Source of the DNA: Cyanophora paradoxa CCMP329
Taxonomy: Eukaryota > Plantae > Glaucophyta
Length of the DNA: 64,000 bases
Assembly: GCA_004431415.1 (NCBI GenBank)
Contig: QPMI01000656.1
Location: 1-64,000, forward strand
Reading direction: 5' to 3'
The position numbers and the translations under genes were made by a program. Numbering within the stretch: position 1 is the first letter of the stretch; every line of letters begins with the position of its first letter. The notes under the pieces are model-generated. The model searched no databases, was not told where the DNA came from, and saw only the letters and a list, made by a program, of their open reading frames with translations. Positions 1-64,000 of this stretch are shown piece after piece.

Positions 1-896
1 CGAGACCCTCTTTCCCGCCTTCTCCCTCGCGATCCTCATGTGCGGCTTTGCCCGCACTCCCGCGGCCATTCGCACCCCAGAAAACGAACGATTCCCGTAC
101 CCAGGTACCTGACGGTGTTCGGGTACGGCCTGCGGGCGTGGGCCTACCTCGTCGGCTGTACCCACTGCGACCTCTCCGGCCCCTGGTGGTGCGCCTGTAC
201 CCGCCGCCCCGCGCCGTGCCCCGCCCGAGGGGGCGCGCTGCGGCAGGCACGCGACGTGCTGCCGGGAGGCGTGGAACCGCTGGAACCGGCCTGTCCGTAT
301 CCTTGCGCCCGCTCCCGCCGCCCGCGCGCCGTCGCTCCCGTATCTTTGCTCCGTGCGCGCTGCGTGCCTCGACCGCCGCCAGACAACTGGCTCCGGCGCC
401 ACGGCATGAAGGACTGGCGCGCCGTGCCCCCTGCCCCTGCCCCCGCGGAGCCCCTGGCTGACGGGACCGGCGGCGGCGGGGGCGCGCGTGCAGCATGGAG
501 CGGGGGCTGTCGAGGACCGGGGGCCAGCTCGTCGCGATGGCCATCTCCGCCGCCCTCCACGACGCGCGCCGCTTCCTCTCAGACCTGAAGCGCGCATCGA
601 ACGCGCATCGAAGCCGGCGCGCGCCCGGGCGCAGGTCGTCTGGTTCGCGGCGCTGGGGCGGCCGGCGTCGCTGCGGCACCCCCCCTGGATGGCAATCCTC
701 TACGCCGGCCACGGTCCGCCCCCGGGCTCGGCTTGGGGACGGGCCCCGCGCGCTTGGATTTGATCCGGGACGGTGCGCAGTGCCGTTCTTCGGGGCGGAG
801 GGCCTGCGCGGCACGCGGGCGGGCAACGTCGCCCTGTGGGCGGCCCTCCCGTTCGGCCTCGGCCTCCTCTGCTCCCTCTACGCCCACACCCTCTAG
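1..896 (+). CDS. MBOAT-family O-acyltransferase (ACAT/DGAT1-like), 3' part, spliced; 5' end outside the window
   Basis: Spliced translation gives DLSGPWWHATCCREAWNRWNRPVHNWLRRH (MBOAT 'WWN..W..WN.PVH.WL.RH'), SAALHD (catalytic His position) and GNVALWAALPFGLGLLCSLY; stop TAG at 894-896. Both GT-AG and GC-AG introns (e.g. 564-634). Confidence 0.85.
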
Positions 897-1407
897 GCCC
901 CGACTCGCGGCCTGGCCGTGGGCTCACCACGAGATCGATCATTACTTAGTTCTCTAATAGTAGTGCAAGTGGGATTGGTGCTGCCAGCGCCGCGTGCCCA
1001 GCGCCCGGCGGCCGGCGCCAGCGCGCGGGCGCCTGCGCCGGCCGCGACGATACAACTTCGAAACTTGGGAGCGCATGCAAAGCTGAAGGGCACCGGACCG
1101 CGGCGAACGTTAATTAACGCTCGTCCAGCACGAAGCCGCATGCAGCCGCTGAGCGCGCAAGCGCTAGCCCAATACCGCGCCGCAGCGCGTGCGCTTACCT
1201 TGACTTCGACCCCTCCGCCCGGGTACACGCGCAGATCGGTTTTTTTTACGGGTCATCATCAGCTCGGCGTGCGCGGCGCCTCCTTCTGTTCGTCCCAGCC
1301 TGTTCGTTCGACCGACGCAGGTGCGCTGAACCTCATTCCAGAACTATAGCCCGCCCCGCGCGCAGTGCGCGCGCACGAATCGTCGGCTCAGTCGGCGAAT
1401 CGCAGCG

Positions 1408-2887
1408 ATGGACCCCGTGAACGTGATGGAGTACCAGATGGTGGCGAAGGAGAAGCTGCCGAAGATGGTGTACGATTACTACGCGTCGGGCGCCGACGAC
1501 CAGTGGACTCTGCAGGAGGCGCGCTCGGCTTTCGAGCGGATCACCTTCCGGCCGCGCGTGCTCGTGGACGTCTCCGTTCAGGATATGAGCACCACCATCC
1601 TTGGCCAGAAGGTCGCGTTCCCGATCTGCGTGGCCCCGACGGCGATGCAGTGCATGGCCACCGGCCAGGGCGAGAAGGCGACCTCGCGCGCCGTGGCCTC
1701 GATGAACACCCTCATGACCCTTAGCTCGTGGTCGACCACCCCGCTCGAGGAGGTCGCCAAGGCGGCCCCGCACGGCGCGCGCTGGTTCCAGCTCTACGTC
1801 TACAAGGACCGCGCATGCACCGAGCGCCTCGTCCGCCGCGCCCAGGCCGCCGGCTACAAGGCTCTCTGCCTCACGGTGAGCTTTTTCGCCAGCCCCGCGC
1901 AACCCCCGCCGCTTCCCGGCGGACGCGGCTCGTGCGCCCGATCGGATCTAGCACCCGGCGCCGTGTCCCCCAATTCCTTTCTTTGGTTTATTTAGACTTC
2001 TAAACTGCTTTCGCGCAGGTCGACACCCCCCGCCTCGGCCGCCGTGAGAACGACGTGAAGAACCGCTTCCACCTGCCGGACGGCCTCACCATGGGCAACT
2101 TCCTCGACCTCGTCCAGGTGCGCTCGACGCGCTCTCTGGCATGGTACGGCCTTCCTTCGTTTCTGAGCGCGCCGCGGGCCCGCAGGCCGAGATGCCGACT
2201 GACCAGAAGGACTCGGGCCTCGCCGCGTACGTCGCGTCCCTCATCGACCCCACCCTCAACTGGAAGGACGTCGAGTGGCTCAAGACCATCACCAAGTGCG
2301 CCCGCCCCGCGCCCCGCGCCGGCGCCGCCCCGCCCGCCGATCCGGCGCCGGCTGACCGGTTCGCGCCGCGCGCAGCCTGCCGATTGTCGTGAAGGGCGTG
2401 CTGACGGCGGAGGACGCGCTGATGGCGGTGAAGCACGGCTGCGCCGGCATCGTCGTGTCGAACCACGGCGCGCGGCAGCTCGACTACAGCCCGGCGACCA
2501 TCGACGTGCTCGAGGAGGTCGTCAACGCGGTCCGCGGCTACCCGATCGAGGTCTACCTCGACGGGGGCGTCCGGAGGGGCACCGACGCCCTCAAGGCCCT
2601 CGCCCTCGGCGCCCGCGTGCGCCCCGCCCCGCCCCCCGCCCCGCCGCCCCCGCCGCCGCCCCCGCCTCCGCCGACGCGGCGGGTAGGCGGTCTTCGTGGG
2701 GCGGCCGGTGGTGTGGGGCCTCGCGGCGGGCGGCGAGGAGGGCGTGCGCAAGGTGCTGACGATGCTGCGGGACGAGTTCAAGCTCGGCCTCGCGCTGCTC
2801 GGCTGCCAGTCCCTCAAGGACATCAACCGCTCGATGGTCGTCACCCCCGCCGACCGCGCCAAGACCGCCGTCCGCGCCCGCCTCTGA
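1408..2887 (+). CDS. GOX: Glycolate oxidase / FMN-dependent alpha-hydroxy acid oxidase, peroxisomal (5 exons)
   Basis: Motifs [59 protein letters not shown]; four GT-AG introns; C-terminal -ARL is a PTS1 signal. Confidence 0.95.
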
Positions 2888-3387
2888 GCCCTGCCTCCGC
2901 GAGCCCCCTTCTTCTTCCTCTTCCCCCCTCTCCCCTCTCCTGCCCCCTCCCTCCCCCCGCCCCGCCCCTCGGACTGGACCCCGGCCGTCCCGTTGAGGCC
3001 GGCGGCGAATTTTTGCCCTCGCCGCCAACCCTGCCGCCCTCAGTTTAACGAGAAGAGAGCAGCTATGGCATGAAATCAATGCCGCCAGAGCATAGAGATA
3101 GCCTAGTAGGCTGTAGATTGAATCATGAAGTCTTTCGCTCCTGCAGTTCGATCCTCCTTACTGTCAACGTTCGTTTGCATGTAGTTTTCGATGTGAATGG
3201 AATTAACTGAGAAATAAGAAAAGCACATTGAATCTCATCGATATCTATGGACATGCTTTTATGAAAATGCTTGCCTTTCCTACGAAAGAAACTATAGCTA
3301 CGTGTACATGCAACTACACGAGCACTGCTAATACGTGGTTAACGTTCGTGTTCTTGACGGGCGGGGTTAGGCGGGCGGCGGTGGTGG

Positions 3388-6300
3388 TCAGCTGCTCTGG
3401 CCGAAGATGTGGCGGGAGATGCCGGCCTGGAGGAGCTGCAGCGCCGTCCTCCGGACCTGCGCCCCCGCGCGGCGCGTTCGGGCCCCGCCCCCTCCGGCCG
3501 GAGCCCCGCCCCGCCCCGCCCCGCCCCGGCGCACCTTCTTGGGGACGATGCGGTACCCGCAGGCGATGATCGACGCGATGGTCGCTGCGGGGGCGGCGGC
3601 CGCGTCGGGCGCCGGGGCGAGCGCAGCGGGCGGGGGGCCGGGGCCGGGGGCGGACCGCGGGGGGCGATGAGGTTGTCGCGCTGGTCGCCCTCCTCGAGGA
3701 GCTCGTACGGCACCAGCCGGTGGTCCACCTGCGCCCCGCTTCAGCCCAGCTCCGCTCCGCTCCCCGCCCTCGCCTTCCGCCCCGCGGCGCGCGCCCCCGC
3801 GCACCTTCTTCTTCTTGTTGCGGACCTCCCCGTACGTCCAGCCTGCGCCCCCGCGCCCCCTCAGCGCCCCCTCAGCGACCCCGGCCGGCGCCTGCTCGGG
3901 CGGGGGTGGGCGGGGGCGCGCCGTCCTCCTTCTGCTTGTGGGCCCACTCGTTGAAGGCGTTCTTGGCGAGGAGCTCGACGAGGGACTTGTGCTCCTGCTC
4001 GAGCCCCTCGGGCTCCACGACGCGCGGGGCGAAGCGCGGCTTGAGCCGCAGCAGGTCCTCGGCCTGCAGCGCCTCCCCCTCCCGGCCCAGCGCCGCCTCC
4101 TCGAAGGGCCGCGCCGTCGCCTCCAGCCGCCCCAGCGCCCCCTCCAGCCGCTTCTCCTCGCTCACCGCCCCCCCCTCCTCCTCCTCGTCCCTGCGGGCGG
4201 GGCGCGTCGGGCGCTGTTCGGAGGGTTGGGAAAGGGGGTACAGCCCCCGGCGCACTCGAAGGGGCCCGTCTCGATCTGGTACCCGAAGATCTCGATCCCC
4301 CGGATGACCTGCGGGCGCGGGGGGAAGGAGGGGCCGGGAGGTACACGTTCAGCGGGGGGCGGGGCGTGCAGCTCCCGAAGCGGGCGGGTGCGCGCCTGCT
4401 TGACGGTGTCGATGTTCCAAGTCTTCGAGCCGCTGCCGATGTCCTTGAAGGGCGCCAGGTCCTGCCCGCCGTCTCGGCCCGGGCCGCTGAATCGGGGAGG
4501 GGGGCACGGGCGCACGGCGACAGCCCCCTCGGGCGAAGCCTTCGGGTCGGGGCCTTCCCACCAGAAGAACCCCTCCGGCTTGCGCAGCTGCCGGGGGCCT
4601 CGGCGAGGAGCAGGGGCACAAGGCGGGGGGGGGCAGAAGGAAGCGGGCTCGCCTTCTCGATGCACCAGGACTCGTGGGCGAGCTCGGCGATGCGCTCGAG
4701 GAGGCGCGGGTCGAGCTGGTCCACCGGGTCCTCCGTCGTCCCCGCGATCCGCCGCGTGTCGTACGGCTTGGGCACGAAGGGCCGGCTCTTCTCCCGCTCC
4801 GGGATCAGCTTGTCGAAGCACGAGAGGGGGAACGTCGAGAGGAAGCGGACGGTCTCCCGCTTGATCTGCCGCCCCCGCCCTCGGGCCCGCTCCCAAAAGA
4901 GGGGAGGGGAGGGGGGTACCTTGAGCTCGGGGACGCCGGCCTTGCCGCCGCCGGCGATCGTGAGCGCGCTGCGGACGATCTCCTCCATCTGCGCGCCCCC
5001 GGTCAGACAAGGCGCGGGGGGTAGATGGCCCGCGGGAGGGGGTACAGCGCGCCTCGTCGTAGCGGAGGGACTCGCGGATGATCTCGGGGTGCACGCCGCC
5101 CTGCGCGCGCGCAGCAGCGTTCGGGGCCTCAGCGGGGCGGGGCCTCAGCGGGGGCCGGGGGGGGGGGGGGGGGGGGGGGGGCGGGGGGGTGGACGTTGGC
5201 GGCGGTGGCGGCGAGGAGGAAGAGCTCCTCGACGCGCCCGTCGAACTCGTCCGCCAGCTGCATCAGCCGGAAGTACATCCGCTGCGCCCCGGCCCCGCCG
5301 CCCGTCAGCCCGCCCGCCCGAGGGCGAGCGGGCCCGCCCGCCCGCACCGAGACGATCTCGATGTTCTCCGGCTTCTCCTTCAGCTCCGTCAGCTTCAGGT
5401 ACGGGTCCTCAACCTGGGGGTGCGCGTTGGAGGTGCGGGGGAGCGGGGAGCAAGGGGCGCTCGAGCGGGTACCTTCGCGGTGCGCGGGGCGGTGGCGGGG
5501 GCGCCCGGCCGCCGAGAGGGCCGCCTGCTGGGGTCCCGGCGTCGGAACGGAACGGGGCGGCGGCGCGGGGCGGCGGCAGGGGCGCACGTGAGCGGCCATG
5601 GCGCCGGTCTTGGGCGTGGCCGGGGGCTCGCGCTCGCGCGTGGGGAGGCGGGCGGCTCGATCCCTGCGCCATGGCGACGGGGGCGGCCCGGGCGGGCTGC
5701 TGCTGCGCGGACCCTCAGGCGCGCGTGCGGAGGGGGGGGGGGGGGGGGGGGGCGGGGGCGGGGCGGGGCGCACAGGGGGCGAGGGCGCCGGCGCGCTGGG
5801 CCGGGTGGCGTGCGCGAGGGCGGGGGCGGGGGCGGGGGCGGGGCCCCCGAGGTGCTCGTAGACGACTGCGAAGCCAGGGGCCACGCCGGAAGGGGACATC
5901 GGCGCCAGCTCCGCGGGGCCCTTCGCCGGCGTCGCCAGGAGGCCCGCCCCGGCCCCCACGCCGGCCCCCGCGGCCGAGGAGGAGGCAGCGGAGGAGGCAG
6001 CGACGATCGCGGGCACGGAGGCGGCGGCGCCCAGGCCGCCGCCAGGCCCGAGCCGCTCGTCCGCCTTCTTCTCGGTTTTCTCAATCGGCATCATCCGGAG
6101 CGCTCTCGCCTGCGGGCGCCCCGTGAGCCTCGTGGCGGCCTCGAGACCAGCGCGGGCGACGCCGCGCTCGCCTTCCACCTGTCGTACTCCTCCACGGTGG
6201 AGGTCTTGCCGTACTGCACGATCTGCGCGCGCCCCGGCCTCAGCCCGGTGGGCGCGGGGCGGGGCGGCGGGGCGGGCCATCTTGTGGAGGGCGTCGATGC

Positions 6301-9300
6301 TGGAGGCCTCGTGCACGAGGTACGAGATGTTGCGCTTCTCCGCATCCCCGAAGTTCTGCAGCGGGGGCCGGGGCGCGTCGGAGGGCGTCTCCCGACCGGG
6401 GCGGGGCGGGCCGGGGCGGGGCGCACGCCGTCCTCCTTGGTGAGGTCCTCGAGCTGGCGGATGATGGCGAGCATCTCGTCCAGCCCGAACGTCCGCCGCG
6501 CCGGCACCAGCCCCGACACGCCCCCGCCCCCCTTCTCCCGCAGCTCCTGCGCCACCAAAGAGTTGAGGAGGGCGGGGCGGGGCCCGACAGGGTCGGGGAA
6601 GGGGGAGCGGGCCTGGTTGCGGCCGGAGATGCGGATCAGCTCGTGCTCGAGGACGGTGTCCTCGAGGATGGCGCGCGGGTTGTCCATCTCGAACTGCCCG
6701 AACAGCGTCTTCGTCCGGTCCGTGATCTGCCCGAGAGGGGGAGGCGCGTTTTTAGCCGGCGGGCCGCGACCTTGGAAAGGGGCGGCGCGGGGCCGCGGGG
6801 CCGGCCGACCTGGCGCTGCGGGGTGAAGATGGAGGAGACGACGAGCTGGGCGCTCGTGCGGTGCGCGAGGCGCAGGCGGGAGCCGGCGTAGATCCTCCGC
6901 GCCTGCACGGCCCCCGGGGTCGTCCGCAGCACCACCCGGCACTTCAGCGACACGCTCCCGTCGTCCATCGCCGGCTGCCGCGGGGCGGGGCGGGGCGGGG
7001 CGGGGCGCACGCCGGCTCGGCGCCGGCAGAGGAAGGGACGGGCGGTGGGGGAGGGGCGCGCACGTCCTCCACGAGGGCGAGGTGCAGCTCGTGATCCTTG
7101 TTCTTCAGCGCGTTCTGCGGCGCCCCCGCCAGTCAGGGCGAGCCGGGCCGGGCCGGGCGAGGCGGGCCGGGCGGGCAAGGCGGCGCGGGGGCGGGGCGGG
7201 GCACCGGGGGCCGGAGGACGAGGCGGTCGCCGGTCTCGAGGACCTCGAGGAGGAAGAGGACGTACGCCTTCTTCGCCGCCACCACCGCCTTCACCTGCCC
7301 CGCCGCCCCCGCTCGACCCGGACCCCGCCCAGCGCCTCCCGCTGGCGCCCGCGCACCTTCGGGGGCCGCTCGGCGGGGGCATCGAGGCCGCGGGGCACGG
7401 ACTGGAGCCCCATCGCGTCGTCCACAGCCATCCTGCGGGGAGGGCGGAGGGTCTGAGCGAGGGCGGCGGCGGCGGGCGCGGGCCGCGGGGGCGCACTCGG
7501 AAGCCTTGGCGACGATGTCCCCCTCGGGGATCTTCACCTCGCTCTCGTTCACCAGCTCCACCTGCCCCGCCGCCCCGTCAGACCACGCCGCGCCGCGCCG
7601 CGCCGCGTGGCGTCGGATCGCACGAGGACGATGTCGTCGACGGCGACGCTGACGGAAGCGCCCGGGCGGCCCTTCCCCTCCGGCTTCGGGTCCGCTAGGT
7701 GGCTCACCTGCGCTACCGCTTCAAATCCGCCCGCGCTTCTCTGCGGGGGCTCGGGCGGGGGCGCGGGGGGCGCGGGCGCACGCGGGCGCGGAGGGTGAGG
7801 AGCTTCTGGAGGATCGTCATGCGGTCCTCGGGCTCCAGCTCAGATCTGAACTCCGCCTCCCGGTTCACCGCCTCCTCCCCCGCCGACGCGTAGAACTGGG
7901 GGAGGGGGGGGGGGGGGGGGGGGGGGGCGAGCGGGCTCGGCTGAGCGGGTCGGGGTCCGGGCGGGGGGCGCGGCACCTTGCCGACGATGGCGATGAAGAT
8001 GTTGATGAGGATGAGGGACACGACGATCACGAAGGAGAAGTAGAAGAAGCTGCGCCCGGCGGGCGGGCGTCAGGGAGGGAGGGAGGGAGGGGAGGGGAGG
8101 GGGGGGCGGGGAGGAGGAGGGGCCCATGCGCACACGCCGGCGGCGGGGGAGGCGTCGAGGAGGGAGGAGATCTCGAGGCCGCCGCCGAGGTTCCCGAAGA
8201 GCGTCGCGAACGACCCGTAGAACGTCGTGAAGCCTGCCGCACGGGCGCCCCCGCTCCCTCCCTCAGCTCCCTCGCCCACCCGCGCCCCGCCTCTTGGGCC
8301 AGGCGGGCCGGCCGCGCACTGTCGACTTTGTAGCCGAAGGTCACCCAGCCGAAGAAGGCGTAGCCCCTGCGCGGAAGGGGGGGTAAGGGATAAGGGGGCG
8401 TCGGAAGGCCCCTTCAGGGGTACGGCGCACGCGAAGATGATGACGAAGATGACGAGGAAGGCCGCCAGATCGGGGACGGCCTGCGGGGGTACGCGTGTTC
8501 GCTTCGGGAGGGTACGGACGCGGGAGGGGCCGGGGGGTTCGTGCGCGCCTGGCCGACGGTGTTCGTTAGGATGCTGAGCTTCGGCTGCAGCTCGAAGAAC
8601 TGCGCGGGGGGAGGGCTCAGAAGGGGCGGGGGAGGGGCGGCGAGGGGGTGCGCGGGTCGGCGGGCCTTGAAGATGCGGATGCAGCTGAAGAGGATGGCGA
8701 CGCCGGCGAGCTCCTGCGGGGTGCGGGGATGCGTCAAATGAGGGAGGAGAGGCGGGAACGAGGAAGGAGGGGAAGGAGCGCGCCTGCATGCGGATGGTGT
8801 AGTCGACGGCGGTGCTGAGGTCGTAGAAGAGGCCCTGGTCCAGCTCCCCCACCTCGGGCTGCCCGCCCCGCCGCCCCCGCTCGCTCGGGCCCCGCCGGGG
8901 GGGCGGGGGGCGAGGGGCGGGGGGGCGGGGTGGCGCACCCGGAGGACCTGCTGCATGCCGGAGGACCAGGTGAGGTACTCCCCGTACTTGAAGAAGCTGC
9001 CGATCGGGAGATCGGGCGGGCGCCAGCAAGGTCAGAGGGGCCCGGGGCGGGCGGGGCGGGCGGGGCGGGCGGGGCGGGGCGGACAGGGCGATGATGAGGC
9101 CGAGATTCGTCACGTCGAACATGTTGAACCAGTCCCTGCCGCCCGCGCGAGGTGAGCTCTAGAGAGACAGATGCGAGGCCGGCGGGGCGCCGAGGCGGGG
9201 CGCGGGGCGCACGTGATGTAGGGGATGAGGCCCTCGCGCCACATCTGGCGCCCCTCGCTGAACAGGTAGACTGCGGGGCGCGGCCGCGAGCTCGTTAGGC

Positions 9301-11502
9301 CGGCGCGGAGGGGCGCGAGCCGGCGCGAGCCGGCGGGCGGGCGGGCGGGCGGGCGGGCGGGGCGCGCTTCCGAGGAAGATGATGAAGAAGACGCCTGCGG
9401 CGAAAACGAACAGTCAGCGGGGGGCGAAAGGGGGCGCGGGCGCGCAAGCGAGGCGGCGCGCGCCGAGGCCGAAGACGGTGCTCGAGCGGCCGTTGACGTC
9501 GATCTGCGTGCGCGGGTGCGGGCCTTCAGAAGGGGGGCGGGCGGGGCGGGGGCGGGGCGGGGGCGGGGGCGGGCCTGGACGGAGTTGGCGCGGGCGGAGT
9601 TGAAGGCCTGGCCCATCGCCTGGAACTCGGAGAGGAGCTCCACCACCAGGTACGTCCCTGCCGCCCGTGAGCGAGGCGGGGCGGGAGGGACGGCGGGGGC
9701 GGGGGCACCGGTGTGGCGGTTGTAGAGGTTGAAGGTCGCCGTGACCGCCCGCGTCAGCTCGTCGTGCCACTGCGCCCCCCGTCGTCAGCCGTCGGCCGCA
9801 CGGCCGGCGACGGGCGCGCTTCCGGTCCCCGGCCTCGCCCAGGAGCAGCTCCCCGCCCCCGCAGTCCCCTGGCGCGGGCGCGGGCGCGGGGGCGGCACCT
9901 TGTTGTCGATGAGGGCCTGCACCGCACCCACCGCCTCCGCCTCCGGCACCGGCACGTCCACCACGTACCCCCCGCGCCCGTAGGACCAGCTGTACCCCCC
10001 GTCCCGCAGGAAGGCCGCCGAGGGCCGAAGCTCGGGGAGCCCCTCCCGCCACGTCCACGTCACGTTCTCGTTCCCGTACGCGCTCCGGTCCTCCCCCGCG
10101 TCCTGCCGGGTACCCGATTCCTCGTCAGGGGATGGGGGTGCGTGTGCCGGGCGCGCGGGCGCGCCTTGAACTGGCCGGAGCAGCGCGTGGTGGGGTCCTG
10201 CGTCCACGTGCAGGGGCGGGGCATTCCCCGGACCTTCGGGGGGGGGGGTAAGCAAACCTTGGAGAAACCTTTCCGGGGCCCGGGGGGGGGGGGGGGTACC
10301 TGGCGGAGGCGTAGGGCGCCGAGGCGGGTGAAGAACATGGCGACGTCGGGGTTGCTGTCCGGGTCGATGAGGGGGATCAGCGTCCCCTGCACGTACGCGT
10401 AGAAGTCGCCTGCCGCGCCCCCCTCCCGCGTGAGCCGCGCGGCGCGGCGCGGCCGGCGTCGGGGCGGGGCGGGGCGGGCTGACTCATGGTGTTGATGGCG
10501 GCGTAGGCGGAGTTGTCGGCGCCCCTCGCCACGAAGTTGAGAAAGGCGCCCGAGTCCAGCTGCGCGCCGCGGCGGCGAGGCGCGCGCCCGCCCCGGCGTC
10601 GCTTCGGGGGGGGGGGATGGAGGGCGGGGGGCGGGCCGGCGGCGGGCGCGCACGAAGGAGCCGACTTGGGACGGGGCGTACTGGATCGGGATCTGGGGGG
10701 GCGTGAGGGGCGGCGGGCGCGGGGCGCCGGGAGTTGGGGGAGGCGTGTGCGAAGCCGAAGAGACTCGACGCACGACATTGACGACCACTGCGCGCAGAAG
10801 GCGTAAGCTCGGGGAGGCAGAGGCGGGGCGGGGCGGCCGGGCGGCCGGGCGGGGGCGGGGGCGCGGGGGCGGGCGCACGGTAGAAGAAGATGGCGGTGAA
10901 CGCGATATAGATCAGCAGCTCTGCGGTCAGGTCAGGCGGGGCGCGAGCGGCGGCGAGCGGCAGCCGTGCGGCGGCTGCCCGCTGGGGGTCACCGACTGCG
11001 TGGGTGGAGCTGGTCAGGGGCTGAGGGACGCTGGGGCGGGGGCCGCGCGAAGCGCACGGTAAAGCTGCGTCTGGCGTAGGTACGACTTGTTCACGCTGCG
11101 CGGCCGTTAGCTATGCCGCGACGGCCACGCTGGAAGGCTGCAGACCGGATGAAGATTTCGGCGCGGCGGACCTGCCGCGAGGGTGAGCCGGAGCGAGCGG
11201 CGGAAACCCGAGATCGGACGCACGTTGAGCTTGATGTTCCCGTAGCGCTTTTTGATGAGGTTCGCGAGGTTCTGGTGCTCCTCGAGCGCTTCTTTCTGCT
11301 TGTCTTGTGCGTTTGCGAAGCCCAGTGTATCAAAGAAGCGGCGCCTAGTCTTAGAGCCATCCGCAGCTTTCAAGCTTTTGGCGCTCGGCGGCCTCCCCGG
11401 CGAGCTCGACGGGCCTCGCTCGGCTGCCGGGCCCTCGGGCACTGCCAGCGCGACCCGGCTCTTAGGTCCGCTGGCCGGCTTCTCGGGGCCGACTCGGTTC
11501 AT
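3388..11502 (-). CDS. Polycystin-2/TRPP-like cation channel with a long cytosolic tail carrying two RyR repeats (PKDRR-like architecture); about 40 short introns
   Basis: TOP domain (LGALRLRQVR, YGRGGYVVD, WHDELTRAVTATFNLYN), DWFNMFD, IRIFKFFELQPKLSILTNTV, pore region GYAFFGWVTFG..FTTFYGSFATLF, S6 LINIFIAIV. The frame continues through spliced exons to RyR repeat 1 (PFVPKPYDT..LLERIAELAHESWCIEK..DLAPFKDI..VIRGIEIFGYQI, ~4270-4780) and repeat 2 (LVELLAKNAFNEWAHKQKEDGWTYGEVRNKKKKVDHRLVPYELL..ATIASIIACGYRI, ~3545-4050); stop TGA at 3388-3390. Confidence 0.85.
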
Positions 11503-12162
11503 CTCTCGGCCCCTTGGCTAGCGCGCTGCCGGCCGGACTTCAAACGCGCCGCCCGTCGTCCCTCGCCGGCTTGAATCGCCGCACTATCGGGAGTTTGCAG
11601 CTGAATGAAAAGACGATCGCTAGAGCTGATGAGCGGCCGGCTGTGAGCTGCTGGGCGCGTTTCCTACGACGCAGTGGACACACCAATTCGGGCAGTGAAA
11701 ATTCCGGAGTCGAACCGGGGACTGCCGGTGCCAAGATTTCCCCCCTCCCGAGTCCCTCGGACTCCCTCCCCCCTCGTGGGGGGCGAAACGCTTAGCGGAA
11801 GAGGACCTACCCTAGAGGTCGAACAATGCCGAGCGCGCGCCGCGGCGCCGGCGCGGCATGCCGCCAGGCGCCGGCCGGAGAAGGGAGCGTCGGACAACTA
11901 GAAGCCTTGAGGGAGCAGCTGCAGCTGCCTCGCGCGCGCCCACTATCAGCTGCAGCTGTATGAGGTGAGACTCGCCGCCGCCGCGGCCGCCGCGCTGGAC
12001 GACGCGTACGGGCGGCGGGATTGCAATTGAATGCGGCTTCGAGGCGCTCCCCGCGGCCGCGGATTGCGCGTACGCGGCCGCGGGTCGTCGAATTCTCCCG
12101 GATCTGCATGCGCAGCGGCCGCGGGCGGCCGCGGCGGGGACGCGGTCGGCGGCGTCGGTCCC

Positions 12163-15100
12163 ATGTACATCCGCCACTCACGAGCTCCAGAGCGAGTGTC
12201 AGCGGCCCGCTGCGCTCTGGCTTGCACCCTGGCTTCGCTCTTCCTGGCCGCCTGCTGCCAATGCAAGCCGCTCTCCATTCCCGTGGGCGGCGCCTTCCAG
12301 CTTCAGGACGCCACCGCCGGCGCAATCATGGCTTCCCTTTTCGAGCGAGCACTTGCCAGCCCGCGCACGCAGCCTCGAAGGCTTGGCTGATGGCCGGCCC
12401 TGCGCGTGCGCAGGCTTGGCTTGGCTGAAGTCAACAACCAGACGGCCTTGCTGCCCACGCTCCGGCTCGACGCTCGCATCGCCGACCAGGGCGCGCCCTC
12501 TTCCGCGCGGCTCGAGCCCACCGACGCTGAGACGCGCGCGCCCGCCCGCGGGGCCGCCGCAGGCGGGGACAACAACCAGGCGACGGCCTCGGCGATGCAG
12601 CTGGCCGCCCAGGGCTGCCTCTTCGTGGTTGGCCTCCGCACCAGCAAGGCCGCCGAGCCCATGAGTCCGCCCCCGCCCCCGCCCCCGCCGCCAGGGCGCA
12701 CGCCTCGCGCGCCCCTCTCCGACGCCCCGGCCCGCCCCGCCCCGCAGGCTACGTCCTGAACTCGTTCGCGATCGTGCACACGTCCATCTCCGCCTCTGCC
12801 CCCGCCTTCTCCAACAAGAAAGACTACCGTGCGCCGGGGCGCTCCCGCTCGTCGCTCTTCCCACAGCCGACGGATCCCCGCGCAGCCTTCTACTCGCGAA
12901 TGGTCCCCTCCGAGTGCGCAAGAAGCCCTCGCCCCTCGCCCGCCGCTCGCCCCGCGACCGCCGGCGCCCCCCCGCAGCGCGCTCCAGGGCCAGGCGCTGG
13001 CCCGCCTCGCCTTCTCGTACGGCTGGCGCCGCTGCGCCATCGCGTCCACCCTCGGCGCGCCCCTCCTCTCTCCAACTCCCCCCCCACCCCCACCCCCTCT
13101 CCCCCCGCTAGAGCTGACGCCCCCGGCAGACGTGTACGGGGCGGGCGTCCTGAGCGCCTTCGTGGCGGAGGCCAGGGTCCTGGGCCTCGCCGTCCTGGCC
13201 GCCCCCACCTTCCTCTCGGGCTCCTCCGGCCCCGCCCTCTCCGCCACCGTCGCCGCCCTCAAGGCCTCCGGCCCGCCCCGCCCTTTGATTTGATCTGCGC
13301 CGCCGCCGCGGGCCCGGGCTGACCGTACCCCTCCCCCAAGCAGACGCCCGCGTCATCGTCCTGGCCGCCCTCCACACCGACGTCGCCCCCGTGCGCCCCT
13401 GTACCCCCTCCCTCCCCCCCCTCCTTGACCCTGCGCCCAGCTGCTGGAGGCGGCGGCCGCGGGGGGACTCGTGGGGGACGACTTCGCGTGGCTCCTCTCC
13501 GACTCCGTGCGGCGCCCTCGGCGCCCGCGCCCGCGCCCCTCCGCCTCACTCGCGAGGGGCGCAGATCACGGCGGACTCGTCCCTGAGGGGGAAGAGCGCC
13601 GCCGCGCTGGACGCGCTGCGCGGCGCCGTCGGCATGCGCGCCTTCGGCGGCGGCCCCGTGCGCCCTCCCCCCGTCCCCTTCCCTCTACCCCTTGCCTCTC
13701 CGACACGCGAGCAGCGTACCCCGGAGTACGCTCAGCTGATCGCCAAGTGGGCGTCCCTGGACCCCGCCAAGTACACGGGCGCCGGGGTACCCTTCCTGAC
13801 CTACTACGCCCGTGCGCCCGCTCCTCCCCCTCCGCCCTCGCCGCCGGACGCCCGAGACGCCCCTCTGCGCCTCGCCGCAGCGTTCGCGTACGACGCCGTG
13901 TGGGCCTACGCGCGCGCCCTCGACGCCATGGCGCGCGACGGCGTCGACTTCTCCCGCTACAACTTCACGGTCCGCGCCGCCCGCGGCTGCTCTCAGCGTC
14001 GCTCTGCTTCGCGGTGAACGAGCGGTGAATGGTGCGCGGCAGGGGGCGCAGGGGACGCGGAACTCGCTGGGCCCCGCGCTGTTCCGCTACCTGGCGCGGG
14101 TCTCCTTCGCCGGGGCGACGGGCCCCGTGGCCTTCACCCCGGAGGGCGACCGCGTCGGCGTCTACGAGGTACCCCCGCTCTGCTTCTTCGCTTCTCTGAT
14201 TCTTTGCTTCCTGCTCGCCCTCAAAGGCGCCGCCCAGGTGGTGAACCTGCGGGGCTCGCCCTCGGGCGCCGCCTGGTCCGTCGTCGGCCTCTACGACGGC
14301 TCCGCCTTCGAGCCGCCCAGCCCGCCCGCCCTCTGGCGCTCCGGCTCGGCCTCCCCGCCCCCCGACTCGGCCAGCCGCTGCGACGCGGGCTTCGCGCCGG
14401 ACCCCATCCATGGCTGCCTCCCCTGGTCGGCCCCCCTCTCTCTTCTTTCGTCCCCTCTTCGCCCTTCTGACGCTTCCGCAGCGCGCCGGGCAGCTACGCC
14501 CCGCCCGCCTCGGACGCCTGCCTCCCCTGGTGCACGTACCCCCAGCGCGCGCGCACCGCGACTCCCCCCCGTGCTCTGCGTTGACGCCCGGGCCCGGGGC
14601 CGGCCGGCAGCCCCGCCGGCTTCTACTCCGTCGAGCCCGCGGCCGGCGTCTGCTCTCCGTGTCCCGCCGGCTGGTCCGCCCTGCCCCCCCCCTGCGCTCT
14701 CGAATGCCATGTACCCTCCTCACCCGGGCCTTTTCCTCAGGTTCCAGGACCGCCCCGGCCAGAGCCTCTGCATGGAGTGGTGAGGGTTCTCTGCACCCTC
14801 GGGAGCTCTGTACCCCCGGGCAACCCCCGCCCCTGCCCTCCGCAGCGACGTGGAGAGTTACTCGCAGTACCCCAACGCGACGAACTGCAACCGCTGCCCG
14901 CGCGACTCCGCCACCAACCGCCTCGTACCCCTCCCCTCCCCGAAACCCCCCACCTGAGCCTGAGCCTGAGCGGCGGCGCAGCGGGCGACGACCGCCTCCG
15001 AGTGTCGTTGCCGGGAGGGCCACTTCGCCCCGAGGCCGTTCACGGGTGCCCCCGGCGAGGCCTGCGCCGACTGCCCCCCGGTGCGCCCCCGCCACCCGCG

Positions 15101-18100
15101 ATTCTCGAACGCGCTGTACCCCCTCAATCCTTCCCACAGGGCGCCGCGTGCTCGGGCCCCGACCCACCCGTCGCCCTCGAAAACTACTTCCTGGTACCCG
15201 TACCCGACCCGCGGAGTCTGTACCCCCGGCTCAATTCAATCGCAGATTCCCTGGAGCGTGGAAGCGGGCGGGCGGCCGGTCTTCGAGCGCTGCAGAACGG
15301 ACGGCGCGTGCGTCGGCGGCAAGGACAGCGCCTGCGGTTCGCCTTCGGAAGTCCCCCGAGCAACGAAGTCTGAGGGCCGGGCAGGCGCGGGGTACAGCGG
15401 CCTCGTCTGCGGGCAGTGCGCGCAGGGCTTCGGGCAGTCGAAGCCGTTCGGGTGCCAGCAGTGCGTGCCGCGGGGCGGCCTCCTGACGATCCTGGGCCTC
15501 GGGATCGCCGGCATCCTCGCCGTCCTCGTCTTCTTCACCCTCTCCGCCGTCCACTCCGGCCTCCAGGCCCGCACCGGCCCTTTTCCGAGCCCCGCGCCCC
15601 TCACGCGCCCGCCCGCAGCTTCGGAGCCGCCACTCGGTGATGCTCAAGGTGTGCACTCCCCGCGTGCCCCCTTCCCTTTCCTTCGCCCATGACGGGTACC
15701 GCAGATTCTCCTCAGCTACGTGCAGGTCACGGCCTTCGGGCAGGCCTTCGAGCTCGGCTGGCGTGTACCCCCCTGGAACCCCGTGCCGCCTCGCTCTGAT
15801 TGTTCGCCCACCGCAGGCCCGACGTCCTCATGCGCTTCCTCAACGTCGCGTCCACGGTAACCCCCATCCTGCCCTGCACTGAAGAATCCGTTTCTAACCG
15901 CGTACCCCCGCCAGGCGGCCTCCCCGGTCTCGATGATCGTCTCCCTCGACTGCCTCGCCCCCGCCGACGGAGGCTTCGGCTTCTACCGCCAGGTCCGCCG
16001 CGCCCCCTTCTGGATCCTGCACCCCCTTCTCCCTCTCTCAAGCGCTGTACCCCGGCCCTGAAGTTCGTGATCTACCTCTGCATCCCTTTCATCGCCCTCG
16101 CCTACGCCGCGTGCGTCGCTTCCCTGTACCCCTGCACCCGACCTGAATCGCTGTATCCCCAGGGCCGCGTACCTGGTGGCGGCGCTGTGGCGCCTGCGCT
16201 CCGTCCGCCGCTCGGTGCGCCTCTTTTCCGGCTTCCTCTGATCATTCGGAGGCGAGGCGCGCCGCAGGGGGCGGCGGGCGCTCGCGGGGGCAAGGAGGCC
16301 CCCGAGGGGGCGGATGCCGTACCCATGCGGGGGGCCGCAGGGGCGCCCTCCAGCGTGGGGCCCGGGGCGTCTCAGGGGGAGATCGCCCTCGTGGACCTCG
16401 GCAGCCCCTCGGACGCCGCCAGCACCGCCGGCACGGCCACCCCCCGCCCCTCCGCCCTCGCCCTCTCCGCGCCCCGCGCCGGCCGCCCCGGCGGCCTCGC
16501 CCCGCTGAACGCCAAGCCGGACGGCGGGCTCGCCTCCCTCGTGCCGGCCCCCTGGGAGGTCCTCGCGGAGGAGCGCCCTGCGGCGCGCGCCGAGGCGACC
16601 CTCAGCAGCCTCGCCTCCGAGCTCGAGCCCGCCGCCGCGCCCGACGCCGACGCCGGGGCCGCCCCTGAAGCCGGCGCGAGCCTGGGCCTGGGCACCCTCG
16701 CCGCCCCGGAGGCGCGCGCCTACCGCCCCACCCCGGCCGACTACGGTGCGCCTCCTCCGGTCCTCTCCCTTTCGCTGCCCCTTGCGAGGCCGAGGCCGTC
16801 GGCTTGCGCCGCAGGCATCGCGGCGCTCATCGTCTGCATGTACACCGTCCACCCCGCCGTCTCCCAGGTCGGACCCTCGCCCTCCCCCAGACTTCCGAGC
16901 AGGAGCCTGACCACGGCCACGGCGCACCCGGACTTTAGATGGTGCTGCACGCCTTCAACTGCGTGGAGATCGGCGGCCGCCGCTTCCTCCGCCTCGACGT
17001 CGCCGTCGAGTGCGGCTCGCCCGCCTACCAGCAGTACACCAGTGCGCCCCCGCGCAGGCGCAGACGGGGCAGATCCTCCCTCTCTCTTTCTGAGGCGCGC
17101 GGCTGACCGGCGGGCCGGCTCGCGGTCGGCGCGCGCAGTCTCGCTGGGCGTGCCGGCGATCGTGGTTTACCTCTGGGTGGTGCCCCTCGTCCCCTTCCTC
17201 CTCCTCTTCCTCCAGCGCCGCCGCCTCGACCGCGGCCACCTCCGCGTCCGCTACGCCTTCCTCTGCCGCGGCTTCAAGCGCCGCTACGTCTGGTTCGAGG
17301 TCCGCAGCCGCACTAGGACTCCTCCACGCCGTCTCCGCCCGTGCCGTCCCGTCCCGGCCCGAGGCCCCGGCCGCGGCAGGCGTTCAACCTGGTGAAGAAG
17401 CAGCTGGTCATCTTCATCGCGGTCTTCCTCTCGCAGAAGATCATGGTGCAGGGCCTGCTGGCGCTGGGCCTGCTCGTCGCCGCGACCGCGCCCCTCGCCG
17501 AGGCCCGGCCCTGCGAGCACCGCCTCCTCAACCTCCTCGACGTCGTCCAGCCCACCGCGCGCCCTCACGCTTTGCCTTAGCTTAAGCTCTAGCTTAAGCT
17601 CAGGTGGTGACCTTCACGGTGCTCGGGGGCCTCTTCTTCGGGACCCGCTCCCTCGAGGAGGGCGAGGCCTCCCTCCTCTCCGTCCGCCCCCGCCCCCGCG
17701 CCCCCGGCCCGCGCCTCGAGCCCCTTCGCTTTGAGCGAGCGGCCGGCGGGGCGCAGGCGCTGCTGATCGTCGCCAACTGCGGCTTCCTCGTCCTCTGGCT
17801 CTGGCACTTCACGCGGGAGGTCCTCCAGTACGCCCGCCGCCAGGTGCGCGCCTCGGCGCCGTCGCAGTCGCCGTCGCCGTCGCGATCGCGATCGGGCCCC
17901 GTGCATAGTCTTTGATTCGATGTCGGCCGCGGAGGGCGTCGCAGCGGCACGTGGGGAGGGCGATCGCCGCGGTCCGCGCGGCCGCCGCGCAGGCGTCGGC
18001 CAGCATTCGCAGCCTCCGCAGCATGCGCTCCCCGCCGCCGTCCAGCGCTCTGCCCTCCGGATCCCGTCTCTTCGGGTGCGGCCGGTGCTCTCCGCCCATC

Positions 18101-18434
18101 AAAATTGCTTGCGCCCTTATGAGAGTGCAGAGGGAGCGGGGTGTGGCCGGCGCCGCCGGCGCCGCCGGACGATCCCGCATCCGAAGCAGCAGCCGCGGGG
18201 GCCGCGGCCGCGATCGAGAGAGCCGCCCCGCTGCTGGAACCGGTCCTGGACGCCGGGCCGCTGTCCTCGTCCGGTGCGGAAGCGCAGGCGAGCGGCCGGG
18301 GCGCGGCGGAAGAGGCCGGCACGCCGCGCGGCGACGTCGTGCCGTGGTCGTCCATGGCCGCCCCCGCCTCTGCAGTAGTTAGTAGCGCCCGCCGCCGCCC
18401 CAGCGCCCACGAGATCGACGCCCAGGAGCTCTAG
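12163..18434 (+). CDS. Membrane receptor: signal peptide + ANF-receptor/Venus-flytrap domain + Cys-rich (ephrin/TNFR-like) repeats + multi-pass (~7TM) region
   Basis: Hydrophobic N-terminus; VFT motifs SISASAPAFSNKKDY-PAFYSRMVPSD, QGQALARLAFSYGW, DVYGAG, AAFAYDAVWAYARALD, FAGATGPVAFTPEGDR; CxxC repeats (GYSGLVCGQCAQGFG..CQQC); TM segments with SLDC, LRLDVAVEC, RYAFLCRGFKRRYVWFE, RPCEHRLLNLL. The stop at 18434 is tentative. Confidence 0.8.
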
Positions 18435-18902
18435 GCTCTAGCTTATTGCCCATATGCATACGTATACTTCCGGGTTGGCCTCTAACTAAATGCAACAATG
18501 TAAGTGGCTTAAAACAATTTCTCTGGGGGGGGGCCTCGGCCGCGCGCGGCGAGGTCGCGATCGTGCGCGTGCACGTGCCCGCGGCCGGCCGCGCCACGGC
18601 GGAGCCGCCGGCCCGACGGGCGTGGGAGCCCAAATGCATGCGCATGTATAATTCGAAATGCCCCGTCCTCGCGTCTTTCGTTAAACGTTCGTGTCTTTGC
18701 GGTGCGTCCAACGGTCACGAATCACGATTGCCCCGCCTTTGACGATTTGCATTAGCACATCCATACAACTAATGAAGTTGTATGGATGTGCGCCATCGTT
18801 CGCTACGCGCGTGCACGTGCAGGGGCCAGACGCCCCTCGCGTACGCGTACGCCCCTTCCGCAGACTGAATTCGAAGACTTCCGCAGCTGCAGCGCTAGCG
18901 CT

Positions 18903-19395
18903 TGTCGCGGGCGATGGCAAGTCCGGCTAGAGCTTAGCCGGCTGGACCGGGTGCGGCCGCAGGCCGCGGGCCGGAAGCCGGCTAGGCGGGGCCGGTCGCG
19001 ACTTGGCTTGGTGACTTTCGGGCGCAGCCGAATGATTTTCGGTGCAGCGGTTGTTGGGGTTCAGAACCCAAGTCGGAACCCAATTCGGAATCCTAGAACC
19101 GTGAAAGTCCTAGAAAATACTTGCTAGTTTGCAACGCGGGCTAGTATAAGTAGCCGCTGCCCTGCCAAAGTTGTTATTCTTTGTGAGGCGCACAGCCTCG
19201 AAATACTAGCAGCGAAACTCTGCCTCTCTGCGGCTGCACCTTGCCTTAGCAATTAATATTTGGGAGGGCCTTGCATTGAATTGCACTACTAGCTGGGATC
19301 GCATCTCAGGTCTGTTATTAATCTGTTATTAGGCCTCTGGTTAAAACCCCTAGACTATATCTGGGCCTTGCCCGGATTTAACCAGACGCTTAATA
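18903..19395 (+). repeat. 5' LTR (493 bp)
   Basis: Starts TGTCGCGGGCGATGG and ends ...CGCTTAATA; matches 30111-30603; contains TATAAG at ~19145. Confidence 0.9.
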
Positions 19396-19397
19396 CG

Positions 19398-19405
19398 TGG
19401 GGGCT
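19398..19405 (+). promoter_or_regulatory. Putative primer-binding site, tRNA-Pro type
   Basis: TGGGGGCT lies 2 nt after the LTR end and equals the first 8 nt of the known tRNA-Pro PBS (TGGGGGCTCGTCCGGGAT); it diverges after 8 nt. Confidence 0.6.
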
Positions 19406-22400
19406 GCTCAAAATTTTCAGCTATATAGCTAGCTCTTCAAAGCTAGCTGGCCAACCTCTGCGTCGCGATGCGCATAGCCACTGCGCATCCGGAAGTCGTC
19501 GCGTACTGACCAGAGCCTTTGCGCATGGTCGCAACTCCTACTATCAACTCGGCGCTACCTGCTGCGCGGGTGAGCGGACGCTACCGCGCGCCAGCGCTAC
19601 GCGTCGCTTTAAAAGATGCGTACATGGTCGCCCTGCCTGGGCTAGCTACTAGGCTAGCGCACTAGCAGCCGCGGCGTGACGCCGCTAACGGGGCGCCGGC
19701 ATGCGCATGCGCACGCGCGCGCGTACGTCTGCGCCGCGACCAGTGTCTGATCCGGGCCTGCTCGACGCAGCGTTCGCATCTCAGGCCTAGGCCGGATCGG
19801 ATTCTGCGGCGCGAGCGCACTCGAGCTCTACAGGCGTGGCATCGCCGGCCGCGGCGGCCGACGGGCGCCGAGCTCGCCGATTCGACGCCGAGCTCGCGGG
19901 GGCCGCCGGGCGCGCTATAGCTAGCTCCGATTTATGCTTGGCCTCACGTGCTTTTTCTTCGCCGAAAAGCTCGCATGAATTATATATAGATCACGAGAGT
20001 ATTGTTTCTCTACCTACTTCTATGACGTGATCTATTCTGCCACGCGTACGACGGCTACTGCCACTCGGCGGGCTAGTTTCTATTCTATTATTAATTCGCG
20101 ACTATATTGCTGCGTGCATATATTGTGTTTGGCAGTCGCGGGGAGCACGGTTTTGCGGCGCAAAACCGGAGAGAACCTTCCACCGTGTTGGGATCACGGT
20201 TTATCAGTTCTCTCAAGCCGAGGATACCGGCGGATGCTTCCCCAGGGGTCCACATCAAGTGCTTTTTTCTGACGAGCTACTGCGAGTCTACAATTGCTGT
20301 ACCCCTCTGGGTTAGTGCCCGATTTCTTGAGGGGCATCTGGCCCAGGCCTCTCACGTGGTCGGCCGCAGCCTTCACGTGATTCGGAGGCGGGGTACAGCG
20401 ACCGCTGGTAAGTACAGCGGTTTGAGACGGAGGCAGGAAATAGTTGGTGGGCCGGCGGGCTTCGCCCGCCGTGCACAAACCAGACCAAGGCCAGGCCTCA
20501 AGCAGCAGCAGCAGCTCAGCAAGTAAAAGAAGCTTTTAAGCTGAAGCACTCGATAGTACTTGTGGAACTATCGGGGGGCAGCATCATGGCAAGCTTATGG
20601 CGAGCCTGTGCGTGCTCACGATCAGTCGCTATAGCCATCTTTATAAAAAATTAAATTTAATAGTCACTGATCATCGGATAGATATATCGATGTCGCTCGT
20701 AATGTGAAAACGGATATTATATTCCGAGATCGGAATCCGGGACTGCCGCGTTGACCGCGGCTGAAGAGCTTGAGCTCGATGTATCGTAGAAAGTCTGAAC
20801 TCGAGCTCGCGATCGCACGTCAACGTCGCGAGCTCGAGACCGCCGCCGTGCAGCTTGTCGCGACTCGCGAGAGAGTTCACCAGCTGCATCTTTCGAGTTC
20901 GTGCGCCAGCTTCATTAATATTAGGAGCTCAAACAGAATCCGGCAACGCCCGTTCAATTCTGAAATTTAGTTCGAACGTTAACCCCCGCACGCGAACGCG
21001 GGCGATCTGGTGCACGTGGCCGCAGTGGTCACGGGGGCACGGGGGGTCGTTGAGATCACGGTATCCCCCCTGTCGCAATTCATGATTGTGAGCGATATCA
21101 TCCGATGATCGTTTTTGTTGCCACGTTCTAAGTTGACGTCGCCACGGGCACTCGACACAATGTGGGCTCATCACAGCATCGCGAGATCTAGATCTAGATC
21201 TAGAGGACAGGCACTCTAGATCTGCCGCTCCGCGGCCGATCTCGCTCATCGGGGTCGGAGTATCGATATCGACAGCATAGTATCGCGATCGATATCGTAG
21301 AATCGATATCGATGCAGATGGATTGCAATTGCGCAATTGCGCCGGCGCACTGCGCGGCAGTGTACGTGTTCATTTTCGTCGGACGGTGCAATTAATGTTG
21401 CCGTGCGTGTTTGCATCGTTGACAATTGGCGCAGTGCCAGGCCCCGCGGCCGGGCCCTGATCATGATCATGAGGGCTTGGGTGCACACGTACGCGTGCCG
21501 GCGTGGCCGCGCGAAAGACTCCGGTCCGTCCATGACCAGGGGTGCAATTGCAATTGCAAGCATACTACTTTATATGACCGTCGGACCAAAATCATATACT
21601 ATGATATGCGCGCGTTACTATAATGCTGTATATGATCTTGTGCATAGGCATTAATTACCGCCGGGCCGGGGTCAATCGGCCAAGGCTACCAAGATCGCGC
21701 CGCAACGCGCGCTGCGGCACGCGTACGTCCCGTGATCCTAGAGTCCGACGGTCCTGATGCAAGCTCACGCCGACGCCGTTTGAGCTTGATTACGACGCGT
21801 ACGGGTGCCGGCCGCGGGCGCTTGATCATGAATTGTTGCCCGGAGGCTATATATATATAGCGATATATATATGACGTACGTTGACGTCCGATCGCGATCC
21901 GAAAACAGCCTGGCAGCTCAATTTGCAATGCCAACTAATATATGTATCCGATGACCGCATGCGCGCAAGGGCGCTGCGGCCGGCGTCCACGTCGCGTCGA
22001 CGTACGCGTCGGATTACGACGGCCCCGGCCTTCCCAAGCTGAAGGGAGGACGTGCGCCGCCGGGCCGTGCAATTTTTGCAAGGGACGATCGCGAGATCGC
22101 CGGTTCGCGTTCGAATTCAACGGTTGGCAGTGACCTTTATGACGCGCGCGGCGCGGACCGACAGCTGGAACCGCAGGGGTGACTCAGGAAGTGGTCTTCT
22201 TAGCGTTGTGCATGTAAAATTGCCATAAGAGAGAGACTGAGGTCTCAAGGGCCGGGCCGGGGCCCGGCGCCGCCCGGGGCCGGGGGGGCGCGAAGCTGTG
22301 AATCGATTGCAAGATCTAGAGTCTAGATCTGGGTACCGCCGAGTCGCCGACGTGCCGACGCCGGTACTGGTATGCGCGCGCGCATGTGGCGGCCGCGGGA

Positions 22401-23821
22401 CCGTATAAGTACTACGGTAGTGCGGCACAATAAGTCTTATTTGATGATCGATATCGATCTGGACGATCAATGATCATGATTGCGATCGTATTGCGAGCAA
22501 GTTCGAGTGCTGCGCATGCGGCGCGCGATTCTGAATATTGCGCATGCGGCGCGCGATCGCACAATTGATCATATTTGATCATGAATGGTTGATCATGATC
22601 ATCGGATCGCACGCGAAGCTCACTGAGTCACTGACGTCGACGAGTCAAGTCGACTCGGATTGATATATATATATCCGAACATCGGAAACCCGCGCCGCTC
22701 CTGTGTACAGCGCACGTGTACCGCGGCCGTGCCATGGCCAGGTGTGCGGATCGTGGGGCCACTTCAAGATAGAGTGCATGTGCATGTATACGTATGCGCC
22801 ACCGAAATTAACTTGCGTTGCAGTATCTGCATACATATATATATATATCCGGCCGCCGGGCACAGCTACTAGGCTAGATCTAGATCTAGATCTAGATCTG
22901 CTGACCGCGGGGTGGACGCACACACTCGCGATCGGCGGCAGTGCCGGTAGCGCTCAGCGTCGACGTCTAATCTAGCGCTAGCGCTCGCGATCGCCCGGCG
23001 CCGCCGGCCGAAAGGAGCTCGAGAAAAAAAAAATTCGGTGACGCTGCATGCGCATATGCGCATGCAAATGCGTCCGGAGTCCGGATGGAAAGTTGACTCG
23101 CAATCATATGCATGATCATGAATTCGAATATATGTAAGAGCCGCGGCGGTCGGCCGCGGTGGGCGCGCGGCCTCGCCTAAGTTAACGTTCACGTTCGCGA
23201 GTTCGGCGTGCTCCGAGGCTCAGCGACCGTCGGACGGCTTGTCGGCCGGTACATGCATATAATAATAATGGGGGCTCGGCAGCCTCGGCGGCTCCGAGGC
23301 CGAGGCTCACTAGATCTAGATCTGTTGCCAGTGCCAGAACTTGTGGGCGTACTGCGGCGCTTATATATATATTGGACCGTGATGTCGGGGGAGGGCAAGC
23401 CCGCAGGGTGAGCCCGCAGACCAGGCTATAGGTTCGCTGCGCGCGCGCCCCTGCCGCATGCGCAACCGTGCGAGAGCTAGGGTCAACGAGCCTTTGTATT
23501 GTAGCGCTCAGAAGCACGTACGCCTGCCACCAAGGCAGGCAAGGCGGAGGCGGCGCGGCGGGCCACCTGGCCCAGGGGCTGCAAGGGAGAGGCGGCCACC
23601 AGTGCCGCCTCTTGGCCGCCCCGCGAGGCTGCGCCTGCGCCGCGGCGCTGGGCGCGCCGCCAAGAAGAGCCGCCGCAGCCGCCCTGCACTCTAAGACTGC
23701 GGGGTAAATGTCAGGCGAGGCTGTGCCTGCGTCACGGGAAAGGGGGGCGCGCACCCAGAAGCCCTTCGGCCGCTGCGCAGTCTGCCGCCCAGAAGAAGAA
23801 GAGGGGCCGCCCCAGGCCACT

Positions 23822-24617
23822 CCGCAGTCTGAAACTGCGGGGGCCGCGTCAGGCGCGGCTTACGCCGAAGAGGAGAGAGGGGCGCACCAAGCAGGTCGCC
23901 CCGGGCCGCCCCGCAGTTCGAAAACTGCGGTGGGCCGCGTCATCAGGCGCGGCTGCGCCTGCGCCGAAGAGAAGAGCGGGGCGTTCACCAAGAGGCTCGC
24001 CCCGGGCCGCCCCGCAGTTCGAAAACTGCGGGGGCCGCGTCAGGCGAGGCTGCGCCTGCGCCGAAGAGAGAAGGGGGGCGCACCGAGAAGTTCGCCCCGG
24101 GCCGCCCCGCAGTTCAAAAACTGTGGAGGCCGCGTCGGGCGCGGCTGCGCCTGCGCTGAAGAGGGGAGAGGGGCGCACGCCGAGTGGGTGGCGCCGGGCC
24201 GCTCCGCAGTCTGAAACTGCGGGGGCTGCGTCGGCGAGGCTGCGCCTGCGCCGAAGCGAGAGGGGGGGCGCACGCGAGAAGGGACGCCCCAGGCCGCTCC
24301 GCAGTTTGAAACTGCGGGGGCCACCTCACAGAGAGAGCGGGGCGCACCGAGAGGGGCTGCCCCAGGCCGCTCCGCAGTCTGAAACTGCGGGGGCCACCTC
24401 AGAGAGACAGAGCGGGGCGCACCGAGAGGGGCCGCCCCGGGCCGCTCCGCAGTCTGAAAACTGCGGGGGCCACCTCAGAGAGAGAGCGGGGCGCACCGAG
24501 AGGGGCTGCCCCAGGCCGCTCCGCAGTCTGAAACTGCGGGGGCCACCTCAGAGAGAGAGCGGGGCGCACCGAGAGGGGCCGCCCCGGGCCGCTCCGCAGT
24601 CTGAAACTGCGGGGTCC

Positions 24618-24648
<31 letters not shown>

Positions 24649-25730
24649 CGGGGCGCACCAAGGGGGGCCGCCCCGGGCCGCTCCGCAGTCTGAAACTGCG
24701 GAGGCTGCGTCAGGCGCGGCTGCGCCTGCGTCGGAAGAGGAGAGGGGTGGCGCACCAAGAAGGTTCGCCCCAGGCCGCTCCGCAGTCTCAAACTGCGGGG
24801 GCCACCTCAGAGAGAGAGCGGGGCGCACCAAGAGGGGCCGCCCTAGGCCACTCCGCAGGCTGAACTGCGGGGGCCGCGTCAGGCGTGGCTGCGCCTGCGC
24901 CGAGAGAGGAGCGGGGGGGCGCACCAAGAAGGTTCGCCCCGGGCCCTCCGCAGTCTGAAACTGCGGGGGCTGCGTCCGGCGCGGCTGCGCCTGCGCTGAG
25001 AGAGGAGAGGGGGGCGCACCAAGAAGGTTCGCCCCGGGCCCTCCGCAGTCTGAAACTGCGGGGGCTGCGTCGGCGAGGCTGCGCCTGCGCCGAAGCGAGA
25101 GGGGGGGCGCACGCGAGAAGGGACGCCCCAGGCCGCTCCGCAGTTTGAAACTGCGGGGGCCACCTCACAGAGAGAGCGGGGCGCACCGAGAGGGGCTGCC
25201 CCAGGCCGCTCCGCAGTCTGAAACTGCGGGGGCCACCTCAGAGAGAGAGAGCGGGGCGCACCGAGAGGGGCCGCCCCGGGCCGCTCCGCAGTCTGAAACT
25301 GCGGGGGTCACCTCAGAGAGAGAGCGGGGCGCACCGAGAGGGGCTGCCCCAGGCCGCTCCGCAGTCTGAAACTGCGGGGGCCACCTCAGAGAGAGAGCGG
25401 GGCGCACCGAGAGGGGCCGCCCCGGGCCGCTCCGCAGTCTGAAACTGCGGGGGCCACCTCAGAGAGGGAGCGGGGCGCACCGAGAGGGGCCGCCCCGGGC
25501 CGCTCCGCAGTCTGAAACTGCGGGGGCTGCGTCAGGCGCGGCTGCGCCTGCGCCGAGAGAGGAGAGGGGTGGCGCACCAAGAAGGTTCGCCCCGAGCCCT
25601 CCGCAGTCTGAAACTGCGGGGGCCACCTCAGAGAGGGAGCGGGGCGCACCAAGAGGGGCCGCCCCAGGCCACTCCGCAGTCTGAAACTGCGGGAGCCGCG
25701 TCAGGCGAGACTGCGCCTGCGCCGAAGCGA
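23822..25730. repeat. Tandem array of 23 hairpin-containing units (short 73-75 bp, long 95-101 bp) inside the LTR element
   Basis: Core CCGCAGT-CTGAA-ACTGCGG (or loop variants) at 23822, 23911, 24012, 24107, 24204, 24299, 24372, 24447, 24521, 24594, 24683, 24780, 24853, 24948, 25043, 25138, 25211, 25286, 25359, 25432, 25505, 25601, 25674. Confidence 0.95.
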
Positions 25731-27123
25731 TAGGGAGGCGCGTACCCGAGGGCTCGCTGAAGGCCGTCCGGCCGCCAGGATTCGGGCTGAGCCCGCTGCG
25801 CACAGGTGAGCGCACCCTCAAGCCTGGCTTTCTAGACAGCTGATCGCCCGAACGCGCCCAGTTTGCTGCGTTCAGCATGTGAGCTAAGCTCAGTGAAGGC
25901 AGGGGCGTCGCGGGCGCACCGTGGGCAGGCCAGACTGGCTCGACGGCTGCCGCCGGAGCGGGCTCGACGGCTGGCGCCGGAGCAGGCTCAACGGCTAGCG
26001 CCGGAGCATGGGAGAACTGCGGGATGCAGCCATCAATCGGCGCCCCAGAAATGGAGGGAAGGCGTCCGCAGCCGTATAGGCGCGCGCGTGCCGGCAGGGA
26101 GGCCAGGCAAAACGGGAGGGGCTCTGGGCTGCAGCCGCTATTCGGCGCCCCGGGCCGCTACTCGGCGCCCAACTCCGCGGGGAGGGGAGGTCGCAGCCGC
26201 GAGGGCGCGCTTGCGGAGGCAATCGGGCGAGCCGGGTGGGCGCCCGCGCCATATGCATGGCCTGCGGATCGAATTCCGTGAATCGAACGATCCAAAAGCA
26301 GGCGGACTGCCTCACGAGGGCGCGCGCGTAGGGGAGGGAGATCGCGCCCTGTCACGAACGTCGGAGCCAGCGGCGGGTCCGTGACGCCGTGGTGAGTCGG
26401 CGCGATCTCTGCGCGATCGGCTAATCGTTAGAATCTCATCATGACTGGAAGCCGCTGGGCCGACGATGGCGGCCGTCCGCGGCTCTCAAGCATCGCACGA
26501 GCGGGTCGAACGCCGAATTTGGCGCTGGTACGAACGCCGAATTTGGCGCTGGTACGATCGTCCGATCGTCCCACGCCGCGTCCGCTCTGTGCTGCTGCTG
26601 CTGCGCGAGGCGATTCCTCGCACAGATCGTAGTAAAAGATTGAAGAACAAGGCGCGCCGCCCGCGAGCGGGGCGGGCGGCGCGCCTCAGACGGACTGGCG
26701 CTCTCAGGGGCGCCTTGCGTCAGTGATGCAATCAATAGCAGGCGGTACCCGTGGCGGCTCGGACGGGTACGTCTCGCATTCATAATTAATATTTTGTTTT
26801 CTCGTGCGCGATCACGATCGCAGCCGAGCGCCGGCCGCGGCCGCGGTTACGATTTCCGGGCGCGCGCCGGTAGCTGAGCTTGTCGGCTGTTTTGCACTGA
26901 CGGCTTGCACAAATCTTCGTCTACGCTTACGCGCATACGACGTGGCTCGGGCCCGGGCTCCGGGGCGCCGTCGACGTCGATCATCGCGCGCCGCGGCGCG
27001 CGGGCGAGGAATCGGAAGCGCTAGAGCTAGCGCTAGATCTAGAACTAGTCGGATCGCCGGGGGCGGACCTGCTCGGCGGTTCGCTGCGGAATTCTGCTGC
27101 GGCGGACGTGTTTTGAGTTCGGA

Positions 27124-28320
27124 ATGGCTCCGAATACGCGAAGCGGCGGATCCGGAGGCGCGGGCGCTAGTGGCGGATCCGGGGGCGGCAGCCAGGGCAG
27201 TGGCGGGCCCGGGGCGGCGGCTGCAGCTGCGCATGCAGCAGCCGTGCCCGCGGCCGCGGCGGCGGCCGCTCCGGCGGCAAACGCGATGCCAGCGCTAGCT
27301 CCGGGGCCAGCGCCGGTCGCGCCAGTGGCGCCGGTCGCACCAGCGGCGGCTGGGGCGCCAGTAGCGATCGGGGGCCAGCAACCAGCTGCGGCGGCAGCTG
27401 ACGCTGCGTTGGAGGCGCTGAAGAGCAACCTGGACATGCATACACGGCACCGCGAGCTGAAAGAATTTAAGGAGCGAATTCCGGCTTTAACAAATACTGG
27501 CGTTCTATCGTGGATCGTATCGCTGGAGCGCCTGGCAACTTTTATTCAGCCGCCGAAATTTCTGGAGCCGGACAAGATAGTAGCGGAGCTCGCAATGTCT
27601 TCGCTGCAGCGCTCAGCAAGTGATGATTTGACTGGAGCATTCTCAGCGACGGTGCTGGGTGCTATGGCGTCGAAGGCGGCGGGCGGTGAATTTGAGATGA
27701 CGTCGTGGGCAAAAATTCGTGAGCATCTGATCAGCTTGGTGCCTGGCAATAAATTCGAGCTGCTGAAGAATACGATCAAGACGGCGAGCCAGCATTTCTC
27801 AGCTCTAAACAACCCCACGGAGCTGGATGCTCAGGCTCTTATCAATAACGTTGTTTTATTTCGGCACCTGCTTCAGCTGCAAGACTCGTGTCCGGACGAG
27901 ATGTTGATCGCGGAATTAATGTCCCCGGACGCGATCACTTCGCCGGCAATGGTCAAGCTCACAAGCAGAATCACGGAGGGCGCGCGTACAAATCTGGCCG
28001 AGTGGGGTCGCGAATTCTTCAGTCGAGTTCGGTCCCATAACGAGCTGGAAATGAGGCTCCAGCGGGTGAGGGCCAGCGGTGGATTTTCGGACGCGTCAGT
28101 CTCTCGCGTTGCGGGGGGTGAGCTTGGCAGCAGCAGCAAGAAGCAGAAGACGGGCGGACAGCCTCGTTGGTGTGATGAATGCGAGAGCGGCTCGCACAAC
28201 ACTGTCGTCTGCATCAAGCGACTTCAGCGGGAGCTGGAGGAGATGCGGGCGCAGTATTCGACCTGTCAGCAGGAGCTCGAGAAATATCGGAGCTCCAGCA
28301 GCCTGGCGGGCGCGACGTAA
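27124..28320 (+). CDS. gag: Retrotransposon Gag-like protein (398 aa), intronless, CCHC zinc knuckle followed by a coiled coil
   Basis: MAPNTRS start, Gly/Ala linker, helical capsid-like core, CDECESGSHNTVVC = C-X2-C-X4-H-X4-C; intronless with less biased codon usage than host genes; lies between LTRs. Confidence 0.85.
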   Translation: MAPNTRSGGSGGAGASGGSGGGSQGSGGPGAAAAAAHAAAVPAAAAAAAPAANAMPALAPGPAPVAPVAPVAPAAAGAPVAIGGQQPAAAAADAALEALKSNLDMHTRHRELKEFKERIPALTNTGVLSWIVSLERLATFIQPPKFLEPDKIVAELAMSSLQRSASDDLTGAFSATVLGAMASKAAGGEFEMTSWAKIREHLISLVPGNKFELLKNTIKTASQHFSALNNPTELDAQALINNVVLFRHLLQLQDSCPDEMLIAELMSPDAITSPAMVKLTSRITEGARTNLAEWGREFFSRVRSHNELEMRLQRVRASGGFSDASVSRVAGGELGSSSKKQKTGGQPRWCDECESGSHNTVVCIKRLQRELEEMRAQYSTCQQELEKYRSSSSLAGAT

Positions 28321-30110
28321 AGTACACGCCACGGCGGTTCGGTCTCCGCCTGAGCAGAAATTAAAAGACCAGCGGTGGAGGAGTTTGGATTTAATTCGTC
28401 GCGAAGAGGGGTGGGCCCTGCGACGTGGCGGCGTGTACTTGTAATTTTTCAGCTGCAGCCGGAGTTCAAATTGTGAGCGGAACAGCTGCAGCTTCAATTT
28501 GCGGGGCTGGATGTTGCACCTGCGAAGGCGGCGGCCTTTCTTCACAGTCGATCGCGAGGCTGGTGGCGAATCCGAAGAAGGCGTCGCTCCGTTCCGGTGA
28601 ACCGGCGTCCAGGCTGGAGATGCGGACCTGCCCGAGGCCAGGGCAATACAGGAGGGCATCGGATTCAGCTGTGGGCGGGTGGTGTCAGCCGTCGAGGGCG
28701 GGAGGCCCGAGTCCAAGCTAGAGGCACGGAGCTGCTCGTGCCAGGATGGTGCTCAGGACAGCAAACGGCCGGTCGGCACCCAACCGAATAGAGACCGGAA
28801 TCGGCCCTGCATCAGACGGACGCGAGCTCAGCGTTATCGTCGCCGCGGGGTTACTAAACTCAAATACTAGAACTCGAGGACGGGCCGACGGAGTCTGGCA
28901 ACCGCGTGGCCGGCGGGAGGGGCAGCTGGAAATCCGCGCCCCAAGAACCCCTGCTGACTACAGCTGGCAACGGCTCTGGTCGTGCTCACGTGCTCGGAAT
29001 AAAGGAGGGGACGACAAAGGAACGTGGGAACCTCTCGGCTTTCGGGCGGCGCGTAGGGCCCTACGAGCCCCCGTTAGCTGTGGATGGAGCCGGTTCAAGT
29101 CGTGCTCCTGACCCGGCGGGGGATAGAGCATCTCCGGCGGACATTCTGGGTCTTCGGACTCGATGTGCAAGTGCACCTACCGCCGGCGGGCACACAGCAA
29201 CCGTCAACTTAGCTGTGCGTCCGACCGCAATTTAATTCTCGGGTCGAAATCGGCGGAGGATCTCGTCAGGCGGACTGAGAACAAGAGCGGAAATTTTGGA
29301 AGTGCTCGACGCGGCGGCGTTCGCGCTCTGATGCACAGGATTCCCTCTCTTCTCGCCGCCTACAGATTCAGACGCAGGCCGGAGGGGCCAGACTTCGCGC
29401 GATGTCGAGGGCGCAGTTTCGTCTGCAAGGCCGACATCAATCGCGAGTCCACGGGGGCGCAGCCTAGTCAATGGGGCTGACCCTCAAGTCTCGGTTGGGG
29501 CTTCGGGCCGTGGATCAAGGGCAGTGCCTGCGGTCCCGGACGCTTCAGCTCGAGAGAGGGCGGGTGGGGTCGACGTCCCAGCGGATGGCCCACCGTCCGA
29601 GGGGAGAGCTGTGCAGCCTGGCAGCTGCAGCTTCGCAGTTGTACATATCGTGTACATATCAGCCGCAGCGCGCGGCGAGCTCGAGTAGCTACGGATAGAG
29701 TAGCGAGCTCGAGAAGCATTCGGATTTCACAGCTGCAGACAGGACCAGCTGTGCGACGTCTGGATCATTTCTAGGTCCAACGGAAGCTTAGGGCAAGCCT
29801 TGGAAATATTTCTTTGCCAAAAGTTGGCTCGGAAACGATTCGAAATATTTTTTTCGCAACGATGGACATATATTTCTGATAGCATTAGACGTCTACATAT
29901 TTATTTTATTGTAGATAGCGCAGCCTTCGTGCTGCTAGGGCTATAGTGCAGCCTTCGTGCTGCTAGGGCCGTCAGGGCGTTAGAACGCCTCGGCCACCTT
30001 TTCTTGTACATAGTCGGGATCGTTTTCGATATCGGACTCAACGTTTTGCTGCGACGAACGTCGCGGGAGGGATGGAGGCGCCGAGGACGGCTTTTCTCTG
30101 CTGCGACGAA

Positions 30111-30603
30111 TGTCGCGGGCGATGGCAAGTCCGGCTAGAGCTTAGCCGGCTGGACCGGGTGCGGCCGCAGGCCGCGGGCCGGAAGCCGGCTAGGCGGGGC
30201 CGGTCGCGACTTGGCTTGGTGACTTTCGGGCGCAGCCGAATGATTTTCGGTGCAGCGGTTGTTGGGGTTCAGAACCCAAGTCGGAACCCAATTCGGAATC
30301 CTAGAACCGTGAAAGTCCTAGAAAATACTTGCTAGTTTGCAACGCGGGCTAGTATAAGTAGCCGCTGCCCTGCCAAAGTTGTTATTCTTTGTGAGGCGCA
30401 CAGCCTCGAAATACTAGCAGCGAAACTCTGCCTCTCTGCGGCTGCACCTTGCCTTAGCAATTAATATTTGGGAGGGCCTTGCATTGAATTGCACTACTAG
30501 CTGGGATCGCATCTCAGGTCTGTTATTAATCTGTTATTAGGCCTCTGGTTAAAACCCCTAGACTATATCTGGGCCTTGCCCGGATTTAACCAGACGCTTA
30601 ATA
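30111..30603 (+). repeat. 3' LTR (493 bp)
   Basis: Matches 18903-19395; followed by CGCT (TSD). Confidence 0.9.
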
Positions 30604-31769
30604 CGCTAGGTGACGGACCGTCGGACCCCCCCCCCCCCACCCCCCCTCTCCCCCCCTCTCCCCTCCCTCCCCCCCCGCCTCCGCCCCCCCCCCGCCCCCC
30701 CCGCCTCCGCCCCCTCTAGATCTCCCCCCACCCCACCGGTACCCGCCCGCCCCCCCCCCCCCACCCCGGCCCCCCCGGGCCGCGGCCGGGGCCGCCCCCC
30801 GCCCCCTTTTTTTAAATTTCCCCTCCGAGGCTCCACTTCGAGCGGAAGCGATCACCCACGTGCACATCGATCTAGCTAACGCTCACAGACTCTATATATA
30901 GACCTCACTATTTAAAATTATTGCAAGGGGGGGTACCCCCTAGGCCTCCCTTGCTCCCCTGGTGAGTTGGTGCGGCGTACTTTCTGTGTTAGCAATTTTT
31001 GTAAGATGAGATTCTTTGCATGCGCTCTCGTTTAGGTGTGATCGCATCGTAGCCGCTGCGAGCGGCGGAAAAAAATGCAAGGGCGGGGCTGAGCAAACAT
31101 GTCGAGGTCGCGCCCCACCTGCTATCGCTATATGCGCCAGACCACGTGCTCCTGATTGCTCTCGATGCGCTCTACAACTTTTGCCATACATGCCCGGGCT
31201 CGAAAAGCGGCGCGCGGCACGCTAGGCCGCCTCAAGTACCTGTTGTACCGGGCGCCCAAAAAAACGCTCCTGAGAGTTTGTGGCGATTGCTGGGTACACG
31301 TACCTAGCACCTCCAGCAGCGTAGATCTAGCTATAGATCTAGAGGTGGTCGAGGTCGCGGAGCCACGCTAGAGTGCAGAAAGAAGGCGCCCGCTACGCAG
31401 CGTTCCGGTGAGCACCCGGGCCGCGGCGTTTCGCCCACCCTCTAGCTCTCGGTGTACATGTGACGGACTCCGGTTCAGGCGGACTTCAGCTCGGCGATGT
31501 CAAGCCCTTCAAGCGCAAGTACGGGGCGGATCACCACTCGCACGCCTCGGCCCGCGGCCGGACTGGATGTATATGCGTGGCTGAAGCTTGACCCGCGGCC
31601 GCGGCCGGCACGCCGTACTAGCTGTACTACGTTAGCGGAGGTTGGCGGCGTCGCAGTATTCCCAGCTGCTCCTAGTACGCCGCGCCGGGCTGCTTCCCTG
31701 CCCGCTGCTCCCAGCTGCTCCGCGCGCCCGCTGCTTCAGCAGCTGCTCCCTAGGCCTGCCCGTCGCCCC

Positions 31770-32330
31770 GCCCGCTGCTTCAGCTTCGACGACTCCAGGT
31801 TCGCCCCGCCGGCGCCGCTGCTTCCGCGCGCATCACCCGGCCGACCTCCCTGGGCCCCGCGCCGGCGCCGCCGCTGTCCGGGGCGAGCTGACGCCTCGGC
31901 CCGCGCACACAGGCGACGCGCAGGGCCCGGTGCCACCTGCCGCTCCGCCCGCTTCCTCGCCCGCCGCCCGCCGGCTGCTTCAGCTTCGTCGACTCCAGGT
32001 TCGTCCCGCCGCTGCTGCTTCGCATCTGACCCGGCCGCCCCCGCTGGGCCCCGCCCCCGCACGGCCGCTGTCCGGGGCGAACTGACGCCTCGGTTCTGCG
32101 CATGCGCAGGCTACGTGCAGGGCCCAGCGCCATCTGCCGCTCCGCCCGCTTCCCCGCCCGCCGCCCTGCCGGCTGCCTCAGCTTCGTCGACTCCAGGTTC
32201 GCTCCGCCGCTGCTGCTGCGCACCTGGCCCGGCCGCCCCCGCTGGGCCTCGCCCCCGCACGGCCGCTGTCCGGGGCGAACTGACGCCTCGGTTCTGCGCA
32301 TGCACAGGCTACGTGCAGGGCCTGGTGCCC
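31770..32330. repeat. Roughly three-copy tandem repeat, ~200-bp period
   Basis: CAGCTTCG(A/T)CGACTCCAGGTTCG recurs at ~31781, ~31981 and ~32179, each followed by CCGCTGTCCGGGGCGA(A/G)CTGACGCCTCGG. Confidence 0.85.
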
Positions 32331-33414
32331 CCTTTCTCTCCTCCGGATCCCGCTTTCCCGCCCGCCGCCGCCCTCGCCTGCAGCTGCCCGCCCGCCTGGT
32401 GCCGCCGCCCGCGTCGCCACCCCACCTACCCGCCTCGCCACCCCGCCCGCCTCGCCCGGCCGCCCGCCTTGCCTCTCTAGCTGCCCCCTCCGCCCCCCTC
32501 CCCTGCGCCCCCCGCACCACTCCCCACCAAGTACCCTGCAATGTGTACCAGTACCCCCCCTTGCACCTCCGCGCGCGGCCCGCACTTGCCGCACTTGCAC
32601 AGGGCCGGGCGCGGTCTGCTAGTATTATCAATACCATATTGCAATATTAATTGTCTACATCTTGCAATTGCGAGCACGTGCCGCGCTAGTGGCACAGCCT
32701 ATATATAGCTAGTGCTAAGCTTAATGTTCTTTGCATGCACGCAACCGTACCCGACTCGGCGACAGAACCAAATTGCACATTGCATTGGAAATTAAACCGC
32801 AAAGCTGAATTTGATTGGGTCACAGAGTCAAGTCGCAGAGCTTGTACTTCACATATGTACGCGATATACGGATACTGTTATGGGATAGATAGAACTCAGG
32901 AATTCGAAGGAGATTATGAAGGTTCTGTACTGCATGAAATCGCAAGGCTAGGTAGATTACAAATACCAGCGCTAGCAATTGCAAGGGGGCAAATGAAACA
33001 GATTCGAATTGAGAATCGAAAAAGCGTGTGAGCATCAGCTTGGCAAGCTGCGATCGAAAAAACTGCACTGCAGGTAAAACGAGGCTCTCAGGCTCTCAGG
33101 CCTCGAGGCCTCGAGCTCCGCCCAACGCCGACGCCGGCGCCGGCGCGGGGCAGGCAAAGGTAACTAAAGACAGTAAACGGCAGGCCTACACCGCGGGCCG
33201 GGGTTGATTCGGAGGTCGCGTCATCGATGGCGTGACGTGGTACAGCGGGCCGGGGTGCGGGCCCCGGAAGGATGGACTCCGGGAGATCGAGATGGGCCGG
33301 GAAAGAGAAATTGAAGACGGGCTCTGGGTGGGGATGCAATTGAATCGGGAGCTCGAGGGTGGGAGGGGTCCGGAATGCATATGGGGGGAAGGCAGAGGCG
33401 CCGGCCTAGGGCGC

Positions 33415-33864
33415 TCAGGCCCGAGCGATGGCGTCGGCACCGGCGGAGAAGGCGAGCACGGCCGCGGCCCGTGCGGCGCGGCTCTCCGTCAGGTCAACGA
33501 CGGTCGCCGCCGCGAGGCCGGCCGCCGCGATCGCGGCACCCTTGCGCAGCTGCGGCGGGACGCCGGCCGCCAGGCCGCTCGCCACCGTCGCGAGGTGGAT
33601 GCGCGCCGCGGCGTTGGCTGCGGCCGCGCGGGCCGCCGGGGACGGGCCGTGCGCGTGGTGGGCGCTGTGGGTCTTGTGCCCGTGCGCGTCAAGAGACGAG
33701 CGGGCCCGGCCGCCGCTGCCGGAGATGGTGAAGGCCGTGGCAAGAAGAGCTCGATTCCCTGCCATTTCTGCGCTTGCGGACGCGGCTCGGGGAGCAGCAC
33801 GATCTGACGCCATCGATGCGTCAGCGCCGATCGGCCCGACGCTCGCGGGGCGCGGCGTAGACAT
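33415..33864 (-). CDS. Hypothetical small Ala-rich protein (149 aa)
   Basis: ATG-initiated ORF with host-like GC3, a His-rich patch and a hydrophobic C-terminal half; no recognisable motif. Confidence 0.3.
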   Translation of the reverse strand: MSTPRPASVGPIGADASMASDRAAPRAASASAEMAGNRALLATAFTISGSGGRARSSLDAHGHKTHSAHHAHGPSPAARAAAANAAARIHLATVASGLAAGVPPQLRKGAAIAAAGLAAATVVDLTESRAARAAAVLAFSAGADAIARA

Positions 33865-35017
33865 CGCACCTCGTTTGATTTAGACGGTGGATAGGCTTAA
33901 AGCTTCGCGAAGCGGGCGAAGCTGGAGGACGCTGGATCGGAGCTGTATCACCGGACCGGCGAACGAGCACGTTTGATTTGATCAATTGCAAGCTGACTAC
34001 GGGATGATGGCCGCGTCGGTGCTAGCCGTGCGAACTAGCTGCGCTGAGAGCTCGAAGCAGTTTGCGGCTAGGCGAACGGGGGCGGCGGCAGAGGCGGCGA
34101 GCTCGAGCTTCGGCGGCCGGCGGCGAACGAGAATGTGCTGACCGCGGCCGATGGCGGAGCCAGGGCGCGGAAAGCACGCGAGTTTCGGCCGCAGCGGTCG
34201 GTCAGTTACGCCACCGCGTCGCGTCACGGTTTCACGAACCGTCGCGAGCTCGTACCCGCTTTTAAATCTGCCCCCCATTCAGTATGCTCACCGCCGAGTC
34301 ACCGGGCGCCGGCCGCGGCGCCGCGGGCGGGGCCGCCGGGGCGCCGCGGCGCCGCCGCGCCGCTGGCGCTAGCGCTGCTCACGATCAGCAGGGCGCCGCT
34401 ATGTATACAGAGCTATATATAGCTATAGCTAGCGCTGCTCAGGCTCTCATCATGATCAGCCGGGCGCCGCTAGCTGATCAGCCTCGGAGCCCGGCGACCT
34501 TGAGTTAACGTTGCCGCATGCGCGCAGTGCGAATTGCTGCGCAATTGCAATACGCATGCGCGGCGCTGGCGCACGTTTTCGCGCGAGCTCGAGTCCTAGG
34601 GCGCCGCGGCCGGCAGAGGTGCAGGTACATGCGCAGCTGCAGGCGCGTTCGCTGCCAGCTGCGCATGCATGCGAAGACATCGATCCACGCCCGTCGCCAC
34701 TCCTCGATGCCGCGCCAGGCTGCTTTGTGCAATGGTAGGATTGTGTCCGTCGGAGACAGGAACACGCGAAAATCGAAGCGGCCTAGGCTGAGAATAAGGT
34801 GGCGGGGCCAGGGGCCGAACAAAACACGTCGGAACGCGAAAGTGAGAGGAAAACTGTATGTGTGGTCATATGGACTATTTAAAATCTGCTGCAGAATGTA
34901 CGTAGAAACAGAGTAGCTATGAAAATAGAATATACGCTTGGAGGCGCGGGCGGCGCGGCTAGGCCGCGTGGGTGGCCGGACAGGTGGGCGAGTCGCGCTG
35001 TTGCCTGTGGGCGGGGG

Positions 35018-36822
35018 TCAGGGAAGAAACGTACGCGGAGCGGGCTGAGGAGGGCGGCGGGGGCGCGCGGGGGCGGACCTGAGCACGAATCGGCGGAGGA
35101 GGAGGGAGCCGTAGTCGCCCTGGTTCGTGGGCGAGCTGCTGACGGCCTGCATGTGGTGCCCGTTCGCCCCCGCCCCGTGCTGCTGCTGCTGCCCGGCGGC
35201 GAGCGCCACGGGGGGGTCCGGGCTCGGCGGCTTGGCCCCCGGCGGCTCGGGGTTGAGCGCGAGGGGCGCGTAGCAGCGCTGCGGGGGCGCGGGCCGCCCG
35301 AAGCCGTTCTGCGCGGCCAGCAGCTGCTGCGGGTCGAGGGAGACAAGGCTGTGGCAGTAGCACTGCTGCTGCTGCTGCTGCTGGGCGTGCTGCGCGAGGA
35401 GCGCCTGGATCGAGCTGGCGTCCACGGAGCGGGCCTTCAGGCGGCGGGGCCCGGGGGGCAGCAGTGGGGGCGTGCCCCCCTCCTCCTCCGCCTCGAACGC
35501 CTCCTCGTCGATCGTCTCCAGCCGCGGGATGCGCGAGTGCGGCGTCGAGTGCGAGCGCCGGCCCCCCGCCGGCGCCCGCTGCACCCGCTGCTGGTGCTGC
35601 TGCTGCTGCTGGAGCTGCTGCTGCTGGAGCTGGAGCTGGACCTGCTGCTCCGCGGCCGCGTGCTGCCGAGCCGCCTCCGCCGCCGCCGCCGCGTAGGCGG
35701 CCGGGACGAAGGCGAAGGGGGCGCCGTGGGGCGCGCGGGGGGCCGGCTGCGCCGGGGGGCCTCGGTACGCGCGGCGGGCGCCGGCGGGGCCGGAGCCGCC
35801 CGAGGCGTCGTGCGAGCGGCGCCCGAGCGAGGCGGTGAGGGGCGTCATCCCCTGGTCGTCCAGCGAGGCGGCGGGGTACCCCGTCCGCGCCCGAGCCGCC
35901 GCGTCCAGCGCCTCCCGCGAGTTGGTGCGCGGCACGGGGTGCGCGGCGTGCACGGGGTACGGCACCGGCCCGAGGGCCAGCGGGGGCACGCTGTACTGGA
36001 GGAGGATGGGGCCCGGGGCGAGGGGGGACTGGCAGGCGAGCGCCGGGACGGAGAGGGCGAGGGCGGGGCCGGCGAGGATGGGGCCGGCGTGGTTCGCGGG
36101 GGAGGCCGGCGGCGAAAGGTACTGGATCTCGCTGAAGTCTCTATTCCCAAACTTCAGCACTGCGGCGCAAGGGAGTCAATCCGCGGCGGCGGCGGCTGCG
36201 AGCGGCGGCGCCCGCACCCACGATCATTTCCAGGCGCTGCGGGTTCAGCTTGATGGTCCGGTTGCCGGCGAAGGGCTCCCAGCGCCACGATTCGGGCTTC
36301 CCCTCGCGCATGATCTGCGAGCCACTTGGTGGGCGCCGCCCGCGCCGGCGCACGAGGGCGCCGCGCACCCCGAGCTTGAACTCGAGCATCGTGACTTCAT
36401 GGGGCTCGACGCGCAGGCAGATCGTGCCAGTCCACGACGGGAACGTGGTTGAGCTCGTCTGTAACCTCACCGAGTGCTCGGGCCGCCTGCGGAGACGCAC
36501 CGTCAGCGACATGCGTCGTGTGAAGCACTGGAGCTTTGGATGGCGGCGGGCGCAGGAGATGCGTCCTTGCAATAGAGGCGACGCGCTACGACAAATCTAT
36601 CTCTTCTAAATGTACGAGGCCCCGCCGTCCCGTGGTGCCTGCTGATTCGCAACCTCGCGCCAACGCACCACACTCCAAGCTCGTCCGGCGCCCCCGTGAG
36701 GCAGAGGCTTTCGCCATATGTCGTCTGCGGACGTACATCGACTTATAAGCAATGTCTCGTCCCTCCCGGGCGGCAGGGAGCACCTCCGAGCACTGCACTG
36801 TGAGCTTGCAGGTCGCGAACAT
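35018..36822 (-). CDS. CBM20 starch-binding domain protein with a long disordered Gln/Pro/Ala-rich tail and no catalytic domain
   Basis: Spliced N-terminus MFATCKLTVQCSETTYGESLCLTGAPDELGVWRPEHSVRLQTSSTTFPSWTGTI..LEFKL..WRWEPFAGNRTI fits the CBM20 pattern (GE, G..LG.W, P.W, EYK, WE..NR). Confidence 0.8.
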
Positions 36823-37237
36823 TGCCTCGGCGTCTCCAGGCCTGTGCCGGGCAATGCGTGAGATTCGAGTGTCGTAGAAGAGTGTCATCGAGTTGAAAAC
36901 ATTGGGAAAGACCTCCGGGGCGCGGGTTGGCGCCGAAAGGGCGGTCTTCCCGCCTCGCCGTCCCTGGACGCGTCCCTGAGCAATTTGGAGGACGTTACGT
37001 CGCCAGCGTCTCCAGCGTCTGCAGCTTGCTCCTAAAGAGGCCGTCTAAGAACACGATCGAGACGTCCCGGGCGTGATCTTTGCCAGGAATGGCTTCTATA
37101 GCATCTCGGGATTCAGGAGAGCGGGTGCTGCTGCTGCTACGTACGCTATCGCGGGTCAGGCGGCGGGCGCCGTCGGCTCCTCTCGTGGAACTGATTAATG
37201 TACCCGGGTCCGTCATCGTGTTGCCGTCGCTCTTACA

Positions 37238-39476
37238 ATGATCGGATCAGCGGCTGCAGCGCTCGATCCCGCGGAGATTTTGCCCGGCGACGTCTTCACG
37301 GCCGCGCTCGCCCGTCTTCCCGCGCTCGATCGCCGCAGCGCGGCTCTGGCCTGCAAGCACTGGCGGGATGCCGCCTACGCATCCTTTGCCCGGGATCCGG
37401 AGCCGTTGGCACTTCGGTGCCTCCCCACGCCCTCTCCTTTTCTCGTTCTAGGGGCGGAGCCCGGCGCGGGGCTCGACCTACAGGCGCTGCGTTCCGAGGT
37501 TTCTAACGCGCATGGAACGCGCGGGAATTTCTCCGTCGCCGACGGGACGGACGGCGATGAGCACGCCGCGAGCTCGAGGCCACCGCCAGGGCGCATCCTC
37601 ACCATATCAGAGGCCATCTCCACGCTCCGTCAGCCGCGCTTTGCTGCAATCGAATCACTTTCCCTCGAGGTCGTCCTGCCCGGGTGCGCACGCGGCTTCG
37701 CCTTGCAGCTTCACTCCGAATCTCAACGGGCGCGCAGGATCGGCAAGCGCGGGGGGCTCTACGGCGGCCGCGAGGCGGACGTGGGGGCCGTCGTAGGGGC
37801 GGCCCCGCCCTCCCTCTGCGCGCTGCGGCTCGAGTTCTTCCTCCGAGACGCCGGCATGGTCCTCGGCACCTGCTCCGTCCCCACGGTCTGGCGATACGCC
37901 GCCAGGCGCGCGCGCCTCGCCGCTCGCAGCGGCGCCGGCGGGCTGACGGGGCGGGGCGCGGCAGCTACGACCTGTGCCGCCTCTCGCGGGACGTCCTCCG
38001 CGGCATCGGGCGCTCCGTCGCCGCCTGCCCGAACCTCCGCCGCCTCTCGTGCGCCCCCGCCCCTCCCGGGCGCGCGCCCCAGACCCGCCGCAGACGGAGC
38101 GCGCAGGCTGCCCGAGCGCTTCTGGGTCGCCACAGACGGATCGGAGGAGGAGGGCGGGGACGACGGCACGACCGCCGCCGCCCTCTCCCTCCTCGGCCAC
38201 TGCGACAGGCCTGCCCCACGCCCGCCCGACCCCGCACGTTCTTCGAGCCCTCCTGAGGCGCGCGCGCGGGCGCGCGCAGCCCCGTCGAGCAGCTGGACTT
38301 CGAGCTCCGCCTCCTTCCGTCCTCCAGTGCGCCCAGCCCGCCCCGCGCGGCCCTCGCGCTCGAGCGGCGCGGCGCGCGCGTGCAGGCGCCTCCTTCTGCC
38401 GCTGGCTCTGCTCGGCCTTCCCGCGCCTGCGCCGCGTGGCGCGGGCGGCCGCCCCCGCCTGGCACCTCCCGCTCCTCAGCTCCTGCCCCCTCCGCTTCTC
38501 CCACGTGCGCGTCGACGGCCCCCCGACCGGTCCGCGCTCCCCGCTCGAACCCCGCCGGCGCCTTTTCATCTAGCTTTCGCCGCAGGCGTCGACGCCTCGG
38601 AGCTCGCCGCTGACCTCGCCGCCCTCGTCGCCGGCGGCCGCAGGCGCTCCGACTCTCACCGATCTATCTCCCCCCCCCTCGTTGACCGGTACCCCCCAGG
38701 ACCGTCTCCCTGGAGCTGCACTACGTGCGGCGCCTCGAGCGGGCCGACCCCCGCTGCCTCGCGGTCCGCCGTACCCCCTCGAGCCCATCTTGCACCCACC
38801 CGCCTCCTAATCCGGTACCCCGCAGGGCCTGCGGTGCCTGGAGCTGAGCCCGGGGCCCCACGGCGCCTACCGCACCTCGCGGGCCGCCCTCGTCTGGATC
38901 GGCGGTACCCCCCGAGCCCGTGCGCTCCGCTCCCTCGCCTGAAGCGGGGGCGGGGCGCAGAGAGCGGGGCGACGGGGACGCTGGAGGCGCTGCGGGTGAG
39001 CCCGGCGCCGGACGCCGCCCCCGACGACGTCGCAGCCCTCCTCCGCGCCCTGCCCCGCCTCGCCTGGTCCCCGCGCCCCGCCCCCCCGCCGTCCCGGCCT
39101 TCGGTCGCTGAGGCTCGAGCCGCGCATGCGCAGGCTCTCGCTGGGCCTCGGCTGCGAGGGGTGCAGCGCCCTCGTGTGGCCCGCAGACGGCCGCGGGCTT
39201 GCCGCCGCCCGCGCCGCCGTCGACGCCGTCGCGCGGGAGCGGCCCGACCTGCTGCGCCCCCTGGAGGCCGAGGCCGGGCCCGAGCGCGTCGCCCAGGCCA
39301 GCGCCGCCCTCGCCGCCGGCGTGGGGCGCCGCCCCGCCCACCCGGGCCCGGAGCCCGAGCCCGAGCTCGAGGAGGCGGAGACGGGGCAGGGGACGGGGCA
39401 GGCGGCGGCGCCGGCGCGACCCGACCGAGCACGATCGGGCTCTCTGGGCCGCGCCCCAAGCGATCGCGAAGAGTAG
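37238..39476 (+). CDS. F-box-like / LRR protein (spliced)
   Basis: ILPGDVFTAALARLPALDRRSAALACKHWRDAA is F-box-like; downstream LxxLxL repeats (ACPNLRRLS, FPRLRRV, GLRCLELS, LPRLARLSLG). Confidence 0.65.
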
Positions 39477-39792
39477 CGTGCGCGGGAGAGAAGTCAGTCG
39501 GAGGAGAGCTCTGTACAGGGGTCCTGTAGCTTGCTGTATGCATATGCATATGCTACAGCGACCCGGAAGAGTATACGTATTATTGCGAGGGACGCGCCTC
39601 GACGCCCACGGCCACGTGCGTGCATCTTAATTACCGCGCGTGGCCGGGCCACCGCTGGCATATCGGCTTGACGTCAAGCCGCGATCGCTGTACCCGTTTG
39701 GTCAAGCCGTCGCGTAGGGCGCTGCTATAGCCACCAGCTGCAGCTGCAGTGCACGAGCGCAGCACAAGCGCAGCCCAAGACCGCGCAGCGCG

Positions 39793-42083
39793 ATGCCGCC
39801 GAAGAAAACTCGGAGGGCAAAGCGCGCCCGAGTGGAGGAACCGGAGGCGACTTCAGAGCCTGAGACTGAGCCTCGCCGATCATCGGAACGACTCTCTCGC
39901 GGTGACACGTCGGCCGCGGGCGAGCTCGTCGTTGCACAGGAGGAGGGCGACTCGCTGGAGCACGGAGCGGCGTACAGAAAGCGGCTGGCGAGTATACTCG
40001 AACGCGTGCGGAGCGGGGCGTTGGCGGGCTGCCGCGAGATCAGCCTGGACGGCTGCGCCATCGGCGGCTACGGCAGCGGCGAGTGGACCAAGGAGGACAT
40101 CGATGCGAGCCTGCTTGCTGCTAGCGACGTGGCGGGTGAGCCCTCGCTCCACCGCTGCGCGCACGCCACGGCCGTTGACCCCTGCGTGCTGCCCGCGCGC
40201 GCGGGGCGCCGGCCCCGCAGAGCTGCTGGCCCTGGCTGCGAAGGCGGGGCCGCTGGAGCACGTCCACTTCGGCGCCGGCTGGTGGCGCTGGCCCCGCGAG
40301 GAGGAGCAGCGCGAGAAGGGCGTCGCCGAGCCCCTCCCCCTCAAGGCCGTCGCCCGCTCCTTCCTGGCGGCGCTCGCCGGCGCTCGGCTCTCCACGCTCA
40401 GCTTCGAGGACCCGACGGCGTCGCCTCAGAAGCAGACGGAATACGAAGACGAGGAGGACGACGACGAGCACCTGTGCCGCGCCGTGATCGACGCCGCGGC
40501 GCCGGGCTGCTTCCCGCACATCTCGGAGCTGCGCGTCGGCCACACCTACGGCTGCCGCCTCCGGAGCCCGCAGGCGGTGCGCCTCGCCCCGGCCCGCCGG
40601 CCCGGCCGCGCCGCCTGCCTCGAGCTCCTGATCATGACTGCCGGCCGCGAGCGCAGGCGAAGCTGGCGAAGGTCTGGCCGAGCCTGAAGAAGCTCTCGTG
40701 CGGCGTGCTGGGCGGCGGGGCGCTGGAGAAGCTGGCCAGGCTGAGGGCGCTGGAGGAGCTGCGGGTCACGGCCTGGTTCGACGACGACGACGAGAGCTCG
40801 GAGGGCCTGCTGGAGGCGGCGCTCGGGAAGCTCGGGCGGCGGGCGCCGAGCGCGCGCGCGCTGCACCTTCTCTCCTCGGAGGAGCTCCGCGTGAATCTCT
40901 TCGACCTGGAGGGCGGCGGGGACCGCGTGCCGGACCTCGTCGGCTGCGGCCCCCGCCCGTTCCTCGTCGGCCCCGACTGCCTCAAGGCCCTCCTCCGCCT
41001 CTCGCACCTCGAGGAGCTCTCCCTCGGGGTGCCCGCCGCCCCCGCCCCCGCCACGCCGAGCCGGCGGCTCGTGATCACGCTCGGCAGGTCGAGGACTCGA
41101 GCAGCGGCCTCCTGCCCCGGCTCGCCTCCCTGCAGAAGCTGCGCACCCTCAAGCTCGACCTGCCGGTGCGCGCCCCTTACAGTAGCCATAGACCTCCGAA
41201 AGGCGCCGCGATTCGTCTCCTCCTGATTCGATTTCTCCGTCGAGCAGAAGCAGACCGCTCGCAATGGGGGCAAGGCCCTGTTCGAGGGGGCTGCCAAAGG
41301 GCTGAGGGCCCTCCCCGCGCTCCGCCTGCAGCTCCTGGTCGACAACTACGACGAGCACTGCGCCTTCTCGATCAACTCCGCCGGCCTCGCCCGCCTCGTG
41401 CGGGACGCGCGCCCGATCCTCGACGAGCTCATCTTCAACCACCTAAACCTGGGGGAGGACTCCGCATCCAGCCTCTTCAGGGCGCGCCCCCTTTAGAATC
41501 GAGCCGACCCTCGCGCGCCCCGGCCCTCCCGGCCGCGCCGCCTCTGACGTCGACGCCCCTGCAGGAGGTCGCGCGGGGCGGGCCGAGGCTGCGGCGCGTG
41601 ATGGTTGTCAGCGAGCTGGACGGCGGCCTGCACCGCTACCGGCCCCTCCTCCGCCTCTCCAAACTCTACGGCGCCACACCGGCGATGGCCAGCAAGGGCA
41701 AGCGCGAGGAGGACGAGGAGAACGAGGCGGACGAGGAGGAGGAGGAGGAGGAGGACGAGGAGGGGGACGAGGAGGAGGAGGAAGACGACGACACGGAGGA
41801 GGGGGAGGAGGAGGAGGAGGAGGGGGAGGAGGGGGAGGAGGAGGAGGAGGAGGAGGAGGATAGGTACTCGATCGAAGAGGAGGAGTGTTCGAGCGAGAAG
41901 GAGGGGGCGGAGAAGGCTCGGCCCCTGCCGGACTTCCGCCTGCACTTCGTCTTCTACACCGACAATCCCGAGAGCACGTGCAGGAGAGTCCGCCGGTGGG
42001 CGCGGGCGGAGCGCGTCCCGATGCTGCTGACCGTCAACAACAAGAACCGCAAGCTGGAGGGGAACTCGGGAGTCTCGGGGTGA
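39793..42083 (+). CDS. RNI-like LRR protein with basic NLS-like N-terminus and acidic tract
   Basis: MPPKKTRRAKRAR start; repeats VWPSLKKLSC, LRALEELRV, LSHLEELSL, LQKLRTLKL; poly-Glu/Asp at 41705-41860. Confidence 0.65.
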
Positions 42084-43594
42084 CAGCGATGAGCGATGAT
42101 GAGGAGGGGGGGCGAAGACGGTAGCATACGCAGCGAATCAAATATTCAATTAGCTATAGCATGCTAGAAGTCGCTGTTTGTCCGCACTGCGCGTGCGGCA
42201 TCTTCTTTCTTCTTGCATGTTCTTCTTTTTCTTAATGAGATTTCATTGCATTCAAATGCAAATCATCATGAATTGTTCGGCACCGTAGTAGTACTTTCAT
42301 TAACTATTATTTCGTTGGCCACGTGCACGCGCACGCGCGCCGCTCCTGCCGCAGTGCACCGCGCCACTGGGCCACGCTGCCCGCCATAAAATCTAAAAAT
42401 AAAGCCGAGCCCGTGTCCTAATCATCGATCATGATCATGACTTGACGTTAACGCGCCCAGGTCCGGTGCACGTGCACCGGGCCAGGCCGCCCGCCATCAC
42501 GGCGCGCGGCGGCCCTGGAGCGGGCCGTCTTTGCCGCGACGTCCCTCGAGACTCGGAGGCGGGCGCGGCGGCCCCGGCCCGGGCCCCGCGCTGCTCGCCG
42601 TGTCTCTCATGATCAGGTGCACGCCCGCCCCGGGCCCCGCCCCGTGCAGCTGGCCATGGACGCTCTCGCAGCCGGGGCCCGGGGTGTGCATGCGGTGACG
42701 AGGCGCGCGCGTGCCGCCTAGGGCCCGTGCGTGCGTGCGGACCAGCGACCCCGGCCCGCCTGGGAGCTCCCCGGCGCCGGCGCCGTCGCCGCCTCAAGCT
42801 TTTCCTCCCCGCCGGGGCCGATCGCCCTCGGGCTCGGGCGGCCCATCCTCAGGGCCTGCTGGCCCTCTCGACCCTCGTCCGCAACGAGACGCTCGCGGCC
42901 CCTGGCCATGGGTGCGACCCCGGCCCGCCGGGCCGCCCCCGAGCAGAGATGACATGCAAACGCTCGACCGCCTCGAGCTTCGTCTGACGCGCGCGGGCGG
43001 GGGCGGCGGGGGGGCGCATGCGCATGCGCAGGGCGGGCCCCGGGGAGGTGCTGCGGCGCTACACGGCGTCCATCTCGTGCGCATTCAACGCCGGCCTCGG
43101 GGGCGCCGTCCCCCTCCCGTGCCCCACGCCTCCGCCTCCTGGACCCTCGACCTCGTCCGCGGCGGCTGACGGTCGCGAGCTCTAGAGGCCGCGCGCGGCC
43201 GCGGGCGCCCCTCGTTGGCGCCTCTAGATCTTTAGCCCGCAGCGCAATATGAATTGTACAATTTTGCGATTGTGCACGTGCATTTTTGCATTGTTTCGTG
43301 TTTTCGCGGTTTTTTTAATTCATGAAAGCTTTCAAAATCAGTCTTGAATTCGATGAACATAGCCTTATGCAGTACCACCCTCCACGTCCTGAATTCTCAT
43401 GTTTTGCCACGTCCAGATTGCCAAATCGACATTAATTTTTATATTGCAATACGAACGATGGCCGAACTGAGCGCATTCAAAACGCTAGAACGACGCGACC
43501 GAACGCCAGAACTATGTATACGTATACAAAATTGGCGCGTTTGAATAGACAAGACAATGAACTCGAAGCCGCGGCTGCAGCTGACGGAGCGCGC

Positions 43595-45592
43595 TCAACG
43601 GCGCAGGGTCTGGGGCCGGAGGGTAAACTCGAGGTACGTCGGCGTCTCCTGCCCGAAGAGCTGCCGGCCGCGGCCCGTCAGAAGACCGAGCTCGAAGCGA
43701 TGCAACACGGGGCGAAATATTAATATTAATATTAATGCGAAGGTCTAGATAGAATCGAAGAATTCCGGTCCGGGATCCAGCTTGCAATCGCGGTTGTCGG
43801 TTGTCGAGCTCGAAGCGATATCGATGCGATACGGGGCGGGGGATCCGGAGGGGGCGGCAAATTAGAGGGCGCGACTTATTATAATCAAAGCGCGAAATGC
43901 GAATTCGAAGGTCTAGATCGAATCGAAGAATTCCGGGATCCAGCTTAGCACGAGTTAGGCGAGGAGGGACGGCATCCTCAGCGGGCGCACGCTGAGGAGG
44001 ACGCAATCGGCGACGTCCTCCGCCTGTATCATCTGCCCCGCGCCCCGCCCCGCCCCCGCCCCCGTCGGCCCCTCGGCCCAGCGCCTGGGAGGCCAGGGCC
44101 ACCGGTGGGGCCGGCCCCGGCGCTCGCTCGCGCTTGCGCGCGCGCGCGCGCCTTCAGGGGGTCCATGCCCTTCGCCTTCGTCACGCACTCAACCATCGGC
44201 GTGTTCACGTACCCCGGGCAGATCGTCACCACCTGCGCGCAGAGATCTGAAGTTAGCGGGCAGACTCTGCGGGTCGATTCGATTTCGCGATTCACGTCAT
44301 TTTCGCGGGTATATTTGAGTTTCGCGGGTCGAGCGGGCTCAATTTATTTGACTTTCGCGCGCGCGGGGCGGGCCCTGCCGGACCGCGCCTTGATTTTGCG
44401 GTTGTCTCTTCGCGAAATATCTTTATTGGTATTTGATGTTTGGGTTTTGCGGGTCGAGCGGGCGGGGCGGGCGGGGCCGCGCCTTGACGCCGGTGTCCTG
44501 GATGTCGTCGGCGACGGCCTGCGAGAAGGCGAGGAGCCCGTGCTTCGCCGCCGCGTACGCCGCCTGCCGCCCGGTACCGCTGATCGTGAGCCCGGCCCCG
44601 GCCGGCGCGCGGGGGCGCATCGGTCTCGAGGCGTATGCAGAGACGTATGCGCAGGAAAACCAGGGATCGATCGCAAATACGTTGCAGCTAGGAATAGGCG
44701 TGGTTGTATTGAATTTAAACCCGGAGGGGCGCGCCGGCACACGAATTTGTGCATCGGCTGCTTGCCGGCGATGGACGAGAGGAAGACGACGGCGCGGGGC
44801 CAGGGGGCGGCCTCCCCGCCAGCGCCGCCGCTCCGAAGAATGTGCGGGAGCGCCAGGCGCGTGAGCCGCATCGGCGCAACGAGGTCCACATCCAGCGTCT
44901 GGCGCGCCGCCCGCGGGCGTTCGAAATCCGATTCTCAACGCTTTTGCGATCATATATATAATCAACCGTCGATTGCGCACGAAATCCCACTTGGAGAGGT
45001 CGGCCTCGTACGCCGGCATCTCCTCGTCCCCCACGCCGGCGGCGTTTACCTGCGCATGCGCGTCGGCCTCGAGGCAGAAGCGAAGAAACGCGTGCACTGA
45101 TCATGAAGAAAAGGCGAAAATTTGAACGAACGAGGAGGTCGATGCCGCCGAGCTCGGCGACGCAGCGGCTTACGCAGGCGTTCACGTCGTCGAAGCGCGT
45201 CAGATCGCAGGCGTGGGCGACGGCCCGGACCCCGGCATGCTGCGCGCGCGGCGGCCCCCGGCCGGCGCCGCTCTCATGAGCAGATGCAGCTTGCCCCTCC
45301 ATTTGCATGATACAAACCACAGCCGCCGCGCACGCGGGAGCACTTGCGAGAAACCTCGTGGAGTCGCTCCGCGTTTGTCCCGACGAGGAAGAGCGCGTAG
45401 CCCGAGTTCGACAGCGCGTGTGCGATCGCCCTGCCGATGCCTGCATGCGCATGGGAACCGCTTCGAATTCGCGAGTTTCTCGCGTTCATGATTTTCGCGA
45501 GGCGGACCGGAGGATGCGCCGGTGACGAGCGCGACGGGCGAGCGCCCTGCGAAATCGCCTCCCTCGGCTCCGAGCGGCTGAAGGCGCAGCAT
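43595..45592 (-). CDS. Classical short-chain dehydrogenase/reductase
   Basis: VALVTGASSGIGRAIA (TGxxxGxG), CDLT, GGIDLLVNAAG, FLSSIAG, YAAAK (YxxxK), ICPGYVNT; probable last exon LFGQETPTYLEFTLRPQTLRR* at 43595-43660. Confidence 0.9.
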
Positions 45593-45988
45593 CTTGAAGT
45601 GTAGGCGAATCGAAGAGCTTGCAATTGCGCGCCGGCCACGTGCACTGGGCCAGCTCGAGTAAATCAAAACCCGCTCGAGCTCGATATCGAGGCTGAAGGT
45701 TGCGAAACGATATATATATTAGAAGAGCTAGAGCTCAAAGGGAGCTTGAGCGAAGGTGCGCTCGAATGGAGCTATAGCTTGAATTGAACTTCGGGAAGGC
45801 TGCTCGAGCTCACTAAGTTAAGCCGGACTGTTCGAAGCTTGAAGGAGAGGCCTAGGGGGCCCGGGCCGGGGCCGCGGCCGGGGGCTGGCCCAGTGCGCAT
45901 GCATTGCGGCAACTGGTTTGTAGATCTGAGTCGCGTCCATATGCGCCCCTCAGCCGCGTGCGCACTCCCATCGCCTCTATGACCGACG

Positions 45989-46474
45989 GGGCCGGGGGGG
46001 GGGGGGGGGGGGGGGGGGAGGGGGAGGGGGAGGGGGGGGGAGGGGGAGGGGAGGGGAGGGGGCGCGCGCAGGTCTCGGAGCACGGCGTCTCGTCAAGCTG
46101 GTCGGAGCTGGACTTCGAACGGCGGCGGTGACGACGGGCACGACGACACTGCGGACCCCTTCCTCCCACCGCACCTCCACCACTATTAGCTATAGATAGG
46201 GCAGAGCGCACCACGGCCACGCTTTATGAGCCATCAAGCGGGCATCTTGGACCGTGCAGCTCACCATGCCAGGCTCACCGCGAGAGGACCGGCGCATATT
46301 ATGTTCTGGAGGTGACTCGGTAGACTACAGCTAAAGCACCAGCTCGACACGACTAGTAGCTGTAGCACTCTTGTCATCTATCTCCTCCTGCAGTCAGCAT
46401 CCCAGTATCCAGTAGGCGAGGAGCGGGGGACTGTTGTCAAGTGTGTACGAATGCAGCAGACTTTCCAAAAAAAA
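45989..46474 (+). mobile_element. 486-bp retroposed insertion (SINE-like or 5'-truncated LINE) with A8 tail and 17-bp TSD
   Basis: CGCCTCTATGACCGACG occurs at 45972-45988 and 46475-46491; AAAAAAAA at 46467-46474 directly precedes the second copy. Confidence 0.75.
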
Positions 46475-46815
46475 CGCCTCTATGACCGACGTCGACACCG
46501 CGTCCCGCGGCTCCTCGCCCCCCCCCCCCCTGTACCCCAGCTCGAGCTCCCTCCTCCCCCCCCCCCCCCCCCCCCCCCGCCTGACAAGAGAGCCGCGGCA
46601 GATTGAATATTTTTAATGTGCGAGGCACGCGCGGGCGTGGCCGGGCAGCCCCTCCTCCTCCTCCTATCCCCCCTCCCTCCCTCCTCTCCCCCCCCCCCCC
46701 ACACCGCCCACCTCCCCCCTCCCCCCTCCCCCCCTCCCCCCCCTCCCCCCCCCCCCCGCCCCCCGCCCCGCCCTCCGTCGACCCATGCAGGGCGCGAGCT
46801 CGAGCTCGAGGGCGT

Positions 46816-47866
46816 TCACTTGGATGCGGGGGGGGCGACGAGGTGCGGGGGCATGTCGAAGACCTTGCAGAGGATGTAGTAGGAGCACTCCTCCTCCTCC
46901 GGCGAGTGGTTGCTGATGTCGTACCTGCCGGGCACAAGTCAGAGATCTAGATCTAGAAGAGGAGGAGCGGGTTTCTAGGAGCTCAAGCTGATAGATGACT
47001 AAATCCAGAAGCTAAATGTCACAGCGGACCGCATCTTCTTGATGTAGAAGTTGACGGCCTCGTTGTTGTCCTTGAAGACGGTGAGGTGCACGGCGCGCAG
47101 CTTCGACTTGCGCGCGATGAGCTCGCAGATCGACATAAAGTGCCGCCCCAGGCCCTTCCGCTGTATCCTGCCCATCCCCGAGCCGCCCCGGGTCAGAGCG
47201 GCGGGCGGGCGCGGGCGCCGGGCCCGGCGGGGGCCCCGGGGGCGGGCGGGGCGGGCACCGGGGCTCGCTCTGGATCTCGTAGACGTAGAGGCTCTCGAGC
47301 TCGTTCTCCATGACGAACTGGAGGTGCACGAAGCCGATGAGGGCCCCCTCGGGGTCCGCCACCGCGCCCTGCGCCGACGTCCCCTCCCCGCCCGTGACCA
47401 CCTCCCGCGCGATCAGGAACCGCGAGTCGTCGCTGCTCATCTCCCGCCGCTTCTCCCCGTCCTTCCACCCCCCCGGCTCCGCGTTCTCGTAGTGCACTGC
47501 GCCCCGCCGCTGGCGCTCGGCGGCGCGCGGCGCGCGGCGCGCGGCGAGCGCGGGCGCTCGAGCGCACCCTTCATGTTGCGCTTGAGCAGGTCGAACGCCC
47601 ACTCGCGCTCCGCCTTGGTCAGCGCCTCGAACTTCTTGTACGCGATCTTCGCCTTCAGGCCGTTGCGGTCGAAGTTCCTGCGCGCGCCATGAGCGCTCTG
47701 GCGAGGGGCCAGGCGGCGACGGGCCGGCCGCAGCTAACCGGAACGGCTCGAGGCCCAGCTCGGCGATCGCATCCTCGCGCTCGTTCGCCGCCTTGATCAC
47801 GGCGCGCGCGGCCTTCTCTAGGTCGTTGCGGAGCTTACGCAGCTCCTTCTTTGTCACGTTCGACAT
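46816..47866 (-). CDS. NAA40: N-alpha-acetyltransferase 40 (NatD, histone H4/H2A N-terminal acetyltransferase)
   Basis: FDRNGL, WAFDLLKRNMK..YE...GW...EKRREM....RFLI, LYVYEIQ....QRKGLGRHFM, LTVFKDNNEAVNFY, SP....SYYILCK. Confidence 0.9.
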
Positions 47867-48084
47867 CGCGCGTCTTCCGCCGTCGCTCGGCCAACGCCCG
47901 CAGACCACGTCGCTCCCGCGCCCGCGCTGATCGTCTCTTTAGCTATGTTCGATGCAGCTGCCGATCTGCAGCTGGCGGCGCTTGGGCTGTTTGCTGCTTC
48001 TTGCTCTCCGTTGATCACCGCGTACCCCCCGCCAAGGTCGAGACCGTCGAGTGGCCGAGCCTCACCGCGGTCGAGCTCCTCGGA

Positions 48085-49290
48085 ATGGCGCGCTTGCTCG
48101 TGCTCGCACTCGCACTGAGCGCGTTGGGCGCCTCCAGTTGCAGCGCCGCCTCGAGCAAGGACCTTTTCTGGTGCACAGGCGACTCGCAGCCGAAACAGGT
48201 GCGCGCTTCGCGCATCCCTAAGTTCCGTCTAGCTATCACTCACTTCGCGCGCGCGCGCGCGCGCTGCAGCCGCAACCACCGCTGGTTTTCTGCGCAGAGT
48301 ACCGCGGCAACTCCTGCTGCAGCTTCGAGGGCTCCCTCGCCTTGCAAATGATCGTTTCCAACGTGCGGCGTGCGGCACCGCGTCTCCAATGTCCTCAGCC
48401 CGCGCAGATCTCGGCATCGCTGCGCGGCCCGCCCGCCGCGCTTTCCGCCTGCATAGAGGAGATCCGGCGCCTTGCCTGCGCAGTGGGATGGTCGGCGTGG
48501 CTCCGATGTGCAGCGCGTCCGCGCTCACCGACCCGCAGCTCGCCGTGGCGGTCGCTTCTCAGCGAGATGGCCGCGGACGGCCGCGCGGACTGCCCCGTAT
48601 GCGGAACCTTCTGTGAATCCCTTCGCGACGCCTGCGACGGGCTCTCCATAGCGCCGACGACCCTCAACCCGAACGCCACCGCCGCCGACCCGGCCGTTCC
48701 CGTCGCGAACCTGACGGCGGGAGAGGCGCGCGCGCCCCCGCCGGCACTGCCCGGAGCCGACGGGGCCTCACCGCGTTGCCCGCGCAGCTCTGCTCGTGGC
48801 CCCTCGTGGAGCTCGACGGGCGCGGGCTGGGCCCCCTCCGGGTCGACGCCTCGCCGGGGCGGTGCCCCCGCGCCCTCCCTTCTTCTTCGCCTTTCGATTC
48901 AACCTGAGGGGGCGCCGCAGCCTCTGCCTGCTCCCGGAGCACGGCCGCTCCAGCTCGCTCCTCTCCACCGCGCGCCCCGCGCCGCCCCGCGCCCCGCCTC
49001 GCGCGCCACGCCGGAGCCTCTGAACCGCGCTCCCTCGCTCGCGCACGCGCAGGGCTTGTTCGCCACGGCGCTTCTGGCCGCCATGTTGACCGCTCGCCTC
49101 GTCTGGACGCGCCTGCGGTACCACGGGCGCGCCTCGTGCTCCGCCCCCCCGCCCGCCGTTCGCGCCTGCGCCTCCCCGTGACCGCCGAGGCCTCCAGATA
49201 CGTGCCCATCCGCGCTGGGACGGGTGCCTGGCCCCGGTCCTCGCGGCTTACGGGCGCCCCCTCATTTGCGGGCGCAGGCAGCGCAGGCTG
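48085..49290 (+). CDS. Secreted or membrane-anchored Cys-rich protein, folate-receptor-like domain
   Basis: Signal peptide MARLLVLALALSALG; EYRGNSCCS, CIEEIRRLACA, CPVCGTFCESLRDAC; C-terminal TM GLFATALLAAMLTARLVW. The 3' end is approximate. Confidence 0.55.
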
Positions 49291-49674
49291 AACCCGAACT
49301 CTCGTCGCGCGTCCCTCGCCCGAATCCGACGCGGCCGCGGCGGGCCGTTCGCAAGCCGTGGCCGGCCGCTTCCGAATTCACAACCGCGACACGCACTTGT
49401 ACAGATGTACAGCGATATAGCTAGCGGCGCAACATGCGCCCCGCGCCGAGCTCTCGAGCTCCGACAATAGCAGCACGCGCACCAGCACCAGCACCAGCAA
49501 TATCAATGTCTATTTATATTGAAAAATAAAACGCTGTACAGTGATTTCAAACAGTTTCACATAGCCTAGTAGGTGCTCCTGTACATCAAATCTCACACCA
49601 CACCGCGCGCGGGCTAATCTTGATCGAAGGCGGCGCATTTTCAGGGGCCCAGCAGGGCCCCACGCCGGGGCCCG

Positions 49675-52600
49675 CTAGACGAAGCGGGACTCGCGGTGGT
49701 GCGGGGCGGCGGGGGCGGGCCGCCGCGCCCTGCCGGGGCGGCTCGGGGGCGGGGCCAGGGCCGGCGGGCCGACCCCGAGGCTCGCCTTGAGCTCGCCTAT
49801 GACGGCCCGCAGGCTGCCCCGCAGGGCGGTCGTGGCGGGGCGCGGGGGCGCCGCGGGGCGTGCGGGGCCGGCGCCCCCGCCGCCACGTCCGCCGGCGACG
49901 GCCGCTCCCGCCGGTGGGTCAGCAGCGCAGAGAGGACGGCGTCCTCCTCGGAGGCCGGCGGGAGGCGCGCCGAGGCTCCCAGGAGCCGCTCCTGAGCGGC
50001 GCGGTAGTGCGCGAGGTACTCGCCCAGCGGCCCCTCCTCGACCCGGAGGGGGGGCGGGCCGCCTCCTCCCCGCCCCGCCCCGCCCCGGCCTGCGCGCCCC
50101 GCGCCGTGCTGGCGCGCGGGGCGAGGCGCCCAGGCCCTCGATGGCGGCGACGAGGGGCGGGGGAGGACGAGGATGGAGCCGGGCGGGGCAGCGGTGCCCC
50201 GCCGGCGTCGGCGGCGGCCGCGGGCCGAAGGGCGGGGAGCCCAGCAGGGAGCGCGAGGCGGGGGCGGAGGCCGGCCCTGGGGCGGCCTCGGCCGCGGGGC
50301 GGAGGGTGAAGGAGGGGAGCTTGGGGAGGGGCTGCGTCTGGCTCGCAGAGGGCGGGGAGCCGGCGGCGCCGGGGGGCGGGCCGGGGGGTACGGAGGAGTC
50401 CAGGGAGCGGGCGAGGGCGCCGAGGGCGAGGGGGGGCACGAGGGGCCAGAGGGCCACGCCGGCCGGCAGCGAGAGGCGCCGCATGGAGCCCTGCGCTCCG
50501 CCTTAGCCCAGCGAGAGCCAAAACGAGGCTGGGCGGGGCGGGGCGCGGGCTCGCCGAGCGAGTCTGGAGCGGCCGGGACGACCCGAGGTCGCCGCTGGAG
50601 AGGGGCTTGGAGCGGCGCGGGGGGCCAGCCCCCTCCTCGCCCCGGTCGTCGGCCCCGCCCTCGTCGAGGCCGGCCTCGCCGCCCCGCGAGGGCCGCCGCC
50701 AGGAGCGCAGCGAGGCCCGCGAGGACCCGTGCTGCTGCTGCTGCTGCTGCCCGGCGGCCCCTGCCCCTGCGCCTGGGCCTGGGCCTGGGCGTGCGCGCCG
50801 GCCTGCAGCCGCCGCTCCTCCCGGCGGCGCCGGCTGCGCTCCTCGCGCCGCAGCGCGGCCATCGCCGCCTGCGCCGCCTCCCGCGCCCCGGCCGCTCCGC
50901 AAAGGCCTCCGCCCTCCGGCCGGGGGCGATGCCGGCGGCGCCGGGTGCGGATGCGGGTGCGGGTGCGGGTGGGGTGCGGGGCGGCGGGGCGGGCGGCTGG
51001 GGGTGCTGCTGCCCCGGGCCGGAGGGGCGGGGACGACCCGGGCTTGATCCCGAGCGTCGTGTGGAACCTGCGGACACGGCGCGGGCCTTCAGCTGGAGGG
51101 GCGGGGCGGGCGGAGCCGGCGGGCGGGGGCGGGGGCGGGCCTGTGGTGCGGGGCGCGCCCCGCGAGGGCGTTGTGGGAGGGGGCCCGCCGGCCGCACCCG
51201 CCCGCCATCAGCGGCGCCTCGCAGCTGCGCCCCGCGCACGCGTCAGGCCGGGGGCGGCCAGGCGGGCGGGGCGGGCGGGGCGGGCCTGGCGACGGCGCGG
51301 ATGCTGTCGAGGCGGGCGCGGTCGAGGGCCTCCCGCCGATCCGCCTCCGCCCGCAGCAACTGCCCCGCCTCGTCCGTCAGGTCTGCCCCCGCCCGCCCGC
51401 CGCCTCCCCGTCAGCTCCGCCGCGGGCGGGGCGGGGCGGGGCGGGGCGGGGCGGGGGCGCGGACGGGCGAGGAGCTCGGCGCGGGGGCAGTAGAGGAGCT
51501 CGCAGGCGGTCTCGGCGACCACCGTGCTCCCCGCCGGCCGCTCCAGCAGCACCTGCGTGCGGAGGCGGCCCCTCAGAGGCGGGGCAGGCGGGGGCGGCGG
51601 GCGGCGGGGGCGGGGCCTCGCCTCGTGGACGCCCAGGATGGAGTTCTCGGCGAGGACGGAGAGCGCCACCGGCACCCGCGGCCGCTGCCCGCCCCGCCCT
51701 CAGGGGGTGCGGGCGGGAGGGGCAGGGGGCGCGGGAGGGGCGGGGGCGGGCCTGGGTGATGGGGACCTGCGGGGTGAGGACGCTCACGGGTTGCGGCGCG
51801 ATCTCCCACGAGAGCTCCACCTCCCTGCGCGAGCGAGCGAGGGCAGAGGGGGCGGGGGTGGGCGGGGAGCGAGCGCGGGGGACGAGAGGGCGGGCGGGCG
51901 GGCGAGAGGGCGGGGGCACCTGCTGACGCGGCAGCAGCCGGAGCGGAGGACGAAGATGCCGGGCACGGGCCGCCCCTCCTCCATCAGCACTGCCCGCCCC
52001 CGCCCCGCGTCGGTTTGGCGGGGCGGGGCGGGGCGGGGAGGGCACCGGTGTGGCGGGGGACGGAGCGCCGCGAGAAGACGCTCGCCAGCTGCGCCGCCCG
52101 TCGGCGCGGCGGGCGGCGGCGGGGGCGCTGGGGGCGGCGCCCGGGGCGCCGGAAGGAGCGCGAGGGATCTGTGGCTAGGTGCTTTCTCGCGGGAAGCACG
52201 CCTGGCGCCCCTTCCACGCCTCTTGGCGCCCCCGCCGCCCGCCCCCCCCCTCCCCCCCCCCCCCCCCACCTTGGTGAAGCGGTCGAGGCGCAGGGCGTGG
52301 AAGGCTGCGAAGCGGCGCAGGTACTCCAGCTTCCCCGCCAGCTCCCGCTCCTTCCACCGCCTGCCCCGCCGAGGAGAGAAGAGGGTGAGGGGCGGGGGGA
52401 GGCGCGGGGGGTTCCGGGCGGGCCTGAGGGTGCGGTCGAAGTCGCGGCGGTCGAGGACGGCGAGCTCGAGGGGGCCCGCCTCCCCCGCCGTCACCGACGC
52501 GGACCGCGGCTCCGACTTGATCAGCGCCAGCTCCCCGAACGCATCCCCCGCCTTTCCGAGCGCGCGCCCAGTCAGCGGGGGCCAGCGGGCGGCCCTGCAG

Positions 52601-54232
52601 GGGCCCGGCCCCGCGTCACCTTGAGGCAGGCGAGGAGGACGCGGGAGGGCGGGGGCCCCCCGCCCCAGGGCGACGCAGGCGCCGCGTCCGGGCGAGGCGA
52701 GGGCGCGGGGGGCTCCGGCGAGGTCGAGACCAGGCCCTCGAGGCCGTGCCCGTACCCCCCTTCGAATCGGTCCCCGTCCCCGGACACCAGCGTGGACCCC
52801 ACAGAGCTCCGCCTCCGCTGCTGCCGCGCGGCCGCGGGCGGGGCCAGGCCCTCCGCCCGGGGGGTACCCGCGGCCGCGCCCCGGCGCCCCGCGTGCTTCC
52901 ACACCTCCGCCGTGCCCTGCGCCCCGCCGGCGGCTCGGGAGGGAGCGGGGGGTCGCGCGGGGAGGGGGCGCGGCGCACGCCGAGGACGATGTAGAAGGTG
53001 GAGGCCTCCTCCCCCTCCAGGAAGACGTGCTCCCCCGGCAGCCTCCGCAGGTACGACAGGCAGCGGCTGCCGGGCGCATCGGCGAGGGGCGTCGGCGGGG
53101 GGCCCGGGGAGGGGGGGCGTGGGAGGGGGCGGGGGCGCGCCAGATCTCGAGGAGGACGGACTCGTCCATGGGGTTCTGCTGGAAGAAGCGCGCCTCGCGC
53201 ACGTGCACGAGCAGCTTCGAGAGGTCCCGGATCGTCCGCGCCTCCGGCCTGCCCGCCCCGCTCGGCACGGAAGGGGGGGGGGGCGGGGGGGGGGGGGGGG
53301 GGGGGGAGGATGGCGGGGTACGCCGCACTTCTTGAGGAGGAGGTCGCGGAGGTTCGTGTCGTCGCGGGCGATGACCGTCGCGGAGCGCGGGACGGTGCGC
53401 GGGCCCGCGGGCGCGGGCGTGGGCGAGGGCGTCGCCGCGTGCGGCGGGGCCGCCGCCTCGCTCTGCATCGCCGCCGAGATCGCGACCTGCGCCAGCGAGG
53501 CGGCCATGCTGATCCGCCTCGACTGCGCGCCGGCCGGGCCCCCGCGTCGGCGGCGGCGTGGGGGCGTGGGGGCGGGCGGGCGGGGCCACTGCGGCGGCGC
53601 GCACGCTGCCGGAGGCGGCGGCGGCGGTCGCGGCCGCCACAGAGACCGCCGAGCGGAACTGCGCGGCGCTCGAGCTCGGCGGGCGGGAGGGGCGGGGCGC
53701 GCGAACCACGTCCGAGAGGCGGCGGCGGCGCTCCTCGGGCGTCTCAGCGTGCTCGCCCGGCTCCTCCCCCGACGGGGCGCGCCGCTCCTCGCCGCCCTCC
53801 CCCTGCGCGCCGCGCGTGACGCCGGGCGGAGCGCGCGAGGGGGCGGAGCTCGCCTTGGCGCGCGCGAGGCTCCGGTCGGACCCGCGGGACCCGTTCGAGC
53901 GGCTGGGGGAGAGGCGCCCTTCGCCAGGGGCCTCCCCGCGGCCCGCGAGCGACCGCAACGAGACTTCGAGGTGCTTCTGCTTCTTGCCCGAGACCTTCCC
54001 CTGCAAGGACGCGTCCCCGCCGTCCGCGCCGCCGCCGTCCTCTGCCGATTTCGGCTGCGCGCCGGTCAGCGTTCAGCGCTCGCGCCTCGATAGCGGGACG
54101 AAGCACCCGAGCAGCGGCGGAATCCTGACTCGACAAGCTCGAGTCTTCGGGCCCAGATAGGAAGAGCTTCGGGCCGCGTATGCTGTCAGCGCCCCTGCCG
54201 CCGCCACCGGCATGGCCGGTCTCCGATGCCAT
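49675..54232 (-). CDS. Protein with two cyclic-nucleotide-binding domains (CNBD2-like) and low-complexity tails
   Basis: VFLEGEEASTFYIVL, GDAFGELALIKSEPRSASV, LAVLDRRDFDRTL; second degenerate CNB VLMEEGRPVPGIFVLRSGCCRV..ENSILG. Termini approximate. Confidence 0.8.
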
Positions 54233-54888
54233 CAAGTCCCTTTGGAGGCCGGACAAGCTGGACGTCGACGCTCGGTTTGATCGGCGAGTTGACGGCAGCT
54301 AGCAGATCTAGAGCTAGAAGGAGCTAGCTACAAGCCTAGAGAATCCAATTTGTTGGAATTCGCGACGACTCGCCGGGCGGCGCCAGCAAGCATGTCGACG
54401 TCGACGTCGGCTTGGTTTCAGCTTGGCCTGTACCCCCGACTCCTCCCTACTTCGAATTCGTCTAGATCTATCATACGGTATACGTAGTATTTGAATTGAT
54501 ATGAATCAAGTTCAGCATCACAAAGAAATGTCCGTATGCGAGATGGAGATCGAGTTCTGAAGAAGGAGCCCGTCAAGGCGGGCTGGCCCCGCCTAGATCT
54601 AGATTCACACGCGAAATAAGAAACAGGCGACCGACAAGAAATTGGAGGGCTGCGCTCGCACGCGCTGTACAGGTCCGGGCAGCCGCCCGCCGAAAGGAGG
54701 AGAAAATGCCGAGGGCGAGGGTGCGGGGTAGGGAGCATAAATACACATAAGAAGGAAGGCGATGTGGTAAAATCTATGTGCAGTGGGGCGCCCGCGCCGA
54801 GGCCGGGGCGGCCGGGGCGGCCCCCCGAGGCGGCGGCGGGGGGAGGCCGCGCCGCGCCTCGCCGTGCCGGGGGCGGGGCGGGGGCGCC

Positions 54889-56377
54889 TCAGAGGAGGGC
54901 GAAGGGGCCGACGTCGGCGTCGAACTTCTCGTCGCTGCCGATGACCACCATCTGCCCCCGCCGCCGCCGCGTCGGGCCCCGCCGCCCCGGGGGGCCCCAG
55001 CGAGGGAGTGCCCGGGTCCCCCCCCGCACCTGGTAAGTGCCCTTCATGCAGCCGGCGATCTCCCCGTTGCCGAGGCGCCTGCGGGGGCGGGCGGGTGAGG
55101 GGGCGGGGGCGGGGGGGAGGGGGCGGGGCGGGGCGGGCCTGTTGAGGCTGATCGGGCACGCGGACGTGTACTCGAAGCTCTTCCCGGGCTCCAGCACCGG
55201 CGTCTCCCCGACCACTGCCCCCCGAGAGACCGCCGGCGTCGGGAGAGGCGGCGCGGGGGGGCGGCCTGTCGGGGGCGCGCGCGCGCGCGGGGCAGGCGCA
55301 CGCACCACCCGGCCCGCGGACGTGCTCGATGTTGCCGTCGGCGTCCTTGATGACCCAGTGCCTGGAGAGCAGCTGCACCGTCTCGTCCCCCTCGTCTGCT
55401 CGCCGGCAGCGGTGGGCCCGGGCGGGGCGGGGCGGGGCGGGGCGGGGCGGCAGGCGGGGCGGGCGCACTGGTGATGTTGATGGCGTACGCGAAGAAGAAG
55501 TAGTTGTCGTCCGGCGAGCTCCGGTTCGGCACCAGGTACGAGCGCGCCCGCACCCGCACGCCCTGCCCCGCCCCCGCCGCGTCGGCGCGCGGGGGGGCGG
55601 GGGCGGCGGCGGCGGCGGCGGCGCGCACGTTCGTGGAGACGTCGCTGACGTTGGAGATCGGGAAGTCGCTGATGCCCTCCTTGGGCTCGTTCAACGCGTC
55701 CTCGGAAATGCTGAGGAGCTCGTCCCGGATCTTATGCGCGCGTGAGCGGAGGACCGGCGGCGATCGGCGACGGCGGGCCGGCCGACCTGCGCGGCGAGCT
55801 CGTACTCCTCCGCGGCGACCGCCCGAGCCATGTCCTCGCGCAGGAACCTGCGGTGGGCGGCGTGGCGTCGGCGCTGGGGCCAATCAATCATCCTCAGAGG
55901 GCATTTGACCGCGCTCGGAGGCCAACATCCGTCTTCGCGAGCTCCTTAAGCTCTGCGAGCCACTATGAGCGCATGTATGCAGCCGGCCGCCACGGCCTGC
56001 CGGCCGGAGCCTCGGTAGATCTAGAACGAACCGCTCTGAAGCTGAGCTGCCTGCGAATAATCTTCGGCAGCAACGGCAGACTCGATGTCTTTCAGAAGCT
56101 GCTTCGCAGCTGGGCTGGGATGAAGGGCGGTCGCGCTTGTTGGGGTCTCGGCGACAATGCGGCCAATGAATCTCGCGGCCGGGGCTGGGGTGGCCTGGAC
56201 ACCGAATCGAACGCGAACACCCAACCAAGCCTTCTGGAAGCTTCCTACGCGCTGGGCTGCACGCGCTTCTGGGAGCCGACCACTGCACGCGACCACGCGG
56301 GCCGCCCGGATGCACGCCACAGGCGCACCCGCGCGAGCCGACAACGCCGAAGGAACGCCCGGGCCGAGGCTGAACAT
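54889..56377 (-). CDS. apaG: UVR-domain + ApaG (DUF525) protein, probably plastid-targeted
   Basis: Two UVR motifs (IESAVAAEDYSQAAQL, MARAVAAEEYELAAQIRDEL); ApaG motifs YFFFAYAINIT, VQLLSRHWVIKD, VVGETPVLEPGKSFEYTSACP, MKGTYQM, FDADVGPFAL; Ser/Ala/Arg-rich N-terminus starting MF. Confidence 0.88.
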
Positions 56378-56771
56378 CCTGCCTGCACCGACGAACGCGT
56401 ACCCCCCGATGCAGTACTCCCCCAGGTCAACTGACCTTCGTCAAGTGATCAACTGACCTTCGTCAAGCGACTCAGTGAGGCGCCGAGCCACCGACAACAT
56501 CCGCCTGCTCCCGAAATAGCATTCCGGCTCCTTTGGCCGCAGGCCACCGAAGTTGTTCCCTCTCTCCAAGGTACGCGATCTGATCGGTCACTTGACGAGC
56601 CAACTTGTGTGACCTCAATGTCAGGTCACATACGTCTTCTGACGCCGAGCTTAAGAGGAGAGCTCATCAGGCAGCCGGGCATTCGTACTTCAGCTTGCTC
56701 AACTTCACCACTGGCATTCGACCTGCTCAAGCTTCGGCGCCAGCTCTACCGCGAGCGGAGAGAGATCAAGA

Positions 56772-58055
56772 ATGTCGGATGTCATAGACAGGCGAGCGCA
56801 AGAACTGCCGGCCGCGGCTCTCGCAGCGGATGCGGAGGCGGCGGCACCAGCACTGCGGCCAGCCCCTCGACCAGCGCGACGGTTGTACGGCAGGGCCGCG
56901 CTCCCAATCCAAACGATCGTGGACATGGCTATGGAGTGCATACAAAATTGCCCTGATCTGGGGCGGAGAGCAAGGATAGTCGGACGACTCGCGCCGCTCC
57001 TGCACCGGCGACCAGGGGTGCGCAGAGCCATCCTAGAGGCCGCCGCGAATTCCGTCGCTTAAATAGAGGCTTTCAGGCGAGCGTTCCTCTGCGCGTTCAC
57101 CGAGCCCCCTCTCGCTGCGCAGACGAACCCCGGCGGGCGCCAGAGGATCGTGGAAGAGCTGCAGGAGATCCTGGGCGACCTCTACCCCGCGCTGGTCGCG
57201 AGGATCGCCGACGTGGTGCCGCTCCTCCCGGTGCGCGGCGCGGCTCGAGCTTCACGCGGGGACGTTCGCGTTCGGGGCGCTCACGGGGCGGGGCAGCTGG
57301 ACGTGGAGTACGAGGCGCCGGTGCTGGAGCCGCTCGTGGCGTCGTTCCTCTCGGAGGCGCAGCAGGCGACCTTCCGCGCGCTGGAGCCGGAGCACCGCAG
57401 GCGCTACTGCCACAAGCTCCTGCTCAACAACCCCGGGGTCCGCGGCGCCGCTCCGACCCCGATCGCGCCCGAGCCGGCGGCTCACGGGCGAGCGCGCGCG
57501 CAGCTGAAGGCGCTCTACAGGCGGAAGCTCGCGGAGCGGGGCCTTGCGTGCGTCGAGGCCGCCGGCCCCTCGGTTCGGGCCGGCGCGGGCCGCTCACGAG
57601 TGCGCGCAGGGGCGACTCGCCGGCGGCGAAGCGCAGGCGGGCCCTTGCCGTCGTCTGTGAGACCACGGCCCCCATCCCCGCGCCCGAGGCGGCGGCGGCG
57701 GCGGCCGCCGCCGCCAAGGAGGAGGATCCGGAGGAGCGCGCCCCCGAGCCCAAGCCCAAGCGGGAGGCGGAGCCCAAGCGCGAGATCGAGCACCACGCCC
57801 CCGAGTGCTGCGTCTGGTGCGCCCCGGCCCCGCCCCGGCCCCGCCCCGCCCGGCCCGGCCCTCTCCTCCCCCGCTGAGCGGCGCGCGGGCAGCCGGGGCG
57901 GGGCGCCGTCGGTGCTGCTTCTGCCGTGCAAGCACCTCGCCTACTGCGGCTGCTGCTGGGCAGAGCCGGCGCAGCGCCGGCGCCTCCTCGGCATGGGGTG
58001 CCCCCTCTGCCGCGCCTCCATCGACGCCTTCATCCCGGGGGTCGTCCTGCCTTGA
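56772..58055 (+). CDS. C-terminal C3HC4-type RING finger protein (putative E3 ligase)
   Basis: Spliced ECCVC....SVLLLPCKHLAYCGCC.....CPLCRASI; start codon tentative. Confidence 0.8.
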
Positions 58056-58521
58056 TTGCGGGGGTCGTCATGCCTTGCGAAAAGGCCTTCCGTTTACGTA
58101 TACGTATGAGCTTCTTGTTCTTAAGGCATAGATCCCTGAGACGTCGACCCCCGAATATCATAAACATAAATACTTTAGTGCGCATAAATCTTTCTGGCGC
58201 GGCAGCTGTGCGCATTTTCCGTCCCCGTAGGCCGGGGGCCTCGCGCATTATGTATATCGCATTTCAAATACTGTAGTATACTATGCTTCACTCTCGACGT
58301 GTTCACCGATCTCTTAGTGCTTAATAGACTTTACGAGTAGAGTTCTCGTTCTCGTATTTTAGTCCGAACATGTAGAGCGGTAGAGCGTTTGCGGTCACAA
58401 TGCGATGAACAGCGGTCTGAACAGCGGTAGAGCTGCGATGGTCTGCAGCTGGTCTTTCGTTCGCAGTGGAGTGTGAAGCAGTCGCAGAAGAAGCGTTATG
58501 TGCACGACAAGAAATTGAGAA

Positions 58522-60831
58522 TTATAATGATCGGATCAGATCAGAGCAAGCGGACGTCCCAGCGGGGGAGGAGGGCGCGGAAGCGGCGGGCGGCGGCGGC
58601 GCAGGCCGGCCCCTCGCCGAGGCCGCCCCCGGGGACCCAGAGCTCCAGCCCCGCCCCGCAGCCGGGCCCAAGCCCCCGGCCGCCCCCCGCCGGCTCCAGC
58701 GCGCCCAGCGGCGCCAGCGCCGCTTCAAAGGCGGCGGCGTCTCGCGGGGGCCGCAGAGGAGGCGGGCGTGGCGCAGGCGGCGGCAGGCGGCCAGCGCGGC
58801 GAGCTCGGCGCCGGCGGCTTCGGGCCCAGCGCCGTGCGGCGGTACGAGACGAGCGCGCCGCGCGCCGCGCGGAGGAGGCCGGCCGCCCGCTCGGAGACGG
58901 GGTCGGGCCCGGGGGCCGCCGGCGCCCAAGAGGCCACGGGGTGCAGGGAGAGGGAGAGGTCGCGCAGGGCGGGGAGGGCGGGGAGGGCGGCGGCGAGGCC
59001 GGCGAGGCCGGAGGCGACCCCCCCGGTGCTCCCCTCCAGCCGCACCCGGAGCCTCTCCAGGCCCCAGAGCCGCCCGAGGGCCAGCGTCTGCCCCTCGTCC
59101 CCGGCGGCAGGGGCGAGGCCCACGGCGAGCTCCCTCAGCCGCCCCAGCGCCGCCAGCTCCTCGTCCGCCGGCGCCTCCGAGAGCACGTACCCGTCGCCGT
59201 CCGCCAGCGCCAGGCTTCGCAGGGAGCCCTGCGCCCCCGTCGCACTGGGCGAACGTGTGCGCGTGCGAATCGAGGGCGGGCACCAGTCTCTGAAGGGGGG
59301 CGAGCGAGGGCACGTGGTACTCGCGAGCGCAGGGTCGCCGAGCAGCCAGCGGCCCCGAAAGGCTCAGAGCCTCCAGCGTACCCCGCTCGCCCACCGCCTC
59401 CACCAGCGCAGCCAGCGATGAGTCCGCCAGGGGTAGGTCTGCGCATAGTTTTTGAGCGCGGGTGAGGGATACGGGATTTCGGGAGGGGTACGCGGTTACC
59501 AAGCTGCAGACGACGGAGGCAGCGGAGGCGCCCGACCGTGCGCATAGCGGCCTCTCCGAGCCCCTCGCGGAGTTCGAACGTGTCGGCGCTTTTCCGGCCA
59601 GCCAGGCGCAGCTCCTCAAGAGAGGGGTACATCTCCGCGACGGCCTCCACGACCTTGAGCGTCGGGGACCAGTACCCCGCCTCTTCGCCTGCGTGCGGTT
59701 CGGCTCCGGCGGGGTCCGGGTTCCTCCCTACCCCTCTCCCGGCGCGCACCCCTTTCCTCCTTCTCCTCTTCGCCTTCTTCGTCGTCGATGGGGGCGGGCG
59801 CGCAGAGGCCGAGCGACGTGAGCGCGGGGGCCGCGCCGGCCAGCGCCGCCACGAAGGGGCCGTCCGCGTCGCAGTACCCCGCCAGGTCCAGCCGCCGCAG
59901 CGCCGGGAGGCCGCGCAGGCCCGCGAGCAGCGCCTCCAGCGTCGCGCCCGCTGCATGGGGCGCGTGAGCGACGCGGCGGAGGCGGGGCCGGCGGGGCCGC
60001 GCGCCGGCGGCGGGTCGCGCACTTGGGGCGGCGAAGGCGAAGGTGCGGTCCGGTATGTTCAAGTCGATGCGGAGCTCGACGAGCGTCGAAGCGGAGCGCT
60101 CCGCCAGCGCCGACGCCAGCGCGGCCGCGTACGCGTGCCGCGGCGCCACGCCTCGCACGACCGCGGCAGCCGACGGCGGCTTCGGCGGGACCGGCTTGCG
60201 CACGCTGCCCCAGTTGCGGCGGGGCGGCCGCGGCGGCACCGCGGCGACGTCGGCGTGGCACAGGCTGACGCGCTGCAGGCCTCCCAGCGAGCGCGCCATC
60301 TTCAGGACCTGCGGATCGAATTTGATCTGGAGCCGGCGCGGCGCCGGCGCTAGCGCTCGAGCTGTAGCAGCGCACGCTCTCTGCGACGCTCGGGCCAGGT
60401 GCACGCGGCTCGGAAGTCCACGCATCCACGGCGAGCTCCGATGCCAGCAGCGAGCCGCCGCGCGCGCGCTCACCCCACGCGTCGATCCGGAAGTCCGGCG
60501 GCAGCTGCAGGTCCAGCGCCTCGAGGTCGTGGTGCGGAGGATGAATACCGATAATCGGCCAGACAACTCCGAGCAACGCTGAGGCGATGCGCCGACTGAC
60601 GAGGGCCAGCCTGCAAGCCTCCCAGGCCTTGTCCAAGCCAACCAGCCGTATGACCTTGTCCAGTATCGCGTCGGGGAGCGATTCCAGCAGCGACAATCCA
60701 GTCGGCGCTGGTGCAGGCTCCGCTAGGATCCTCGCTAGAGCTAAGCTGGCCGGGGGCTCGCGGGGCTGCGACTCCTTAAGCTTCGAGCTGGGACCGGCGG
60801 AATCGCACTTGGCGCGCTTCCTCGGCGGCAT
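58522..60831 (-). CDS. F-box / LRR protein
   Basis: MPPRKRAK start; F-box LLESLPDAILDKVIRLV...LALVSRRI; repeats LPALRRLDL, APALTSLGL, YPSLEELRL, LGRLRELAV, LPALRDLSL. The 3' end is approximate. Confidence 0.75.
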
Positions 60832-61102
60832 CTGCACTGAAGACGCCGATTGCCGGCTCCGGACGTCGACTGAGTTGCGTGGCCGTAATGCGTGCTGCTG
60901 GGCTGCTTGTACCCCCAACCGCCAGCGTGGCTCCTTAAGTGTCGCGGTGCGAAGATGGTAGACACAAGGTGCGAATGCGCGGCGCGCAGCTAAAGCGCGT
61001 GACGTCCGGCGGCGCACGCGTCGCCGGTCATAGCGACCGCAGCCCTTCAGCAGCGACCGCACGTTCCCCTCGGTGTCCGACGCACGCGCTGATCCCGCAT
61101 CG

Positions 61103-64000
61103 ATGTCTGTGCGCAGCTATGAGCTCTCGTGGCTCGTCGAGGAGTCCGCGTTGTCGCCGCGCGGCGGAAAGAAGGGTGAAGAGAAGTTCAGGATGACGCT
61201 GCTGGAGGTCCTGGCACGTGAGGGTTCGTTTGCGATGTTTCTTTTTAGCACGCGATGGTTGTGCCGCGCCGGCTTTCATCGGGCGTTGACGCGCCAGGCA
61301 CCGCTGCCGTTTGACGCCTCGTCCACAGGCATCATGAGCGTCCTCAAGCAGCTTGCGGACGATCTCAGCCACAGCCGCTCCTCTCGGCGCCTGCGGCTCC
61401 TGATGCAGTCGCACGAGGTCCGCGCCGGGAGGTCGGAGTCTCGCAGCTCCGGCGGATCCCTGACGTAACGCCCGCAGGTCGTCCAGCAGCTCTCGGCGTT
61501 GCGCGAGGAGCAGAACACGGCCGTTCGAGCGCTGATTAAGAACCATGGGGCGCTCGTCGCGGAGGCGCGACCCCCGCCCCGCCCCGCCGGCCGGCCGCCT
61601 CACCGACATTTGATCCGCAGCGGGACGACGCGTGCCAGGACCGAGAGGCGGCGGCGAAGGACCTGGACGCGCTCCTGCGGAGCCTGGACGCGGCGCGGGG
61701 CTCCCTCGTCCGCCTGGAGTACCACGCCCGCTCCCTCCTCCACCTCCCCGAGGCCCGCGGTGCGGCCGCGCCCCGCGCCCCGCGCCCGTCCCGCCCCCCC
61801 GCCCTCACGCGGGCGCTGCAGGCCTGCGAGTGGTGCTGGAGGAGCTGCGGGCCGAGCGGGCGCCGCTGCCAGTCTTCGGCGGGTCGACGCAGGCGCTGGC
61901 GGCGCTGGCGAGCCCCGGGGGCGGGCAGGAGGAGGGGGCGGGGGCGGGGGCGGCGGGAGCCTCGCCGGGCGGCCTCTCGCGGCACGCCTCGCTCTCCGTG
62001 GCGGCGGCCAAGACCGACCGCGAGCGCGCCGACAACGCCGCCCAGGTGCCCCCGATCCCCGGGCCCGGGGGCGCCCCCGCCCCGGCTGAGGCCTTCCGCA
62101 GTGGTCGCCGCGGCGGGTGGATGCGGAGCGGCAGCGGCGGCACCGGGCGGTGGGCGCCGTGCGTGAGCTGGTGGCCCGCGCGGTGGCCGTCCCCGCGCCG
62201 GCGCCGCCCCTCCACGCCGAGCTCGCCTCGGCCCTCCACGAGCTCTGCACCGACGCCGAGCAGGCCCGCCCCCCGCCCGCCCCCCGCCCGCCCGCCTTCC
62301 TCCCCGCGCCCGCCCCGACTCCCCGCCCGCAGCTCCTCGCCGAGAACGAGTCGCTGCGGGAGGCGCTGGCCGTCGCCAGGCGCCGCCCTTCGCCCCGCGA
62401 CCGCTCTCTTCGCTCGAGCTCTAACGCGGGGCGCGCCGGCGCAGGGCCCCGCCCCTCCCGGACACCGCGACGCCGCGCAACGCCCCGACGGTCCGGACGG
62501 CCGCGCAGCCGCCGCAGCCGTGGGCCTGACGGGGCGGGCAGGACGAGACGGGGAGCCCGCAGAACACGCCCGAGTGGCGCGTCCGCATGCTCCGCCAGGC
62601 GCGCCCCGCCCCGCCGGGCCCCTCGCCCCGCCCCGCCCCGCCCCGCCGAGCACTGCGCCGCTCACGGCGGCCGCAGAAGACGGCGCTGCAGAAGGCGCTG
62701 GGGCAGGCGCGGGACCAGCGGGACGCCCTCGCCCGCGAGCTACAGGCCGAGATCCAGAGGTCAGTCGCCCGCGCGGGGCGGGGCGGGACCCGCCCCCGCC
62801 CGACTCCGCCTCGCGCAGGACGGGCCAGCTGCGGGAGCTGCTGCAGAAGGAGCAGGCGCGGGCGGCGCGCTCGGCGCGGGAGCGGGCGGCCCTCTACAAG
62901 CGCATCGAGGAGCTCGAGTCCAAGGCGCCCCCCCCCCCCCCCCCCCTCCCTCCCCTCTTCCCCTCCCATTCCTCCTCCTCCTCACGCGGGGCGCCGACGG
63001 ACAGTTCCTGGGGGACCGCCCGCCCTTCAGGGTGCCGATGCCGCGCCCCCGCGAGACGCACCTCGAGGCCCTCAAGTTCCAGCTCCAGTCGGCGCGCCCC
63101 GCCCCGCCCCGCCCCGCCCGTGCTCGCTGGCTGAGGGTCTCGGCGGGGGCGGGGCGCAGTGCGAGGCGCACATCGACGTGCTGGAGCGGCGGCTGAGGAA
63201 GGCGCGCGCCGGGGAGCGCTCCCGCCGCAACAGTGGCGCCAGCACCGCCCTGGGCCTCCCCCTCTCCCCGGGCAGCACCCTGGGCGCGCCCCTCTCGCCG
63301 GGCGGCGGCTGGGGCTCGGCGTCGGCCCCCGGCAGCTCGCCCCCGCCGATGCCGGCCTCGCCGGCCTCGCCCTCCCGGGGCCGGGGCCGAGGAGTCGGCC
63401 CTCGCCCACAAGCTCGCCGCCGCCGAGGCCCGGGTCCGCCCGCCCCGCCCCCGCCCCGCGCCTCGCCTCGCCCCGCCGCCCCGCCCCGCCCGCCTCACCT
63501 TCCTCCAGATCCGGGAGCTCACGGAGAAGCTGGAGGAGGAGGGGCACGGGGCGGGGCCCCTCTCCCGGGGCCCCCGCCCGCGGGCCACGAGGCCGGCGCC
63601 AGCCCCGCGAACCCCTTCGAGGCCCGCATCCGCACCCGCTTCGCCGCCGCCGCCGGCGCCGCCGCCGCCGCCTCCGGCTCCGGCTCCGGCCCCGGCGCCC
63701 CGGCCGGCGGCTCGCCCGACGCGCCCTCGTACCCGTCCCGCTGGCGAGCGCGCGGTCGGGGGCCGGGGAGGGGCCCGGGTCCCCCGAGGAGGGCTCGCAG
63801 GAGTGGGCGCGGGCCGCCTCGTGCGCGCCGAGGCGCACATCCGCTCCCTCCTGCAGACCCTCTCCGACGCCCTCGCCGAGCCCGGCACGCCCGCCCGCCC
63901 GGGGGCGGGGGCCCCGCACGCCGGCCCCGGCGGCGACGACGAGGCGGAGGACGCGCTGGTGCGGGACGCGGCCGTCGCGGCGGCCGAGGCCTCCTCGGCG
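61103..64000 (+). CDS. Coiled-coil protein of unknown function, runs off the window
   Basis: Spliced exons with heptad-rich segments (VVQQLSALREEQ, QLRELLQKEQ..LYKRIEELESK, IRELTEKLEEE) separated by C-rich introns. Confidence 0.6.

Follow-up and report, generated by a model that had tools for sequence, protein, structure and literature searches.

We have identified, within a 64-kb stretch of Cyanophora paradoxa DNA (hereafter the window), an LTR element that carries a gag-like gene and in which no pol domain was recognized. A pol-less LTR retrotransposon has probably inserted here in the nuclear genome, once and not long ago, and the element is best read as a pol-less, gag-bearing LTR element of the size of a large retrotransposon derivative (LARD).

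To our knowledge, glaucophyte transposable elements have hardly been described. The identical LTRs and intact ORF of the present element suggest that at least one LTR lineage in C. paradoxa has moved recently, and by implication an autonomous partner should still be present in the genome. Since it has only two relatives among 1.84 billion protein clusters, the Gag-like protein offers a handle for a lineage-specific retroelement family, and it is a test case for whether a Gag can diverge beyond current profile and fold searches. If the layout is common to many copies, non-autonomous LTR elements with gag alone would be known to range beyond the short terminal-repeat retrotransposons with GAG domain (TR-GAGs) of plants. 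In the published analysis of C. paradoxa, LTR elements make up 1.77% of the genome and unknown repeats 11.5%, and repeat expansion is little or none (PMC6704402).

Boundaries, putative priming sites and coding capacity

The features of the element are listed in Table 1. The two direct repeats agree at 495 of 495 positions (100%), so that LTRs described as identical in an earlier note on this DNA are indeed so. They have a GC content of 54.5% and begin with TG (TGTCG). A terminal CA is absent, the LTR ending in TTAATA (TG...TA) or, at maximal identity, in ATACG. The element measures 11,701-11,703 bp, with an interior of 10.7 kb. If the LTR ends at 19395 and 30603, the 5' copy is followed by a 2-nt spacer (CG) and CGCT stands on both flanks, consistent with the 4-bp target site duplication (TSD) proposed before; the chance of such a match is estimated at about 0.02, choices of boundary and length allowed for. 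The insertion point is a palindromic repeat in host intergenic DNA, and the empty target site as reconstructed would read ...AGCGCTAGCGCT-AGGTGACGG. A glycolate oxidase exon in the flank is 99% identical to the C. paradoxa protein, which identifies the host as that species. Because no other copy of the element occurs in the window, it is not a local tandem artefact. Recent integration is likely, the signs of youth being LTR identity and an intact ORF, both cited in the earlier note, and CpG without decay.

A DIRS/PAT-like reading was rejected, as the repeats are plain direct repeats, no recombinase domain was found in the interior, and the sequence past the 3' repeat does not repeat that ahead of the 5' repeat. 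Split-direct-repeat (PAT/Ngaro) and nested-transposon readings were likewise rejected because, apart from the array described below, the interior showed no long repeats in direct or inverted orientation.

The primer-binding site (PBS) noted previously is present as a PBS-like site, TGGGGCTGCTC, whose expected partner would be the 3' end ...GAGCAGCCCCA of a tRNA; no tRNA gene lies within the 64-kb window. No polypurine tract (PPT) adjoins the 3' LTR, the last 20 nt ahead of it being 35% purine, and the only purine-rich tract there stands 20 nt upstream, after a near-copy of the junction between interior and 3' LTR.

The interior (19398-30110) was translated in six frames, and every stop-free piece of 55 aa or more was compared with Pfam. 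None of the 138 pieces matched a protease, reverse transcriptase, RNase H or integrase domain, in agreement with the earlier reading. With Pol absent, the element falls outside the autonomous Copia, Gypsy and BEL-Pao classes. Searches for related loci and exact DNA patterns returned nothing among metagenome or viral contigs, and exact-protein records for the Gag-like protein and three host ORFs were absent from the collections searched, of which the host genome was not one. No second copy, solo LTR, empty site or partner carrying pol emerged from these searches.

Table 1. Features of the Cyanophora element and its immediate flanks (window coordinates)
Feature	Position	Strand	Remarks
Left putative TSD copy, CGCT	18899..18902	.	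3' end of host palindromic repeat AGCGCTAGCGCT (18891-18902)
5' LTR	18903..19397	+	Identity with 3' copy reaches 19397; integrated end probably 19395 (...TTAATA)
TATA-like TATAAG	19145-19150		Within 5' LTR
PBS-like site TGGGGCTGCTC	19398..19408	+	Starts 2 nt past probable LTR end; TGG first
Non-coding segment	19409..23648	+	~57% GC; CpG observed/expected 1.40; tandem self-complementary hexamers
Possible canonical zinc-knuckle relic (CGSWGHFKIEC)	22745..22777	+	Resembles CRNCGEYGHFARHC knuckle of P0001
Minisatellite array, 23 units	23649..25735	+	Purine-rich + strand
GC-rich non-coding spacer ahead of gag	25736..27123	+	Two 24-bp mini-repeats
Donor-like CAG/GTGAGC	25804		Spacer upstream of gag
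T-rich tract, then AG	9 nt ahead of gag ATG
Gag-like ORF, 398 aa, intact	27124..28320	+
Atypical CCHC CDECESGSHNTVVC	28171-28212	+	CX2CX4HX4C spacing
3' non-coding region, expected place of pol	28321..30110	+	No domain matches
AT-rich stretch	~29790-29915		3' non-coding region
28-bp repeat, two copies	29915-29969		3' non-coding region
Near-copy of interior/3'-LTR junction 30099-30119	30047-30067	+	20/21 identical; then purine tract
Purine-rich tract	30065-30090	+	Only one there; 20 nt upstream of 3' LTR
3' LTR	30111..30605	+	Same sequence as 5' LTR; integrated end probably 30603
Right putative TSD copy, CGCT	30604..30607	.	Then ~150-bp C-rich tract

The Gag-like protein and its relatives

The Gag-like ORF begins 7,727 nt past the 5' LTR, matching the 7.7 kb given earlier, and occupies 1.2 kb of the 10.7-kb interior. 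From base composition, the chance of 398 codons staying open at 61% GC is estimated at about 5e-6. GC3 of the gag is 0.66 versus 0.98 in a host exon; codon usage is thus like that of transposable elements and unlike that of host genes which, with no CpG depletion, fits a young mobile element. Residues 1-92 form an A/G-rich disordered N-terminus, the core (about residues 93-330) is all-alpha in the model, comprising about 11 helices, and after the atypical CCHC comes a long coiled-coil helix at the C-terminus. The motif CDECESGSHNTVVC is the only one with CX2CX4HX4C spacing in the six frames of the window. When a profile HMM of the Gag family was run against the window translated in six frames, with stops written as X, the gag ORF was the sole match, so no second or decayed gag is detectable by profile.

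Neither a Gag nor a zf-CCHC domain was recognized in the ORF by Pfam, PHROGs gave no meaningful match, and a profile search of PDB sequences matched zinc knuckles and nothing else. Two AlphaFold models were compared, the trimmed core being worse than the full protein (pLDDT 61 versus 74). Three Foldseek searches, with models built from only three sequences, found nothing resembling a capsid, be it retroviral, Ty3, Arc or copia (best E 0.05-0.2, TM <=0.25). The suggestion that the element supplies its own capsid is borne out as far as the presence of a Gag-like ORF, and is weakened by the lack of a capsid match.

Two relatives were found among 1.84 billion protein representatives, namely P0001 (Logan run ERR10034898; E 2e-80, 50% identity) and P0006 (ENA ERZ27275054; E 3e-12 over the core, 25% identity). 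The run accession of P0001 returned nothing from the literature. A word search with the whole ORF was also empty, probably as its words were taken up by the low-complexity N-terminus, and the relatives appeared when the query was restricted to residues 95-398. A third candidate, P0005, was rejected as it shares the knuckle region and not the core. Judged from sequence, the Gag-like protein is one of three members of an orphan family. Both relatives resemble the Cyanophora protein in having an alpha-helical core, a CX2CX4HX4C towards the C-terminus and a tail that is charged or coiled-coil; unlike it, they carry a canonical zf-CCHC past the core and ahead of the C-terminal knuckle, in a stretch of about 150 aa that the Cyanophora protein does not have. 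The latter thus appears to be derived, about 150 aa with the nucleocapsid knuckle having been lost and the atypical C-terminal CCHC and coiled coil kept. The ORF was correctly described before as intact, but the CCHC then reported is the atypical one, the canonical knuckle being deleted.

On the P0001 contig, which is 4.4 kb long, the gag starts no more than 1.77 kb from the contig start and another ORF begins in a different frame 10 nt past the gag stop. This short upstream region and adjacent ORF suggest that the family probably includes elements with the usual gag-pol arrangement, pol being assigned here from ORF position. The same contig, with its short leader and downstream ORF, suggests that the odd layout may belong to the Cyanophora copy or its subfamily alone. 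The layout had been called unrecognized from described families; the contig of the nearest relative looks conventional. No pol was found on the contigs of P0006 and P0005, which are only about 2.5 kb each.

The non-coding interior and the origin of the layout

Repeats in the first 4.2 kb of the interior (19409-23648) include (AGATCT)n, (TGATCA)n, (GCAATT)n, (AT)n and (CG)n. Positions 19398-23500 hold 322 palindromic 6-mers, about three times the 108 +/- 11 expected from dinucleotide shuffles. The leader is thus as rich in palindromes as the earlier note stated, but self-complementary microsatellites of the same kind also fill host spacers, and palindrome richness is a general property of host non-genic DNA. 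In the array that follows, 12 of the 23 units are short (73-77 bp) with two hairpins each, and the 11 long units, of 95-97 bp, include one more hairpin, CAGGCGCGGCTGCGCCTG. Within the array, the copies of an approximately 839-bp higher-order duplication share 95% identity (24160-24459 versus 24999-25298). The tract noted before as a hairpin array does consist of units with two or three hairpins each, but with modest folding scores and no covariation it behaves as an ordinary GC-rich minisatellite.

It is proposed that a full-length RNA would start downstream of TATAAG in the 5' LTR and end in the 3' LTR, and that its reverse transcriptase and integrase would come from a separate autonomous element recognizing the LTR ends and the PBS. 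The Gag-like protein would be a product of the element's own RNA. As 75 AUGs lie ahead of its start codon, it would probably be translated from a message made by splicing or by internal initiation, and not by scanning. One candidate splice would join the donor-like site near 25804 to the AG 9 nt ahead of the gag ATG. The interior would be a mosaic of non-coding DNA around gag, made up of 4.2 kb of palindromic microsatellite DNA resembling host spacers, a 2.1-kb minisatellite enlarged through unequal exchange, a spacer of high GC content, and a 3' stretch of 1.8 kb at the former place of pol.

The element could instead be a one-off defective copy, an aberrant product of reverse transcription or recombination that lost pol, gained or expanded non-coding DNA in its leader, integrated once and is a dead end, as opposed to a propagating gag-only family with its own layout. 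We hold this to be possible, if rather unlikely. It would account for the conventional appearance of the P0001 contig, the missing canonical nucleocapsid knuckle, the 3' LTR without an adjoining PPT, the terminus other than CA, and an interior of mosaic composition whose first 4 kb resemble host spacer DNA. A possible decayed knuckle at 22745, where CG..GH....C has its sole occurrence in the six frames of the window (0.04 expected), would also suit such a history; this candidate is a weak, post-hoc one that the profile HMM does not detect. An intact 398-codon ORF between identical LTRs, however, fits a template that is still competent, and although a single copy is visible, that observation covers the window alone and is no evidence against copies elsewhere.

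A further reading treats the element as a currently mobile gag-only parasite of an LTR lineage that is the glaucophytes' own, with an unusual Gag and with the long, repeat-rich leader as a family trait in RNA handling, which we consider improbable. The Gag of such a lineage would be unlike retroviral, Ty3, copia and BEL capsids, its second, C-terminal CCHC and coiled coil being distinctive.

It is very unlikely that the leader and array are a functional structured RNA (for packaging, dimerisation, translation control or protein binding) and the trait of a new element type. Every unit forms two or three stable hairpins, the one-sided stem changes run without exception from G-C to G-U on the + strand, and the array lies within the sense transcript upstream of gag. 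However, folding z-scores of the array ran only from -1.6 (-1.65) to -2.6 with the antisense strand folding about equally well, and no true covariation or compensatory change was found in the stems beyond an artefact of aligning the two unit types with each other. Rfam gave no match at the gathering threshold, nor at E up to 1. The near-identical units and the large duplication are typical of unequal crossing-over, and unrelated host spacers share the abundance of palindromes.

Least probable of all is that the ORF encodes another CCHC/coiled-coil nucleic-acid-binding protein, captured or domesticated, with the repeats being unrelated LTR copies or a duplication around host DNA: the failure to match a Pfam Gag domain or a retroviral, Ty3, Arc or copia capsid and the family of only three would agree with this, but the ORF lies in sense orientation between identical LTRs with a 4-bp flank match and a PBS-like site, the CX2CX4HX4C knuckles of the relatives follow an alpha-helical core, one relative has an adjacent downstream ORF, and codon usage differs from that of host genes.

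Comparison with known elements

TR-GAGs (Chaparro et al. 2015) are less than 4 kb long, with gag filling most of the interior, and are characterized by TG...CA ends, a 5-bp TSD, a PPT, a Copia- or Gypsy-like Gag and, by definition, at least two genomic copies (PMC4350172). The Cyanophora element resembles them in being bounded by LTRs, in its PBS-like site and TSD, in having a Gag-like gene as its sole ORF and no pol, and in its presumed mobilisation in trans. In contrast, it is 11.7 kb long with gag 7.7 kb from the 5' LTR, has TG...TA ends, a 4-bp TSD and no PPT adjoining the 3' LTR, and encodes an orphan Gag-like protein with neither a Pfam nor a fold match. Its host is a glaucophyte, whereas the hosts of gag-only TR-GAGs are land plants. 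By size and by similarity to known GAG domains, the element lies outside the TR-GAGs.

LARDs (Kalendar et al. 2004), as summarized in PMC4350172, are non-autonomous elements of more than 4 kb with no coding capacity. Set against that summary, the Cyanophora element is similar in being non-autonomous, larger than 4 kb and mostly non-coding over a long interior, but differs in keeping an intact 398-aa ORF with conserved relatives, and so is not a non-coding element in the sense given there.

Tandem-repeat arrays occur in untranslated regions of plant Ty3/gypsy LTR elements. The Cyanophora array is comparable to these as a minisatellite set within internal non-coding sequence of such an element and subject to unequal exchange; it differs from them in lying upstream of gag and in being built of two types of GC-rich hairpin module.

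Structure and age of the insertion

The element behaves like a non-autonomous LTR retrotransposon that has kept gag; its features are listed in the table. Its LTRs, which an earlier note on this DNA had judged identical, agree at 495/495 positions, and the sequences diverge immediately beyond the repeats. The left edge is firmly placed at 18903. Taking ...TTAATA (19395/30603) as the end of the integrated LTR puts CGCT on both sides of the element and makes an extra identical CG the spacer before the primer-binding site in the 5' copy and the first two duplication bases in the 3' copy. The earlier note called this a clean 4-bp target-site duplication; the chance of such a match is estimated at ~0.02, with boundary and length choices and GC-rich composition allowed for, and it is consistent with a duplication without proving one. 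The LTR termini are non-canonical, with TG at the start and TA, not CA, at the end. Also non-canonical are the last 20 nt 5' of the 3' LTR, with a purine content of only 35%. The sole purine-rich tract nearby ends 20 nt upstream of the 3' LTR, directly 3' of a 20/21 near-copy of the interior/3'-LTR junction (30099-30119). This near-copy sits 52 nt before the genuine junction and may have been left by an earlier plus-strand priming site or by a small duplication. The primer-binding-site-like sequence, labelled tRNA-Pro-like in the earlier note, begins with TGG, as expected of a tRNA-primed site; the window contains no tRNA gene.

C. paradoxa repeats are CpG-methylated (PMC12344493). In such a genome, the identical LTRs, the intact ORF and the element's CpG observed/expected ratio of 0.87-1.40 fit a recent insertion, in line with the recent mobility proposed earlier. 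A nested transposable element was considered and rejected, as no internal element with its own repeats was found, so the 11.7-kb unit probably integrated in its present form. Self-BLAST of the element against the window gave no further copy. Exact-protein look-ups with Gag and three host ORFs returned no record from collections that lack the host genome, and searches of metagenome and viral contigs by sequence pattern and by protein, the host genome not among them, found no related locus.

Features of the element and its surroundings
Feature	Position	Strand	Remark
FMN-dependent dehydrogenase gene exons	1330-3045	+	
Host non-genic stretches	33000-35000, 42000-46500, 48000-49000, 18000-18902		rich in tandem self-complementary motifs such as TCATGATCATGA, GCGCATGCGCATGC, AATATTAATATT, GCGTACGCGTACGC, (GC)n
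Palindromic insertion site	18891-18902		AGCGCTAGCGCT
5' LTR	18903-19397		
Primer-binding-site-like sequence	from 19398		TGGGGCTGCTC
Possible decayed canonical zinc knuckle	22745-22777	+	CGSWGHFKIEC; element sense strand, within leader
Hairpin array	23649-25735		
Donor-like CAG/GTGAGC	25804		
Gag-like ORF	27124-28320	+	398 aa
Atypical second knuckle	28171-28212		CDECESGSHNTVVC
Junction near-copy	30047-30067		
Purine-rich tract	30065-30090		
3' LTR	30111-30605		
C-rich low-complexity tract	30626-30777		
ORF, spurious-looking	31497-32480		327 aa
198-bp tandem repeat	31758-32322		within the 327-aa ORF
ORF with cyclic-nucleotide-binding domain	51787-54006	-	

Coding capacity and the Gag-like protein

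The only conserved ORF in the element starts 7,727 nt past the 5' LTR. The probability of a 398-codon ORF at 61% GC being open by chance is estimated from base composition at ~5e-6, and a GC3 of 0.66, versus 0.98 in the host exon, marks it as foreign to host genes. The interior (19398-30110) was split in six frames into its stop-free pieces of 55 aa or more, 138 in all, and each was scanned against Pfam. None matched protease, reverse transcriptase, RNase H or integrase families, so the absence of pol holds at that sensitivity. The earlier note had reported both this absence and the intact ORF at ~7.7 kb, and both were borne out. Counted from the likely transcription start, 75 ATGs precede that of gag; translation of gag by scanning of the full-length RNA is therefore unlikely, and the evident alternative is an mRNA that is spliced or initiated internally. 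Splice signals are candidates only, namely the donor-like site and a T-rich tract with AG 9 nt 5' of the gag ATG.

Pfam and PHROGs scans of the ORF gave no match, zf-CCHC included. A word search yielded one relative, P0001 (522 aa, Logan run ERR10034898; E 2e-80, 50% identity over the core), and an exhaustive profile search of 1.84 billion representatives added solely P0006 (475 aa, ENA metagenome assembly; 25% identity over ~190 aa, pairwise E 3e-12). The remaining profile matches covered only zinc-knuckle columns derived from P0001; P0005, a further database match, has the knuckle region in common but not the core. In both relatives an alpha-helical core precedes a canonical Pfam zf-CCHC; after a linker come a second CX2CX4HX4C close to the C-terminus and a charged helical tail. 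The window protein aligns with them at both ends but lacks ~150 residues with the canonical knuckle; since both relatives possess it, its absence is most simply explained as a derived in-frame loss. The CCHC knuckle of the earlier note, the only CCHC-spaced motif in six frames of the window, is the conserved atypical second knuckle. On the 4.4-kb contig of P0001, gag begins at 1771 and the next ORF, 10 nt past the gag stop and in a different frame, runs off the contig. This is the arrangement expected of gag-pol, and we infer pol there from ORF position.

An AlphaFold model of residues 93-398, built on a 3-sequence alignment, was all-alpha with ~11 helices and a long C-terminal helix (pLDDT 74). 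Foldseek of this model against PDB and BFVD returned nothing that surpassed E 0.05 and TM 0.25, and no capsid; a core-only model was poorer (pLDDT 61) and told no more. These models therefore leave the capsid fold unconfirmed, a result that is not negative given the shallow alignment. By sequence comparison, the ORF belongs to an orphan Gag-like family.

The hairpin array and palindromes of the leader

The array described earlier as modular indeed comprises 23 units, each folding into 2-3 hairpins: 12 short (73-77 bp) and 11 long (95-97 bp, with one extra hairpin). A higher-order duplication of ~839 bp (24160-24459 vs 24999-25298, 95% identical) divides it into two large blocks in which short and long units are mixed. 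Selected structure is a different matter. Folding z-scores reach only -1.65 to -2.6 relative to shuffles, folding is equally good on the antisense strand, and the sole "compensatory" pair is an artefact of aligning short with long units, all of which argues against it. One-sided stem changes, all G-C to G-U on the plus strand, are compatible with RNA structure and equally with C-to-T mutation. Rfam gave no matches. In our reading, the array is an ordinary GC-rich minisatellite carried within the element.

The leader is palindrome-riddled, as claimed: 19398-23500 holds 322 palindromic hexamers versus 108 +/- 11 in dinucleotide shuffles, with a stronger excess still for 8- and 10-mers, and 21-23 kb is the densest palindromic stretch of the window. 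The palindromes consist of self-complementary motifs in tandem, (AGATCT)n, (TGATCA)n, (GCAATT)n, (ATCGAT), (GCATGC), (AT)n and (CG)n. Similar motifs occur in unrelated host spacers (33-35, 42-46 and 48 kb), the insertion site is itself palindromic, and the whole right flank exceeds its shuffles, with palindromic 10-mers at ~2x the shuffle expectation. In this genome, palindrome richness thus belongs to non-genic DNA generally; the leader only shows it more intensely and is not marked as special by it. Such motifs look like a genome-wide habit of Cyanophora spacers.

In TBLASTN, P0001 and P0006 both weakly touch 22721-22777 (+), translated as ...PCHGQVCGSWGHFKIEC... The CG..GH....C motif there is the single instance in all six frames of the window, versus 0.04 expected. 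The family HMM, run on a read-through translation with X at every stop, missed it, and upstream of it there is no remnant of the core. Post hoc and weakly, the motif may be what is left of a canonical knuckle after decay, and this would hint at older gag remains in the leader.

Relation to known classes and host setting

TR-GAG is the closest described class. It is defined by a size of <4 kb, TG...CA ends, a 5-bp TSD, a PPT and similarity to known GAG domains (PMC4350172), and the element departs from it in every one of these. Its size and non-coding bulk are those of LARD, a definition it fails because a conserved ORF is present. We therefore regard it as a variant on a known kind of element. 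TR-GAG-like structures have been reported in algal genomes (PMC4350172), which limits the surprise. The lineage is one where gag-retaining non-autonomous LTR elements are undescribed, and the Gag family is orphan; our literature search turned up no paper specifically on glaucophyte LTR elements. In the C. paradoxa genome, LTR elements make up only 1.77% and unknown repeats 11.5%, with little repeat expansion (PMC6704402).

The host exon compared above, at ~2356-2613 (+) in the FMN-dependent dehydrogenase gene, is 99% identical to C. paradoxa peroxisomal glycolate oxidase (UniRef A0A2P1M9I7), and the next-best matches are other glaucophytes (78-83%). The window therefore comes from C. paradoxa itself or something very closely related to it, and this also accounts for its 70-80% GC. 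Directly downstream of the insertion lies a C-rich tract of ~150 bp (long C runs with scattered T, G and A), and further on are the 198-bp tandem repeat (2.8 copies, 87% identity) and, in a region of ~80% GC, the long ORF whose cyclic-nucleotide-binding domain matches Pfam at E 2e-7. Among ORF pieces elsewhere in the flanks, two match ApaG/DUF525 and one a C3HC4 RING finger.
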